Source of the DNA: an uncultured archaeon
GTDB taxonomy: Archaea > Thermoplasmatota > Penumbrarchaeia > JASLWR01
Assembly (NCBI GenBank): GCA_964430885.1
Contig: CAYSHM010000012.1
Location: 29,188 to 93,187 of the forward strand
DNA length: 64,000 nt
Direction of reading: 5' to 3'
The notes under the pieces: model-generated
What the model was told of the DNA's origin: nothing
The model's database searches: none
The model's input: only the letters and a program-made list of their open reading frames with translations
Shown: in pieces, positions 1-64,000 of the stretch
Numbering within the stretch: the first letter of the stretch is position 1
How the letters are laid out: each line of letters starts with the position of its first letter
Position numbers and translations under genes: made by a program

Positions 1-2
1 AT

Positions 3-2411
3 TTCCTTTCGCATCATAGAACAATAAACGGATTCAAGGATACGGATGTGCTCAAGGGGAGGTTTATCTTAGTGAAAAGGGATCTTCTATATGGTAATGC
101 AACCTCAAAGGAGATTCTTTTGAATAGAACCCAGGATCACTATCTGGAATGTATGGATCTCGTTGATAACGGTCACGGACGATTTGATCTAGCTTGGTCT
201 GATAACAGAAGCGGAAATTGGGATATTTACCGCCAGTCCTTCAATTCTACTTCCGCGCCGATTTCTCCTGAATCAAAAGTCTCCGGTACCCAAGGGAATT
301 CAACCGGGCCTGCTATGACAATGCTCTCGAACAATATGGTAGCAATATCTTTCATCAACGATGCTGGCGGGAAAAACAATCTCATCGGTCCGGCAATAGA
401 CGCTACCTACCTTCCTACCTTCCTTTGGGATGACGATTTTTCCGAGATACCAATAGAGCCGGGTGAGGAGAAAACTCTTCGACCGTTCATTTCTAATCAG
501 GGTAGTGTCAGCGATACATATCACCTTGAACTCCTTGATCTGCCCTCTGAATGGACTCACGAATTCCTATCAAACGATTTTACATTGAACCCGGGGAAGA
601 ACCGCAGTTTTGATCTGAATGTTGCCGCTCCTTCATTAGTGCCAGAAGATATGTGGGTGAACGTGACCATCAAGTGTTTTTCAGAAGGACTTCAATCTGT
701 GGTTGAACATATGCACATCAATCTGTTCCTCAATATCACTTTAGGATGTGAGATAACAGAGTATAATGTCAGTGATAGGGTCTATCCTGGATTGAATTAC
801 ACTGTAGAACTGCGTGTGGAAAATACCGGGAACATTCCCGAAACTTTGCACTTAGGTTATTCATCTCCCTTGGAATTATTGGAAATCGAGTTTGATAAAA
901 ATGATATCCTCCTCTTACCTGGACAAAGAGATATGGTGAAGTGCACAATGCTGGTAAAAACAACCAATCCCGATGATAAGTTCAATATCACTTTCAATGC
1001 AAGTGTTGTAGGACAAGCGGGTTATTATAATTCAGTGGTTCTCGAATTCACTGTTCTGGACCGCAGTGTTGTCATTGCATCTTCAAGCGGTGAAGAAACC
1101 ATTTATCCTACACCTGGTGCGGAGTACTCTCACAGATTAAGGATCAGAAATCCTGCTTCTATCGGCCAAAATGTGAACCTCAATGTCAGCCAATACCCTA
1201 TCAACTGGACCTGTAGATTAGAAAATAAATCGTTGTTCCTGGAGGCGGGAGGTGAGCAGGAAGTAGTTCTATTGGTCAATCCTGATTCTGATGTGAGATT
1301 AAATTCAGTCCATACAATTTTAATATCCGTTGTTTTAAGAGAGGGTGAAATTTCATTGGAAACCTATGATATCACCGCCGTCCCAAAGGATTATTCCTTG
1401 GAATTGGGACCTGATCATTTTTCAGGTGCAGTACAATCTGGACAGAACTATGCTGTCAGGTTGACGATCCGGAATACCGGCTGGAATAACAACTATTCTT
1501 TTTCAATGTCCGATCTCCCGCTGGGCTGGGGTGCAGTGGGTTTGGATCGTCCTTTTTCACTGATCAAAGGTGAGGGAATTCAGAAAGATATGATACTGCT
1601 TCTTCCTGAGGATGCTGAACCCGGAGATTACAACCTTTCTCTTCTGGTGGAATGCTATCCTGAATCCATGACTGTTTTCATTCAGCTCATTGTATCTGAC
1701 AGTAAAGCTTCAGATAATACAACAGAAGAAAAAGATTCCGACGGGGACGGTTATAACGATACATATGAACTATCCGAAGGAAGTGATCCCTTTAACAAGG
1801 CTTCTACGCCCCTGGACTGGGATGGAGATGGGGTGATCAATGAAAAGGACCATTATCCACGGGATCCCAAGAGATGGGCCAAAGAAGAGGACAATCGATT
1901 ACTGGTTGTTATTGTTATCACCATTATGTTGCTGGTTCTGCTGTTTGCCGGGGCCATTGCCTATTCAAAGCTGAAAAATGTTATGAACCATGAAACCAGA
2001 CAATCCATCTATGGATATATTGAGGATCATCCGGGTAAACATTACAGAGCTATGGCCAGAGACCTTGACCTTCCTAGGGGCACACTTTCCCATCATCTGA
2101 AAGTTCTAGTAAGAGAGGATAAGGTGAAATGGACGAAGGAATCGGGTTACAAACACTATTATCCCCGTGATCAAACACCCAGAGTAACAAATAAGACAAT
2201 CTTAACCCCAATGCAGGAGCAGATATTCAAGATAATCAAAAGAAAACCCGCACGGACCTATAGAGATTTGGCAAGAATTGTCGGATGCACCCCTGAGAAT
2301 ACCATTTATCATGTTAACAATCTCAGAGATAAGGGTTTGGTTTATGGTGAAAAGGAAGGAAGGGAATACCATTGGTATCCACAGGAGGAACGGGCTGTGG
2401 GCAAGGTCTGA
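3..2411 (+). CDS. 5'-truncated single-pass membrane protein: propeller-type repeat and CARDB/NEW3-like Ig ectodomain, TSP3-like Ca-binding motifs, TM helix, cytoplasmic tandem winged-HTH (COG3398-like)
   Basis: Frame is open from base 3 up to the listed GTG at 48. Motifs: WSDNRSGNWDIY; repeated (V/I)xNxG Ig-like units; DSDGDGYND/DWDGDG; TM LLVVIVITIMLLVLLFAGAIAY; then RQSIYGYIEDHPGKHYRAMARDLDLPRGTLSHHLKVL and a second HTH (QEQIFKIIKRKP...YHVNNLRDKGLV). Confidence 0.75.
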   Translation, partial: FLSHHRTINGFKDTDVLKGRFILVKRDLLYGNATSKEILLNRTQDHYLECMDLVDNGHGRFDLAWSDNRSGNWDIYRQSFNSTSAPISPESKVSGTQGNSTGPAMTMLSNNMVAISFINDAGGKNNLIGPAIDATYLPTFLWDDDFSEIPIEPGEEKTLRPFISNQGSVSDTYHLELLDLPSEWTHEFLSNDFTLNPGKNRSFDLNVAAPSLVPEDMWVNVTIKCFSEGLQSVVEHMHINLFLNITLGCEITEYNVSDRVYPGLNYTVELRVENTGNIPETLHLGYSSPLELLEIEFDKNDILLLPGQRDMVKCTMLVKTTNPDDKFNITFNASVVGQAGYYNSVVLEFTVLDRSVVIASSSGEETIYPTPGAEYSHRLRIRNPASIGQNVNLNVSQYPINWTCRLENKSLFLEAGGEQEVVLLVNPDSDVRLNSVHTILISVVLREGEISLETYDITAVPKDYSLELGPDHFSGAVQSGQNYAVRLTIRNTGWNNNYSFSMSDLPLGWGAVGLDRPFSLIKGEGIQKDMILLLPEDAEPGDYNLSLLVECYPESMTVFIQLIVSDSKASDNTTEEKDSDGDGYNDTYELSEGSDPFNKASTPLDWDGDGVINEKDHYPRDPKRWAKEEDNRLLVVIVITIMLLVLLFAGAIAYSKLKNVMNHETRQSIYGYIEDHPGKHYRAMARDLDLPRGTLSHHLKVLVREDKVKWTKESGYKHYYPRDQTPRVTNKTILTPMQEQIFKIIKRKPARTYRDLARIVGCTPENTIYHVNNLRDKGLVYGEKEGREYHWYPQEERAVGKV

Positions 2412-2438
2412 GGTATAAGGGAATGGAAATAAAAGAAG

Positions 2439-2960
2439 GTGAAAATGATGAATGGGTCCGAAGCTGAAAATAACGAATATTCAAAACCACAGGAAACATA
2501 TGAAGATAACAAACCCCTGGATTTGGTACATAAACCGAAATATCACAGAAGGCCAGTTATGAAGAGGATCCGAATTCTGCGCTATCTCAAGAACAATCCG
2601 GGCAGTCATTATCGTAAGATATTCAGGGATCTCGACATATCAAGGGGCTGTCTTTCATACCATTTAAAAAATTTGGAGGAGGGGGGAAAAATATTTACCA
2701 TCCGCACAGGCCCTTACAAGTTCTATTACACTGGAGAGGACCAGATTATGAGAGAACCATTCACACCCATGCAGAAAAGGATTATCCAGATCCTTGCCAC
2801 CCGAAATTCCAATACCTACAAGAAATTGTCGGAAAGATTGGATAAAAGCCAGGAGAGCCTGATGTATCACATGAAGAGACTGAAGGAACGGGACATGGTT
2901 GTTCCGGTAAGACACGGAAACACGGTCCATTGGTTTCTGACCAAGAAAAATGACGTATGA
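2439..2960 (+). CDS. Tandem winged helix-turn-helix transcriptional regulator (COG3398/ArsR-like)
   Basis: RIRILRYLKNNPGSHYRKIFRDLDISRGCLSYHLKNLE and TPMQKRIIQIL...YHMKRLKERDMV; visibly paralogous to the C-terminus of the upstream gene. Confidence 0.8.
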   Translation: MKMMNGSEAENNEYSKPQETYEDNKPLDLVHKPKYHRRPVMKRIRILRYLKNNPGSHYRKIFRDLDISRGCLSYHLKNLEEGGKIFTIRTGPYKFYYTGEDQIMREPFTPMQKRIIQILATRNSNTYKKLSERLDKSQESLMYHMKRLKERDMVVPVRHGNTVHWFLTKKNDV

Positions 2961-3144
2961 TCGATCTAAATCCCTATCTTCTCACTCCTTCGTTAGTTTG
3001 CTGGAAGTCCTTTTTATAAAATCCGGTAAGTTTTAATTAGTAGGTCATTCTTTATGGGTGAAGTGGTTGGAAGGTCAGTTCTCCACAGAAATATCGCTGA
3101 CCGGCCCATCATTCGCTTTCGCTCACAAATGTTCGCTCATAAGT

Positions 3145-3219
3145 GGGCCCGTAGGGTAGCTTGGTTTATCCTCGTGGCTTTGGGAGCCATGGACTCCGGT
3201 TCAAATCCGGGCGGGCCCA
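3145..3219 (+). tRNA. tRNA-Pro(TGG), intronless, CCA not encoded
   Basis: Acceptor stem GGGCCCG/CGGGCCC, anticodon stem GTGGC/GCCAT around TT-TGG-GA, T-arm CCGG-TTCAAAT-CCGG, discriminator A followed by a T-run. Confidence 0.95.
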
Positions 3220-3519
3220 TTTTTCGGTTGTTTCACTACTCAAAGTGGTCTCTCCCGGATTTTTCAAACCCAGTATGATTTCTCCAAAATTTCACTTACT
3301 CGTCCAGTCGGTCCCTAATTCATTTTTTAAATAATGACTCCCTCCCCTTGAATTTCTATCGAAATTCTCTAGCCTGCGTGATTCTTGATAAGGCGCTGGA
3401 CTTTCCCTAGGTCTTACTGGAGAATGTCTTCGTAGTCCTTGAAAAGACATCAACTTTTTAAATATTGATAAATTTTAATATATTAACTCTTTATAATATT
3501 ACACTGCTATATTACCTCT

Positions 3520-6500
3520 ATGATACTGAAACGATCATGCCTATTTACTCTTATGGCTACAGTATTTCTCATGGCCGGATTCGTAAATGTAGTCAACCCT
3601 GTAAGACATAAGGTCGAAAGTGGTTTGTCTGCACTGGAATATACTCCGAATTCAGATATTGAAAGATATAAGACGAATTCCTGGTATATAGGTACCGTAG
3701 ATGACCTCGGAGATGTTGGAACTTATTCTTCCATAGCTGTAGATTCTCAAGATCGCCCGCATATCAGTTATCAGGATATTACCAACCGCCATCCCATATA
3801 TGCAAGCTACGATAATGGATCCTGGAGTAGAATCTTCGTCAGCCAAAATTCATTAGGCGCTCAGCACACCTCATTGGCATTAGATGGCAATGATAATCCG
3901 CATATATGCTATAAGGAAGATGCCTTTGTTCCCCAGCTAATGTATTCCTATCATGACGGTCAGGCCTGGACCCACAAACCGATCGGTTTCCAGCTTGGTC
4001 ATTATCTGTCCATTGCAGTTGACAACAATGATGATGCGCACATAACAAGCTATGAGTTCGGCGGATCTTTGATATATACCACTGACCTTCTAGACCATGA
4101 TCCGATAATAGAAACAGTGGATGATGAACAGAATGTCGGACGGGATACCTCCATCGAAATCGATGATGCCGATCATCCTCACATCAGTTACTTGGATGTG
4201 ACAAACGGAAATCTCAAATATGCATATCACAATGGGACATCTTGGGTCAATGAGACCGTGGATTCTTCAGGAGACGTGGGTTATTATACCTCACTGGATC
4301 TGGATTCGAACAATCACCCCCATATCAGCTATCTGGATCTTGGCAATGACAGACTTAAGTATGCTTATTTTGACGGTGCTCAATGGCACAATCAAACACT
4401 CGATCCCGCAGATGGCCAGGCAACATCCATTGCACTTGACGGGGACGATCGCCCCCATATCAGCTACAAATCCAACGGTCTTATGTATGCCTATTTTGAC
4501 GGGGCTGAATGGAATCACGAGACTATAGAGCAAGGGCTAGACTTTGGTGATCACTCATCCATTGCCCTTGATAGCTATGATAATCCTCATATCAGCTACT
4601 ATGATAACAACAACAAAGATCTGAAATACGCTGTGATAGACGATATATTCCCCTCATTGGATGGCGATTCGAGCCCTTCCTTCGGTACTACAGGAGATCC
4701 ATTCACTTTCAATGTAGAGCTGAGCGATAATATAGCAGTAGATTCCGCAAGTGTGGAATGGGACCATGGCATATTGGGGAACAATGATTCATTGGTCAAA
4801 AACGGGAATGACTGGGAATATATTATTGAACTGGACCATGATCTGGATCATCTCAGCTATAGAATACACATGATGGATGCTGCGGGGAACTATAATTTTT
4901 CAGAAACATTCAATGTGCCAGTAGTGGATAATGATCTTCCTGAACTTCAAAGTGATAATTCTGTCAATTTGGGTTTTACAGGAAATACCTTTGAGATCAA
5001 TATCAGTGCATCTGACAATATTGGTGTTCAATGGGTTAGTGCGAATTGGTCTCACGATAATCGTGCGAATGAGATGAATTTGACCCTGACCGGTCAGTAT
5101 TGGATTGGAGTTCTAGAACTGAACGATTCCACGGATGATCTGGTTTATTCCATACGGATAGCTGATACCAGCAGCAATATATTATCGGTAATTCCAGTTG
5201 AAATCACCATCGGGGACGATGATCCGCCTGCAGTATATCAGGACATGACTGTGGGGAATCCCCGTACAGGTGAAGGTTTTGTTCTGTCCTTGAGAACCCG
5301 GGATAACATTGAAGTTGATTCCGTTTCGGTTGGATATTCTTTCAACGGCGAGATGGCTAAGAATGATTCCATGGTCCAGGGAAGTTCATCGATATGGAAT
5401 GCAAGCATTGTTGTTCCTGTAAACGCTGAAATCTTAAGATGCAGCTATATAATCATGGACGTTGCAGGTAACATTAATCAAAAATACAATAGAACTCTCA
5501 ATGTTACCGATATCATATCTCCAGTTGCAGAGTTCGAGGGTGAGATTCACATTTCACAAAACCAAACAGCCTATTTTGACGGGAGTTCAAGCAGTGATAA
5601 CATTGGAATTGTTAACTATACATGGAATTTCACCTATATGGGATTTGACTACATATTATACGGCCTGGCACCCAATTTCACCTTTGATGAGGCTGGAGTC
5701 TATACTGTCCAGTTAATGGTGCGGGATAAATACGAAAATACGGATAGTGAAAACTTTTCGGTTTACTGCAGTGACATCACTCCTCCTGTAGCTGAGGCAG
5801 GTTCGGACTGGGAGATATCCCAGTCTCATCTGTTGATTCTGAATGCAAGTGCCAGCACTGATAATGCCGAAATTGTTGATTTTGCCTGGGCATTCCAGTA
5901 TAACAGAACAAATTACAATATAAGCGGTAAGATTATTGAATTCAGATTCGACATCCCCGGGATATATATTATTACATTGACTGTGAAGGATTCAGCAGGA
6001 CTGACAGATGAAGATAATTTGCTTGTTGTTGTCCTGGATGTGACTTTTCCTCTGGCGAATTTCACAGTGAATGGTAATTTATCATCCAGCGATACTCTCA
6101 TTCTTAATTTGAACCGCCCGGTTGAATTGGATGCCGAAAAAAGTATCGACAACGTCGGCATAGAAAATTATTCATGGATCATATCCGGTAATGATCTATT
6201 GTGGTACGGTTTCGGTATTGAGATGGAATATCAATTCGATACAGCAGGAAATTATACAATTGAACTAATAGTGACTGATGCAGCAGGGAACACAAACAGT
6301 AGAGAAATTGAAGTTAAGATAGAGGAACAAAAGGAAGAGGATCCCGACGGAGTGAGTCCTGATGATAAGGAGGAAAAATCCAATTATAACAGTTTATTAT
6401 TGATCATTGCAGCCTTGGTGGTTTTAATTGTAATTATTGGAGTGTTATTCATCCTTTTTAGACGACTTAAAGGGCCTGATGAAAACAGGGATGATGAAAC

Positions 6501-6705
6501 AACTGATAATACTTCTGATCAATATGATGACGGTAATCCTGATATTGAAAATATTTCTTTGGATGAACCGTCAGTTAATGGAGAGTACGATTCCAGAAAA
6601 TATAATGATTTTACAATGGAATCTGATTTACCATCAGATGAATTTTTTGAGCCGGGATCGGTTCCAGGTGATCTGCCACCTCCTCCGCCTTTACCTCCCC
6701 TTTAA
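3520..6705 (+). CDS. Membrane-anchored surface protein: beta-propeller-type repeats, Ig-like and PKD domains, C-terminal TM, acidic and poly-Pro tail
   Basis: N-terminal signal peptide; repeated S(I/L)xxDxxxxPHISY; PKD-like DGSSSSDNIGIVNYTWNF / FDxxGxYxxxLxVxD units; TM LLLIIAALVVLIVIIGVLFILF-RR; ends DLPPPPPLPPL. Confidence 0.8.
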   Translation: MILKRSCLFTLMATVFLMAGFVNVVNPVRHKVESGLSALEYTPNSDIERYKTNSWYIGTVDDLGDVGTYSSIAVDSQDRPHISYQDITNRHPIYASYDNGSWSRIFVSQNSLGAQHTSLALDGNDNPHICYKEDAFVPQLMYSYHDGQAWTHKPIGFQLGHYLSIAVDNNDDAHITSYEFGGSLIYTTDLLDHDPIIETVDDEQNVGRDTSIEIDDADHPHISYLDVTNGNLKYAYHNGTSWVNETVDSSGDVGYYTSLDLDSNNHPHISYLDLGNDRLKYAYFDGAQWHNQTLDPADGQATSIALDGDDRPHISYKSNGLMYAYFDGAEWNHETIEQGLDFGDHSSIALDSYDNPHISYYDNNNKDLKYAVIDDIFPSLDGDSSPSFGTTGDPFTFNVELSDNIAVDSASVEWDHGILGNNDSLVKNGNDWEYIIELDHDLDHLSYRIHMMDAAGNYNFSETFNVPVVDNDLPELQSDNSVNLGFTGNTFEINISASDNIGVQWVSANWSHDNRANEMNLTLTGQYWIGVLELNDSTDDLVYSIRIADTSSNILSVIPVEITIGDDDPPAVYQDMTVGNPRTGEGFVLSLRTRDNIEVDSVSVGYSFNGEMAKNDSMVQGSSSIWNASIVVPVNAEILRCSYIIMDVAGNINQKYNRTLNVTDIISPVAEFEGEIHISQNQTAYFDGSSSSDNIGIVNYTWNFTYMGFDYILYGLAPNFTFDEAGVYTVQLMVRDKYENTDSENFSVYCSDITPPVAEAGSDWEISQSHLLILNASASTDNAEIVDFAWAFQYNRTNYNISGKIIEFRFDIPGIYIITLTVKDSAGLTDEDNLLVVVLDVTFPLANFTVNGNLSSSDTLILNLNRPVELDAEKSIDNVGIENYSWIISGNDLLWYGFGIEMEYQFDTAGNYTIELIVTDAAGNTNSREIEVKIEEQKEEDPDGVSPDDKEEKSNYNSLLLIIAALVVLIVIIGVLFILFRRLKGPDENRDDETTDNTSDQYDDGNPDIENISLDEPSVNGEYDSRKYNDFTMESDLPSDEFFEPGSVPGDLPPPPPLPPL

Positions 6706-6722
6706 AATTAACCTAAGAATGC

Positions 6723-7238
6723 TCACACCACATCACCAGACACACTCTTGAGCATTTTTCTTATCTCTCGATTCAGGATATCTTCCTCGTAGACCTTTCC
6801 GCGTTTTCGTCCTTTTTCCATCCTATCTGATTTGGAGATATGTTCCATTTTCATTATCCGCGCCCTCCGTGTTATCATCTCCATCATTCTCTTGGCCAGG
6901 CCTTTTTTCTCTTCAGCCGGAGTATCAAGTATTCCCTTCAGTTCCTGAACCTCGCCGCCGTCGAACCATATTCCGCGGCACTCCGGGCATGTGTCCAATA
7001 CCAATTCGTGGATGTGTACCTCCTTCATTCTAATACTGCATTGCGGGCATGACAGAATACCCCCAGATACAGTCCTATTGCGGATTAGGTGTTCCGGGCT
7101 GTCGTTTTCTGAAAAGTACTGGTCGGTCTCGTCAATGTCGAACCATAGACCCCCGCACATCTGGCAGTGGTCCAGTACCACACCTCGATCGTGTATTTGC
7201 TGCATATCCCTTCTGCATCTAGGGCATAGTTTCGTCAA
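6723..7238 (-). CDS. Tandem zf-TFIIB-like zinc-ribbon protein
   Basis: Two repeats of CPxC..M...(V/L)DxCxxCxG(L/I)WFDxxE; GGAGG upstream of a TTG start. Confidence 0.8.
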   Translation of the reverse strand: MTKLCPRCRRDMQQIHDRGVVLDHCQMCGGLWFDIDETDQYFSENDSPEHLIRNRTVSGGILSCPQCSIRMKEVHIHELVLDTCPECRGIWFDGGEVQELKGILDTPAEEKKGLAKRMMEMITRRARIMKMEHISKSDRMEKGRKRGKVYEEDILNREIRKMLKSVSGDVV

Positions 7239-7353
7239 AATGAGGCCTCCGAATATTTTCAGAACATTCTCCTGTTAATAAAGTTATCTGTTTTTTTCAA
7301 GTCCAGACAATTTGATATTTTCATAAAAATTTTTCATTCATCTACTTTTTTCT

Positions 7354-8862
7354 TCAAATCCGTCCCCAGAACCAGTATATTTGGGTCCAGCTGTAATATA
7401 TGACGAATGTTAAAAGGAATAGAAAGATGATGGATATCAATATCTTTATCCATTTCTTGCTATCAAAGAGAAGTGAAACAACCCCTAAGGGTGTGAACAG
7501 AATAATAATACTACCGCTGAAGAAACCCATTACCCACATGAAGGAAACTGAAGCGGCGGTTGAGATCTCGTGGCTTGAAAGGAGTGTAATGGAAGGAATG
7601 ATCGCAGGTATTGAGCATGAACTGTCAAGTAGGCCAAATACTAATCCGCTCCCCAATGCCATGATCCAAATGTTCTTTCCCTCCAGTTTTTCTTGAAAGT
7701 AATCGGATATCTTATCCTTCAGGGAACTTTTCTCATGTGCACAGTGTTCGCCATTTCCTGCATCATGGCAGCTGCATGAGTTGTGTTCAGTATCCTTGTT
7801 CCTGATCCCCCGGTAAAGCCCAATGCATGTTTTAACAAGGAAATACAGAAGCAAAATTATCAGAACCCCATAAATAACTATACCATTCACGGAGCCATAT
7901 TTGGAAAGCTTGAAAACCCCTACAAGTCCTCCGTAAACCGAGAACACCAATCCATTGCCTATTGCGAATGGAATGGAGAGTTTCATTAACATGGATATTC
8001 GCTTATTTCGCTTAGGGTTGCCTTTTTCTGATTTTTTATTTCCATCGCTTCCATCCAATTTAAGAAATAAAACCGAACTGGCATATAGCAACATTAAGCA
8101 GCCCGGGCACAGAAGGGATGATAGCATACCTAAAACCATCATCTCCAGGAGGATCACTACAGGATTTCCCGAATAAGCCAGACTACTTGGATTCAAGAGG
8201 TCAGAGAATTTGAACTTTTCGTTCTTGTATACTGTCTCAGGCCTGATATCAGGATCCACAAAACCGGTCTCCAGAAGTGAATCCACCATTTTTGTTATAT
8301 TATCTGCCTTTATAGGCCCTGTCAATGAGACAACATTGAAATCCTCGTCAATTATTATAAGAGTAGGATCATCCGGCATCACGTCCATGTAGTAGCTGAA
8401 AACCTCATATTCCATATCGATCGCCATGGTCCAGGTGACATCGTTCATATCGTATTCATCACCGAACAGCCTATCTGGAGCGGGCATACAGCAGGAAGGG
8501 ATAATAACTGTAAGAAAGGTAACTTCTGAATTATTATAATCCTTATTCAGGTCCTTGAAGATGTCGAAGATATTATAGTTTTTCTCATCACAGTATATGC
8601 GGTAGCCCATATGATCGCCCCACATGAGCTGTAAAACATAAACTGGAGAATCCTCAGTCTCCCTTAGGTGAAATACCTTGTTGTTTCTTACATTATGAAG
8701 AGGCATATCCGTAGCATTCATAATGATACTTGCTGAGGTGTCAATTTCAACTTTCTCTCCTTTTTCATATCCCCAGGTAAGCCAGATGGGCAGGCTCAGC
8801 ATCACAACTGCGATAATAGCGAAAAGAAAGAATAATTTCCAGCTGAGTTTTGAATTCTGCAT
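7354..8862 (-). CDS. Membrane protein: thioredoxin/redoxin-like domain fused to a CcdA/DsbD-beta-like TM domain
   Basis: N-terminal anchor; redoxin-like WTMAID..VFSYY..PTLIIID..FNVV; multi-TM C-terminal half with Cys in LSSLLCPGCL and DSSCSIP at CcdA-like positions. Confidence 0.5.
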   Translation of the reverse strand: MQNSKLSWKLFFLFAIIAVVMLSLPIWLTWGYEKGEKVEIDTSASIIMNATDMPLHNVRNNKVFHLRETEDSPVYVLQLMWGDHMGYRIYCDEKNYNIFDIFKDLNKDYNNSEVTFLTVIIPSCCMPAPDRLFGDEYDMNDVTWTMAIDMEYEVFSYYMDVMPDDPTLIIIDEDFNVVSLTGPIKADNITKMVDSLLETGFVDPDIRPETVYKNEKFKFSDLLNPSSLAYSGNPVVILLEMMVLGMLSSLLCPGCLMLLYASSVLFLKLDGSDGNKKSEKGNPKRNKRISMLMKLSIPFAIGNGLVFSVYGGLVGVFKLSKYGSVNGIVIYGVLIILLLYFLVKTCIGLYRGIRNKDTEHNSCSCHDAGNGEHCAHEKSSLKDKISDYFQEKLEGKNIWIMALGSGLVFGLLDSSCSIPAIIPSITLLSSHEISTAASVSFMWVMGFFSGSIIILFTPLGVVSLLFDSKKWIKILISIIFLFLLTFVIYYSWTQIYWFWGRI

Positions 8863-8970
8863 TGTCCACTTCCGAATTTGATGACCCTCAATATGTTTGG
8901 TAATGATCCATTACAATTTAATTAAATATGTTGTTGAATCCGATTGATTATTTTCATGATGAAGCCATCT

Positions 8971-8991
8971 TTATTATTATTATTATTATTA
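8971..8991. repeat. (TTA)7 simple tandem repeat
   Basis: ttattattattattattatta, immediately past the stop codon of the glutaminyl cyclase gene. Confidence 0.9.
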
Positions 8992-8992
8992 T

Positions 8993-9847
8993 TTATTTTT
9001 CTATTTTCAGTTCGTATATGATGGGCCATAATTTCCCAGTAATTAGGATAGTACCTGTATCATCCCTGTAAGCTATACCGTTTAGTACGTCACTTCCGGG
9101 ATAATCAATACCAATCGAGTCAGTTATATTCGATAGGTCCATTTCACCAATTACTTCTCCAGTGGTGGGTGAGATCTGAATTATTCTGCTGCTCTTCCAA
9201 ATGTTTGCAAATATTGTGCCATTAATAAATTCCATTTCATTTATACGATCCACAGGCCGTCCCTCTTCGGTTACATTGATGGCATCGATTATCGTGAAGT
9301 TGTTTGTGTCCAATCGGTACAATGTATCGGATCCATCGCTCATGATCAGATTCTCACCATCAAAACAGAGCCCCCAGCCTTCAGCAGAATAATTGAAATT
9401 TCCTACAGGTAGAAGGGTATCAATATCATACATTAAACCCCTTCCGGATTTCCAGGTCAGCTGATAAATTGTATCTCCTACAAGTGTCAAACCCTCCCCG
9501 AAAAGCTCATCAGGGAGTTTTTTCAATAATATGTCGTTTCCGGATCCTATTTCCGTTATCCTCACAGTAGATTGGGAGTAGAGTCCTGTGCTTTCATAAA
9601 TATACCCGTCCCGATATTCCAGTCCCTGGGTAAAAGATGTGCTGTTGTGGGGGTAGGTATTGAGAATCATATAGGAAAATTCTGCAATGCTGATGGAGTG
9701 ATCATCGGTATTGTCAAGATCTTTGCTCTTTGAAGTTTCATTTATTGGTTTGCTATTTAAAAATAATACCGATATGATCCCAATTAAAAATATTATTGAA
9801 ATGACCGCTATTATTTTGATTAAGGATCTCATAACCTGGCCCTTCAT
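8993..9847 (-). CDS. Glutaminyl-peptide cyclotransferase (type I, bacterial/plant beta-propeller type), N-terminally anchored
   Basis: Motifs FTQGL, ESTGLY, FGEGLT, YQLTWK, EGWGL, MSDGS, INEME, ANIW, VLNGIAY, ITGKLWP. Confidence 0.92.
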   Translation of the reverse strand: MKGQVMRSLIKIIAVISIIFLIGIISVLFLNSKPINETSKSKDLDNTDDHSISIAEFSYMILNTYPHNSTSFTQGLEYRDGYIYESTGLYSQSTVRITEIGSGNDILLKKLPDELFGEGLTLVGDTIYQLTWKSGRGLMYDIDTLLPVGNFNYSAEGWGLCFDGENLIMSDGSDTLYRLDTNNFTIIDAINVTEEGRPVDRINEMEFINGTIFANIWKSSRIIQISPTTGEVIGEMDLSNITDSIGIDYPGSDVLNGIAYRDDTGTILITGKLWPIIYELKIEK

Positions 9848-9850
9848 TTT

Positions 9851-10378
9851 TTAATTAATTTGCACCTTTCTTTCGAGCATATATTTTTTGTAAGTATTCA
9901 ATTCAGCGAATCGGTAATCTTTTCTGCATTTCTCCAGATCGTCTTCCCTGAAACCCGCAAAACCGCAGAAGACTGGAGTTGGGATCTTCGCTTCTGCCCC
10001 CAAGGGTGGAGGGGCAGGGTCTATCAAGATCAATCTGGAACAGCTGAAAATAATGCTGTATTCTCTCCAAATAAGCTCGTATCTTGTTCCGCATATGGAG
10101 CATTTATAGAAATATCGGATATCTCCTACAGCGGACTCATCTATAATGGTGAGTTCATCATCTCTTTTGAATACCGCCTCATCACCTTCAAGAACCTTTT
10201 TAATGAGATATTCACTCTCGAGACAAAGAACTGGCCCCGCTCCATAATTCACGTGGTCAAAATCGATTAGAGACCGGAACCGGGGGTACAGGCATGGGCA
10301 GCCGCCCTTTAAATAAGCACTTATTATCTGATCGGTGGTTCCCATGAGTTCTTGAGCCTTTTCATCAGCATTTTCCAT
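9851..10378 (-). CDS. Hypothetical Cys-containing protein
   Basis: 175-aa ORF with a GGAG-type SD, tightly packed between xth and the cyclase; CPC and CSIC motifs; no family recognised. Confidence 0.6.
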   Translation of the reverse strand: MENADEKAQELMGTTDQIISAYLKGGCPCLYPRFRSLIDFDHVNYGAGPVLCLESEYLIKKVLEGDEAVFKRDDELTIIDESAVGDIRYFYKCSICGTRYELIWREYSIIFSCSRLILIDPAPPPLGAEAKIPTPVFCGFAGFREDDLEKCRKDYRFAELNTYKKYMLERKVQIN

Positions 10379-10423
10379 GGTTATCGCTCCATAGTACCAA
10401 TGTATATGTCATTTTCGTAAATG

Positions 10424-11197
10424 TCACATTGACAAAGTCAATCCAACCGGGCAATGGTCCGATCCCTCCACTTCAGATAGGATGAACGAATCCTCCATCC
10501 GCTCCATTAAATCCGGAGTGACAAAGAAATAATCAAGACGCCACCCAACATTTCTAGCTCTAGCTCCTGACCTGTAGCTCCACCAGGTGTAATTGTCAGG
10601 CTCGGGGTGATGTTCCCTGAATGAATCAATATAACCTGTATCAACAAACATGTCCATCCAGGCTCTTTCTACCGGCAGAAAACCCGATACCTTCTCATTG
10701 GCCTTTGGTCTGGCAAGGTCAATCTCATTGTGGGCGGTATTGAAATCTCCTGTTATCACCAAGGGTTTTCCCCTTTTCCTCTCCTCTTCGGCAAAGTCCA
10801 GGAAAGCATCATAGAAATCCAGCTTGTATTTCAGTCTATCAGCATCCTTCTTACCATTGGGATAGTAGATATTGAAAAGTGTGAAATCGTCATATCTAAG
10901 AATTAGGGTTCTACCTTCCCTGTCGAATTGCTCGATCCCGAAACCGTTCAAAACCACCTTAGGTTCCATCTTGGAAAAAACAGCCACGCCACTGTATCCT
11001 TTCCTGTAGCATCTTGACCAGTATGAGAAGTATCCGGGGGGAGTATTTCGGTCATCCGGCAGCTGTTCCTTCCAGGCTTTTGTCTCCTGTATGCAGATAA
11101 TATCAGGGTCCCTTTTTGCCAACCAGTCAATAAATCCCTTCTTGATAACCGCCCGTATCCCGTTGACGTTCCACGATAGTATTTCGATCTTCTTCAA
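10424..11197 (-). CDS. xth: Exodeoxyribonuclease III / AP endonuclease
   Basis: [48 protein letters not shown]. Confidence 0.95.
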
Positions 11198-11437
11198 TTA
11201 CTTCACCTAATTACAGCTTCTATTTGGTTCATAGGAACTTATTGGAGATTGTTTTAATAAATATTTATCAGGATTAAGCTATAAATGGTTCATGGGATAA
11301 AAATGTATAATTTGGAACTCACTGAATCCCTACGGAATATGGAAAATTGATTGGACCATATGTTATTCAGATAAGGTAAAATATTGTTAATGCAGATATA
11401 GATTATAACGATTCTTTTGGATTTTGAGGGGCCTATA

Positions 11438-13408
11438 ATGAAAGGTGAAGACGGGTTAGACCTGGACCGGCGCATCATCGAGCTGGAAGAGCAGATAAGG
11501 CATCATAATTATCTGTATTATACACAGGGGTCTGAAAGAGTCTCCGATGCTGAATATGATGCCTTAAAGGAAGAATTGGAGATGCTCGATCCGGACAATC
11601 CGGTTCTGCAGATGGTTGGCTGGGAGCCACGATTCGGAACTAGCAAGATACGGCACAAGGTAGAGATGCGCTCCCTTGATAAAGCCTATAACTATGAGGA
11701 TATTATATCCTGGGCAGGCGATGAGGCCGAATTTGTCACACAGCCGAAACTCGATGGATTAGCTGTTTCCATTTATTACGAGAAGGGAGTGTTTCGTTAT
11801 GCGGCCACCAGGGGAGATGGGAAAGTTGGAGAGGATATCACTGAGAATGCTCGCTATATTGAAGATATACCCAAACATCTCTGTAAGGATGTTACCTGTC
11901 ATATCCGTGGCGAGATATTCATGACCCTTTCTGTGTTCAAATCCCATGCAGGTGTCTTTTCCAATCCTAGGAATGCTGCGGCGGGCTCTGTGAAGCAGAA
12001 GGACCCGGAAGTGACCGGTGAAAGACAGCTTAATTTCAGGGCCTATACCATGGAGATCGAACCGATGGAGCGATCTAGTTTGATCGGAGAATTGAAATTT
12101 GAATCCCAGCTAATGAGGCTGGTTGATAAGTTGGGCTGTAAACCTGTTGATTATCAAAAGTGCAGCCTCCAGGACCTTGAAGCGATTTTCACATGCTGGG
12201 ATGACGGAAGAGGCGAATTGGATTATGAGATCGATGGTATGGTCATCAAGTTCAATTCTTTACATAGACAGAAAGAGATTGGTGCTACCTCCCACCATCC
12301 TCGCTGGGCTATCGCCTGGAAGTTCAGAGCCCAGCAGGCCGAGACCACGGTTGAGGACATAAGGTGGCAGATCAGCAGAAGAGGATATCTCACTCCTGTT
12401 GCGGATCTTGAAACAGTTAGACTTGCAGGTGCGAATATTTCTCATTCAACTCTTCACAATGTGGAGGAACTAGATAGATTGGGTCTGAATATAGGAGATA
12501 GAGTACTTATCGAAAGAAGAGGGGATGTAATACCCAAGATAATCAGGGTGATAGGCAAGGGTGAACGGAAAGGCGTGGTTCCAGCTCCGGAGGAATGCCC
12601 TAGGTGTCATTCTCCCGTTGTCCGTGAGAATATGTTTCTGAAATGCACCAATCCCAATTGCTCTCAGAGGATTCTCCGTCAGTTGACACACTTCGCAGAG
12701 GTTGCGGATATAGATTCACTGGGCCCGAAGATGATCAAGAAACTATATGACCGAGGTATGGTTGCTTCACCTTCCGATCTGTATAAGCTTCGTTCACCTG
12801 ATCTGTTGACCCTGGATAAGGTTGGGGATGTACTAGCTGGAAAGATCATTGATAATATACGGTCCAGTAGAAGATTTTCCCTAACGCGTTTTCTTACTGC
12901 ATTGGGCATTACACATCTGGGCGGGGTGATATCTGAGCTTCTTGCAGAGAAATTCCGGGATATGGAGTCCATAAGGGAAGCTACCATGGAGGAACTTCAG
13001 TCCATAGATGGTGTAGGTGAAAAGATTGCGGAATCCGTGAAGAAGGAACTGGAGGAGATGTGGCCGGTAATTGAAGAACTCAAGGATGCAGGTGTTGAGA
13101 TATTCCCGGACGAGAAATCGCAGACTGGAAAAGATGATTACCCCTTGGAAGGAATGACCTTCTGTATTACCGGTACCCTGAGCAGACCCCGGAAGGAGAT
13201 TGCCGATGATATTAAAAGAGCCGGAGGTTATGTCAAGGGGATGTCCAAATCCATAGATTATCTGGTAGCGGGTGATCATGCAGGTACAAAGATTGATAAG
13301 GCAAAGAATTGGGATGTCAAGATAATAGATGAGTATGAACTGGATGAGATGCTGTCTAAGAATTGGAATAATGTCAAGACCAACTACCAGACTAAATTGT
13401 TCCAATAG
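11438..13408 (+). CDS. ligA: NAD-dependent DNA ligase
   Basis: HNYLYY..SDAEYD (domain Ia), KLDG adenylation motif, TRGDG, RGE, NPRNAAAGS, DGMVIK, PRWAIAWKF, C4 zinc finger, HhH repeats, BRCT. Start placed at ATG 11438 after GAGGGG. Confidence 0.95.
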   Translation: MKGEDGLDLDRRIIELEEQIRHHNYLYYTQGSERVSDAEYDALKEELEMLDPDNPVLQMVGWEPRFGTSKIRHKVEMRSLDKAYNYEDIISWAGDEAEFVTQPKLDGLAVSIYYEKGVFRYAATRGDGKVGEDITENARYIEDIPKHLCKDVTCHIRGEIFMTLSVFKSHAGVFSNPRNAAAGSVKQKDPEVTGERQLNFRAYTMEIEPMERSSLIGELKFESQLMRLVDKLGCKPVDYQKCSLQDLEAIFTCWDDGRGELDYEIDGMVIKFNSLHRQKEIGATSHHPRWAIAWKFRAQQAETTVEDIRWQISRRGYLTPVADLETVRLAGANISHSTLHNVEELDRLGLNIGDRVLIERRGDVIPKIIRVIGKGERKGVVPAPEECPRCHSPVVRENMFLKCTNPNCSQRILRQLTHFAEVADIDSLGPKMIKKLYDRGMVASPSDLYKLRSPDLLTLDKVGDVLAGKIIDNIRSSRRFSLTRFLTALGITHLGGVISELLAEKFRDMESIREATMEELQSIDGVGEKIAESVKKELEEMWPVIEELKDAGVEIFPDEKSQTGKDDYPLEGMTFCITGTLSRPRKEIADDIKRAGGYVKGMSKSIDYLVAGDHAGTKIDKAKNWDVKIIDEYELDEMLSKNWNNVKTNYQTKLFQ

Positions 13409-13629
13409 TAGGTTTTTTTTCAGAATAATTAAGTCATTATTGTTTTTCTATTTTCACTCTCTGGTTCGTTCTGTTATAATCATTATGCAATTAGGTAAGG
13501 AAAATTATAAATAATTTTAGGTGTAATGGAGGGAATTGCCGGGATGTTGAGAGTGGAATCACGGGTCATTTAGATAATGTTCAGATTCCCTTTCTCCCCT
13601 GTAAAAATATCAGATTGCGGTTGATCATT

Positions 13630-14355
13630 ATGACCGGAGACGAATATGAAGAATTGGATTGGTATAGCAGACTTAAGAAGTGGTTCATGAATAATAACGA
13701 AGAATCCGACATGGTCATAGATGCCGAATGGAAGATACTGGATGTTAACGATAATGCCCAGAAGATGATGGTGGTTCAGCCGAATATACCATTTCCAATT
13801 GGAGTTCATGTTACTGACCCGGTGATCCATATTTCCATATTCACTACTGTGGAAACCTATGACTGGGAAAAACCCAAGAAGGCTGATAATTTCAGGGCTC
13901 TGCTTGTTCAGAATGACGAGAGCCATTTCATAAAGTTTGTTCTAATGGGTAGGAATGATGAGATAGTACTTCGGGTTGATCTCGATACCCAGTATCTGAA
14001 TAAAAAGGAATTCAATACCGCCTTAAGCTCCCTTATTCACGGAGGAAACTGGTGCCTTACCAAGCTGGAGGGATTGTATTACGGAATGGATGAGATGGAG
14101 GGTGAGGGAGTGATGAATGAGGAAAAGGCCCTGGAGACCCTTAAATTGGGAATTCAGATCGATCTAAACAGAGGCCGAAAGACAAAAGATATTATTAGGG
14201 ACCTCGTTACTGCCGGTATGGAGCAGGATCTAGCGGCCCAGATAGTAATGGAAGTTGTTGAGAATCCCATAACAGTGAACAAATGCAACGATCAAGGGGA
14301 GTACCCCATCAGCAAAGAGGAAGAGGAAAGCAAGACCGATGCTTATATCCACTGA
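13630..14355 (+). CDS. YbjN/DUF2299-like domain protein
   Basis: Pattern FRALLVQN..IKFVL..DEIVLRVDL..LNKKEF resembles YbjN-like folds; start placed at the first ATG (MTGDE). Confidence 0.45.
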   Translation: MTGDEYEELDWYSRLKKWFMNNNEESDMVIDAEWKILDVNDNAQKMMVVQPNIPFPIGVHVTDPVIHISIFTTVETYDWEKPKKADNFRALLVQNDESHFIKFVLMGRNDEIVLRVDLDTQYLNKKEFNTALSSLIHGGNWCLTKLEGLYYGMDEMEGEGVMNEEKALETLKLGIQIDLNRGRKTKDIIRDLVTAGMEQDLAAQIVMEVVENPITVNKCNDQGEYPISKEEEESKTDAYIH

Positions 14356-14453
14356 GCATCAGTAATTCTTTTTATTCAAATTATCAAATGCCAAATCCTT
14401 TTAAAAGGATCCATTTTTCGGGATAAGATTCATCTATCTATAGGGGGGAATTT

Positions 14454-15467
14454 TTAGAGATGAAGATTCCAATATTTGTTCTGGACCTCTACTACTGCTT
14501 TCAGAGCTTCAATCCCCAATCCAGTCGCGTCCCTTTTCTTGTCATATTTCAGCTCTATTGACCTATCCCTAGTTTGAGCATATGCGCCAGCGACCACCTC
14601 ACCCTGAGCTTCCAGATGATATCCGCCCTCAAGAAAAACTGACATTTTCCCATCACACACATCCGATGCAGCAGAGCTTAAGACCTCCATTGCATTTAGA
14701 TAACCCGAACTTGATAGAGACAATCCCGCAAGGGGGTCCATATAGTGTGAATCACCGCCTAATGAGACCAGCAGCAAATCCGGGTCATATTCTCTTAGAA
14801 CGGGATCGATTATTTTCTTCATAGCATGATCAAAGGTGGCATCACCAGACATTTTTGAGAAAGGTATATTCACAGTGTATCCCTGTCCCTTACCCTGTCC
14901 CACCTCATTCCTTTGACCTGTTCCAGGATATATTCCGCTCTGATGAGTTGAGATATACAGCACGTCATCCTCCTGATAGAAGGAGTCTTGGGTTCCGTTG
15001 CCGTGATGAACGTCTATATCCACAATAGCGATGCGTTTGCACCTGTCCTTCATCTTCCTTGCTGCAATGGCTATATTGTTGAAATAACAGAAGCCCATGG
15101 CCCTGTTCTTCACAGCATGGTGACCAGGAGGGCGGAAAAGGGCAAAGGTTATCTCCTTATCCTCATAGGCCTTCTCCGCAGCCAATATTCCCCCGCCGGC
15201 GGCCAGTAGAGCTATACCATAGGTTTCCTCTCTGATATAGGTGTCCGGATCCAGGTAACCCTCTTTTGCGTTCATTATCTCGTTATGATATCCCAGGCTG
15301 TGATTCAGGAGAATATCCTCCTTGGATGCGGGTCCTGGTGTGATTATATCCTCCCATACTCCTTCTTTTTCCATACGTTTTCTTATGGCAGTGAGCCTTT
15401 CAGGACACTCTGGGTGCATGTAGCTCTGCTGGTGTTTTATATATTCATCGTGGTAGATTATACTCAA
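14454..15467 (-). CDS. Histone deacetylase family protein (HDAC/AcuC-like amidohydrolase)
   Basis: HPECPERL, RPPGHHA, GFCYFNN, DIDVHHGNGTQ, YPGTG, GGDSHYMDPL, LEGGY. Confidence 0.93.
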   Translation of the reverse strand: MSIIYHDEYIKHQQSYMHPECPERLTAIRKRMEKEGVWEDIITPGPASKEDILLNHSLGYHNEIMNAKEGYLDPDTYIREETYGIALLAAGGGILAAEKAYEDKEITFALFRPPGHHAVKNRAMGFCYFNNIAIAARKMKDRCKRIAIVDIDVHHGNGTQDSFYQEDDVLYISTHQSGIYPGTGQRNEVGQGKGQGYTVNIPFSKMSGDATFDHAMKKIIDPVLREYDPDLLLVSLGGDSHYMDPLAGLSLSSSGYLNAMEVLSSAASDVCDGKMSVFLEGGYHLEAQGEVVAGAYAQTRDRSIELKYDKKRDATGLGIEALKAVVEVQNKYWNLHL

Positions 15468-15851
15468 TAAATCACGCTCCGGGTGAGATAGAATTGGAAC
15501 TGCACACCAGAATTGAATTTTTCATTATTTATAGCTGATGTTCATGTTGTTCGATTAGAGGTTAATGGTTTGAAATTCATAATGTCTGGATTACAGATGT
15601 TCGTGCAGGTATTTTTACTCTTCGAATTGGTAATATATATCCTAGGTATAGATCGATCCTAACACTTTTGTATTATCCAATAATGATAATTCTGAAAAGA
15701 TAGAAAATTATAATATTCATACCCGATATATGTTTCAGGACAAATATAAATAGTCATATATAACTAATCCCTAGAGCATTGTTCGATAAAAAGTCATGTT
15801 TTTAGATTTAATGAGATTCCATTCAAACAAAAGACAACCGCAAGTGATAAT

Positions 15852-18800
15852 ATGATCGACGTAAAAGTTATTTCAGTAACTATAATATTGATGTTTTCCT
15901 CCTTTTTGATCGGGGGTTTGGACCAAAAAGTGAAGTTCATAGGGCCTACACAAATAACAGGTACACAATCCAGGGGATCCAATGTGGATGGCCATGATCA
16001 TAATACTAGAGATAATAGAGCTTTGGACTGTACAAATTGGCTTCGGACACCTATAACAGTGGACGGAAACGCCAGTGATTGGACATCCAACTATACTGGG
16101 CATAACGTAGGACGAGCCGGTAAGAATGTCATGCTCTACATGGCCAATGATGATGAGTATCTTTACGTCTGCATTGATGTCATCAGTGACCAGACCAATG
16201 AGGAGAGTGTCAACGACCATATCAGATTGTGGTTCGACGGGGACAATGACAACAGCGTTGTATCACCCATAGGTTCTACTACAAACGAGAGCACAACCGA
16301 CAATTGGATCATTCTTAACGGCAATGAGTCTGCCCGCAGTGATACAAATGGAATAGCCAATGATGCAGGGTGGCTGAACACTGGAGGGGGAATTTATGGA
16401 GATCCCGGTGTCTATGTTTCAATGTGGTATGATGCCTATGCCCCCTATCTTCAGAATCGATTTGTTGATTACATGTACAAGGTAGGATTCAACGGCACTC
16501 CTGCCCATATGGTGTATGAGATCGGTTTTCCCATGGAGAGATGGAACTGGTCCGGAGGGGATCAGATAGGATCCTGTCTACTGGTCTGGGAGCACGGTGA
16601 TAATAATGCAATCGGGATATGGCCAGCAGGTTTAAACCCGTCCAATGTGGCAGGCTGGAAAGATATTTTTCTGGCCACTCCAAATGACCTTCCTTTTTAT
16701 TCAAATCCTACGATAATACCAAACACAATCCTGAATGACAACCAGAACACCTCATTGATCGCCATTGAGGCCGGAGATCCTGACGGGCATATAATTGATT
16801 TCACCATGGATCTGTCCCAGATCGGAGGTGCCAGTCAAACTCAGCTTCTTGATGACGGAACCCATGGCGATGTTAATGCTGATGATGGGATTTTCTCCTA
16901 TGAGTTCAGTGTTCCGACCATAATCGATCCTGGAGAATATACTCTTCCCTTCACTCTTACTGACAACCATACACCCAACACCGGCATGATAACCGGAGAG
17001 GTCAATGTTACGGTTGCCCAATATAACCGGAATCCCATTATTGATGATCCTTCCTTTAATGTTATAAACATGAATGAGGACCAGAGGATAGCCTACTTCA
17101 ACATCACACCAATATTCAGCGACCCGGACCCCGAAGACAATCTAACATACTTCATCAGGAACGGGACCCTGTGGGATCACAGCAACCGATCCCTGTTGGC
17201 CGATTACCAGGTGCATATGAATGGGACACTCAGCATAGTGCCCTTACCTGACAGGTTTGGAGTTGAACATATTGAACTTACCGCCCAGGATCCTCATGGT
17301 CTTATGCTTTCAAACCCGCATTCCATTGCCGTATCGATACAGAGGGTCAACGACCTGCCGTTCATTCTGAATGTTAACGGAACCTATATTCCCGGACGGA
17401 ACATTTCTCTGGATATTTGGGAGGATAGATGGTCTGAGTTCAATTTCACCGCTGATGACATTGACAATGATCCCCTGACCTGGGAGATCAATATATCGGA
17501 TGAGATTCCAGGTATGAAAAAGGATAAGGATTACGAGTTCCAAGCGGAGAATGGCTCCCTGAGAATAAAAGGAGCCAATCATCATGTAGGCAACTACAGT
17601 CTCAATCTTACTGTGGAGGACGGTAATGACGGGATGGATTTCATCAACATTTACCTCAATATATCAAATACAAATGATCCTCCTCATCTGCGCGATATCG
17701 ATGATGATGACGTATTTCAGGATGAATGGATGATGGTACTGCCCCAGGCTTCGGATGATGATCTTATTCATGGTGATAAGCTCAGATTCAGTACAAATTT
17801 TTCAAAGGATTTTCCGGGGGTTCTCACACTGGATAACTTCATGTTCAACAATACAACGGGTGAATTCCGGTTCAGGCCTGACAAAACCATGGTCGGAACC
17901 TATGCTACCCATATCATGGTCAGGGATCGAAATCTGAATTACAGCAGAAAGGATTTCAGCATCAGGGTGGTCAACAGGAATGATCCGCCTACCGAACCTA
18001 TTTTCGAATACAGCGTTGACCATCTGAATATGACTGTAAATTTTACAATAATTGGCAGTATTGATCCAGATGGAGATGAGCTCAGTTATCAACTGGATTT
18101 CGGGGACCAATCACCGGGCGATTATTTGAAGACTTTTTATCCTGGCTGCTATGTGGAACACCAGTACAGGAAACCTGGAAATTATTCGGTACGCTTATGG
18201 GTGTCGGATGGTACATCCACAGGGGTCAACACAAGCACTTTGATAGTATCCATAAAGGATTTTGGACAGGATAAGGATGATCCGGTTAATCCGAATATCA
18301 TACCTGCAGGTGATTATGAATTGGCGGGAACTGTGATCGATGCTGATGGAGCTCCCCTATCTGATGTTTCAGTCAATATCAGCTATGCAGATGATCAGAC
18401 CAAATGGAACTTGACAAGCACAGACCAGTTCGGCAGTTTTCAGCTGTTCCTGCCTTCTGGTGTTTATTCCATTGAGCTTTCAAAAGAAGGATATATTAAC
18501 AGAACCGCCACTCTTGATATTAACGATAGGGATAAAACAATGGAGTTCATCCTGTTGAAGGTGGGTCAGACCGAGGATGATATCAACAAGGATAACGCTG
18601 ATACGGAATCTTCATTCGATTACTGGCTGGTCCTTATTGTTCTAGCTATGATGATAATACTGGTTCTTATTCTTATTCTTCTTGTGGTTTTCAAGAAGAG
18701 AGGCAAAGATGAAGTGCATCCCGAGAAAGAAGAAATTATTGCTCCTGATGCTGTTCCGCCGGTTTCTTCCGATCTGACAACATCAGGGCAAGATTCAGAG

Positions 18801-19469
18801 ATAATTGAAGAAGACATATATACCGCAGATAATGAGCAGGAATTTTATTCACACACCGAAGGTTCAGGGGATCTTTATGGGAAGATACCCCTGGATGAAA
18901 CCGAATCTGCTTCGGCAGAGTTCTTTGCCGATCTGCAGGTTGAGGAATCCGATATTGACGGTAATTATGAAGAACCGGAATATTACGATGAAACACAGTT
19001 CCAGCCTATTGAAGGAAAAACCCCCCAAGAAGATGCTGAAGTGCTAACCGATTTAATACTTGATAATCCTAATGAGGGTGTTTCTACGCCCTCCAAGGAC
19101 GAACAATCCTCATCTGGCACATACCCTGCTCCCGAACCATTCGGCGAATCGGAGCTGACTGGTGATCGTTCAGACCAAGGAAGTATTGAAACGAAGGAAG
19201 ATGTCCAGGAAGTGGGTGCCGTTCAAGGAAAATCTGAAGGGTCTGCAGCGAAGGTTGAGAATACATCAGAAGGTGGCGAGGATGAGTTACTATATCCCCC
19301 TCCTTTATTACCTCAGTCTGGGCAAAAAGCACCCCCTGCACCTCTCCGTGCCCCCAGAGCATTACCCCCTCCGCCCGGGGAGAGTCAGCCCTCTTCCGAT
19401 TCAGCGCATCAAGCGGACCTGGCTGAAGTTCAGGATATACTGAAGTCTATCGTGCAGAGAGGAGAATAG
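15852..19469 (+). CDS. Large surface protein: DOMON/CBM9-like, choice-of-anchor-X-like, cadherin-like repeats, PKD, carboxypeptidase-regulatory-like domain, TM, acidic/Pro-rich tail
   Basis: Signal peptide; ITVDGNASDW..YLYVCIDV; LLDDGTHGDVNADDGIFS; repeated (V/T)NDxP / DxDxD; GTVIDADGAPLSDVSV; TM WLVLIVLAMMIILVLILILLVVF-KKR. Confidence 0.75.
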   Translation: MIDVKVISVTIILMFSSFLIGGLDQKVKFIGPTQITGTQSRGSNVDGHDHNTRDNRALDCTNWLRTPITVDGNASDWTSNYTGHNVGRAGKNVMLYMANDDEYLYVCIDVISDQTNEESVNDHIRLWFDGDNDNSVVSPIGSTTNESTTDNWIILNGNESARSDTNGIANDAGWLNTGGGIYGDPGVYVSMWYDAYAPYLQNRFVDYMYKVGFNGTPAHMVYEIGFPMERWNWSGGDQIGSCLLVWEHGDNNAIGIWPAGLNPSNVAGWKDIFLATPNDLPFYSNPTIIPNTILNDNQNTSLIAIEAGDPDGHIIDFTMDLSQIGGASQTQLLDDGTHGDVNADDGIFSYEFSVPTIIDPGEYTLPFTLTDNHTPNTGMITGEVNVTVAQYNRNPIIDDPSFNVINMNEDQRIAYFNITPIFSDPDPEDNLTYFIRNGTLWDHSNRSLLADYQVHMNGTLSIVPLPDRFGVEHIELTAQDPHGLMLSNPHSIAVSIQRVNDLPFILNVNGTYIPGRNISLDIWEDRWSEFNFTADDIDNDPLTWEINISDEIPGMKKDKDYEFQAENGSLRIKGANHHVGNYSLNLTVEDGNDGMDFINIYLNISNTNDPPHLRDIDDDDVFQDEWMMVLPQASDDDLIHGDKLRFSTNFSKDFPGVLTLDNFMFNNTTGEFRFRPDKTMVGTYATHIMVRDRNLNYSRKDFSIRVVNRNDPPTEPIFEYSVDHLNMTVNFTIIGSIDPDGDELSYQLDFGDQSPGDYLKTFYPGCYVEHQYRKPGNYSVRLWVSDGTSTGVNTSTLIVSIKDFGQDKDDPVNPNIIPAGDYELAGTVIDADGAPLSDVSVNISYADDQTKWNLTSTDQFGSFQLFLPSGVYSIELSKEGYINRTATLDINDRDKTMEFILLKVGQTEDDINKDNADTESSFDYWLVLIVLAMMIILVLILILLVVFKKRGKDEVHPEKEEIIAPDAVPPVSSDLTTSGQDSEIIEEDIYTADNEQEFYSHTEGSGDLYGKIPLDETESASAEFFADLQVEESDIDGNYEEPEYYDETQFQPIEGKTPQEDAEVLTDLILDNPNEGVSTPSKDEQSSSGTYPAPEPFGESELTGDRSDQGSIETKEDVQEVGAVQGKSEGSAAKVENTSEGGEDELLYPPPLLPQSGQKAPPAPLRAPRALPPPPGESQPSSDSAHQADLAEVQDILKSIVQRGE

Positions 19470-19507
19470 AGAGAAATAGACCTTGGAAGTGGCCGATTGG
19501 TTCATTG

Positions 19508-20191
19508 TTACAGTGCAGGTATGCAGAGGCGACCGAAATATTCCAGGATTCCATTGTTCATAACTTCCGGGTGGAAGAGAACCCCGTAAACCTTTTTTGT
19601 AGTATGTTTGATTAGCGCAGGTCTTTTTTCTCCAATATCAGAGGGTCTATAATCAGCTATTATGTGGAATTCCTTAGGACAGGTTGCAGAAAGCGTGTGC
19701 AAATGATAGGCTTTGCAGTATTTCTCTTTCCCGAATATTTCAAATAAACCAGGATCTTTATTGTAATTTTCCATAATTTCTTCACATGGATATTTTTCAG
19801 AAATTGGTCTGAAGGCCTGTACACCAATTGCCAACTCATCAATGATCTTGCCTCCCCATAGTACGGACAGGATCTGCATGCCGGCGCATATCCCCAGAAT
19901 TGGATAATTGAGATATTTGAGCAGTTCGAATAATTCCAAATGCTCCAAATATTCTTTGTCCATAAGTGCGGTACCGCAGAGAACAATCCCCATTACGTCA
20001 GTAGGTCTTTCGGAAGTGGCCCCTTCCCCCTTCGTTTGTATTTCATGAGAACCAAGTAACGCTGGTAGCTGACTGAAATGCATTGGATAAGTCGGGATAT
20101 CCATTCTTTTGAACACTCTTTTAACCGGAAGGACGAACTCATCATTATGAAGAGAGCCCGGTTGTCTGCAGAGATCCACAAGAATGATCAT
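19508..20191 (-). CDS. Stand-alone class I glutamine amidotransferase
   Basis: Nucleophile motif PILGICAGMQ and His-Glu motif GVLFHPE. Confidence 0.85.
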   Translation of the reverse strand: MIILVDLCRQPGSLHNDEFVLPVKRVFKRMDIPTYPMHFSQLPALLGSHEIQTKGEGATSERPTDVMGIVLCGTALMDKEYLEHLELFELLKYLNYPILGICAGMQILSVLWGGKIIDELAIGVQAFRPISEKYPCEEIMENYNKDPGLFEIFGKEKYCKAYHLHTLSATCPKEFHIIADYRPSDIGEKRPALIKHTTKKVYGVLFHPEVMNNGILEYFGRLCIPAL

Positions 20192-20877
20192 TTTTCTATC
20201 AACTCCACTTCCGGTATTTCCATGACCCCTGAATAGTTATGATAATGTTTTTCATATCTCAAGACCTTAAGACGGGATCTGAACATTGGTCCGTCAATCA
20301 CAAGTGTCTCTATCTCTCCTCCCTCGCCCGATGGATTGATGCTGTACCGGTCTTCCATTTCCATAAGCTCGGATAAAAGTTCATGATCAATTGCTCGGCC
20401 AAGAAGATTTTCCTTCAATGGATAGGCATAAATGCCAACAATAATTACTTCGAGTCCTATATCCAGGGCAGTTCTAAGGTTTTCCAAAGGATCCTTCATC
20501 CATAAAGGATTGAAACACCATAATCCCTGGTCCCTGCAGATACTCTGAACCCTTGTGGATTGATAGGTGGAAGCAAGGGTCCCTGTGATTATTCCTTCAA
20601 TCAAGTATTCCTCTTTTGCTCTTTTAAATGCAGTCTCCAGATCTTTAAGCTCTTTTTCCTTGTTTCCTTCTGTCCTCTGGGTCACTAAGGGAATATCTAC
20701 AGCCTGGGATAGATAGTGCGTCAAATGAATATTGGGGGTATGGAACATGTAGCTCTCTAGGTTCTGAGATTTCAAGGTTATAAGACACCTTATATCGTTA
20801 TCCTGCATGCCTCTATGTAAAGCCAGAAATGAATCCTTCCCTCCCGAAAATAGAACACCCAGTTTCATACCTTTCAC
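20188..20877 (-). CDS. dph6: Diphthine--ammonia ligase (diphthamide synthetase, PP-loop ATPase)
   Basis: LFSGGKDS, ESYMFH, STYQSTR, NPLW, GEGGEIETLVIDGPMF. Confidence 0.9.
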   Translation of the reverse strand: MKGMKLGVLFSGGKDSFLALHRGMQDNDIRCLITLKSQNLESYMFHTPNIHLTHYLSQAVDIPLVTQRTEGNKEKELKDLETAFKRAKEEYLIEGIITGTLASTYQSTRVQSICRDQGLWCFNPLWMKDPLENLRTALDIGLEVIIVGIYAYPLKENLLGRAIDHELLSELMEMEDRYSINPSGEGGEIETLVIDGPMFRSRLKVLRYEKHYHNYSGVMEIPEVELIEK

Positions 20878-20984
20878 TTCTGGTAAGATTTGATCAAAAT
20901 AAGATTGGAAATTGGATAGACTGCGCTTAATTATGAAGGTAGGGGTTTTAAGCCTATTGGATGAATATAATATATTTCAATATA

Positions 20985-23900
20985 TCAAGGTGGCGGAGGC
21001 GGGCTTTTCTTTTCCACTCCCGGTGGCGGTGAATCAGGAGGTATTTCCGGTGGTGCAGGTACAGGTTCAGGATCGATTATTTCCACAGCTTCAACCATGG
21101 GTATTTCCTCCTCCTTATTGTCCTTGGGCAGTTCAACTTCAACCTTCACCTCTAAATCCATCTTCTTCTCTTTCTTCTGCGGCTCCTGATCTTTCTCCAG
21201 TATCTCGAAGAATTCCTTGGTGGATTTTGCACCATCGTCCTTTGTAATGTCGCCCGGCATACTGATCGGGCTCCTCAGATCGATATTCCTCACCGAGGAC
21301 TGCTGGGGCAGTGCCTTGATCTGTCTTGCACCTTTGGACATCCCGTACCCAACTGTCTTTCCGGGAATATGAATTTCAGGCAGGTTCTGGGTTGAAGCAG
21401 GCAATGCCATGAGATCGGGTTTACTGGATGACGGCAACTGGGCCCTCTCCGCATTGTAGATCGCCATGGAGACCCTTTTGGCCTTGGGATCCATCAGAGG
21501 AGTGTCCGAAATTCGAGTGACACCCTCAGGTCTTCTCCTTTTCCTGCCTCTTGAAGCCAAGCCGTCTACGGCTACAGTGTCTGTGTAGTCAACACCACCG
21601 TCCTCCCAGCGGTTTCTCCTCCTGACAATTACAATTAGCAGGATCAGGAGTAGAAGTAAAATTACTAGTATTATCCAGAACCAGTTATTCTGATGCAGGG
21701 CTTGAGAATCAGTTTCCTTTTTCTCCTTTACCAAGGGTAGAATAGACCTTGAAGTATCACCGCTAACTGAGGTAAGAGTTACATCCAGCTGGTTGCCGGC
21801 TGCTTTATGGTCGAAGGTTTCCATTATAGTAATGGTCATTTCTAGTGAAAGTCCCTGTCCGGGTTCCAAGGTGTAATTCATCTTGCCTTTCAGCGAGATC
21901 TGAACGTTATCTATGTCTTTCAAATTCAGCGTCAATTGATCCTGGATAGTACCTCGATTTGATATATTGAGCATTACCTTGTACTGCCCGCCCTTCACAA
22001 CCTCGAGCTGCTCATCCATGAATTCTACAAAGGGTTCAAGTTTTCCGACATATAATTTATGATAATATGTGGAGGAGTTCTTTATTCCGTCAGAGGTCCT
22101 TATCTGGACATAATAAATCCCGTCGGGAAGATAGCTTGTCACATTGTAAGAGTTGGTCATCGTCACCTGCCAAGATAGATATTGATTGCCTTCGGGTTCC
22201 GAGCCTATTTGGATGAAGTAGAAAAGATTATTAACATCCTTTGGATTTTCATCTGTAGCGCCGCTCCAGCTGAGGGACGGATACCTTTCAGGTGTGAATG
22301 TCGGTTCCACCTGGGTCGGAGCCGTGGGAGGTATGTTTCCTTCTACGGTTATTGTAATTATACCTGTCAGGATCTCTGATACAAGACCGTCTGGATCTTC
22401 GCATCTTATGCTTACATAGTATGTCCTGTAGGATAGATTCTGGACCACCTGGAAGTAGGTGGACTCACCCGTAGGTGTCCAGTCTATAATATTACCATTT
22501 CCTTCTTCGGTCCCTATACGTATATAATAGGAAAGGGTATCTTCGTCCTCGTCATATCCCTCGGTCCAAAATATAAGCGGGGTGGGATCTCCGGTCTTCT
22601 TGGGCTCTAGAGAAGTTGGGGGGTAGGGCCGGTGGTTGCTTTGGGTAAGGACTCGGAACATATGGTCACTGGGGTAGGATTCCAGGACCCCATCGTGGGA
22701 CCATAAACGGATATAGTAATCATTCCCTCTGACCAGCGGTTTTTCCATCTGATAACGAGCTTCCTCTCCCGTTGTTCTCTTGTTGAGAACATCGTCCTTT
22801 CCCGGTCCTGTGCCTATTTGGATGAAATATGTGAGATTGTCCCCGTCGATATCGTAGGCTCCGGACCATTGTATGTTGGGAAGCGTTTCCTTGGTGTGTT
22901 TTGGATCTATGGAAGTGGGAGGTGAAGGAGGTGAATTAATATCCTCCATAATGCTTAGTACTTCCTCGTGAACAATGGAGAAAAAATCCATATCCTTGGA
23001 CCATACCTGAATGTAATAGTTGCCATGAGGGAGGGGTTTTGTGATGTCGTAGAAGTTATTTGTTCCTGTGGATTTCATCAGAAGTATATCATTGCCTGTG
23101 GAAAAACTCCCTATCTGGATATAGTAGGTCAGGGGATCCTCATCCAGGTCTACCGCAGTGTCCCAAACGATTCTCGGAGTCTGCTCGGCTGTTTGATCAG
23201 GCAATATCCAGGTGGGAGGTGAAGGAGGGTTGTTGTTTCTCAAGTTAAGAATAACATCCGACATGTCCGGATCAATAATGCTTTCCACGCCATGGTCGTC
23301 CGCGACCTTGATATACATGCCATATTCACCCGGTTCCACAAGGTCGTTGGGATCAAATTCATATGATATCAGGTATCCTGCCCGGGTGTTTTCTATCGAT
23401 AGCTCTTCAACATTTCCTGGCTTCTCCTGGTTAATAAGGAAATATTCCGCCGACCCGTTGACCATCTTTATCTTCAGGGTAAATGTGAAGTTGTTAGGAG
23501 GATACGGGTCCTGGTCCTCTAATTGGAAGGATATGTCCGTTGAGTGCGCACCCGGGATAGGTATGATACTGCTGCTCAGCGATAGGGAATCAGGGTCAAT
23601 GAAAGGGCTGTAATTTGTTGTAATATCCAATTGATAGAGACCGCTGGTATCATCAATGATCAGCTTATCCGTGTTCCCGTCATAAACCTCGAAATAGAAC
23701 TGCCAAATTCCGTCCATTATATATGGTTCCGGTGAAAGATGGAAACTAAGTCGGTACTGACCCGGACTAACGATTTTGAAATCAGCGTTATCCTCATTCA
23801 TTATGCTGCCGTTCAAAAGGACCTTTTCCTCACCGCTGAAGGTTTCCTTCAGTACCATCTTTCCTTGGAAGACCGACAGGGGATGGAGATCGTCATCTTG

Positions 23901-25460
23901 AAATGTGAATGCATATTCTGTGGTTTCATCAATAGCAGGATTCAGGGTTTGATTTGTTATCTCCGCCATGAGTCCGAACGTAGCCTCATGTAAATGATAT
24001 TCAATCTTTATATTTTTCAGGATGGGAGTTGTATGCAGGTCTAGCCCAGTGTTCACCAGATCCACCTTGAACCTAATCCACCTTTTATTCTCGGATGTTA
24101 TCTGTTCTGGTGATCCAGCATAGGCCTCTGACCAGTTCCCCCATTGTCCCGGTTCGTCTGGGTCATCATTGCTGGATGAAGCCGTTTGGGTGTATATTAG
24201 GACCTCAGTTCCCAGGGGAGTTTCAGTTTCGAAGCTTATGGAATCATAATGAGGAGAGGTATTGTTGGTATCGAAGGGCTTGGACAAGTAGGAGCCTGTG
24301 GGTAAATACTCCAAAGGAAAATCGAATTCTTGGTTCAGGCTTTCATAGGTTCCTACTGCACCGTCATCTCCCTTTTCACCTACTCGGCTGGGTTGTGTAG
24401 CTGTCCCAGGGATACCTCCTGCCCCACCGGAAACATTCACTCCGTCCAGGGAATCATCAACAGCACTATCCTCAAAGAATACCTTGACCCTACCGCCTGA
24501 TCCGCCGCCTCCGCCACCTCCGCTTTCACCCCAATTGACAAATGTGTTTCCTGAATTCCCTCCGTTACCGCCTCTAGCGTCAATTATACACCCGGATCCC
24601 AACAACACATCGTTTCCCACCAGCATTATTCCTCCACCTGATCCGCCACCTCCTCCCCCGCCGACATCGCCGTTATCCCCTGAATTTCCGCCCTTTATAC
24701 CATTTGCCTCTATTGTACCGTTGATATATATGTTCTCAGCATGGATCAAGATGTTACCGCCGCCGTTACCGCCTGATCCGCCGTCCGTATCGGCGTCCCC
24801 TCCATTCCCGCCTTTGCTGCCTATGCTGATCTGGAATCCGTTGCCGGAACCATGTTGATCGCCTCCTTCACCACCATCACCTCCGCCCCATCGTGGACCG
24901 TCACCGCCGTCTCCACCGGTATTACCGTAGCTGCCTCCGCCGCCACCGCCACCACCGGACCAATCAGCATTTTCACCATCCTCCCCCTTTCCGACAACTT
25001 CAAGACCCAATCCGGATAGTACAATGGTGCTTCCATCATGCATAATGAAATTTCTAGCGTAAACCTCAAGACTGTCCGAGCTTTGGGGTTTTAGGATCGA
25101 ACCGCTGTTAAGGGTGAAGGTCTCCACGTAGATGGGAAGGTCGGTTGTATGTATGCCGAAAATATCCAGATCTGCCTCATCAGTGACCAGTCTCAAACCG
25201 CCGTCGTCATTGTGAAATATGAATACCTGATCGCTTTCTTCCTCGAATATTTCAAATTCGCTCTGGTCGTTCACCGTGAAATTGAGTATTTTCGGGGTAT
25301 ATCTGACAGTGGATATGTCCTGTTGATCTTTACCTGTTAGCCTGTCTACTTCGATCTCACCATTTAATATTTCAATTCTGCCTTGCGGTAATACCAAAAG
25401 GTTTGTTCCGAGCAATAGGATCACTATTGTTAGCGATAATATCATAGTTCTATCTGACAT
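20985..25460 (-). CDS. Large surface protein: glycine-rich domain, Ig-like domains, four Fn3-like repeats, CARDB-like domain, TM, poly-Pro tail
   Basis: Signal peptide after MSDRT; long GGGGGGG/GGxG blocks; four repeats NxPPxPPTxxxP..P.I.W..D.D.D.L.Y.IQIG; TM WFWIILVILLLLLILLIVIV-RRR; ends SPPPPP. Confidence 0.75.
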   Translation of the reverse strand: MSDRTMILSLTIVILLLGTNLLVLPQGRIEILNGEIEVDRLTGKDQQDISTVRYTPKILNFTVNDQSEFEIFEEESDQVFIFHNDDGGLRLVTDEADLDIFGIHTTDLPIYVETFTLNSGSILKPQSSDSLEVYARNFIMHDGSTIVLSGLGLEVVGKGEDGENADWSGGGGGGGGSYGNTGGDGGDGPRWGGGDGGEGGDQHGSGNGFQISIGSKGGNGGDADTDGGSGGNGGGNILIHAENIYINGTIEANGIKGGNSGDNGDVGGGGGGGSGGGIMLVGNDVLLGSGCIIDARGGNGGNSGNTFVNWGESGGGGGGGSGGRVKVFFEDSAVDDSLDGVNVSGGAGGIPGTATQPSRVGEKGDDGAVGTYESLNQEFDFPLEYLPTGSYLSKPFDTNNTSPHYDSISFETETPLGTEVLIYTQTASSSNDDPDEPGQWGNWSEAYAGSPEQITSENKRWIRFKVDLVNTGLDLHTTPILKNIKIEYHLHEATFGLMAEITNQTLNPAIDETTEYAFTFQDDDLHPLSVFQGKMVLKETFSGEEKVLLNGSIMNEDNADFKIVSPGQYRLSFHLSPEPYIMDGIWQFYFEVYDGNTDKLIIDDTSGLYQLDITTNYSPFIDPDSLSLSSSIIPIPGAHSTDISFQLEDQDPYPPNNFTFTLKIKMVNGSAEYFLINQEKPGNVEELSIENTRAGYLISYEFDPNDLVEPGEYGMYIKVADDHGVESIIDPDMSDVILNLRNNNPPSPPTWILPDQTAEQTPRIVWDTAVDLDEDPLTYYIQIGSFSTGNDILLMKSTGTNNFYDITKPLPHGNYYIQVWSKDMDFFSIVHEEVLSIMEDINSPPSPPTSIDPKHTKETLPNIQWSGAYDIDGDNLTYFIQIGTGPGKDDVLNKRTTGEEARYQMEKPLVRGNDYYIRLWSHDGVLESYPSDHMFRVLTQSNHRPYPPTSLEPKKTGDPTPLIFWTEGYDEDEDTLSYYIRIGTEEGNGNIIDWTPTGESTYFQVVQNLSYRTYYVSIRCEDPDGLVSEILTGIITITVEGNIPPTAPTQVEPTFTPERYPSLSWSGATDENPKDVNNLFYFIQIGSEPEGNQYLSWQVTMTNSYNVTSYLPDGIYYVQIRTSDGIKNSSTYYHKLYVGKLEPFVEFMDEQLEVVKGGQYKVMLNISNRGTIQDQLTLNLKDIDNVQISLKGKMNYTLEPGQGLSLEMTITIMETFDHKAAGNQLDVTLTSVSGDTSRSILPLVKEKKETDSQALHQNNWFWIILVILLLLLILLIVIVRRRNRWEDGGVDYTDTVAVDGLASRGRKRRRPEGVTRISDTPLMDPKAKRVSMAIYNAERAQLPSSSKPDLMALPASTQNLPEIHIPGKTVGYGMSKGARQIKALPQQSSVRNIDLRSPISMPGDITKDDGAKSTKEFFEILEKDQEPQKKEKKMDLEVKVEVELPKDNKEEEIPMVEAVEIIDPEPVPAPPEIPPDSPPPGVEKKSPPPPP

Positions 25461-25833
25461 CTTACAACCCCTAACTGAAATGCGGTCAATAGCATATATT
25501 AAATATTTTAGAGAAAACACCATTTATGGCTTCTAAACCAATAGAATCGATGATAGAAAAACTTTTCTCCGTAATATATTTAAATGTCCCTTGTGTGTCT
25601 TCTTCATTACCAAACACCTATAAATTACTACTAATTGTATATGATGTATAATGGAACGATACATCTATATATAATGATTTTTCATTAATTGATTAATTGG
25701 CCTACTGTGAATCAAATGATTGGTGGTTATGTAAAAAGGTGAGCTTTAGGTCTAGGGAATTACAGGTAAGATTTATGATCAGATTTGCAGATTTTCAACT
25801 AATTACAGTCTTTACAGTTGAATTGTATGTATA

Positions 25834-26235
25834 ATGAGTGAGGGTTTTTTAATGGATACATTGACGGTAGAGAGTCTAGGGAAGGCGATCATGAAGAGTA
25901 TCGGGGAGTTTGAGATGTCCGAGATTGAGGCCAAAGGGATGGCTACTCATATTCTCAATTTTTTCGGTTATAGTGAAAGGATAATCGATAATGTTCTTCA
26001 TCCGGATGACCGGGATCTGTTCTATATGATGGAGGATAATGGTCTAATGGTCACTTCAAGGGAAGAGACCGCGCTTTTTGACGGCAGGGACTGGCGGATC
26101 CATTACTGGTTGTTCAAGAAGGACAGGATACTGGAATTGGCCCGTATGGATGACAACAGGGCCGTGAATGATGACGATAATGAAATGTCGGAGCTTTACA
26201 ACAGTATACCTGAGGATGCCTGGTCTAGGATGTAG
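25834..26235 (+). CDS. Conserved archaeal protein (DUF6015-like, Thermoplasmata-type)
   Basis: ILNFFGYSERIIDNVL..DRDLFYMMED.GL..REE..FDGRDWRIHYW recalled as this family; 4 nt upstream of priL. Confidence 0.6.
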   Translation: MSEGFLMDTLTVESLGKAIMKSIGEFEMSEIEAKGMATHILNFFGYSERIIDNVLHPDDRDLFYMMEDNGLMVTSREETALFDGRDWRIHYWLFKKDRILELARMDDNRAVNDDDNEMSELYNSIPEDAWSRM

Positions 26236-26239
26236 TTAG

Positions 26240-27388
26240 ATGGATTCTGCTGGTTCCCACCTGGTTTTTCTGGCCAAGTACCCATTTCTTTCAGCAACCA
26301 GGGAATATCTCAAAGAGAGCGGCCCATCTCTGGAAACAATTTTGGCTTCACCCACTTACAGCGAGGTCCGACAGCGTGCGTTCTTGCGTGTAAGGGAAGC
26401 TTTGAATGCCGGGCTGGTTCCAAGACCTGTGCTTCTGGATGAGGTGGGTGTGGAAAATGAGATACTATCCTATCCTCTTGCCCGTATGCTGGTTTCCGCT
26501 GTTGACGATCCATTTCTCATTTCGCGCTATACCTTGGCAGAATCCAAGACCGCCTCCAAGGCCTTTGAGAAGGAGGATACGGAGAGCATTGTTGAAGTAT
26601 CTCTTGATCAGGAATTGGGGAAGGTGTACCTTACGAAACTACCTTCATACGAGATAGGAGACCTACTCAAGGATTTTCAGATACCATCAAGGTATGATGC
26701 CTTGATACATTTCTCAGATTTTCTTTCCGTTTCAATAAGCTTCAATGCCTCAAAATGGAAATTGGTCAACAGGGATATGTTTAGAGGTTATGTAGGGCTG
26801 ACCAAAGAAGAATTGGGTCGGCTTCTTGAGGAAAAGGTCAGAAAGAATATCCAAGAGGGACTTCCGGTTCCGGTAAACGATATGATAAAGGAAGCCTTTA
26901 AGGAACAGATTGGTGTTCTGCGGGGATTGGTTGCCGAACAGAAGGCGAAATTCAGGGAGAAGGACCTGGGAGAATATTCAACAGAACGTACGCCTCCCTG
27001 TGTGAAGAATATTATGGAGATGCTCGCCTCCCATGAAAATCCCTCCCATGAGGCCCGTTTCTTTTTGGCAACATTTCTTGTCCATATTGGATTTGGAATA
27101 GATCGAATGATGGCTGTTTTCAGCAGAGCTCCTGATTTTAATGAGGATATTGCCCGCTATCAACTGGAGCAGATCAGCGGAGATATATCGGGTACCAAAT
27201 ATACCCCTCCGTCGTGCGGAACGCTTAAGACCAAGGGATTATGCCTTTTTCCTGACAGCCTGTGCGGCAGGGATTGGATGACCCATCCTCTCACCTATTA
27301 TAAGATTAAAGGCAGAAGTTTGAAGGCCGGAAACCAGAAGTTCAGCAATGGGGAAAAGGCAGCAAATGGCGAGAACAATAAGGATTGA
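26240..27388 (+). CDS. priL: DNA primase large subunit
   Basis: LAKYPFL, EILSYPLARMLVS, WKLVNR, Fe-S domain PPC..HEARF..PDF..ARYQ..YTPPSC..C..C..HPL.YY. Confidence 0.93.
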   Translation: MDSAGSHLVFLAKYPFLSATREYLKESGPSLETILASPTYSEVRQRAFLRVREALNAGLVPRPVLLDEVGVENEILSYPLARMLVSAVDDPFLISRYTLAESKTASKAFEKEDTESIVEVSLDQELGKVYLTKLPSYEIGDLLKDFQIPSRYDALIHFSDFLSVSISFNASKWKLVNRDMFRGYVGLTKEELGRLLEEKVRKNIQEGLPVPVNDMIKEAFKEQIGVLRGLVAEQKAKFREKDLGEYSTERTPPCVKNIMEMLASHENPSHEARFFLATFLVHIGFGIDRMMAVFSRAPDFNEDIARYQLEQISGDISGTKYTPPSCGTLKTKGLCLFPDSLCGRDWMTHPLTYYKIKGRSLKAGNQKFSNGEKAANGENNKD

Positions 27389-27458
27389 TAGGGCAATAAT
27401 TTTAAAAAATATGAGATTATGCAATTTTCCATCATTTCAATTTATCATCAATGTAATA

Positions 27459-28298
27459 TCATCTTTTCTCAAGGCCGCCGCTTCTCACGATCTCATATCC
27501 ATTGTCATTAAAAAGTTCCTCAAGATGTCGTCTTACCTTTCCCTTCATTGATTTTCGATGAATGTAGACCTTGGTTGCACCGGGAGTTTTTTTCAAAGCA
27601 GATAGTATAGCTCCATCGTCGGCGCCCTTCAAACCCCAATTGGGGATCATATGCCCGAAGGCCGCATTGAAATCTTTTACAATGTCAGTGAATCTGGGGC
27701 AGTAATGGCCCCCTCCTATTCCAGAGATAATTTCCCCGGAATCCGGACAATGCGGAATGTCTAAAATAGATTTGGCCACGGCCTTTCCTGCCTTTGGGTC
27801 GCGCCATTGTTGCTCTCCGCTGCCGATCTCGATGAACATGGTGGGAGTGTCCAAATATGGACCATGGTGAGTTGCCTCAAAACATATCTGGTAGTCCTTA
27901 CTGCATCCTATGTCACTAGCATGTTTTTTTAGATTCAGAAGGGCTCCGCTCATTTCATGGGGCATTGATGGGACAAGTGTGGATTCTCTTCCGCCGTATC
28001 TGGCCTCTGAAAAATTGCCTATTGGATGGACTGTTAAGGACGCAGTACCTGACTCAGCCTTATGACGGGATGCGAATATCATCTTAGAAAAATCTATGCT
28101 GGTGGAATTTCTTATTTGAGCATCCAGTTCCTCTGATTCAATATGGTGGTCGGTATTTATGATCATGGTAAGTTGGTCAAAACGGAAAATGGGTTTTCCT
28201 CTGAACTCTCCCTCTCTTTTCCATGAGATGAGTTCTAATAGGTTGTTCATAATATTGACGGATGCTAGGTCCACCGAGGAGGTAACTACCAAATACAA
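27459..28298 (-). CDS. dtdA: D-aminoacyl-tRNA deacylase (archaeal/plant DTD2 type)
   Basis: D.ASVNI, FASRH, LTVHPIGN, EATHHGP, FIEIGS, GIGGGHY, FGHMIP. Confidence 0.92.
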   Translation of the reverse strand: MYLVVTSSVDLASVNIMNNLLELISWKREGEFRGKPIFRFDQLTMIINTDHHIESEELDAQIRNSTSIDFSKMIFASRHKAESGTASLTVHPIGNFSEARYGGRESTLVPSMPHEMSGALLNLKKHASDIGCSKDYQICFEATHHGPYLDTPTMFIEIGSGEQQWRDPKAGKAVAKSILDIPHCPDSGEIISGIGGGHYCPRFTDIVKDFNAAFGHMIPNWGLKGADDGAILSALKKTPGATKVYIHRKSMKGKVRRHLEELFNDNGYEIVRSGGLEKR

Positions 28299-28480
28299 AT
28301 GAAGACCAACTGAACTTGTATTGGAATCAAAGCAATAATGGGTCTGTGATCACTATCAATTCTGATAATTTAAATTGGAAGTAAGCAGTCCAGAATACCC
28401 AATAACAATTCCTGAATCTGGAATAATAACAGTAATGAGCAAAGTAATAAGGCCTGCCCATCTCATTTTTGAATAACCGA

Positions 28481-28846
28481 TTACTTCTTGCTAGTACGAT
28501 CTATTTTAATAGGTCCGGGGGTCACCATAACTATGCCCCTGTCGATCTGGGCCAGATCCCCGTTGACCTCAGTGGCGGCCCTTTTCAGCTCACTGGTTAT
28601 TCTCTTCAATTCTATGGAATCTCCTGTTAGAGCCTTTGTATCAAGGACCAGTATGTTCTTGTTGTATACCAGATCGGTCAATTCTCTTACGTCCTGAAAA
28701 CTGTTGATGTGTATCTTCTTGACCCATATGGTGTCCCTTTCAGGCGGATTCATTCCTGTGAAGTCCTTCTTTCCCAGATCAATATATTGTCTTGGTACCT
28801 CTGGCTCTTCTATTATTTCCTTCTTACCTCTCTTAAAAAGTCCCAT
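28481..28846 (-). CDS. sepF: Cell division protein SepF (archaeal type)
   Basis: MGLFK amphipathic N-terminus, YIDL, NILVLD, LKR..VNGDLAQI..VMVTP..IKIDR. Confidence 0.85.
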   Translation of the reverse strand: MGLFKRGKKEIIEEPEVPRQYIDLGKKDFTGMNPPERDTIWVKKIHINSFQDVRELTDLVYNKNILVLDTKALTGDSIELKRITSELKRAATEVNGDLAQIDRGIVMVTPGPIKIDRTSKK

Positions 28847-29141
28847 TCCAATTACCTCTTATTTGCCTTTTTGTTTTTCATGGATATATGCCCTAAACCC
28901 CCATGCAAACGAATGCAAAGGACATACAAATACCCATCATTTTTTCCAACTATAAATATTTTATAAATGAAATATACTTAAAAAATAATTAAATCCCCGA
29001 AATATGGGAATAATCACATCCAGATTGCAATGAGAACCAAGTAAGTGTAAGAAGGGAACCAATATTAACTTCAATTTCAAATCAAGGATATGAATTCCAT
29101 TAAATAATATGCTACATAATCAGCTCATTCACGTGGATTGA

Positions 29142-30515
29142 ATGACTGAAAAGATCATCAGAAAAAGGGTCTCGGTAATTGTAGTGGGCGGAAATGTCGC
29201 AGGTGCATCAACAGCATCAGCTTTGGCAGAAAGGGGGGTAGATGTAATGCTACTTGAGAGGCGGAAGATCAAACAGGTGGGATTCGGTCTGTTCGGTGAT
29301 GCTCTGGCCTATCATCAGTTCAGGTCAGTGGGTATGGAGATTCCGGAAGGTGATTTCATAACCCGCGATCTCACCAATGTCACGGTATATTCACCGGATG
29401 AGACCACATCACTTTCATTTGATAATGTAGGCAAGAGTATAAACAGATATGACTTCAACCAGCATCTGCTGGACCATGCCAGGGCCTCCGGTGTTAAGAT
29501 AGTCGGGTCGACAGTAGGCATTTCACCAATATTGGAGGATGGGTTTGTTGTCGGGCTTGAAGTCAAGGATCCGATAAAGGAAGAAGAATGGATTGTCAGA
29601 TCAGATATTCTGGTAGATGCAACAGGTGTTAAAGGCCACATCCGCCGTCAGCTTCCAGGTGCTTGCCCCATCTCGGAAACCGCACTTTTGAAGGAAACTG
29701 CAATATGCTATGTCGAGGTCAGGGAAAGGGGAAAGTATAAGGAAGAAAGAAAAATGGATGGGAAACCATTCCTTAATGGTTTTTTTTCCCAGGAATTAGC
29801 TCCAGGCGGACTGCATTGGATGGCATCGGATTTTCACAGCAGAGGAACTTATACACTTGGTGTAGGTGTGAGAAATATTGAAGGCCGCCCAAATCCCAAG
29901 GAGCAGTTCTACAAGAAACTGCTCCCCAGATATCCCTTTCTAAAAGGCCTATCCATAGTACAGTCCGGCGGAGGCCTCGTGGCTACAAGGGTGCCCTTAT
30001 CCTCTTTGGTAGGTAATGGAATAGTGGCTGTTGGGGATTCGGGTTATCAGACCTGTCCCATGACGGGATGCGGAATTGCCACATCCATATTCGCCTCGGA
30101 GGTGGCTGCTGATGTAATAACTGAAGCTTTATCAAAGGGAGATGTTTCTGAAACCGCCCTTTGGAGATATAATATTGAGTATTACAAGGGCTATGGCCAC
30201 AGGCAGGCACTAATGCAGGTGCTTTCCGATGGTGTAAGGGAAATGGGTGACCAGGGGTTGAAGGAATTGGCCAATAGCAATATAGTGAACCCTGATGAAA
30301 TTAGCAGAGCGGTCAACGAGGGTAATGGCGAAATAGCCCTAATGAATAAACTTAAGGTGGGTCTTGGGCTTATGTCCCATCCAGGGGTGATATTCAAGTA
30401 CCGATCTCTCCTTATGAAAATGCGCAAGGCCAGAAAACATTTCATGAAATATCCGAAAGATCCCAGGAATCTCTCCAAATGGAAGAAAAAAGCATTGGAA
30501 ATCCTGTACGGCTGA
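29142..30515 (+). CDS. Geranylgeranyl reductase family FAD-dependent oxidoreductase (divergent)
   Basis: VIVVGGNVAG Rossmann motif, INRYDFNQHL, VDATG, VGDSG..PMTGCGI. Confidence 0.8.
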   Translation: MTEKIIRKRVSVIVVGGNVAGASTASALAERGVDVMLLERRKIKQVGFGLFGDALAYHQFRSVGMEIPEGDFITRDLTNVTVYSPDETTSLSFDNVGKSINRYDFNQHLLDHARASGVKIVGSTVGISPILEDGFVVGLEVKDPIKEEEWIVRSDILVDATGVKGHIRRQLPGACPISETALLKETAICYVEVRERGKYKEERKMDGKPFLNGFFSQELAPGGLHWMASDFHSRGTYTLGVGVRNIEGRPNPKEQFYKKLLPRYPFLKGLSIVQSGGGLVATRVPLSSLVGNGIVAVGDSGYQTCPMTGCGIATSIFASEVAADVITEALSKGDVSETALWRYNIEYYKGYGHRQALMQVLSDGVREMGDQGLKELANSNIVNPDEISRAVNEGNGEIALMNKLKVGLGLMSHPGVIFKYRSLLMKMRKARKHFMKYPKDPRNLSKWKKKALEILYG

Positions 30516-30543
30516 ATGCACCTCCAATCACTTTGTAATGGAT

Positions 30544-31791
30544 CTATAATACCTGCCAATTGTGGCGTATGTGGGTAAGGCCTTTTCCCTGAGCAGGGCT
30601 GTGGCCGATTATGAGTTTGACGGCACTCTTTTTGGAATCAAGTTTATCAGTATATCTCCCGCCCCACAGCTCAAGGTCCAATCTATAGGTCCCCTGCATC
30701 AAAGGGATTCTTTCGAGTCGCAAATTGATTTTTATCTTTCCGTCAATACCAGGAATATTAAATGAGTCCAAATGGGTATTGCTTTTGTATACGACCTTTT
30801 CCTTTTCATCGGTAATTATAAACGCAATATGCGGAGATTCGATGATATAATCATGTCTGGCTGACAGCTCCATCTCGATCTCAACATCATCCCCGGTCTT
30901 AACCTCTGCTCTTCGGGGCGCAATGTTTCCGATGGCCCCCAACACAAACCCATTATCGGTCTTACTTGCTTCTCGGGGTTCTGGAGTGCTGTTTTTATCG
31001 GATTTCTTCTTATTCTTTTCATTATTGCTGTGATTGTCAATTCCGTAGGGTCCGAATGAACTCAGATATTTACCAGCCACCGAATCCGGTTCACCTTCAT
31101 GCGTTATGGAACCTCTCTGTAAAAGCACAAGTCTGTCGCAAAGGAGCTTGATATCCCCCAGGCGGTGGGATACTATCACAATTGTTCGCCCTTCCCTTTT
31201 CATTTCCAATAGCTTCTCAATGCATTTATGTCTGAATGATTCATCGCCCACTGCGAAGATCTCATCAATTACAAGTATGTCTGGGTCCACGTGGATCATG
31301 CATGCGAAGGCCAGTCGGGCATACATTCCCGACGAGAAATTTTTGATCTTTACTTCGGGAAAATCCTGAAGTTCGGAGAAATCAAGAATACAATCATATG
31401 ATCGGTTCCAAACCTTCTTAGGGATTCCCATCAAGGCGCCGAAGATATAGATGTTCTCTCTAGCGGTCAATTCTCCTTGGAATCCAACGCCTAGTTCTAG
31501 AAATGGCGTCAATTTACCACTGATCTCTACTCGGCCAGAATCGGGAACCAGTATCCTTGAAATGATCTTCAGCAGCGTGGATTTTCCAGAGCCGTTCTCC
31601 CCGATTATTCCGACACACTGGCCTCGTGGGACCTTTATTGTTATGTCCCTGAGCACCTTTAGCTCCCGTTTTCCTGAAGTACCGGGGAAGAGATTTTCCC
31701 GTATGAATGTAGCTCTGCTCCTTTTCCGTTTATGCGGTATCTTGAATGATATGTTCACTGAGTCCAGTTCAATGGCATTATTTACATCCAT
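30544..31791 (-). CDS. wzt: Polysaccharide ABC exporter ATPase (Wzt-type) with C-terminal Wzt_C-like domain
   Basis: GENGSGKST, LELGVGF, LTARENI, FSSGMYARLAF, DEIFAVGDESF, VSH; C-terminal Ig-like extension (LMQGTYRL). Confidence 0.85.
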   Translation of the reverse strand: MDVNNAIELDSVNISFKIPHKRKRSRATFIRENLFPGTSGKRELKVLRDITIKVPRGQCVGIIGENGSGKSTLLKIISRILVPDSGRVEISGKLTPFLELGVGFQGELTARENIYIFGALMGIPKKVWNRSYDCILDFSELQDFPEVKIKNFSSGMYARLAFACMIHVDPDILVIDEIFAVGDESFRHKCIEKLLEMKREGRTIVIVSHRLGDIKLLCDRLVLLQRGSITHEGEPDSVAGKYLSSFGPYGIDNHSNNEKNKKKSDKNSTPEPREASKTDNGFVLGAIGNIAPRRAEVKTGDDVEIEMELSARHDYIIESPHIAFIITDEKEKVVYKSNTHLDSFNIPGIDGKIKINLRLERIPLMQGTYRLDLELWGGRYTDKLDSKKSAVKLIIGHSPAQGKGLTHIRHNWQVL

Positions 31792-31793
31792 TA

Positions 31794-32582
31794 TCAGACC
31801 ACCTTACCAATTCTATTTTTCAGGCAATTGAAGATGATGACCCCCGAAAGCAGAATGAACAGACAGCTTGCTAGGGGATATATGAAAGTCTTTATTCCCG
31901 GAATGTTGCCGAAAATAAGAACCTCCCTTGAACCGGTTATAATATCCGAAAGCGGATTTATATGCATGAATCTCTCGTATCTATATGGAATTACTTTCAT
32001 GGGATAGAAAATGGGCGTCGCAAAGAATCCTGCGAATATGACCACCTCCCATATATGAGAGATGTCTCTGAAGTATACATAAATGGGTGAAAGGGCCAAG
32101 GCCAATCCCAGTATGAAAATGAACTCCAGCAGAAGGAAATAAGGAAAAATTAGTATGGTGGGAGTGATGCTAATTTCGAAAAAGAAGGATAGAATAATAA
32201 TGAAAATGAAAAAAACACCTACTTCAAGTATTGTTTTGATCAGGGCGGTAAGAACGGCCGAGGCAGGAAGCAGCTCTCTGGGAAAGTAAACTTTTCGGAC
32301 TATATAAGCATTATCTCCTATGGCCCTCATTCCGTGTGTCGTACCGTAGGTGAAGCCTCTCCATAGCAGCACCCCTATGACAAGAAAAACCGAATATGGG
32401 GTATTTACCTCAAATCTTCCAGGGAAAAAATAACTGAAAACAACGGTCAGTACAAGGATAGTAAAGGCGGGATTCAGAACCGACCAAAGAAATCCCAATG
32501 CCGAATTCCTGTAGTGAAGTTTCAGAGTTGTAAGGGCCAGTCTTTTGACCAGTTCCAACTTTTCCGCTGAGAGCTTGTACAT
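31794..32582 (-). CDS. wzm: Polysaccharide ABC exporter permease (Wzm-type)
   Basis: YRNSALGFLWSVLNP, KVYFPRE, FRDISHIW, TPIFYP, NPL. Confidence 0.88.
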   Translation of the reverse strand: MYKLSAEKLELVKRLALTTLKLHYRNSALGFLWSVLNPAFTILVLTVVFSYFFPGRFEVNTPYSVFLVIGVLLWRGFTYGTTHGMRAIGDNAYIVRKVYFPRELLPASAVLTALIKTILEVGVFFIFIIILSFFFEISITPTILIFPYFLLLEFIFILGLALALSPIYVYFRDISHIWEVVIFAGFFATPIFYPMKVIPYRYERFMHINPLSDIITGSREVLIFGNIPGIKTFIYPLASCLFILLSGVIIFNCLKNRIGKVV

Positions 32583-32717
32583 TTGAAGACCTTGAAATAC
32601 CGATAAGTATTATTGAATATGTAAATATTCCGGTATTGGAAAACTCCGCTGGTTTATGTTTCCCTGTTACGGGAGCCAGATAAAATGCGGTTTTTTGATA
32701 TTAAAAGGCCAAGGCAG

Positions 32718-34343
32718 TTACCTGGAAACATGGAAATTATGTTGGAGAGCGGATCTTAGAAATTCCAAGAATATCGGAGCCGGTCTTTGTGGTTTGGATC
32801 GGAATTCAGGATGGAACTGACAGCCAAAGAAGAAGGGGTGGTCCTTGAGCTCCAATATCTCCATTCTCCTGCCATCTGGTGACTTGCCTGAGAAAATGAG
32901 ATTTTCACCCTGTATCCTTGAGATGTAATCCGGATTCACCTCATAGCGGTGCCTGTGTCTTTCCAGAATTTCTTCTGTCCCATAGATATCATAGGCTCTG
33001 CTGTCCTTGTTTATCAATATCCTGTGGGCGCCTCTGCGCATTGTTGCCCCCATTCTATCCTCCTTCAACTGTTCTGGAAGCAGGTCTATAACAGGATGCG
33101 GAGTAGATTGGTCGAACTCAGTTCCATTTGCATCTTCAAGGCCAACTTGGTTCCTGGAATATTCTATTACTGCCATTTCAAATCCCAAACATATTCCCAG
33201 GAATGGAACTTTGTTATTCCTGGCATACTCTACAGCGGCGATTTTCCCCTCTATTCCCCTGATGCCGAAACCCCCTGGGATCAGGATGCCCTGAACGTTT
33301 TTGAGAATATTCCAAGCTTTTTCCCCCCTTTTGTCATCCCGTTCAAGATCTTCAGAACTCACCCATTTCATTATACAGTTAGTGTCAAGTTCGGAGCTTG
33401 AATGGGTCAATGCTTTGAGATGAGATATATAGGAATCCTTGAGCCCCGTATATTTACCGACCAAGGCTATCTTCACCTCTTTTTGCGGCTCGGTGAGCCT
33501 TCTAACATATACTTCCCATTCTGTTAGGTCAGGTGTTTGGGGATTGAGCTTTAATTTCTTCTGAATGATCGTCGATACGTTCTCTTCCTCAAACAGCAGG
33601 GGCACCTGGTGGACCTGTTCCACATCATACACCGAAAAGACCTCTTCTTCCTTGATATTGCAGAAAAGAGATATTTTTCTTTTCACATTGTCCGAAAGGC
33701 GGTGTTTAGACCTGCACATGATGATATCGGGCTGTATTCCCACACGCATGAGTTCCTTCACGGAATGCTGGGTAGGCTTTGTCTTCTGTTCACCAACCAC
33801 ACCCAGTACCGGAACCAATGTCGAATGGATCACTAGAACGTTTTTTTTACCATGCTTGTTTCTCAGTTCCCTTACAGCTTCCAGAAAAGGCATGGATTCG
33901 ATATCGCCTACTGTCCCTCCGAGTTCGATAAGTGTGATCTCGGCTCCGGTATTTCGAGATACCTCTTCGAATCTGCTGATGATCTCATTCATTATGTGCG
34001 GGATGATCTGGACGGTCTTGCCGAGATATTCACCCTTTCTTTCCTTCTGGATAACGGATTGGTACACCTTTCCAGTGGTAATATTGTGTTCAGAGGTCAG
34101 ATTGATGTCCAGAAATCTTTCATAATTCCCTAGGTCTAGGTCAACTTCCGTTCCATCATCAAGTACAAAAACCTCTCCATGCTCAAAGGGATTCATTGTT
34201 CCTGCATCCACATTGAGATATGGATCTACCTTTATAACGGTGATTTTATAACCGCATTCCTTCAGAAGAAGACCAATGGAAGAAGTGATCACGCCCTTGC
34301 CCAATCCGGACAGGACCCCGCCGGCAACTACTATGAACTTCAT
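32718..34343 (-). CDS. pyrG: CTP synthase
   Basis: [59 protein letters not shown]. Confidence 0.98.
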
Positions 34344-34482
34344 AATATCAACGGGAACCTGAAAAAGTGTTTGAACAATATATAACTTCCCACCAAAGTA
34401 GGAGATGGTTGGAATTTAAAGGATAATTCACAGAAAAAGAAATTCTTTTTTGATCTTAGACTTACTGAAAAAAGTAGCTAGA

Positions 34483-35628
34483 TCATCCCCAACCATTGGG
34501 TGAATCAAAGGTTGTTATATCAAAAACACCGCATGAATGAAGCAGATCCCCGCACTTCTGTTTCTCTGTATGGGTAGCCTCGATTTCCATGCCAAGCTCA
34601 ACTTTCTGTGAGGCATCCCTCTGGTATTCCACCCCGAACACGATCTCGAAGCCCAGATCTCTGGACTTATTCTTCTCGGTGAAGTGATCATAGAAATTGA
34701 TGTTTGCCATAACCCCCGCGCTTTTCACATGATCAACCAGCTGTCTTACTTCCTGCCGTAGGTTCTTCTCGTACCCCACGGAACCCTTTCCCCTTCCCTT
34801 CTTGGAATAGAGAGGTATCCTGACATCGAAAGAGGCCGGTTTGAACTGCACCCATTTCATCTGAATGGATATAACATTTCTTTTTTCCGGGGCGAATACG
34901 GAATTGGAAAAGGTTCCGAAATTGAAGAATCCCGTTGCATCAGTATACTTCCATTGGGATTGCATCTTGGATATTTTGGGGGGGGCTACCTCATCCTGTT
35001 TTTCTTCCGATATCAGATATTCCATCTTGTGGGTGACATCAATTCCACCCAGCAGTGCCTTTCCGTCGGGGTTGATCCTCAGAAGCGACCCCTTCCTGAG
35101 CATACCCACAAAAGTGAGTGTCTCCTCAGTATCCATATTTGTTATGGATGGATTCCTAACATTGTCATTGGGCTTTATTATGATGGTAGGCCGTACACTA
35201 CGGACCGATTTGTTGAACTCGAACCAGGTATCGTCTGGCTTAAGTTCCCTTGAAGGTGATTCGATGAACTCAGGGGGATTTTCCTCAATGTCAGGTGGCT
35301 GTCCTATGGTGGCTTCTACAATATTGCTAATGGATTCTACCGTGCCCGCACCGGTAAGGAGCTCTTTCACTGTTAGGAAGAACCTTTTTCTGTAAGGCTC
35401 CCTTCGTTCTCCCGGAAGTCTGGGCACGCCGAATAGGGCCCCCATCCTCTCAAGGGCATCAAGGTCCGCATGATGAAACCATTTTGAACGCATGAGGTCA
35501 GAAAGGTTGTCCTCAAATGTGCTAATCTCCTTACCGAAGCTCCCTATGAACCGATGTATAAGAGAATTATCCCTATAAGCCTGCATGTATAGGGGCAAAC
35601 GATTTATTATGCGTTCGATGTTAAGCAT
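34483..35628 (-). CDS. Baseplate wedge / tail-formation protein (P2 gpI / Mu gp48-like N-terminus)
   Basis: RLP.Y..LIHRFIGSFG..ADLDALERMGALFGVPRLPGE..YRKRF..GAGTVESI..V..VKSAGV, directly downstream of a baseplate J gene. Start placed at ATG 35628 (MLNIER). Confidence 0.7.
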   Translation of the reverse strand: MLNIERIINRLPLYMQAYRDNSLIHRFIGSFGKEISTFEDNLSDLMRSKWFHHADLDALERMGALFGVPRLPGERREPYRKRFFLTVKELLTGAGTVESISNIVEATIGQPPDIEENPPEFIESPSRELKPDDTWFEFNKSVRSVRPTIIIKPNDNVRNPSITNMDTEETLTFVGMLRKGSLLRINPDGKALLGGIDVTHKMEYLISEEKQDEVAPPKISKMQSQWKYTDATGFFNFGTFSNSVFAPEKRNVISIQMKWVQFKPASFDVRIPLYSKKGRGKGSVGYEKNLRQEVRQLVDHVKSAGVMANINFYDHFTEKNKSRDLGFEIVFGVEYQRDASQKVELGMEIEATHTEKQKCGDLLHSCGVFDITTFDSPNGWG

Positions 35629-35704
35629 GTTCTTTCCTCTTTGTCCTATTGATCCTTTATCTTCTTCTATACACTTTTTGAATGGGATTCCCAAACTGCG
35701 CGGT

Positions 35705-37198
35705 TCAATCCACGACTTCCATATTGATATCCCTTAATTTTACCAGCTCATCATCCTTTATGGGCAGGTTATCCCTGGTATAGTCAATGGCTACACCGGA
35801 TGATTCGTAAAGAGCGGAAATTGAGAAATCCAGAAGTTCAGATATTCCTTTAACTCCTTTGATAAGGTTCTTTACTCTCAGATAGTCCACAGGTTCACCA
35901 GTTCTGAGTTTCTCGAAATGAAGAGCTATCTGGGTCTCAATGCCTTCGATTATTCGCTGTTCAGCTATGGTCTTCTTGGTTGGAACCACCCTTAGGTTGA
36001 GATCCACCCTAACATAAGAGACCAATGTGGGTGTAAACTGGGTCTTGACGCTAATGTTCTCCAGTTCCGCTCTTTCATATTCTCCGATCTCCATATCTCT
36101 AGTAGACTCGTCTATCCTTTTTCTGGTATCCTCGACCAAACCCCTTATTTTTTCATCGAAGATCCTGGTGATTATCTTGATATCCTGAAGATTTTCAACA
36201 TTCTCGTTTTTGAAAACAGCAGTGACCATCTTGTTCCTGCTTACGTTATCTCCGCTGCCCAGGGATTCAATATAATCGGCTATGTTGTCTTTAATGGAAT
36301 CCAAAGCTCCGTCCAGTTCTTCCTCGGTCCTTGGAATGTCTGTGAGGTTTAGGAAAATGTCTATGGAAGTTCTGACGAGGGTGGTAGATTTGAGATTGAC
36401 CTGAATTCCAGCAGGCCTTACCCTTTCGATGGCCTTCTGGACATTTTTGTAGGATTCGCTCTCGGGATCCTCCAGGTTGGGTCCGTCAACAATGACATCG
36501 ATCTCTCCTGGCACTCCTTCGGGCATATCCAGGACTGAAACATCTCTGACCCCCGGGATTGCCATGATGGAATTTTTAATCGAATCCACAGTGGTCTTTC
36601 CTGCTGAAAGCACTACTGCTTTGGCTCTAGCCCTCAGTTCCTCGTCGCTTTCTCTCTCAGTTCCTATCGTGGTCGGTTTCTTGTTAATGACCTTGTCGAT
36701 CCCGATTATGGGACTTTCCAGTTTGGTTATTGTCTCGAAATCCGCCATACCATCCTTTCCGGGATCAAGGGCCTTGATGGGAACTTCGATCTCGTTCTCT
36801 CCCCTGGTCAGAGTCAATGTTATTGAGGTCTCGAAGATCTTCATGTTGGATGCCTTGGTTTCCTGGGTGGAGACAAGTGTGCCCCTAGGTATTGTAACCT
36901 CTTTATTGGCATTCCTACGGGAAAATGTTACAGAGCCGGTAGCGTATTGAGCAGATTTCCGAGCTACTCCGAGGATAGCCACAACCATATCCAGAGCCGC
37001 ACCGTTTGCAGAGTCCACGAAACCTGCATTATATGCGGCCTGCATTTGCTCGTACATGGTGGCTATCTCCCTTCCAACAGCTTCAACCATGGTCCTGGCT
37101 ACGGAGCCGACATTTGTATCAGAAACAGGTGAATTATCATGCATATCCTTTATTATGGAATCCACTACCTGTCTGTAGGATTTTCTTTTGAATACCAA
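35705..37198 (-). CDS. Baseplate J-like protein (P2 gpJ / Mu gp47 / T4 gp6 family)
   Basis: SDTNVGSVARTMVEA, FVDSANGAALD..LGVARK..ATGSVTF, IPRGT.VST, ESDEELRARA, IPGVRDV, VRPAGI. GGAGTGA SD right after the upstream stop favours TTG 37198. Confidence 0.9.
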   Translation of the reverse strand: MVFKRKSYRQVVDSIIKDMHDNSPVSDTNVGSVARTMVEAVGREIATMYEQMQAAYNAGFVDSANGAALDMVVAILGVARKSAQYATGSVTFSRRNANKEVTIPRGTLVSTQETKASNMKIFETSITLTLTRGENEIEVPIKALDPGKDGMADFETITKLESPIIGIDKVINKKPTTIGTERESDEELRARAKAVVLSAGKTTVDSIKNSIMAIPGVRDVSVLDMPEGVPGEIDVIVDGPNLEDPESESYKNVQKAIERVRPAGIQVNLKSTTLVRTSIDIFLNLTDIPRTEEELDGALDSIKDNIADYIESLGSGDNVSRNKMVTAVFKNENVENLQDIKIITRIFDEKIRGLVEDTRKRIDESTRDMEIGEYERAELENISVKTQFTPTLVSYVRVDLNLRVVPTKKTIAEQRIIEGIETQIALHFEKLRTGEPVDYLRVKNLIKGVKGISELLDFSISALYESSGVAIDYTRDNLPIKDDELVKLRDINMEVVD

Positions 37199-37211
37199 TT
37201 GGATCACTCCT

Positions 37212-37658
37212 TCATTCTTCAAGATAAAGCGGATATTTGATCTTTAATTTCTCTTTTGTCTTGGCAAGTTCCACCTGCAGTGAGATAAATACCAAACTGG
37301 GATCTTTAGGGGATGCGTATGCAATTATTTTCTCAATGTTCCTAATACGGGGTTCTTTTTCCAAACAGTCCCGTACCAGGGTTTCGATTATTCTGTGGGT
37401 GTCAGGGATATTGGGTTCTCCGATGATCTCCTCAAGAAGTGACCCGTAATTTGGATGACCCAAGGGCGCCAATTCACCCTGCCGGGTTATCAATCGGTGC
37501 CTGATGGCCTGAACCATGAGATCCCTATCTTCAACAGTATCAAGGTCTCCTTTACCGTCAATGACGGCATCGGTAGTAATTTCCCCATTCTCGTTCTCCT
37601 CGGACATTATCCTTATGTCCCGTCCGTAGGAATCCACTTTTTTTGCCATTATGACCAT
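37212..37658 (-). CDS. GPW/gp25-family baseplate wedge (sheath-initiator) protein
   Basis: GDLDTV..QAIRHRLITRQGEL..HPNYGSLL..IGEP..L..EPRI, the typical gp25/gpW/Afp9 pattern. Confidence 0.88.
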   Translation of the reverse strand: MVIMAKKVDSYGRDIRIMSEENENGEITTDAVIDGKGDLDTVEDRDLMVQAIRHRLITRQGELAPLGHPNYGSLLEEIIGEPNIPDTHRIIETLVRDCLEKEPRIRNIEKIIAYASPKDPSLVFISLQVELAKTKEKLKIKYPLYLEE

Positions 37659-38040
37659 CCGAATCTACGTATGCATACACTAAGTGATGAACTATATTTT
37701 TATTGCAATCAAATAGCCTTAGAATATCAGATAGGCACCAATGAGAAGTTTATTAATTTAAAGTTTCTGATATTAATATATTTATCATACTCAATGTAGG
37801 GTTTTTTATATGATATCATTTCAAAATTCCAAAAGGAGTATTTTATCCCTTGAAGAATTACATAATGGAAATCTTACCCCCAATTTCATTTAAAACCCTA
37901 TCTCTACTTTCCTCCTTTCTCTTAACTAGAATGAAGCCTTGTCGTTTCATCTAATTAATATCAATAAAAACCTTCAATTCCTGCACAAAAATATAACGGT
38001 GTGATATTTGTTCGAAATGGTATAAATATATTGATCAACC

Positions 38041-38243
38041 ATATACCTATTGTAATATGCTATACCAATAGATTTCAACTAATAGAACACAATGAATAAT
38101 GTTCATTGACGGTGTATTCGAAGAAAAATTGATGTAATTATCACGAATTGAGAATGGCGGCATTGTTGAATTACAGCGTGTTTGAAATTCGGGAGTTTCT
38201 GAAAACAGGTCAAAATCATTATATTCTATGATATACCTATTGT
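38041..38243. repeat. 13-bp direct repeat ATATACCTATTGT (38041-38053 and 38231-38243) in the divergent intergenic region
   Basis: Two exact copies 190 bp apart. Confidence 0.8.
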
Positions 38244-38326
38244 TTTAATGGATTTATTGAAATCATTTTGACGATGTTGGTGTTTGATAATCGATAGATA
38301 ATTAATTACCAAAACGAGGGATTGAT

Positions 38327-41300
38327 TTGAGATATGAAAAATATCTATTGACAGCAGTTTTGCTTATTTTGTTGGCCACTCCGTTTCTTGGAACCGTAGC
38401 GGGATCATACCGTATCATTGAGGATCAAAACCACCATACTTGGGATTCATTACTTACCGGTAACCCGAAAGGAAATGGGGTTAGAGAATTATTTTTCTCC
38501 CTGGAGCTTACCCAGCCAAATATTGAAGTGGATCCTATCGAGGGTACCCTTTCATTGGGTGGCGAAGGATGGTTTGAGAGAGCAGATCCGGGAGATTTTA
38601 ATCTTCCAGTAAAGCCAGTTAACGTTCTTATTCCATTCGGATCAGAGATCGATGATATTGAGATCCAATGGGGCTCCTCCGAGATGATATCATCTGGTTT
38701 GGAAGTCGATAAGGTTCCTATGTTCGATATAAAATCCACCATACTACCGGAGCATAAGGGGGAACTTGATGAAATCCAGGAACAGTCCCTTTCATCGATT
38801 AGGGATATAGAACCCGGTATAGAGGATTCAGGCGTCAAGTTCTTCAGAGGTTTTTCCTACAATGTGCTTTCAGTTTCACCATTCCAATATGAACTATCGG
38901 GTGATAGTCTGTATTTTTACAGTTCTGCAGAGGTTACTTTGAAACTTGGAGATGAACCTCTCAACGATAGATCCGAGCTGTTGAGGATTGGAAGTCCAGA
39001 CGGATATCTTTTTGATATTGATGAACTCCTGGAGCGAGAATTTGTCCCCACCTATCCCCTTGTAAGTGAAATATTGGGTGAATACGAAGACCTAGCACTT
39101 ATTAGCGACAGAAGCATTCCCCAGCCAGGGGAAGAGTTTTCCATGGTTGTGATCACTTCATCGGGCTTTTATGATGATTTCATACCATTCGCCGAATGGA
39201 AGATTAACAAGGGTATTGCTACCAAGATAGTAAATGTATCCGATATCACCTCGGATGCTGATTACAACGGAGTTGACACCCAGGAGGAAATACATAATTT
39301 CATAAAAGATGCCTATAATAATTGGAATACCGAGTATGTGATTCTCGGCGGGGATGTTAGTATTGTTCCCCATAGAGGTTTCTATGTTTCCATGACAACC
39401 GGCAGTGGGCCGGTAGCGGATCACATTCCTGCAGACCTCTATTATGCATGTCTTGATGATCCCTTTAACAATGACGGGGACAGCCGTTGGGGGGAGGAGA
39501 ACGATGGCGCCGGCGGCAACGATATAGATGTAGTTGCCGAGGTATATGTGGGAAGAGTTTCTGCTGATACTGCAGGTCAGGTTGCGGCTTTCATAGGTAA
39601 AACACTTGATTACGAGAGGGACCCTAGACCCAATTATGTTCAGGAGGTACTTCTGAACGCGGCTTGGCTGGATCAGTTTACTGATGGTGCCCTTTCCTCA
39701 GATGCAATATTCCAGGATGCTTTCCCTGATGGATTCACTGCGACTAGGCTTTATTCTACATTGAACAACGCTTCCAAGACTAATTTCAATAACAAGATGA
39801 ACTCAGGCATGGGAATGGTCTACAATGTAGGCCATGCCAATCATCAGGGAATATCTATCGATAATCATACCTCTCATTCACGTACCGATGCCGACGGTCT
39901 TTCAAGCGACCACAAGTTCTCGGTCTTCTATACCATGGGCTGTTTGGCTAACCGGTTTGATGTGTCCGATACATATGCTGAACATATGATGTACAATCCC
40001 GATGGAGGCAGTGTGGTCTTCATCGGTAATACTAGGTACGGTCTATACAGTCCGGGCAATATGCTAAGTTCACCGTCCCATGTTTTCGCTATAAATTTTT
40101 TTGATCAGCTTTTCCAGGAGGGCCATAGGGATGCCGGCAGGGCCAACCAGCTAGGCAAGGAAGAGCTCACATGGCTTGTCGGAAATGAATACTATCGATG
40201 GATCTATTTCACAATTAATTATATGGGCGATCCCAGCATGCAGATATGGTTTAATGAACCCCAGGAAATAGATGTTGAACATCCGCCTGCAATATATGCC
40301 GGGTCCCCTGCTCCGGTAGAGGTCAATGTGAACACTCTCACCAGAGCGCCAGTTGAAGGAGCAAATGTGGCTATTGTGAACTGGCCCGATGCTTTCTCGA
40401 ATGCCACCACCGATGCTACAGGGGTAGCTGAGCTATTCCCCAACCCGAACGATGTTGGAACCGCAAACATTACAGTTACTGGGCCGGATATCAAACCATA
40501 TTATTCAACCATGCTGATCACCGATGATATGGTGGAACCGATAATTACCGTTAACGTGAGTTCTTATGGACCGTACTATGATGATCCCGGTGCGGTCATG
40601 GAAGTTGATTTCAGCAACGGAGGTTCAGGCTCCGATCTTTGGTTCGCTCAGTACAAGGACGGACTGACCGGCCGATGGCAGGACATATTCAATGGAACCG
40701 CCGGATCATCATATATAGTGGACTGGGCATTGGATTGGACGGAGATCCAGGATGGCGTTCGCACAATTTTCATTAGATGTGTCGATGAAGCTTGGAACAT
40801 TGCTCTGGACTCTGTCACATTTGAGAAGGACTATCAACCTCCTTTTATTCAGCTTGACAAGGATGAAATGGGCTGGTTTGGTCAGGATCCTCAGGAAGCG
40901 ATAGGGGTACATGTGGAGAGTACACGGGCAGGTACGCAGCTGAATAGGGCTTTCTATACCATAAATCAGGGTGATGAAGTAGAAATTTTCAATGAGGATA
41001 CTGTGGCCTATGACGGCAGTGTACTGGTCAACTGGACAGATCTGAAGGACGGGATCAATTATCTGAACTTCACTGCACTGGACCAGTTGGATGTCAGGGA
41101 TAACAGTTCGGCACAGGTGATCTATAAGAAGGACAGTCTGGTACCGGAGATAATTATCAATAATGTCACGTACGGATATTATACCTCTGATCCCGGTTCG
41201 GTTATTGATGTTGATTTCTTTGATCAGGATCTTTCCCTGCTTCACAATGCTACTTTCAGGATAGAGAACGGTTCATGGCAGGAGATATTTTCAGGGGGAA

Positions 41301-43747
41301 GGATCAATCATACCCTTGATTGGGGTGCGAATTTCACCGAATTCGACGAAGGGCCGAACTACATGGATATCTGCGCCTGGGATGGTGCGGGTAATCAGCT
41401 GATATTGGAGGATGCAGTTGTATTCTGCAAGGATACCCGTAAACCTGACTTCCTATCTGACAGCTATCTTTTCGGTTGGTTCAGTCAGGATCCCGGTCCG
41501 GTCATTGATATCGATTTCAGTTCCGGCGGAGGATCCCCATTGGTAATGGGTGAATACCGTTTGGGCGGAGGTGATTGGGAGACATTGTTCAATGACACAA
41601 GGGATAACTACACACAGGACTGGGCTGTTGATTTCTCATCTCTTCATGAAGGACTGAATTCATTGGATGTCCGTGTTGTCGATAGTGTGAACAATATTGA
41701 GGTGTCTCAAGATCTTTATGAGATAGGGATTGATTTCAATCCGCCAGAGATCTGGATGGATAAACAGGTATATAATTATACTGAGACCGAGGAGATAATA
41801 TTCGGAGGTCAGTATTTCCAGACAGTGTTTTCCACTGGCGGCAGCGGATCGGACCTCACCTACGCACAATACAGAGTAGGTGATATGGGAGAATGGATCA
41901 ATATTTCAGATTCCCTTGACGACAATGAGACCCATGCCTGGAGGTTGAATCGGTCTCTACTTTCCCAGGGATTGAATGTAGTACACCTAAGGGTGTTCGA
42001 TCATTTATTCCAGGATGATGATAATATTTCCATTCTGATATTCTATGATTCCCGACCGCCCATAATAGAGGTATCCTCCAATGAACTAGGATGGTACAAC
42101 CAGGACCCTGGGATCATGCTGCATCTTGATGTCAGAGAGAATGGTACTGGGTCAAATCTGACCTCCATTGAATATAATGTTGATGACGATGATGAATGGT
42201 ATATTGTATTCCAGGATGTTTTCAACGGTACAACTGTTGGAACTGAAGACCGTTACTCTGAGGAAATCCAGTTTGATTTCAATGTAATAAATGAGGGTTA
42301 TAACAAAGTAACGATACGGGCTTGGGATCATTCCGGGAAGTCCGCTGAAACAGAAGTAACGGTCAAAAAGGATACGGTTTCTCCAGTATCGGTTCTGCTT
42401 GCATCACCGGGTAACTCTCAGGATACTTCATTCACGACCATCTATCTGGCCTGGGGTGAGGTGGACAGGGACCTTGACGGGAGCAGGATAATTGGTTACG
42501 AATACGAGGTCTCCTATACGGATGGTTTTGCAGACCCATTTGCTTCAGGGAGTGTTGAGGAACTTACCAGCGAAGTAACCATAATCAAATCCGGTAAATA
42601 TTATTGGCGGGTCCGGGCTTTTGATGAGGCTGGGAACATAGGCGAATGGAGCAGTATTTGGTCATTCTACCGTAATAGTCCGCCAAGAGCCAGAATGAAT
42701 ATTTCCTCAAGAGGGGACATATATCATCCATTCCTGTTCGATGCATCGGCATCCGAGGACGAGGATGGCTCTATAGTAAATTATACTTGGACATTGGATG
42801 ACAAGGTTCAGATATTTGGTGAGACGATTGAATATCTGTTCACAGTTAATGGTACATATGATATTCGTTTGACAGTAAGGGACGATCTCGGCAAAGTGGA
42901 TATCATAGAGGAGCGTGTGGATATAGGGGGCTCCAAATTCAAACCGGGAGATCATGTCAATGTCGGAGGTCAGGAGAGAGAAATTATTGAGGTAGTCTGG
43001 GATGAGGAGCAGGATGAATGGACCTATGTTCTGGATGATGGTTCAGAGATTCCACAGGATGATCTTGCCCCTTTCCGGAAAGAGAGTACAACCGATCCCC
43101 TGGAGAAGGACGTTTGGGGTGTGCCCTGGCAGTATCTCGCTTTTGCAGTGGGAGGGGTTTTGATTATTTTCCTGGTGCTCGGAATAATAATACTCAAGAA
43201 ACGGAGCTATGCACCAATAGTTTGCCCCAAGTGCGGTAAAAGGGTCAGGAGCCAAGCTGAGAACTGTCCCTCATGCGGGGAGGTGCTCTACAAGATGCCC
43301 TACATCACCAGTAATTGTAAGAAATGCAGCTTCCTGGTCTATGATTGGGAGGATAAATGTCCCAAATGCGATCTTCCTATTAGCAAAGGGAAGGAGGATG
43401 AAGAGGAGAAGGGGTATGGATCGAAGGATAAGGTCTCTTTCATGGGAGGTGACTCTTACAAAGAGAAATATGACTCTTTCTCTGAGAGAGAAAGCACTCC
43501 GAAATCCGAAGATGAGATTGCCTCGTTTGAGGTCAGGAAATCCGATGATAAAAGGGATGACATGGACCAATTTGATGATTTGGAGGTTGATCCAGAATCC
43601 GAGTCCGAGGAACCAGAATTGAAGGATATTTCCGGTTTTGATGAAGATGATCAGTGGGATAACGATTGGGATGATGAATGGGGTGATGATGAGGAAAAAG
43701 CAGACGACCAATGGGCCGATAATGACGACGATGATTGGATAGTATAA
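38327..43747 (+). CDS. Membrane-anchored C25 (gingipain-like) cysteine peptidase: propeptide, Ig/Fn3/PKD domains, TM, cytoplasmic double zinc ribbon, Trp-acidic tail
   Basis: Propeptide PG..NLPV..VLIP; FAEWKINKG, IHNFIKDAY, YVILGGD, ADLYY, VYVGR; catalytic VGHAN and MGCLA; NYMGDPS; four CxxC pairs after the TM. Confidence 0.88.
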   Translation: MRYEKYLLTAVLLILLATPFLGTVAGSYRIIEDQNHHTWDSLLTGNPKGNGVRELFFSLELTQPNIEVDPIEGTLSLGGEGWFERADPGDFNLPVKPVNVLIPFGSEIDDIEIQWGSSEMISSGLEVDKVPMFDIKSTILPEHKGELDEIQEQSLSSIRDIEPGIEDSGVKFFRGFSYNVLSVSPFQYELSGDSLYFYSSAEVTLKLGDEPLNDRSELLRIGSPDGYLFDIDELLEREFVPTYPLVSEILGEYEDLALISDRSIPQPGEEFSMVVITSSGFYDDFIPFAEWKINKGIATKIVNVSDITSDADYNGVDTQEEIHNFIKDAYNNWNTEYVILGGDVSIVPHRGFYVSMTTGSGPVADHIPADLYYACLDDPFNNDGDSRWGEENDGAGGNDIDVVAEVYVGRVSADTAGQVAAFIGKTLDYERDPRPNYVQEVLLNAAWLDQFTDGALSSDAIFQDAFPDGFTATRLYSTLNNASKTNFNNKMNSGMGMVYNVGHANHQGISIDNHTSHSRTDADGLSSDHKFSVFYTMGCLANRFDVSDTYAEHMMYNPDGGSVVFIGNTRYGLYSPGNMLSSPSHVFAINFFDQLFQEGHRDAGRANQLGKEELTWLVGNEYYRWIYFTINYMGDPSMQIWFNEPQEIDVEHPPAIYAGSPAPVEVNVNTLTRAPVEGANVAIVNWPDAFSNATTDATGVAELFPNPNDVGTANITVTGPDIKPYYSTMLITDDMVEPIITVNVSSYGPYYDDPGAVMEVDFSNGGSGSDLWFAQYKDGLTGRWQDIFNGTAGSSYIVDWALDWTEIQDGVRTIFIRCVDEAWNIALDSVTFEKDYQPPFIQLDKDEMGWFGQDPQEAIGVHVESTRAGTQLNRAFYTINQGDEVEIFNEDTVAYDGSVLVNWTDLKDGINYLNFTALDQLDVRDNSSAQVIYKKDSLVPEIIINNVTYGYYTSDPGSVIDVDFFDQDLSLLHNATFRIENGSWQEIFSGGRINHTLDWGANFTEFDEGPNYMDICAWDGAGNQLILEDAVVFCKDTRKPDFLSDSYLFGWFSQDPGPVIDIDFSSGGGSPLVMGEYRLGGGDWETLFNDTRDNYTQDWAVDFSSLHEGLNSLDVRVVDSVNNIEVSQDLYEIGIDFNPPEIWMDKQVYNYTETEEIIFGGQYFQTVFSTGGSGSDLTYAQYRVGDMGEWINISDSLDDNETHAWRLNRSLLSQGLNVVHLRVFDHLFQDDDNISILIFYDSRPPIIEVSSNELGWYNQDPGIMLHLDVRENGTGSNLTSIEYNVDDDDEWYIVFQDVFNGTTVGTEDRYSEEIQFDFNVINEGYNKVTIRAWDHSGKSAETEVTVKKDTVSPVSVLLASPGNSQDTSFTTIYLAWGEVDRDLDGSRIIGYEYEVSYTDGFADPFASGSVEELTSEVTIIKSGKYYWRVRAFDEAGNIGEWSSIWSFYRNSPPRARMNISSRGDIYHPFLFDASASEDEDGSIVNYTWTLDDKVQIFGETIEYLFTVNGTYDIRLTVRDDLGKVDIIEERVDIGGSKFKPGDHVNVGGQEREIIEVVWDEEQDEWTYVLDDGSEIPQDDLAPFRKESTTDPLEKDVWGVPWQYLAFAVGGVLIIFLVLGIIILKKRSYAPIVCPKCGKRVRSQAENCPSCGEVLYKMPYITSNCKKCSFLVYDWEDKCPKCDLPISKGKEDEEEKGYGSKDKVSFMGGDSYKEKYDSFSERESTPKSEDEIASFEVRKSDDKRDDMDQFDDLEVDPESESEEPELKDISGFDEDDQWDNDWDDEWGDDEEKADDQWADNDDDDWIV

Positions 43748-43966
43748 TCAAACAAATAAATGCAATAATTGGCTTCACCTGCATGGATAAAAGAAACAGA
43801 TTTGTTATAGTCAAATAATAGAGTAATACTTTGAATAAATAATCGTAACCCACTGTATAAAGAGTATAGTTTCAGAAATTTTTTGCTAATTATGAACCAC
43901 CCCAAATGAAGAGTTCAATTAAAAATACACAAAAAAAACTATCAAATCATTTTAGAGATTGATAAT

Positions 43967-46900
43967 ATGAGAATTAGATATTCCACAACTGCAATGGCTT
44001 CAGCATTGTTATTATGTCTGATAGTTTCTCCATTGAGCAATATTGTTTCAGGCATCCTGGTAAATGAAGAAGAATCAGATCATTCAAATAATGATTTTTT
44101 AAATGCATTTGAGGATGAAACTCAATCCATTCAGGATTTACCAGGTATCGATGAAAACCGCGATATCTCCAATTCCATCAATCAGATAAAATATCCTGAA
44201 GGAACTCCCAATTCGCTCTTTCAGGATTACTTGAATGATATGAAAGCATTTGATACTGAATTGATAGGTCCAGAGTCCTACATTAATGACGGATTACTGT
44301 ATGATTCTTCCTATCAGGACCGCACTATTGTTGTTCACGAAAATGATTCAAGCTATTTTGATGAACTGCTCTATACCGCAGCGGTACCTGCTGCCATCCA
44401 TTGGGAAGGTGGTTCAAGACATGATAGTCTGCTTCTATATGATTCGGATGAGAGGGATACAGGGAACCTCCATGGTGATTGGGCAGGTTATTTGGAATCC
44501 CGGGGCGGATTGAAACATCTGGATTTTTTGGGGGGAGTGAACGGAACAAGAAGAGCTGAGATCAGCAGTTATTACGGGTCGCCGGAGGATATGGAAGTTG
44601 TTACAGTTTCAGGGGATATCTACAATGCCTCAGCGGAAATTGCCAAATATTATTGGAAAGAGGAGAGGTTCATCAGACCTGATACGGCAGTCATCGCATA
44701 TTCACCCGATCCTCAAGGCGGTAAGCAAGTGTTTCAGATTAGAACAAATACAAGCAATACCAAGGGAAACTATGACGTTGAGGTAAATGCATCCCAGGTG
44801 GCCTGGCTTGAAACCGAATTGCACTGGGAGGATCAGAATGACAACAGCGTTTATGATATTGAGATGACCGATCCATATGCCACTCACCATGCGAAATATA
44901 ATACATCATCTAGCTGGTACAAGGAGAATCCCAGTAATAATGTCCTTAACTTTCATGAAGGGAGCAGGGAAACGGGTCTTTCACCACTTTATTCCTTCAT
45001 GCCTATAGATCCATTCGGCCCCTCTAGTAATGCGTCGTTCTCTGATAGTGTAGGGCCAAATGACGGAAGCGGGGTTCCCGAACCTCCATTCGCAGATGTT
45101 ACAACTCATACCATAGGGCCAGTAAAAAAAGGAATGATTGTAGAATGCAGTCTTTCCTGGTCTGACAGCAGTGAGCTGGAATTATATGTCCATCCCAATG
45201 GTACAACTCCTGCCGAATACGAGTTTGAATACTGGTGGGGCCAACCCGTAGTTCTAAAATTCATATCTACAATCAATGGCTTCTGGGATATTTCAGTTCA
45301 TACATATACTGGAAACGGAGATTCTTACGGCTTGGAGGTACATTGGAGTTTACCATCAGAACTGGAGTGGCCCATATACCAATGCGAGAACAGCGACGAC
45401 AGCTACACCATAAACACAAAGAAAACCATGGTGCTTGGTGATGATATTGCGGAATCCGCAGCCAACGGAGCAGTATTGGCATCTCTTTTGGATTCACCTC
45501 TGCTTTTCACAGCGGGGGTACAGCCAGAACAGGCAGTGATGAATGTTCTGGAGGATCTGGGAATTGATAACCTCATTATTGTTGACCCCTTTGGAAGAAT
45601 AGATTCCTCCGCTTGGGAGAACCGGGGCCTTGCGGTAGAGCATTTGGATTCCGATTATTCTGTGTTCAATATGATTTCAGACATTGGATACCGTAAGACT
45701 TGGGAGAGAGACGTGGTGGTGCCAGCTCTCGGTGGTCCCTGGTTTACTTCCGCAGCCCTTGAAGGAGCAGCCCATGCTGCACCCGTTCCATTCCCCAATG
45801 ATCCTTTGGCACTCTCAGCTACAAATCTAAGTACCCGGGTCTGGTGGAATATGCTGGAGTGGGCCGATACCTTGGGTGCCTATACAGGGAGCAGTGCCAG
45901 TTCTGAGGATCACCCTCCGAAGAGGAGCAGCATGGAATCAATAGCTGATTACTTCTATGACTGGCTTGGAAATTTTAATCCTGCCTATAACCCCTCTTGC
46001 AACGATAATGATTCAGATGGGATACCCGATTCAGGTTTGATGTGGAACTATTCCAAGGATATTGACGTAGTCATTGTATCGCCAATGAATGGAATTAAGA
46101 TGTGTTTCGACAGGGCCATTATAGGCAAAGGATCCGTAGGACGAATACCCGAATACGATCCATCGATATCCACCGCTATAGCCGCTAGAGCAGTTCTGTA
46201 CTGGAAATTGGCTTTTTCAAATAATACCAATCCCGGGGATATGAACGCGGTAAACGAGACCTCGAACTTCTGGGATAAAGCCGGTTGGACATTCGTTGCA
46301 TATACCCATGATGATGATGATCCAAACGATGATGATCTTGGGGATGATACTGATGATGATTATTCCGAGGATGATGACGGAGGAGCAGTTCATCTCTCCT
46401 ACCGCATGAGCGAGGAACTGCCCCAGTATGCATCGGATTACGGTGTTTCAGCTAACTGTTACAACACCTCTTATCCCCAGGTCACGGATATGCTGGAGGA
46501 CGGTTTAGGATTTTGGTGTCATGCAGATCACGGAGGATATAACAAGCATTTGGAAACCGGGGCAGGAGTTATCGGCCTTTCCGGTAAGGCCCAGAATCCT
46601 TGGAGAGACTGGGATGACGGTGCAAACGTGGACGATCCTGACGGGTCCGGGAACACTATAGGTTTAGCCAATCCCTCCGGTAATGATCATATATCCGGTA
46701 ATGATATATTCTATGGAATTCACGATCTTCCATCCACATTGATCTATCTTCAGGATTGTCAGGTGGGAGGAACCCATATGCCCGCCAACCTTCTGAGGCT
46801 AGGGTCATCCGGTGTTGTAGGCGACCATTATTCAATGTACATCGATCCCTCACCAGTATATAACGATCGATTGGTTAAGGGATTGTTCTCAGGTATGGAT

Positions 46901-49900
46901 TACGGTCAGGCCAACCGATGGGCTCTAGATGAATCTTCAGCAGTATATTCCATGCATGATCCGGCCCCTTCTGACGGTGGGAACAACGCTTTGGGCTACA
47001 GCGTTCAATGCACGCTCTACGGAGATCCCGAGATAGTTTTAGCAAGGCCTACACTGATTCCTCACTTATCAATAAATTATCCGATCGCTGGAACCGGAAA
47101 TATTACTATTGGCATATTCGTCACTGACCAATATGGGGAACCATATCCTTCCGGTGCCAATGTTACCTTGAATGGTGAATACCTTCTTCCCAATCCGGGC
47201 GATGGGGGAATAGGAGTTTATTCATATGATTGGTCTCTTGACAATATTGCTCATATGACCTCGGAGGAATTGATGTCTACGGATTTTATTGTTCGAGTAT
47301 TACTGGAGGAACCGGGTTATTACAACAGCCAATACAACTCATCCATTGTCCAGGAATATATGTTGAACTTTCCCTTCATGCGCGGCAATATAACAAATCT
47401 AGAATATACTGGAGAATGGATCCAGAATCTGAGCCTTGCAGCGGAGGTCTCTTATGATCTTGGTAATGATGTGGTACTCAATGATACTGTGGGGGTAATC
47501 GGGTACATGGAAATCTTTGATTCCAATGGATTCAAGATGGGCCAGTCGGTAAGCCTTGGCTATGTGAACGGTTCATGGAACGCCGATATGGATATTACAT
47601 TGATGACCGGGAATTATTATGTGAATGTTACCTTCCTGAAACCATATTTCCCCAGATTGACCTTACAGAGCGGAATATTCAATGTTAAGCATATAATGAA
47701 AATCGAATCCGGAGATGTGGATACCCATATAGGTTTCGGCGGAGGAATATCCGAGATATACCTGTCGAATGTTTCGTGTGTTCATAGTGGTCTCGGGGAA
47801 ATTGACAACTTGAATTTCCGGAATTCCACTTATGAGATATTTTCCACAGACGGCAACACCACCAATACGACGGGGAACCTCATATATTTAGATGGTTTTT
47901 GGACAAAGGACAACATCAGCGTTTTGCATCTGCCTGATGGTATATATCATATAAGAATTAACATTTCAGCTCAATATGAATGGGCCGAATATTTCACTGC
48001 CTCATTAGAAACCGAGCACGGAATTAGGGTTTCCGAGCCAACAATCAGCTACCGATTAGATCCGTATCCGTCAATAGATATAACTAATGTATCAGTAACT
48101 ACAGCAGCGGACAACCCTGGAATCATATCTGAGGAGAATGTTCAGACCCGGGGATATCGTATTGTAAGTTCGGACACATTTGAGGATTATGCCAATGGGA
48201 GTTATGTATTTAACGGGACTCATTGGAAAGCATACGGGATAGATGCAGGAATGATCCCACCGGGCGTCTACAGGGTAGAATCCCTTTTCACCACTACCAG
48301 CGGGAAAATTGGCTCTTCGTTATCCGGAGCGTTCCTTGTTGGTCATGAACTGAAACCCGAGTCTTTCGGGACAGTATTGTATGAAGGAGATTTTCTACAG
48401 AAGCTGTCCATTTACGGTGTAAGGATGAGAAATACTTACAATGGTTCTGATAGCGACAGCGCATTTGGAGTATCATCGGCTTCATTTATTCTATCCAATG
48501 AGGACGATTCTCCTGTGCTAACAGGCGATCTTAGTCAAGAAAATGATCACTGGTCGGCTTATAATATTGATGTGTCTGGTATTGGGGATGGCTTATATTC
48601 TTTAAGAGCGGTATTCGATCCCGTTGAAGGGCCGGAAATGAATATGAACTTGGATAGTTTTGAACTGGTCCATGGATTCAGGATAAAGGGTGCTAAGGTC
48701 TATCTGGTATCTACCAGAGCTTCTCCTCAGCTGACCATTGAGAATGTTTCAATTGAATGCTCTTATCTGAATTTTGATCCGCAGTTCGCCTCGGTGGCTT
48801 ACTACATTACAAATACGGATACTAGTGATGTTTCATCTGGAATGCTGAAACCCCGAAATGGGACCTTTTCGGACAACATTGAGATCGAACAATACTATTC
48901 CGGAAGCTATGATGTTGATGTTGAGATTTCCACTACCCAGCTATCCGAGATCCACAGGGAAAGGGTAGGGGGATTTGAGATAATTCCTGATATTGAAATT
49001 GAATCGTTCACAATTGCCAATATCGATGGTAAATTAAAGGCAGGCCCAATATCGGTCATCAGTAATATAAAGGATAAGGAAGAAATTGGAGATGGTGATG
49101 TTTCGTTTTTCAATTATTCATTGAAGAGTTTGACAGGAAACTCAACGGTATTCTCAGGAGCTTTGGTATGGGGAAATGACCATTGGATGATAGCGGAAAT
49201 AGATGTAAGTGGACTTACCGAAGGTAATTATTATATGGAAGTATATTTGAGTATGCCAGGTATAGGGGAGTTCAGCCGGAAGAGCAATGTTATCTCAATA
49301 GGTACTTCTCCTACTGATGACGATGATATTTCCGGAGATGATGATGATGACGATATTGCTAACGATGATGATGACGGGAGTGATAACGGTAATGAAAAAG
49401 GGGCCGATTCATGGACTACATTCCTCATTATCGGAATTTTACTCCTTTTGATTCTTTTAATATTATTCTTTGTTCTGGCAAAAAGAAAGGATGAAGAAGT
49501 GAAAGAACCCATTTCGGAAAAGAAAGATCCCAAAGAGGACGGAAAGGTAAAATCTAAAGGACCCCGGACCTCTAAGAAATCCAAAGTTCTGAAGGAGTCA
49601 GAATCCTATGATGATGATGAGGAAAAAGATGATCCGTCCAGTGATGATTTTGATACCTATGGTGACGACGACCATGATGGGTGGTCAGACGAAGGAGAAT
49701 GGGACGATTTTGAACAAGAAGATGAATATGATGAGGAAGAAGATGATTGGTCGGATGATTTTGAGGGCGGTGATGATGATTGGAATGATTGGGCCGATTC
49801 TCCCAACGACGAATATGAAGAGGACGGTGGATGGGATGCAGATCCTCGGGATGATGATGTGAACGTTATCGATGGTAATGAGGAAGAAGATTATGATAAT

Positions 49901-49936
49901 GATGATGATGAAGATGATGACGACGATTGGTGGTAA
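43967..49936 (+). CDS. Very large membrane-anchored surface protein with cell-wall-binding-2-like segments and a divergent C25-like peptidase domain; Trp-acidic tail
   Basis: SAANGAVLASLLDSPLLFT (CW_binding_2-like); SVGRIP, WCHADHG, YLQDCQVG, LYGDPE (C25-like); TM FLIIGILLLLILLILFFVLA-KRK. Confidence 0.65.
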   Translation: MRIRYSTTAMASALLLCLIVSPLSNIVSGILVNEEESDHSNNDFLNAFEDETQSIQDLPGIDENRDISNSINQIKYPEGTPNSLFQDYLNDMKAFDTELIGPESYINDGLLYDSSYQDRTIVVHENDSSYFDELLYTAAVPAAIHWEGGSRHDSLLLYDSDERDTGNLHGDWAGYLESRGGLKHLDFLGGVNGTRRAEISSYYGSPEDMEVVTVSGDIYNASAEIAKYYWKEERFIRPDTAVIAYSPDPQGGKQVFQIRTNTSNTKGNYDVEVNASQVAWLETELHWEDQNDNSVYDIEMTDPYATHHAKYNTSSSWYKENPSNNVLNFHEGSRETGLSPLYSFMPIDPFGPSSNASFSDSVGPNDGSGVPEPPFADVTTHTIGPVKKGMIVECSLSWSDSSELELYVHPNGTTPAEYEFEYWWGQPVVLKFISTINGFWDISVHTYTGNGDSYGLEVHWSLPSELEWPIYQCENSDDSYTINTKKTMVLGDDIAESAANGAVLASLLDSPLLFTAGVQPEQAVMNVLEDLGIDNLIIVDPFGRIDSSAWENRGLAVEHLDSDYSVFNMISDIGYRKTWERDVVVPALGGPWFTSAALEGAAHAAPVPFPNDPLALSATNLSTRVWWNMLEWADTLGAYTGSSASSEDHPPKRSSMESIADYFYDWLGNFNPAYNPSCNDNDSDGIPDSGLMWNYSKDIDVVIVSPMNGIKMCFDRAIIGKGSVGRIPEYDPSISTAIAARAVLYWKLAFSNNTNPGDMNAVNETSNFWDKAGWTFVAYTHDDDDPNDDDLGDDTDDDYSEDDDGGAVHLSYRMSEELPQYASDYGVSANCYNTSYPQVTDMLEDGLGFWCHADHGGYNKHLETGAGVIGLSGKAQNPWRDWDDGANVDDPDGSGNTIGLANPSGNDHISGNDIFYGIHDLPSTLIYLQDCQVGGTHMPANLLRLGSSGVVGDHYSMYIDPSPVYNDRLVKGLFSGMDYGQANRWALDESSAVYSMHDPAPSDGGNNALGYSVQCTLYGDPEIVLARPTLIPHLSINYPIAGTGNITIGIFVTDQYGEPYPSGANVTLNGEYLLPNPGDGGIGVYSYDWSLDNIAHMTSEELMSTDFIVRVLLEEPGYYNSQYNSSIVQEYMLNFPFMRGNITNLEYTGEWIQNLSLAAEVSYDLGNDVVLNDTVGVIGYMEIFDSNGFKMGQSVSLGYVNGSWNADMDITLMTGNYYVNVTFLKPYFPRLTLQSGIFNVKHIMKIESGDVDTHIGFGGGISEIYLSNVSCVHSGLGEIDNLNFRNSTYEIFSTDGNTTNTTGNLIYLDGFWTKDNISVLHLPDGIYHIRINISAQYEWAEYFTASLETEHGIRVSEPTISYRLDPYPSIDITNVSVTTAADNPGIISEENVQTRGYRIVSSDTFEDYANGSYVFNGTHWKAYGIDAGMIPPGVYRVESLFTTTSGKIGSSLSGAFLVGHELKPESFGTVLYEGDFLQKLSIYGVRMRNTYNGSDSDSAFGVSSASFILSNEDDSPVLTGDLSQENDHWSAYNIDVSGIGDGLYSLRAVFDPVEGPEMNMNLDSFELVHGFRIKGAKVYLVSTRASPQLTIENVSIECSYLNFDPQFASVAYYITNTDTSDVSSGMLKPRNGTFSDNIEIEQYYSGSYDVDVEISTTQLSEIHRERVGGFEIIPDIEIESFTIANIDGKLKAGPISVISNIKDKEEIGDGDVSFFNYSLKSLTGNSTVFSGALVWGNDHWMIAEIDVSGLTEGNYYMEVYLSMPGIGEFSRKSNVISIGTSPTDDDDISGDDDDDDIANDDDDGSDNGNEKGADSWTTFLIIGILLLLILLILFFVLAKRKDEEVKEPISEKKDPKEDGKVKSKGPRTSKKSKVLKESESYDDDEEKDDPSSDDFDTYGDDDHDGWSDEGEWDDFEQEDEYDEEEDDWSDDFEGGDDDWNDWADSPNDEYEEDGGWDADPRDDDVNVIDGNEEEDYDNDDDEDDDDDWW

Positions 49937-50130
49937 AGGTCATTATCATGTTTTTCAATGTATGGGAACCGTCATAATAAACGATAAGTTCTGAATCAAA
50001 TATCTGCTTACATCCATAGGGTATCTATATATAAATATATCAATAATCAAATAAAAAGGATTATAATATTAGATGTTGTAGTCACCGTATTAAAATTGTC
50101 CTTATTATCCAATTGGTCAAATCATGATCT

Positions 50131-51735
50131 TTGAATAAGGAATGGACATTGATGAGAAAACATCAATATATAGTTGGTGTAGAGCAGATGATAGCATCAG
50201 GTAAGGGTTCACGGAAAATTGATACCATCGATCACCAAATTGTCAATGAGGTTAAAAACCAAGTATTTGATATGTATTCTCCAGTTATCACCTCATTTCT
50301 TGTTTTTTTCAACAAAGATAAAAAATACAATACTGGGCAGATGCTGAAACATCTTCAAAAAAAGGTGCTCAAGGACGGAGAGCGGTTACTTCATCAGGAC
50401 CGGCTTATACTGTTTGCTTTGAGGGACGAAACCCTGGGGGGAAATTTAGGCGAGACTAGGAACAATGTAAATGATTTCATAGCTGTTGATCCTGAAGAAA
50501 TATCCAAAAAGAGAATTCGAATGACCAATATTGCCATCAGCAGGAGCAGGTCTATTGGAAAGAAGGTCAAGGGCATCAATTATGTTGGCCATTTCTCCAT
50601 AATTCACTGCGGCAGTAAAAAAGAATATTGGACCGATGCTCAGGTTGATATACTGAACGGCCCCGGGGGGAACCAAAAGGGTGAATCGGTTTACGGAGGC
50701 ATGACCTCAGTACTTAATCTCGACATCATGAACAATATCTGTTTCAATGCTGAGGACATATATACATCCAAGGTAAGGACCCCTATATTGAACATGAAAA
50801 TATTCGGTTTCAAAAAAGGGATCCTTAAAAAAGATTCTTTCATAGATGTTATCAGTGATGCACCGATTCCCAAGAACTATTTCATGACATATGACCACCA
50901 TGACGGTCTTTTCACCGGGGATGGATTAGGAAGTGAAACAAAAAGTAAAGTGAATCTTAGAGAGGGGGGTGATTATTTCGATAACGTATTGATCGATAAA
51001 AGTGGGATCCGATCTCAATTCTCAAAGACGGTGGATCGGGTTGGTATATATATCGGATATCATGTTTTTCTGGATTTCTTCAACCGTGATGAACTTCTGG
51101 ATAGTATGAAAGAGGTCAAGGCTATCAGGAAGAACATCCATAAGCTCCAGAAGGATATTGATATTATTCTTGAAATGAAGAAGGTCCGTAAACATCGAAA
51201 GGATTATCATGTTATTTATGATTCTTCGGTCTATTCGGCACAGCTGACGGAGATCAATGAGAACATGGCAACCAATGTTCTATTTCTCAGAGAAAGGCAG
51301 CGGTTGATTCAGGATTTCGAAACTGAGGAACAGTTCCACTCACTTAAAAAGCCCACTGCAATGAGCGATATGATAAGAGACCTTCAATCCGAGTTCAATA
51401 ACTGGAGGGACAAGATCCTTCGGGATGCTGACATGGTAGCTAGAACCATTGGGGATCTTCAGGACCGTCTTAGAAACGTGGTGGAGGTTTTCAATACCTA
51501 TCGTGAAAGTGTAAGAAGAAAGAATCAGAGACGTTTAAACTATGGTATGAATATTATCTTCGCTGCACTTGCTCTTGTTGAGATGTCGGATTTCATAGGT
51601 GGACTTATCATATATGCTCTCAATCATCAGGATTATATTACAGCGCTGGAAATGTTTCTAGAAATATTTATCGTATTGATCATTGTAGGGTTCTTGTTGA
51701 ACCTGTTTGTACAGAAGAAGATCTGGGATAGTTAA
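50131..51735 (+). CDS. Uncharacterised membrane protein, CorA-like architecture (soluble domain, long helical stalk, two C-terminal TMs); paralog 1
   Basis: Coiled-coil region followed by two hydrophobic helices at the C-terminus; start uncertain (TTG 50131 or a downstream ATG). Confidence 0.6.
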   Translation: MNKEWTLMRKHQYIVGVEQMIASGKGSRKIDTIDHQIVNEVKNQVFDMYSPVITSFLVFFNKDKKYNTGQMLKHLQKKVLKDGERLLHQDRLILFALRDETLGGNLGETRNNVNDFIAVDPEEISKKRIRMTNIAISRSRSIGKKVKGINYVGHFSIIHCGSKKEYWTDAQVDILNGPGGNQKGESVYGGMTSVLNLDIMNNICFNAEDIYTSKVRTPILNMKIFGFKKGILKKDSFIDVISDAPIPKNYFMTYDHHDGLFTGDGLGSETKSKVNLREGGDYFDNVLIDKSGIRSQFSKTVDRVGIYIGYHVFLDFFNRDELLDSMKEVKAIRKNIHKLQKDIDIILEMKKVRKHRKDYHVIYDSSVYSAQLTEINENMATNVLFLRERQRLIQDFETEEQFHSLKKPTAMSDMIRDLQSEFNNWRDKILRDADMVARTIGDLQDRLRNVVEVFNTYRESVRRKNQRRLNYGMNIIFAALALVEMSDFIGGLIIYALNHQDYITALEMFLEIFIVLIIVGFLLNLFVQKKIWDS

Positions 51736-51763
51736 CAAGTATTTGCATAAGGAGGAATGAAGG

Positions 51764-53242
51764 ATCACACAATCACATAGGCTATTCGACCCGTCGCTTA
51801 CGTTTATTGGTATAATTAAATTAAGGCATTCGCAGAAAGGGGTAGCTCTAGCCGTAGATATAAAATCATTGCTGGATGGCAACGATGATCTTATATTCTA
51901 TAAAGGAATGGGGTTATTGAGGTTGAATCTTGAACTTGGAGTGGGATCTGGAACTTCATCCCGGGAAGACAGGAACTTTGAAGATGATATTGGCCATGAA
52001 AATGATTTCACAAATGAGGATATAAAGTCCGGTTTCAAGAAACTGACAAAAAAATTCAATTTTTTATTGAGAAAAGCTGCCGGGAAAAACTATAAAAAGC
52101 TGATTTTAGGCGATTATATCATATTAACCGGCGGAGTTACTGAGGAATATTGGTCCCAGGCGGATCTAGACCTTGAAGTATTCCGTGTTGATAATAATGC
52201 TAGTTCCAGAGTCCAGGGGAATGTTGGACAGACCCGATTAGGCAAACTTAATTCCGAGGTTCTAGAACTAGGTTCACCAATGGCAAGCTACGCATCCTTA
52301 TCCAAGATGGACGCTTACATTCATTCCTTCCATTCATCCAGTACAAAGGTTACTGCGGATAAGGAAAGGACATATTATGTGCCTAAAGTGTTCATTTTGG
52401 AATATGTACTGAGTAAAGGTTCATCCTCAGGAAAAGATTATAAAATAAAATCTCTAAGAAGCATAAGGGAATACCTGATATTGTATCTGATAAAGTTCAT
52501 TGTTCTTCACTGTATACACATGGACCTTTATGAGCATGAATATCAATCATACAGGCAGAAAGCAGAGGAAATCAGGAGAGAGGTTCTAAGTGTTCATCTA
52601 TCAATCGATAACCTTCTGGAGGACAGTGCTCTATCCAAGAAAAAGAAGAACGCCAGCAAAAAGAACAAAGACAGCTCCAAAGGTAAAAAGGGTATGGGCT
52701 ACTTGGATGAAGTAAAATTGCTTCATAAAGCTTCCATAAATTTCACAAGATTGATGGAGCTGGATGAGAAGCTTGCAGATTCGATTACTCTCCTCAAGGA
52801 TAAGAACAGCTCTATTGAAAAAATGGAGAGGGATATCAAGCTGAAAAACATAATAAGTCATTCACAGCTATCCCATATGGATCCACTTCATTCACATCTG
52901 AAAGGAATAAGGAAGAGCGTTCTTTTTTCCTTTGAAATTCTAAGAGAACATGTGGTGAACTCCCAGGAACGGCTCCGGAACAGTATCGATTCCTTTCAGA
53001 GATACCAAGATGACCGAAGAAGAGCTACTTCGGAGAAATCGGAGAAATGGTATAATTTGGTCTTCGTTATGCTTGCGGTTCTGGCATTGGGCGATGCCAT
53101 AGGTAATTTCTTGGTCTATTACAGAGAATCTGGAGATCTAGAGGGAACTGTAAAAGGTTTATCATCGGTGATTATTATTCTTGCCTTCTTCTTCATGCTA
53201 GTATATATGCTTGTTCTAAGAAAATTGTTCTCTACTAGATGA
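51764..53242 (+). CDS. Uncharacterised membrane protein, CorA-like architecture; paralog 2 (start uncertain)
   Basis: Aligns by eye with paralog 1 (EYWSQADLD vs EYWTDAQVD; QERLRN vs QDRLRN). Frame is open from 51761, upstream of the listed TTG 51869. Confidence 0.6.
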   Translation: MTQSHRLFDPSLTFIGIIKLRHSQKGVALAVDIKSLLDGNDDLIFYKGMGLLRLNLELGVGSGTSSREDRNFEDDIGHENDFTNEDIKSGFKKLTKKFNFLLRKAAGKNYKKLILGDYIILTGGVTEEYWSQADLDLEVFRVDNNASSRVQGNVGQTRLGKLNSEVLELGSPMASYASLSKMDAYIHSFHSSSTKVTADKERTYYVPKVFILEYVLSKGSSSGKDYKIKSLRSIREYLILYLIKFIVLHCIHMDLYEHEYQSYRQKAEEIRREVLSVHLSIDNLLEDSALSKKKKNASKKNKDSSKGKKGMGYLDEVKLLHKASINFTRLMELDEKLADSITLLKDKNSSIEKMERDIKLKNIISHSQLSHMDPLHSHLKGIRKSVLFSFEILREHVVNSQERLRNSIDSFQRYQDDRRRATSEKSEKWYNLVFVMLAVLALGDAIGNFLVYYRESGDLEGTVKGLSSVIIILAFFFMLVYMLVLRKLFSTR

Positions 53243-53254
53243 GGGAGGGCCCCT

Positions 53255-54145
53255 ATGGTTGTGATTCTGGAAATGGGCTATGTCCCCTTAGGTTTTCACG
53301 GATATGCTAGACAACCCGATAAGCGGACCGTCGAGGGAGATGTCGTCGCCCTTCTATTAGAACGGAATATTATCTTGGATGCTGATATTTCCAACATTAG
53401 AAGTGCGTCCAGAACCGACAGGGGCGTAGGAGCGATACAGAATTTCATAACCTTTCCCTCAGAATTATCTCTGGGCCAAATAGCTTTGAGATTGTCCGAT
53501 TCACCGAATGGTATTATTTTCAAAAACCTTGGGAAAGTAAATAATGATTTCAATCCCCGTTATGCCATATCAAGGGAATATGTTTTCTTTTTACCGGATA
53601 AGATGGTCGGAGATTTGGGATTATTCAAGAACGCACTATCGCTCTTTCAGGGAGAGCATGATTTCCGGTCCTTCAGTAAAAAGGACCCATCCAAAACAAA
53701 TAAAAACCCTTCCAGAAAGCAGATAATATATGATATAGGATTCCATCGTTACAGGCTGGATCTGGATCTGCGGGCGATGGATAATACTGGAATCGAACTC
53801 AACTCTTCTTCCCATTTTAGCTTCTCCAAGGAAATTTTCGAGTTGAACATATGCGGCAATTATTTCCTTTATCAGCAAATTAGAAGAATGGTCGGTTCAG
53901 CCATTGGAGTTTCAAGAGGTGAAATAAAAACCCAGGATATTGTAGATTCTCTAAATGATCCTAATAATCGAAAGTTCAAGCCTATGGGACCTGAAGGATT
54001 ATTTCTGAAACGAGTATTGTATAAAAAGGAATTGATATCTGATATTATTGAAATAGATGATAAATTGGATGGTTCCTTCAGACCTGATCTCCAATCATAT
54101 CTGAACAAGCTGCTGCTGATTAGAAGTTACAATGAATTATCTTGA
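53255..54145 (+). CDS. truA: tRNA pseudouridine(38-40) synthase
   Basis: GFHGYARQPDKRTVEG, SRTDRGVGA, FNPRY..REY, GEHDFRSF, FLYQQIRRMVG, PEGLFL..V.Y. Confidence 0.9.
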   Translation: MVVILEMGYVPLGFHGYARQPDKRTVEGDVVALLLERNIILDADISNIRSASRTDRGVGAIQNFITFPSELSLGQIALRLSDSPNGIIFKNLGKVNNDFNPRYAISREYVFFLPDKMVGDLGLFKNALSLFQGEHDFRSFSKKDPSKTNKNPSRKQIIYDIGFHRYRLDLDLRAMDNTGIELNSSSHFSFSKEIFELNICGNYFLYQQIRRMVGSAIGVSRGEIKTQDIVDSLNDPNNRKFKPMGPEGLFLKRVLYKKELISDIIEIDDKLDGSFRPDLQSYLNKLLLIRSYNELS

Positions 54146-54316
54146 TCGAAACTAGTATTTGAGTACTTGAGTAAAAATAAAATGATAACCTAAAAGCTCT
54201 TCTCAGTAAAAATTTCCAAATATGGATATTGTGTTAATATGGTTTTATTATAAATCGTAATATTAAGTAAGTCATTAAATTCGATTATATCAATGCTGAT
54301 ACGGTTTGGTGGAGTC

Positions 54317-55372
54317 ATGAAAAAAGGAACTCGGAAAAATACCAAGGAAAACAGGGTTCACATATCCCGATATGCTCCAGTTGAGGAAAATCTGAGGAAA
54401 TCCTTGGAAGCTATTGGGTGGAAAGATGTTGTAAAAGAGGGGGATATGGTTACCATTAAGGTGAATGCGACCCATTTTGATTACCTTCCTGGATTGACGG
54501 TGACACCGGAATTGGTGGGGGAATTTGTGGAATTGCTAAGAGATAGAGCTGAAAGGGTTGTTGTAGGCGAATCCAATCTTCAGAGGGTCAGTGCTGAAAC
54601 CGCTCTCAAGGGATGCGGTATCTGGAAAGCTGCGGAAAAAGCGGGCGCCGAGGTCATAAATTTTTCCAAGGACAAAACTGTTAAGGTGAAATTATCGGGA
54701 AAAGGGCACTTCAAGGAGTATGATGCTCCCCGTTCATATGTGGATTGTGATGTGTTTGCTTCCATGCCTGTTTTCAAGACCCATAAATTGACCCAGGTAA
54801 CACTTACTATCAAAAATCATTTCGGCTGTGTTACCGATGACCTGCGTCTTAAGCACCACGGATATATTGAGGAAGTATTGGGGGATATGCTTGAGATACT
54901 CAAACCAAAGCTGGTGGTTATGGACGGCCGTATCGGTCTGGAGAGCGACGGCCCGATAGCTGGTCTTCCCAAGGATATTGACCTCCTTCTCACAGCACGC
55001 AATGCCGTAGCTGCTGATGCTACCGCATGTAGGGTCATGGGATTCAATCCTAAGAAGATCAAGCACATCAATCACTCCCATAAAAGAGGATTGGGACCAA
55101 TTGACACCAAGGATATTCGATTAAGTGGTTTGGATATGAAAGCGGCTAAGAATCCTTTCCTGAAGGCCAATGCAGATTCCATATCCAACCTTGAGAAATG
55201 GGTCAGTCCTCATCCTAAGCTCTCTCATCTCATCTACCGAACCTTTTTCAAACCCATGAAATGGGCTTCATGGAAATGGCGTTCAATAACAGGTTATAAG
55301 AAGCAGTATGTCAAGGATATCAAAGAGCGCAAATTGTGGGATGATTATGATTGGAAAGGCCTTTTCAAGTAA
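54317..55372 (+). CDS. DUF362 family protein
   Basis: GDMVTIKVN, VVVGES, SMPVFKTH..VTLTIKNHFG, VMDG..GP, NAVAADATACRVMG. Confidence 0.85.
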   Translation: MKKGTRKNTKENRVHISRYAPVEENLRKSLEAIGWKDVVKEGDMVTIKVNATHFDYLPGLTVTPELVGEFVELLRDRAERVVVGESNLQRVSAETALKGCGIWKAAEKAGAEVINFSKDKTVKVKLSGKGHFKEYDAPRSYVDCDVFASMPVFKTHKLTQVTLTIKNHFGCVTDDLRLKHHGYIEEVLGDMLEILKPKLVVMDGRIGLESDGPIAGLPKDIDLLLTARNAVAADATACRVMGFNPKKIKHINHSHKRGLGPIDTKDIRLSGLDMKAAKNPFLKANADSISNLEKWVSPHPKLSHLIYRTFFKPMKWASWKWRSITGYKKQYVKDIKERKLWDDYDWKGLFK

Positions 55373-55717
55373 ACGTAAAGCCTACCGACTTTTGTTGGCA
55401 CTAGACTACCTGCTTAAGAGATGTGGTTTTATCGATAAACGCAATGTCCGAGGTATTATAGCTGCACCAGAATGTGATTGATTAACTGTCTTCATAATAT
55501 GAATAAGACGATCAATGGATTGGCTATTCAAATCAATTATAAGGTATTATTCTGAAACTGTGCTGATAACTATTATATATTGAATTACCATTAGGCCTTG
55601 GAAAAGTTACTGCTAAGCCTATTCAAATTATTGGCACTGAATCATTGTGATAATGATATGATCCAATATGTGAAAAAAATCAAGGGGAAGGAGTAAAGAT
55701 CAAAGGGGTGTATTGCC

Positions 55718-55870
55718 ATGGCTAGATTTCCGGAAGCCGAAGAGAGACTTTTAAACAAGAAGATCTGTATGAAATGCAATTCAAGAAACGCAGTTAGGGC
55801 AAGTAGATGCAGAAAGTGCGGTCATAAAGGACTGAGATCTAAGGCAAAGGTTTCCAGAGGTAGATTGTAA
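55718..55870 (+). CDS. rpl40e: 50S ribosomal protein L40e (50 aa; absent from the supplied ORF track)
   Basis: Translated by hand: [50 protein letters not shown]; GGGGTG SD upstream. Confidence 0.95.
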
Positions 55871-56260
55871 TTTTACTCAGAAGTTAAGTTCATTTTTTAT
55901 ACGATTATATTCGTTCTTTTGAAGCTCTATATTGAGGAAATTGAAGCTTTAGATGCATCGATCATTTTTTCCCGTTAGCAGGAATGGGTGCCGTAGAAAT
56001 TTTTATAAAATGAGTAAATTACTGGTAAATAATATTTGATTTAAAGTTGTCCCTTTAAAAACTGACTTATTCTCCCCAGGGCAAATCTTATATATGATAA
56101 TGGGCCCTTTATTATGGTGTCTTAATGGATTATATTTATCTATGATTCAAATAGTGAATTTTATTATCAATGGATGCATAATCTTTTGGTATTGTTATTT
56201 GATCAATGGGAAATATATTAATCCCATTTCGTTACAAGGAAATACCCCCAGGGTGAAGAA

Positions 56261-57340
56261 ATGAAAAAACTAGTCCTCTGTGTTGATCGGGATGATGATA
56301 TGGGTGAAAAGGCCCATGTAATTTCACCTGTGATCGGCAGACAGGAAAACCTGAATGCCGCGGTTGCCCTAGCCCTTGTAGACCCAGAGGACAGTGATGT
56401 GAATACCACCCTTGCAGGTATAAAGATTTATGATGAACTAATCCGCAACGGAGAGGATTGCGAGATTGTCACAATCTGCGGGGATCCGAAATTGAAAAGA
56501 CGATCTGATGAGGTCATTGCCACTCAAATGGATATTATTATGAAGGAGATAGAACCTGAGAGGGTGATATTGGTCTCGGATGGAGCTGAGGATGAATATG
56601 TAGTGCCAATAATATCATCCCGAGTGACAATTGATTCAGTAAGAAGAGTAGTAGTGAAACAGACAAAGAGTATTGAGGACACATATTATCTCATCACCCG
56701 GTTAATGGGCGATGACAAGATACAGAAGAGATTCTTACTGCCGGTTGCACTCATGCTTCTTCTGTGGGGGGTAACCTCACTGTTGGCTGCTTCCATTGAT
56801 ATTCCCAATATTGGCATGCCAGTAATTCTTCTTATCATAAGTACCTACCTTATTTTCAGAATTTTCAATCTTGAAGATGGAATGTTTAGGTTTGGAAGAA
56901 ATATCAAATCCAGTATCGAAAAAGGCTACATATCTACTCTGACTGGAATAATCTCACTTCTGTTTATCGCTTTTGTTCTCCTAGATGGCGCTCTTGAGCT
57001 TCGTCAGAATCCTCAAAGAACCCTTTATGAGGGTACATTTGTAATAATAATCGAAAGCTGGTGGTTCCTTATAGGGGCTGGTGCGCTATACTGTTTCGGA
57101 CGTCTCATTGATATATACATTAGGAAAGGTTACTGGGTGGGATCGATAATATTGGCATTTTTCTCAATTATATCCATGGGCCTTCTTTTCAATTCTATGA
57201 TAAAGATAATAGACTATCTCATGGGGAATAGTCAGGAACCGGATTTCACGTCAATTTTCCTGGTCTCTTTAGCTGGTATTTTCATATTCATAATCGGCCG
57301 AAAATGGTCACTCAGTGTGAAAATATCTCACGGAAATTGA
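56261..57340 (+). CDS. DUF373 family membrane protein
   Basis: LVLCVDRDDD.G, P..G....L.AA..L...DPEDSDVN, VSDGAEDE.V.PII.SR, RVVVKQ, followed by several TMs. Confidence 0.88.
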   Translation: MKKLVLCVDRDDDMGEKAHVISPVIGRQENLNAAVALALVDPEDSDVNTTLAGIKIYDELIRNGEDCEIVTICGDPKLKRRSDEVIATQMDIIMKEIEPERVILVSDGAEDEYVVPIISSRVTIDSVRRVVVKQTKSIEDTYYLITRLMGDDKIQKRFLLPVALMLLLWGVTSLLAASIDIPNIGMPVILLIISTYLIFRIFNLEDGMFRFGRNIKSSIEKGYISTLTGIISLLFIAFVLLDGALELRQNPQRTLYEGTFVIIIESWWFLIGAGALYCFGRLIDIYIRKGYWVGSIILAFFSIISMGLLFNSMIKIIDYLMGNSQEPDFTSIFLVSLAGIFIFIIGRKWSLSVKISHGN

Positions 57341-57447
57341 TAATAAGAAAAAATTCCTATTCACATTAAAATTTATTTCAGTCAGGATAATATTTTAATA
57401 AAAAAGGATAGATAAATAGGATTATTTCAGTAAATTGGGCCCTTCGT

Positions 57448-57897
57448 TCATTCTTTAGGTGGTTCCAATGTAGAAAACCGTATTCCGCATTCAGGACAGT
57501 ATTTCCATGTAGGTTTGATGGGATATCCGCAGGATGGACATTCGGTCTTGTAGCTGATCTTTACCCCTTGGCTTTCAGTTTGTATCTTTTGAATCAGGTT
57601 CTCCAGACCAGTCTTTTTTTCCTCTTCCCATGGTTTCCTCTTGTTAAAGCTTTTGGCTTCAGTGAAATCCTTCCCATATCCAGAGGTATGAAAATGAGAT
57701 TCGTTCTCCTTGGAGCTTGTTTCTTTATGTTTTCTAGCCACTTTTTTCCTTACGGATAGTTCCGCATTTCCGCATAAAGGACAGGTCATGGTACCTTTAC
57801 ATCCGAATATGTCGCAGGATGTAATTCCTGCGCTTCCGCCGCACCTGTCGCAATATTGATTGACATATCTACCGCATACGTTACAAAAAGCAGCCAT
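57448..57897 (-). CDS. Zinc-ribbon protein
   Basis: N-terminal CNVC/CDRC/C..GC/CPLC cluster and C-terminal CPSCG..WKYCPECG. Confidence 0.7.
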   Translation of the reverse strand: MAAFCNVCGRYVNQYCDRCGGSAGITSCDIFGCKGTMTCPLCGNAELSVRKKVARKHKETSSKENESHFHTSGYGKDFTEAKSFNKRKPWEEEKKTGLENLIQKIQTESQGVKISYKTECPSCGYPIKPTWKYCPECGIRFSTLEPPKE

Positions 57898-57925
57898 TTT
57901 TACACCTCATAAATTGCAAATATAT

Positions 57926-58321
57926 TTATCTTTTTATTCGAAGCAGATCCATCTTTTCATCAAAGCGTTTCTCATATTCGGTTCCCAATTTCCAGGACAA
58001 GACCTCCAGGTCTTCCTGGTTTTTAATAAATTGTTTCTTTGAATTGGTATCTATGAGTTCTTCAAATTCTCTTCTCTTCTTCAAATAATCAAAAAACATT
58101 ATGGCGCATATTAAAGTGCCGATGGCAGCGAATATGAAAATCCACCAGTTCCAAGCTCCCACTGCATCTGCAAATGATGCCATAACCCCAACATTCCAAA
58201 CACCAAAAACTGGATCTCCGCATATTGTAAAGAAAAGTGCTGCAACACTGAGTCCTAAACCGGCCAATGAAATCCAAAAGCGGTTATCCTTCATAGTCTG
58301 TCTAAATCCCTTATCCGACAA
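57926..58321 (-). CDS. Small two-TM membrane protein (DUF3198-like)
   Basis: Two TMs then FEELIDTNSKKQFIKNQEDLE.L.WKLG; GGGGTGA SD with TTG start. Confidence 0.55.
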   Translation of the reverse strand: MSDKGFRQTMKDNRFWISLAGLGLSVAALFFTICGDPVFGVWNVGVMASFADAVGAWNWWIFIFAAIGTLICAIMFFDYLKKRREFEELIDTNSKKQFIKNQEDLEVLSWKLGTEYEKRFDEKMDLLRIKR

Positions 58322-58534
58322 TTATTCACCCCGACTGTATATTTAAGCATATGATAACCACCCTCAATCTCATTCATCTTAAAAAATCTTTCTCCCAAAT
58401 ATGAGTACATGGCGGGATATCTTACAATAAAATGATCCGCCGATTTACCAGGGAAGAAGGAACAAAATGAATCAGTTAATTTCCATAAGGAAATAGGGAT
58501 ATGAATTTAATGCCTCGGTATATAAACGGCGCTT

Positions 58535-58993
58535 CTATAATCTTCTTGTATAATTAAGCCATCTTTTGGCTTCTTCAACATATCTTTTCCTATCCCTTTC
58601 CCTGATATAGTACATGTCATCTTCCTCCAAACCCTGGGAATAGATTATGTCCAATAGCTCCACTTTTGCTCTTTTATATTTCAATGCCTTTTCTATTATT
58701 TCGTCACCCTGTTTTCTGGAATAATTCTCTTTCGAAAGGTATGATCTCATGGAGGATAATTTATTTTCCAAAATGGATATAATCCTGATAATATCCTTCC
58801 TCTTATCCTTGGATTCGATTTCAGCTCCGGCTAGCTTATAGAGGCTTCTCAGATCGATTTTCTCACTGTTCATCATTATGAAATCCGCGGGATCCACACC
58901 TATAATTGAAAAAAGTGAATCCATCTCATCTAGAAACCGTTTCCTCTCAGAAACGGATACGGGTGCATTTCCTGTCATATCTATCAACTTCAT
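58535..58993 (-). CDS. Conserved archaeal helical protein (DUF5788-like)
   Basis: Start overlaps the dys stop (ATGA); ERKRFL..F..IG..P..I.L..KRA..L..KRWL pattern. Confidence 0.45.
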   Translation of the reverse strand: MKLIDMTGNAPVSVSERKRFLDEMDSLFSIIGVDPADFIMMNSEKIDLRSLYKLAGAEIESKDKRKDIIRIISILENKLSSMRSYLSKENYSRKQGDEIIEKALKYKRAKVELLDIIYSQGLEEDDMYYIRERDRKRYVEEAKRWLNYTRRL

Positions 58994-59952
58994 TTCAGCA
59001 TGCTGTGAATATAGTTCACCAGGATCGGCAGGATAAGGGTCGCTTCTCCTTCAACGGTGACATAATTTGCATTTTCTTTGAGCTTTCCCCAGGAGATGGC
59101 TTCTCTTAGCTGAGCACCGCTTAATGAACCGTCGTACTCCACCGCTGTGGTTATGTAAACTGCGTTGTCCAAACCATCCCTGAACTGGTTCCACCATATT
59201 GTGTGATGCTTGGATATTCCTCCCCCTATCATGAATGCCGAAGTAGCTTTGGCATCAAATACAATATCTGACAGTTCCTGTTCATCTTTAAGAATGTCAA
59301 TATTGAAATCCCTGTACATCTGTTTGAATAGCCAAAGCTGATATCCGAAGGCACCATCGGTAATGCCGGGTACATAAACAGGTATGTTGTTCTTGCTGCA
59401 CCAATAGAGTATGGATGATCTATCATCTACTCTGGCACCGAATTCATGAATGATCTCTCTGGGGGATAGGTTATTTTTGCCTTCATCGTATAATTCCTTC
59501 AAAATCGGCTGCATCTTCTGTTCCAGGACTATTCCGTAGCATTCATTGGGTATGAAAATGTTTCCAAGGCGGTTAATATTACGGTGATATAGCTCTGTAT
59601 CATCCATCCTGAAATCCCCATGGTAGTATTCGGCCCACACTCTTGCAAGATCGTGGTCCAAAGTCCCGCATGTGGTCATCAATACATCAACGAGATTGTT
59701 CTCTACCAAATACCTGATAACTCCTCTAGCGCCAGTAGATATGATACAGGCTGGAAATGATAAAAATACTGTATTGTCCTTTTCCTCTATCATATCCAAT
59801 AGTATATCCCCGGCTACAGCGACCTTTTTCGTGGAAAAACCACCGCTTCTCCTGTATATTTCCATCAGCTCTTTTACAGTAAGGTCGTCGGCAATTTCCA
59901 TGTCCTCAACAATAATCAGTTCATCGTAATTATATTTTGAATTATTTTTCAT
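58990..59952 (-). CDS. dys: Deoxyhypusine synthase
   Basis: GGF, ISTGARG, TTCGTLDHD, INRLGN, PGITDGAFG, GGGISKHH, DGSLSGA..EAISWGK. Confidence 0.95.
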   Translation of the reverse strand: MKNNSKYNYDELIIVEDMEIADDLTVKELMEIYRRSGGFSTKKVAVAGDILLDMIEEKDNTVFLSFPACIISTGARGVIRYLVENNLVDVLMTTCGTLDHDLARVWAEYYHGDFRMDDTELYHRNINRLGNIFIPNECYGIVLEQKMQPILKELYDEGKNNLSPREIIHEFGARVDDRSSILYWCSKNNIPVYVPGITDGAFGYQLWLFKQMYRDFNIDILKDEQELSDIVFDAKATSAFMIGGGISKHHTIWWNQFRDGLDNAVYITTAVEYDGSLSGAQLREAISWGKLKENANYVTVEGEATLILPILVNYIHSMLK

Positions 59953-60253
59953 AATGATCTACTATCCTTTAATGTCTCCAATCTTCCATAGCTATTGCCA
60001 TTTATCAGAAATATGGTATCAATGGTGCATTTTGATGGATAATATCAATATATGTTATATATTCCCTGGGGAATTACAAAACAAATTTCATATTTTAAGA
60101 TTCAATGCAGGATTGAAATCTCTGAATTCGTGTTGGATAATTATGATATATTGATTTCAAAGCTTGTACAATAATATTTAAATAAACCGTATTGGGCTTA
60201 ATAATACATAGACATATGAATTTGGGTATTGAAAGGTATTACCATATGATCAG

Positions 60254-63200
60254 ATGGAAAGGGAAAACGATAATATGCCTTCTTTTACAATCACCAAGAG
60301 ATTTATGAATGAAAAAAATGTTCAAAGATTGACGGCCCTTATCATTATAGCTGCTTTTCTTTCAATACAATCAGTTAGCAGTATCAATCCTGATATCTTA
60401 ATGATAAACAAAGAAAATGTGGGCATTGATAATCCCCAAGGTTCGACTGGAGTCAGAACTGATCATGGAATTACTGAAATCAATTCCCATCTATTCTTCA
60501 CCCATTTGGAATTCAGAGATATATCATCAAACGGAAAGGGTCTCTGGGCCATTACGGATGATCTGCTTTTCCATTTACATGATTCCGCGAATTTAATGAA
60601 GGTATACGAGGTGGAACTGAATGATGAACATGATGAATTATTACAGCTCCATGCCGGTATGAACACATTATTCATTTTAACCTTGGATACTTTTTATATT
60701 TATGATTACAAGGATGGATCATTTGACGAACTGGTCCTTCCTGGCGGGTTGGAGTCTGAAAATGTAGTAACATTCCATGGTTCAACGTGGACTGATGAGG
60801 AAGGGGGATATCACCAATCCTTTTTCCTAATGACATCAGGCGATAGTGAGAGTAAGCTCCTCTGTTATGATATCTCTGACAGGGACAAGGTAATTAAGAA
60901 ATACGAAGAGAAAATACCCCAAGGAAGCAGTGATTATATTTGGTCTGATTTTTTATTGGATATCGGCTTGGCGGTTTTCAATGAAAAACAGTATTTGATA
61001 GACCATGATGGAGTAAGAGATGTCAGCGGACTGGAGAACTCCTTGGCAGGCGGTCTTTCTCATTATTCGAAGAGTTCCGACGTCGGGAAGTATCATTTGT
61101 CAGTACTCTTTAAGGAAGGAGTTGGGAAGATGGAGCTCTCTGAAAGTGATGTGGTGGGTCAAGAGCCTCAGTTATCAGGCCCCGGTGTTGACCTTATCTG
61201 GGAATCCGGATCGGGCAAAGGTGAAGTGGTCATGGATGTTCAGGGTCATGAATTCCTGCTTATTTATGATGATACTATGGTTTATTACGACGGTACGAGG
61301 ACCAATACAATTCCCGATATGGGTGCAGGGGAATTGATTTTAACTGAAGAGATGGGATTCATATTGGAAAATGGGGACCTTCTCAGTTTATCTTTTGATA
61401 ATTTGAATCTGGACCTGCTGAAATTTGATATGCCTGGGAAGGATCCTTTGACCATAGTATCCCTAGGTGATGGAATAGTAACCTCTGATGAAGTCTCCAT
61501 TTCCTGGCTTAAGAATCTAGAAGGGGATTATTCATCCTGGGTAATTTATGAGGAGATAGAAGGCGAACCCGTTAGTCAAGCGGTTATGAGAAAGTCAAAT
61601 GACGGTAGATTGCTTCTATTTTTGAATGGTAAGGTTTTTCAGGGTAGGGAAAATGGAGATTCATTGGAATGGGAGTCGATCCTGGAGACATCAATGGAAA
61701 ATTTGATTAGCATGGCCATCAACGGCAATGATCTTGCTCTTCAAAATTCCGCAGTTATCAGTATTATTGATACCGGGACGGGTACTTCGGTGTTCAATTT
61801 CACCTCGGATATTCAAATAGGTAATTTTCTCAAAATGATTGAAGATCCCATAGAGAACAGTTTTTGGTTTCTCTCTGGAAATGGTTTCGGCTCCATAACT
61901 CCTTTCAACGGCAGCTATGCTGCAGAGTTTTTTTCAAAGGATTTGGTGGAAGGGGATGAGATGAGGGATATCGGACTGAATAATAAGGCAGTTTGGGTTC
62001 TGACCGAGGACGGGGTTGGCGCTCACTATAGAATTACTGGTGAGCGGGAAAACAAAACCTTCGACTTTTGGCAGAAGAATTCACATCCTAAGAGAATGCT
62101 GGTTCTGAATGATGAGCTCTTTGTAGTAGGTGAGGAAGTAGTGCGCATAGGTTTATTGGCAGCTGAATCCGAATTTGAGATTTTAAATTTTGGAAATGGA
62201 TTAAGAAATCGAATTACAGATATTTCCCTGTCATCAAGCTTCTCCGACGGCTCAAAGGTTATCAATATTTTGGAAGGGGATAATATTCGATGGTTCAATA
62301 CTACCAAGAGCCTTTGGCGTTCTCTTTCCACTTCAAATGGTCTGGCTTCCAATGATGTCCGGCAGGTCACCGAGGATCCGTACTCCAACGATGTTTGGGT
62401 GGCAGCCTATGGGGGAGTTACCAAATATGACAAGATCAATTCATCCTTTCAGGTGCTGACCTCAGATGACGGATTGTCTAATAATTTTGTCTATACCGCC
62501 TACGCTGATGAACATGGTATCTGGCTTGGTACTGATGGCGGAGGAGTGTGTATTTTGGATCGTGATGGAGGCTGGACTACACTCAGCAAGGATGACGGAT
62601 TGGCTGAAACAGATGTTCTTATGATCAAACCGGCTTATGAGGAGAAGTACTGGTTCTGTACTGATGGTGGATTGAGCCTTTACGATAGAGAAGAGGGTAC
62701 ATTTGATAATTTCAAGTACCCTGGAGATATTGCCGGAGAGTGGGTATGGGATATTGATTATCATGACGGGAAAGTATATGTGGCATCTGATAAAGGAATA
62801 TCGATTATGGATAACAAAACAGGGGATTGGACACGGTTCTATAGGCCTCTGGATATGCCTGCACATGAGGTATTTTCCATAGATATTTTCAGGTATGATT
62901 CCTTTCTTTACATGTGGGCAGGGACCTCTAGCGGTGCTGTCTGCTTCAATATGGACAATGATGATTGGAAAGTGATCAATCAGGAGGATGGATTGGAAGA
63001 CATCAATGTAAAGGAGGTTTTCTTTGACGGCGAAAAGGTTTGGGTTGGGACAGGCTACGGGATCTATCTATTTTCGCCGTCAGGTGAAATGCAAGGTGAT
63101 TACAGGAGAGGAGATGGCTTGGTCCATAACAAGGTGGAAGGGATCAGCAAATATGGATCTATTGTTTATATTGCAACTTCAGGAGGTGTTTCCATATTCA

Positions 63201-63829
63201 ACGAGATGGGAACAAGTAATTCCATTTCCGAAGCGTATATGGCAAGAAACCAGGGCCAAGTAGATATCGAGTTGTTATCTTACTCTATGAATCTCGTGAA
63301 TCCAGAAGGAATGGGTAAGAATATTCCAGGTACAAATAGCGCCTATGAGATGATTGTGAACATATCGTTCATGAGTGATTTCCAGTTGCCCTTTGATATA
63401 ATTGTTTCCAATAGAGGATTTTCACCACCTATAGAATCAAGAAAGGATTATTATTTATCAAATATGGAAGCACTTGGATCAGATGAAACGGATACTGATA
63501 ATATGATGCTTGTAATGACGGATAATTTCGCAATTGTACGCATTTACCCCAATTCAGGACTGAATTCAATGAATGATACAATTAAACTAAAAGTCGCCGA
63601 TGGCGATGATCTGTACATTTTTTGTGACGCACATGATAGCATTCCTGAAATTGATGAAAGCAACAATATGATAGTTGCATCTGTAGACATTCCTGTTGAA
63701 AATGAAAAAGAATTTGATGAAGCAGAGAATGATGGAAATCCTTTGTTCATAGCTTTGGCATTTGGTTCTTTTTTATTGGGTATAATATTGGCTCTATTGA
63801 TTCGGAGGAGGAATAGAAAGAACAAATGA
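60254..63829 (+). CDS. Surface protein with two-component-regulator-type beta-propeller repeats, CARDB-like C-terminal domain and TM anchor
   Basis: Repeats GLASNDV / GLSNNFV / GLVHNKV with W.GT.GG; IPEIDESNN (CARDB-like); TM then RRRNRKNK. Confidence 0.75.
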   Translation: MERENDNMPSFTITKRFMNEKNVQRLTALIIIAAFLSIQSVSSINPDILMINKENVGIDNPQGSTGVRTDHGITEINSHLFFTHLEFRDISSNGKGLWAITDDLLFHLHDSANLMKVYEVELNDEHDELLQLHAGMNTLFILTLDTFYIYDYKDGSFDELVLPGGLESENVVTFHGSTWTDEEGGYHQSFFLMTSGDSESKLLCYDISDRDKVIKKYEEKIPQGSSDYIWSDFLLDIGLAVFNEKQYLIDHDGVRDVSGLENSLAGGLSHYSKSSDVGKYHLSVLFKEGVGKMELSESDVVGQEPQLSGPGVDLIWESGSGKGEVVMDVQGHEFLLIYDDTMVYYDGTRTNTIPDMGAGELILTEEMGFILENGDLLSLSFDNLNLDLLKFDMPGKDPLTIVSLGDGIVTSDEVSISWLKNLEGDYSSWVIYEEIEGEPVSQAVMRKSNDGRLLLFLNGKVFQGRENGDSLEWESILETSMENLISMAINGNDLALQNSAVISIIDTGTGTSVFNFTSDIQIGNFLKMIEDPIENSFWFLSGNGFGSITPFNGSYAAEFFSKDLVEGDEMRDIGLNNKAVWVLTEDGVGAHYRITGERENKTFDFWQKNSHPKRMLVLNDELFVVGEEVVRIGLLAAESEFEILNFGNGLRNRITDISLSSSFSDGSKVINILEGDNIRWFNTTKSLWRSLSTSNGLASNDVRQVTEDPYSNDVWVAAYGGVTKYDKINSSFQVLTSDDGLSNNFVYTAYADEHGIWLGTDGGGVCILDRDGGWTTLSKDDGLAETDVLMIKPAYEEKYWFCTDGGLSLYDREEGTFDNFKYPGDIAGEWVWDIDYHDGKVYVASDKGISIMDNKTGDWTRFYRPLDMPAHEVFSIDIFRYDSFLYMWAGTSSGAVCFNMDNDDWKVINQEDGLEDINVKEVFFDGEKVWVGTGYGIYLFSPSGEMQGDYRRGDGLVHNKVEGISKYGSIVYIATSGGVSIFNEMGTSNSISEAYMARNQGQVDIELLSYSMNLVNPEGMGKNIPGTNSAYEMIVNISFMSDFQLPFDIIVSNRGFSPPIESRKDYYLSNMEALGSDETDTDNMMLVMTDNFAIVRIYPNSGLNSMNDTIKLKVADGDDLYIFCDAHDSIPEIDESNNMIVASVDIPVENEKEFDEAENDGNPLFIALAFGSFLLGIILALLIRRRNRKNK

Positions 63830-64000
63830 TTGATTTTTCATTGAAATTATCAATTCATTGGGTCAATTCTAATTAATAAAATATTGTTCATTAAGTTGGG
63901 AAATCATCGGTATCCTTTTATTATGAGCTTCATAGGTTTTATTTGATTCTTAGCATCGAGTGGTATAAATAATTTTTTCAAGTAGATAAAGCTTGATTCC

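What the first reader, a model, noticed from the sequence alone, without database searches (positions are those of the whole stretch)
34483..37658. Stand-alone baseplate-wedge operon (gp25 - gpJ - gpI-like) with no tail, spike, capsid or mobility genes
Seen: three intact, closely spaced co-oriented genes, with the gpJ SD directly after the gp25 stop. They are bounded by pyrG on one side and a 668-bp AT-rich gap on the other. No sheath, tube, VgrG/PAAR, LysM, tape-measure, AAA ATPase, terminase or integrase gene was recognised in the 64 kb, and there is no sign of decay. Established: gp25/gp6/gp7 equivalents (TssE/F/G; Afp9/11/12; Mu gp46/47/48) form the universal wedge of contractile injection systems and normally lie next to sheath and tube genes. 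Inference: either (a) one module of a domesticated contractile injection system whose genes are dispersed around the chromosome of a Thermoplasmatota archaeon, or (b) a wedge-only ring repurposed as a scaffold, or as a decoy that poisons assembly of contractile-tailed viruses. This is the best candidate in the window for an undescribed system.
Basis: partly seen in the sequence, partly recalled or inferred. Interest (0 to 1): 0.85.

Follow-up and report, generated by a model that had tools for sequence, protein, structure and literature searches.

The report
Scattered phage-tail injection machine, archaeal
The three genes are the baseplate-wedge module of a phage-tail-like injection machine whose sheath, tube, hub, spike, chaperone and fibre genes lie at six other places in the same archaeal genome, a scattered layout shared by related archaea and invisible to searches that look for gene clusters.

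Summary
Window 34483-37658 (minus strand) carries three intact, tightly packed genes: gp25-like sheath initiator, Baseplate_J (gp6/gpJ-like) and a gpI/gp7-like wedge protein. They lie between pyrG and a 668-bp, 29% GC gap, and nothing else in the 64 kb was recognised as tail-related.

The triad is not a wedge-only device. The same 3.13-Mb genome encodes the partners at six other loci, each among housekeeping genes:
- a lone sheath gene (C6);
- tube, a ~1100-aa protein and a tube-initiator-like protein (C1);
- a gp27-like hub and a tape-measure-like protein (C1, 103 kb from the tube);
- a tail-chaperone pair with an overlapping +1-frame ORF (C32);
- gpV spike and PAAR (C18);
- a fibre-like trio (C3).

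Every component tested occurs only in the same 9 of 37 genomes of this Thermoplasmatota class, always on separate contigs. Sheath and gpJ trees are congruent. dN/dS is 0.04-0.23 where computable. No capsid or terminase was found with the two families tried. A tail terminator or cap was not found, and one relative (G001) has lost gpJ and gpI.

Verdict: reading (a), a domesticated dispersed contractile injection system, is supported, and (b) is not. This is a new variant of a known kind.

The parts
37212..37658 (-). gp25-like sheath initiator / wedge protein, 148 aa; first gene of the operon
   Evidence: phrog_975 3.5e-19. PF10934 and PF04965 are below their cut-offs. Profile A6 against PDB: phi812 ORF61 5.8e-17, diffocin sheath initiator CD1370 1.1e-6, Pvc9, Afp9. 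phmmer 1.5e-20 to the gp25 gene of the compact Nitrososphaeria cluster.
37201..37211 (-). Shine-Dalgarno-like AGGAGTGATCC directly after the gp25 stop (TGA 37214-37212), 2 nt before the likely gpJ start TTG 37198
   Evidence: Sequence read. The start is placed by the ortholog alignment. Complementarity to the 16S 3' end is recalled, not tested.
35705..37198 (-). Baseplate_J (gp6 / P2 gpJ / Mu gp47-like) wedge protein, 497 aa from TTG 37198 (longest ORF starts at 37222, 505 aa)
   Evidence: PF04865 9.8e-33, 113.9 bits against a cut-off of 21.1; phrog_6 4.1e-57. Profile A1 against PDB: phi812 ORF62 1e-26, diffocin TRI-2 9.3e-18.
34483..35628 (-). gpI / gp7-like wedge partner, 381 aa from ATG 35628 (longest ORF starts at TTG 35694, 403 aa)
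   Evidence: phrog_1160 1.3e-12 and phrog_5857 6.4e-5 on residues 21-149. No Pfam family. phmmer 2e-39 to the gene after gpJ in the compact Nitrososphaeria cluster. Profile A2 against PDB is weak: 9ndy wedge protein 1 at 1.3e-3, phi812 TmpF/ORF63 at 2.1e-3. The fold search was inconclusive.
37659..38326 (.). 668-bp AT-rich (29.2% GC) intergenic region between the divergent gp25 operon and the C25-peptidase gene; probably holds both promoters. A BRE/TATA-like GAAACTTTAAATTAATA lies at 37751-37767 (-), 93 nt upstream of the gp25 ATG
   Evidence: GC; motif position. Its reading as a promoter is inference. Similar AAACTTTAA(A/T)T elements lie upstream of the tube and hub genes, but they look like the general archaeal promoter consensus.

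Best explanation
The triad is the wedge module of a complete or nearly complete phage-tail-derived contractile injection machine. The machine is of the P2/Mu/R-tailocin grade, and its genes have been scattered over at least seven chromosomal loci in a lineage of Thermoplasmatota archaea.

Inferred mechanism, from established knowledge of simple baseplates (Mu, P2, R-pyocin, Afp/PVC; recalled, not tested here):
1. gpJ, gpI and gp25 form wedges.
2. Six wedges close around a hub made of the gp27-like protein, the gpV spike and PAAR.
3. A tape-measure protein, the chaperone pair and a tube-initiator-like protein start the tube.
4. The 133-aa tube protein polymerises.
5. The sheath polymerises from gp25.
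6. Fibre-like proteins on the wedge periphery sense a target, and baseplate opening triggers sheath contraction that drives the tube and spike out.

What is shown: the parts exist, are intact, co-occur, are under purifying selection and are unlinked. What is inferred: that they assemble into one particle, how it is regulated, and whether it acts outside the cell (fibres argue for an eCIS/tailocin mode) or from a membrane anchor.
For: Partners in the same genome:
- Sheath, C6:21001-22428: PF04984 48.6 bits against a cut-off of 31.4, phrog_279 3.1e-29.
- Tube, C1:175850-176251: phmmer 1.4e-16 to the tube of a compact Nitrososphaeria cluster. The AF2 model has pLDDT 72.9. The leading Foldseek PDB hits are tube proteins: phi812, diffocin, Hcp1, HFTV1, PVC; 17 hits at E<=0.001.
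- A 1124-aa protein and a 426-aa tube-initiator-position protein directly after the tube.
- Hub, C1:67197-68888: phmmer 1.8e-10; profile A4 hits the Streptomyces CIS VgrG-like chain 9gtr_q at 3.7e-10.
- A 1176-aa protein after the hub that matches tape-measure PHROGs (phrog_4200, 1.6e-29).
- Chaperone pair, C32:16800-17505, with an overlapping +1-frame ORF.
- Spike and PAAR, C18:55763-57662: PF04717 28.4 bits against 23.8; PF05488 66.9 bits against 27.
- Fibre-like trio, C3:65473-67312.

Unlinked but chromosomal: each locus lies beside housekeeping genes, namely pyrG, ribosomal L13/S9, asparaginase, a GPN ATPase, a radical SAM enzyme, a cytidylyltransferase and UbiA. Two loci are 103 kb apart on one contig.

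Co-occurrence across the 37 genomes of the class:
- gpJ in 9 of 37.
- Sheath in the same nine (9 of 41 relatives).
- Spike in 8 of those nine.
- Hub in 7 of 37.
- Fibre-like protein in 7 of 37.
- Tube in 4 of 37 with a single short query.
- No component in any of the other 28 genomes.
In a phylum sample, gpJ was found in 10 of 401 genomes. In every carrier the parts lie on different contigs. In G003 these are C1, C10, C52, C36, C14 and C8.

Inheritance and selection: sheath and gpJ trees each recover the clade (support 95/99 and 91/95) and family f1 (100/99), with Nitrososphaeria nearest in the (midpoint-drawn) trees. dN/dS was computable for 9 of 30 CIS-gene pairs and ranges 0.043-0.232; the C25-peptidase neighbour gives 0.106.

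No head genes with the families tried: PF05065 capsid in 0 of 5 carrier genomes. Terminase_6N in 0 of 4 (G000, G002, G003, G005), with 1 hit in G014.
Against: - No tail terminator or cap was found. PF14065 gave 0 of 5 genomes, but its control rang nowhere, so this is uninformative. The 164-aa gene upstream of the guide cluster has no homolog here.
- PF06841 and PF04985 tube models do not reach significance. Tube identity rests on homology to an unannotated cluster plus a medium-confidence fold.
- gpI, the chaperone, the 426-aa protein and the 1124-aa protein are assigned largely by position and weak profile hits.
- G001, of the same genus as G003, has gpJ truncated after about 46 residues and gpI gone. 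Tube and hub were not found there either, so the system can decay.
- In G014 gpI is on a different contig from gp25-gpJ. In G006 gpI is shortened and a 360-aa gene is inserted.
- The spike contig C18 has 50.6% GC against 43.5% for the genome.
- All genomes are metagenome bins at 62-97% completeness.
- There are no expression data and no shared regulatory motif beyond a generic promoter consensus.
Confidence: 0.75

Rival explanations
1. Eroding relic: the scattered genes are leftovers of an ancient prophage tail or CIS cluster that has been broken up by rearrangement and no longer makes a particle. Individual genes may be kept for other uses or simply not yet lost.
For: G001 has lost gpJ, gpI, tube and hub yet keeps sheath, gp25, spike and the fibre-like gene. 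No terminator or cap was found. The triad itself is split in G014 and altered in G006. The system was not found in 28 of 37 genomes of the class.
Against: All core parts are intact in G000, G002 and G003 and were found together. Orthologs have no internal stops, except one TAA at the end of G006 gpI. dN/dS is 0.04-0.23 where computable. The genes have been retained across five families while synonymous sites became saturated (23 of 33 pairs). A relic would not be expected to keep a tape-measure chaperone with its two-frame architecture.
Confidence: 0.12
2. Wedge-only device: the triad works alone as a ring scaffold, or as a decoy that poisons assembly of contractile-tailed viruses.
For: The triad is a self-contained operon with its own promoter region and no tail genes within 64 kb.
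Against: Sheath, tube, hub and spike exist in the same genome and in the same set of relatives. Of the nine genomes with a gpJ match, none lacks the sheath.
Confidence: 0.03
3. Binning or assembly artefact: the modules come from different organisms, or from a virus whose contigs were binned with the archaeon, so the scattering is not real.
For: All genomes are metagenome bins. C18 (spike/PAAR) has 50.6% GC against 43.5% for the genome. G005 carries at least four full tube copies on separate short contigs, which may reflect strain mixtures.
Against: Every module lies on a contig with archaeal housekeeping neighbours. Tube and hub modules are 103 kb apart on one 251-kb contig. The same pattern recurs in eight other bins. 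Module trees agree with each other and with the family labels. Two separate run assemblies reproduce the triad's flanks. No gpJ relative was found in IMG/VR contigs.
Confidence: 0.04
4. Headed particle: the tail genes belong to a domesticated whole virion (a gene-transfer-agent-like element) or a highly rearranged provirus whose capsid, portal and terminase genes are also scattered and too divergent to have been seen.
For: Only two head and packaging families were searched. Archaeal virus head proteins are often missed by Pfam. Multi-locus encoding is known for the Rhodobacter gene transfer agent (recalled).
Against: PF05065 was found in 0 of 5 genomes, and Terminase_6N in 0 of 4 of G000, G002, G003 and G005. 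The closest compact relative (Nitrososphaeria loci L074 and L075) is tail-only, with no recognisable head genes in its 21-kb loci. The genes just upstream of its sheath match cellular genes.
Confidence: 0.05

Closest known systems
Compact CIS/tailocin-like clusters in Nitrososphaeria MAGs (loci L074, L075) and in Acidobacteriota, Caldilineae, Accumulibacter and Ilumatobacteraceae MAGs (L069-L073)
   Same: These are the closest sequence relatives found. Against the Nitrososphaeria clusters L074/L075: sheath 2e-111, gpJ 8e-52, gpI 2e-39, spike 1.5e-33, gp25 1.5e-20, tube 1e-16. gpJ is 31-39% identical to L069-L075. The Nitrososphaeria clusters hold the same parts in P2/Mu order: sheath, tube, chaperone, tape measure, initiator, hub, spike, gp25, J, I, fibres.
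   Different: There all genes lie in one run of about 15 kb. Here they lie in at least seven loci.
R-type tailocins and P2/Mu-like or phi812-like myovirus tails (pyocin R2, diffocin, phage phi812 baseplate)
   Same: The best solved-structure matches of the three triad profiles are the three consecutive phi812 baseplate proteins: ORF61 at 5.8e-17, ORF62 at 1e-26 and ORF63/TmpF at 2.1e-3. Diffocin sheath initiator and TRI-2 also match. The tube fold is nearest to phi812 and diffocin tubes. No head genes were found.
   Different: Tailocins are single clusters with a lysis cassette, often strain-variable and horizontally moved (recalled). This system is scattered, archaeal and apparently vertically inherited. 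No lysis genes or terminator were identified.
Extracellular contractile injection systems (Afp, PVC, AlgoCIS, Streptomyces CIS, Anabaena tCIS)
   Same: It is a headless contractile machine with spike, PAAR and fibre-like proteins. The gp25 profile also hits Cis9-type proteins of AlgoCIS, Streptomyces CIS, PVC, tCIS and Afp9. The hub profile hits the Streptomyces CIS VgrG-like protein.
   Different: The gpJ profile gave no hit to Afp11/Cis11-type chains at E<=0.01. No Pvc16/Afp16 cap was found, though that test was uninformative. The Afp15 ATPase was not tested. Survey definitions require many core genes in proximity (passages of PMC8213781 read), which this system fails.
Haloarchaeal T6SS-like CIS (Halogeometricum borinquense; PMC11566945, passages read)
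   Same: It is an archaeal contractile injection system with experimentally shown sheaths and antagonism, the only characterised archaeal precedent I found.
   Different: That system is a 14-gene cluster in two subclusters on a plasmid. It is related to Bacillota CIS and spread by horizontal transfer. The present one lies on chromosomal-looking contigs beside housekeeping genes, is scattered, is closest to Nitrososphaeria clusters and tracks the host families.
Rhodobacter capsulatus gene transfer agent (recalled from memory; no call)
   Same: It is a domesticated phage-derived structure whose genes are spread over several chromosomal loci and controlled by host regulators.
   Different: The GTA has a head and packages DNA, has a non-contractile tail, and still keeps a roughly 15-kb main structural cluster.

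Membership tests
Baseplate_J / gp6-like wedge protein (PF04865) | Pfam model match above the curated cut-off | tested here: met
   113.9 bits against a cut-off of 21.1, covering 249 of 255 profile positions. The whole-genome search finds this as the only copy.
gp25 / sheath-initiator family (PF04965, PF10934) | Pfam model match above the curated cut-off | tested here: not met
   23.5 bits against 27.2, and 27.2 bits against 32.9.
gp25 / sheath-initiator family (PF04965, PF10934) | Homology to structurally defined sheath initiators, and position directly upstream of gpJ | tested here: met
   Profile A6: phi812 ORF61 5.8e-17, diffocin CD1370 1.1e-6, AlgoCIS, Streptomyces CIS, Pvc9, All3318, Afp9 0.025. 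phrog_975 3.5e-19. The gene ends 13 nt before the gpJ start.
gpI / gp7 / Mu gp48-like wedge partner | Sequence or fold homology to a solved gp7-class wedge protein | tested here: inconclusive
   No Pfam family. phrog_1160 1.3e-12 on the N-terminal 130 residues. Profile against PDB reaches only 1.3e-3 to 2.1e-3. AF2 pLDDT is 66, and Foldseek matches only a beta-sandwich domain (monocin tip, 4e-6).
gpI / gp7 / Mu gp48-like wedge partner | Conserved position immediately after gpJ in contractile-tail clusters | tested here: met
   It is homologous (2e-39) to the gene after gpJ in L074 and L075, and (1e-14 to 4e-16) to the genes after gpJ in L070 and L073.
Contractile injection system (any class) | Sheath, tube, hub/spike and wedge all encoded by one genome | tested here: met
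Contractile injection system (any class) | Tail terminator or cap | tested here: inconclusive
   PF14065 found in 0 of 5 genomes, but the control rang in 0 of 14 genomes. No homolog of guide ORF L074:869-1363. Other terminator families were not searched.
eCIS operon as defined in genome surveys | Many core genes in close proximity in one locus (at least ten in PMC8213781, passages read) | tested here: not met
   The largest run of recognised structural genes here is three (the triad, the tube module and the fibre trio); the spike locus holds five co-oriented genes, of which only spike and PAAR are recognised parts. The loci lie on six contigs.
eCIS operon as defined in genome surveys | Afp15-type AAA ATPase and Afp16-type cap | not tested
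   The ATPase was not searched, because Cdc48-type AAA proteins are universal in archaea (recalled). For the cap, see the terminator row.
Type VI secretion system | TssJLM membrane complex, ClpV recycling ATPase, TssBC two-gene sheath | not tested
   No search was made. The sheath is a single 475-aa phage-type protein.
Prophage / myovirus | Capsid, terminase or integrase linked to the tail genes | tested here: not met
   None was recognised among the 25 window ORFs scanned. PF05065 in 0 of 5 genomes; PF03237 absent from G000. No gpJ relative in IMG/VR. Isolated phages reach at most about 28% identity over at most 69% of gpJ among the 15 listed hits; all 603 matching records fall in the under-60% identity band.

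The most novel reading that the evidence does not exclude
A phage-tail-derived injection machine has become an ordinary, vertically inherited cellular trait in a Thermoplasmatota class. Its roughly 16 genes are fully de-clustered into at least seven unlinked transcription units among housekeeping genes, and have been so since before five families diverged. Assembly would then depend on a trans-acting regulon rather than on operon structure. This would be the first fully scattered contractile injection system. It would also imply that cluster-based surveys systematically undercount such machines, especially in archaea.
Probability: 0.5. Interest if true: 0.75.

Novelty: new variant of a known kind. 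Interest (0 to 1): 0.62.

Why it matters
Contractile injection systems, tailocins and T6SS are found and classified by their gene clusters. The surveys I could read define a locus by many core genes in proximity and report only one archaeal phylum (PMC8213781 and PMC12210884, passages read). A machine whose parts are unlinked shows that clustering is not a requirement, and that such systems are missed by design.

It adds a Thermoplasmatota lineage to the short list of archaeal CIS carriers. The system looks inherited rather than recently transferred, unlike the haloarchaeal case. It raises a testable question: how are seven loci co-regulated and their products assembled in the right ratios?

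The partial linkages in sister families give a stepwise record of how a phage-derived cluster falls apart after domestication. These are sheath-chaperone-tube together in G005, and initiator next to hub in G006 and G014.

Tried and rejected
- Complex prediction of gpJ (9-505) with gpI (23-340): no verdict, score 0.06 against a mark of 0.32. It is evidence neither way.
- Fold of gpI: pLDDT 66. Foldseek gave only one hit at E<=0.001 (monocin tip, beta-sandwich domain), so it could not confirm a gp7-type fold.
- Sheath by phmmer against PDB sequences: 0 hits. The initiator-like profile A5 against PDB: 0 hits.
- Pfam tube models PF06841 and PF04985: only chance-level hits, in an acidic low-complexity surface protein and in roughly 570-aa proteins.
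- PF14065 cap: 0 of 5 genomes, but the control rang nowhere.
- Shared regulatory motif: sheath and tube promoters share TTGGAAAC, and orthologous sheath promoters keep GGAAA(A)C just upstream of a TATA-like box. By my own rough estimate, not a call, about two shared 8-mers are expected by chance among six 100-nt regions. The element sits where a BRE would, so I do not claim a regulon signal.
- A 190-aa minus-strand ORF between tube and tape measure in L074 first looked like a conserved gene. Its S/P/R-rich translation showed it to be the antisense shadow of the plus-strand chaperone gene.
- RNA evidence: no RNA holder is listed for window 33500-39000.
- ESM Atlas for the 279-aa protein between spike and PAAR: only unnamed clusters.
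- Earlier findings of this scan: nothing returned.
- Literature: four full-text searches found no description of a scattered CIS or of a CIS in Thermoplasmatota. The only mention was a sheath homolog of a 'Thermoplasmata archaeon' listed in a table of PMC9230969.

Full report
**1. The observation**

The minus strand of window 34483-37658 holds three intact co-oriented ORFs.

- The first (37658..37212, 148 aa) matches the two gp25/sheath-initiator Pfam models only below their cut-offs: PF10934 at 27.2 bits against 32.9, and PF04965 at 23.5 against 27.2. It matches PHROG baseplate family phrog_975 at 3.5e-19. A profile of nine orthologs hits solved sheath initiators: phi812 ORF61 at 5.8e-17, diffocin CD1370 at 1.1e-6, plus AlgoCIS, Streptomyces CIS, Pvc9, the Anabaena tCIS protein and Afp9.
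- The second is a clear Baseplate_J protein (PF04865, 113.9 bits against 21.1; phrog_6 at 4.1e-57).
- The third has no Pfam family. Its N-terminal 130 residues match baseplate PHROGs (phrog_1160 at 1.3e-12).

Ortholog alignments place the gpJ start at TTG 37198 and the gpI start at ATG 35628.

pyrG is confirmed on one side (CTP_synth_N, 1.9e-123). On the other side is a 668-bp gap of 29.2% GC.

The rest of the window reads as ordinary archaeal chromosome: NAD-dependent DNA ligase, primase large subunit, histone deacetylase, glutamine cyclotransferase, an ABC-2 transporter, TruA, deoxyhypusine synthase, PKD-rich surface proteins and a 1806-aa C25 peptidase. Rfam finds one tRNA, at 3145-3219.

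Two public run assemblies, possibly the source data, cover 32000-40000 in single 62.8-kb contigs with no difference or joint.

**2. The partners exist elsewhere in the same genome**

The window is C12:29188-93187 of a 3.13-Mb bin of 44 contigs, 91.6% complete. Pfam family searches of the whole genome found one Baseplate_J gene, which is this one. They also found one tail-sheath gene on C6, and a gpV-type spike and a PAAR protein on C18.

Pfam tube and cap models gave nothing usable. I therefore looked for a compact relative to use as a guide. A gpJ alignment (A1) found 12 loci in species-representative genomes. Five are the close Thermoplasmata relatives. Seven are more distant (31-39% identity) and come from Nitrososphaeria, Acidobacteriota, Caldilineae, Accumulibacter and Ilumatobacteraceae MAGs.

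The two Nitrososphaeria loci carry one run of genes in P2/Mu order: sheath, tube, chaperone, a 582-aa protein in the tape-measure position, a 177-aa protein, hub, spike, gp25, gpJ, gpI and fibre-region genes.

I ran phmmer with all 98 ORFs of six such loci against all 6849 ORFs of 70 aa or more in the own genome. It recovered:

| Part | Place in G000 | E-value |
|---|---|---|
| Sheath | C6:21001-22428 | 2e-111 |
| Triad: gp25, gpJ, gpI | C12 (the window) | 1.5e-20, 8e-52, 2e-39 |
| Spike | C18:55763-56440 | 1.5e-33 |
| PAAR | C18:57306-57662 | 1.7e-10 |
| Tube, 133 aa | C1:175850-176251 | 1e-16 |
| Hub, 563 aa | C1:67197-68888 | 1.8e-10 |
| 426-aa protein | C1:179824-181104 | 2.6e-3, rising to 1e-38 on iteration |
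| Two genes of a three-gene operon | C3:65473-67312 | 1.9e-10 and 7e-6 |

Iterated search with the real plus-strand chaperone gene found its homolog at C32:16800-17312. An overlapping ORF lies in the +1 frame at 17287-17505. The same offset recurs in four other loci, and G005 has an in-frame fusion.

**3. Checks on the new assignments**

- Tube: the AF2 model has pLDDT 72.9. Its Foldseek matches are led by tail-tube and Hcp proteins of phi812, diffocin, Flavobacterium Hcp1, HFTV1, phiCD508, PVC and others.
- Hub: a nine-sequence profile hits the gp27-like part of the Streptomyces CIS VgrG-type protein at 3.7e-10.
- The 1176-aa protein after the hub matches many tape-measure PHROGs (phrog_4200 at 1.6e-29). 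The 1124-aa protein after the tube matches one weakly, at 2.3e-6.
- The 426-aa protein has only sub-threshold hits to Mu DNA_circ_N and a hub PHROG, and no PDB hit. I call it tube-initiator-like from its position.
- The C3 trio: phrog_5417 at 2.3e-24, a tail-fibre PHROG at 9e-6, a weak Gp53-like fibre C-terminus, and Ig-like domains. Its homologs follow gpI in the guide clusters.
- gpI remains the weakest member of the triad. The profile against PDB gives only 1.3e-3 (a phage 'wedge protein 1') and 2.1e-3 (phi812 TmpF/ORF63). The fold search was uninformative.
- Even so, the best solved matches of the three triad profiles are the three consecutive phi812 baseplate proteins ORF61, ORF62 and ORF63.

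**4. The scattering is real and conserved**

Each locus is flanked by housekeeping genes:
- tube beside ribosomal proteins L13 and S9;
- hub beside asparaginase and a GPN-type ATPase;
- sheath beside a radical-SAM gene;
- fibre trio beside a cytidylyltransferase;
- chaperone beside a UbiA prenyltransferase.

The tube and hub modules are 103 kb apart on one 251-kb contig.

Among the 37 species genomes of the class, gpJ is found in 9. Seven are full-length orthologs at 49-66% identity. One is a fragment, in G001. One is a distant 23% match, in G007. The other components follow the same set:
- the sheath is found in the same nine genomes at 57-75% identity (41 genomes searched);
- the spike in eight of the nine;
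- the hub in seven;
- the fibre-like protein in seven;
- the tube in four with a single 133-aa query.

None of the six queries hit any of the other 28 genomes, including 0 of 24 in the largest family. In an even sample of the phylum, gpJ is found in 10 of 401 genomes.

In every carrier the parts lie on different contigs. For G003 these are C1, C10, C52, C36, C14 and C8, several of them over 100 kb. The sheath gene has no conserved neighbours even within the family.

Some linkages survive in sister families:
- sheath followed by the chaperone in G005, G006, G010, G014 and G007;
- sheath, chaperone and tube within 7 kb in G005;
- initiator-like gene next to the hub in G006 and G014.

In family f1 the arrangement is tube-X-initiator and hub-tape-measure-like. 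This looks like stepwise break-up of an ancestral cluster.

**5. Inheritance and selection**

Maximum-likelihood trees were built for the sheath (14 rows) and gpJ (11 rows). From the sheath tree I left out the extra G005 copies, the G005:C260 paralog, L071 and L073. From the gpJ tree I left out the G001 fragment, G007, G312 and L070-L072.

Both trees recover the Thermoplasmata clade (95/99 and 91/95) and family f1 (100/99), and both group the two f8 genomes, with Nitrososphaeria nearest in trees rooted only at the midpoint. The Acidobacteriota and Caldilineae rows are on very long branches.

Of 33 pairwise dN/dS estimates, 23 had saturated dS. The nine computable CIS-gene pairs give 0.043-0.232. 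The neighbouring C25 peptidase gives 0.106.

Not every lineage keeps the system. In G001 gpJ stops after about 46 residues and unrelated genes follow, with no Ns in the sequence. gpI, tube and hub were not found there. In G014 gpI lies on a different contig from gp25-gpJ. In G006 gpI is shortened, with one TAA, and a 360-aa gene is inserted.

**6. What it is not**

- No capsid (PF05065, 0 of 5 carriers).
- No Terminase_6N in G000, G002, G003 or G005, with one hit in G014.
- No gpJ relative in IMG/VR.
- Only distant matches in isolated phages: 603 records, all in the under-60% identity band, about 28% at most among the 15 listed, none covering 80% of the query.
- The wedge-only reading fails because the partners co-occur with the triad.
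- A binning artefact is unlikely for the reasons in section 4, although the spike contig has a higher GC (50.6% against 43.5%).

**7. Mechanism and gaps**

From established knowledge of simple baseplates (recalled), the triad should form six wedges around the hub-spike-PAAR complex. gp25 would seed the sheath and the fibres would trigger contraction.

The presence of fibre-like genes and the lack of any recognised membrane anchor lean towards an extracellular, tailocin- or eCIS-like mode. This is inference.

The open gaps are the tail terminator or cap, any lysis or release function, cargo, and regulation. The promoter comparison showed only a BRE/TATA-like consensus. The one complex prediction gave no verdict. 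No RNA run is listed.

**8. Comparison with the literature**

The surveys and the archaeal study that I could read in passages treat CIS as gene clusters (PMC8213781, PMC12210884, PMC11566945). Four full-text searches found no scattered CIS and no Thermoplasmatota CIS. The only mention was a Thermoplasmata sheath homolog listed in PMC9230969. Supplements are closed and could hold relevant lists.

I therefore rate this a new variant of a known kind: a familiar machine with an unfamiliar genomic organisation and host lineage.

Noticed in passing
G000:C32:16800-17505 (locus L106 6800-7505); also L049 11050-11740, L031 2118-2808, L050 5918-6527, L075 4650-5232: The tail-assembly-chaperone-like gene is followed by an overlapping ORF in the +1 frame in the four Thermoplasmata loci, and by a non-overlapping +1-frame ORF in the Nitrososphaeria locus L075. 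G005 has the two fused in frame (L051 7689-8486). This recalls the programmed frameshift of phage tail chaperones (gpG/GT, gpE/E+E'), here kept in a chromosomal archaeal gene.
   Followed up: partly
L026 (G001:C73) 8362-8514: In a congener of G003, gpJ is cut after about 46 residues and gpI is gone, replaced by unrelated genes on the other strand. gp25, sheath, spike and the fibre-like gene remain intact in that genome.
   Followed up: partly
G005: C59, C44, C656, C699, C901, C263 (loci L051, L082-L087): G005 has at least four full-length tube copies on different contigs, and tandem sheath genes (one split into two pieces, one whole) on C59. This is either amplification of the sheath-tube module or a strain mixture in the bin.
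   Followed up: no
L078 9540-10313 (G000:C3:66539-67312): The 257-aa fibre-module protein shares a segment with the sheath protein. phrog_279 matches at 7e-4 on residues 102-202, and the guide sheath hits it at 3e-5. This suggests a domain exchanged between the sheath surface and the fibre module.
   Followed up: no
window 38327-43747 (+): A 1806-aa protein with a C25 (gingipain-type) peptidase domain, a PKD domain, zinc ribbons and an acidic tail is transcribed divergently from the triad. The same neighbour is kept in G003 and G001 (44-46% identity), so this is the only conserved synteny of the triad.
   Followed up: partly
window 11417-13408 (+): An NAD-dependent (bacterial-type LigA) DNA ligase with BRCT and HhH domains lies in an archaeal chromosome, next to typical archaeal replication genes such as the primase large subunit at 26240-27388.
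   Followed up: no
window 43967-49936 (+), 20985-25523 (-), 50131-53242 (+), 7354-8862 (-): Large ORFs of 1989, 1512, 534, 457 and 502 aa have no Pfam family at E<=0.001. They have no match to the guide CIS clusters either.
   Followed up: no
L009 13938-17893 (G000:C18:55237-59192): The spike locus reads zinc-ribbon protein, spike, 279-aa unknown, PAAR, TPR protein. The 279-aa protein is kept only in G002. In G001 and G003 the spike is instead a 406-aa protein with a different C-terminal part. That variable region is a candidate spike-tip or cargo region.
   Followed up: partly
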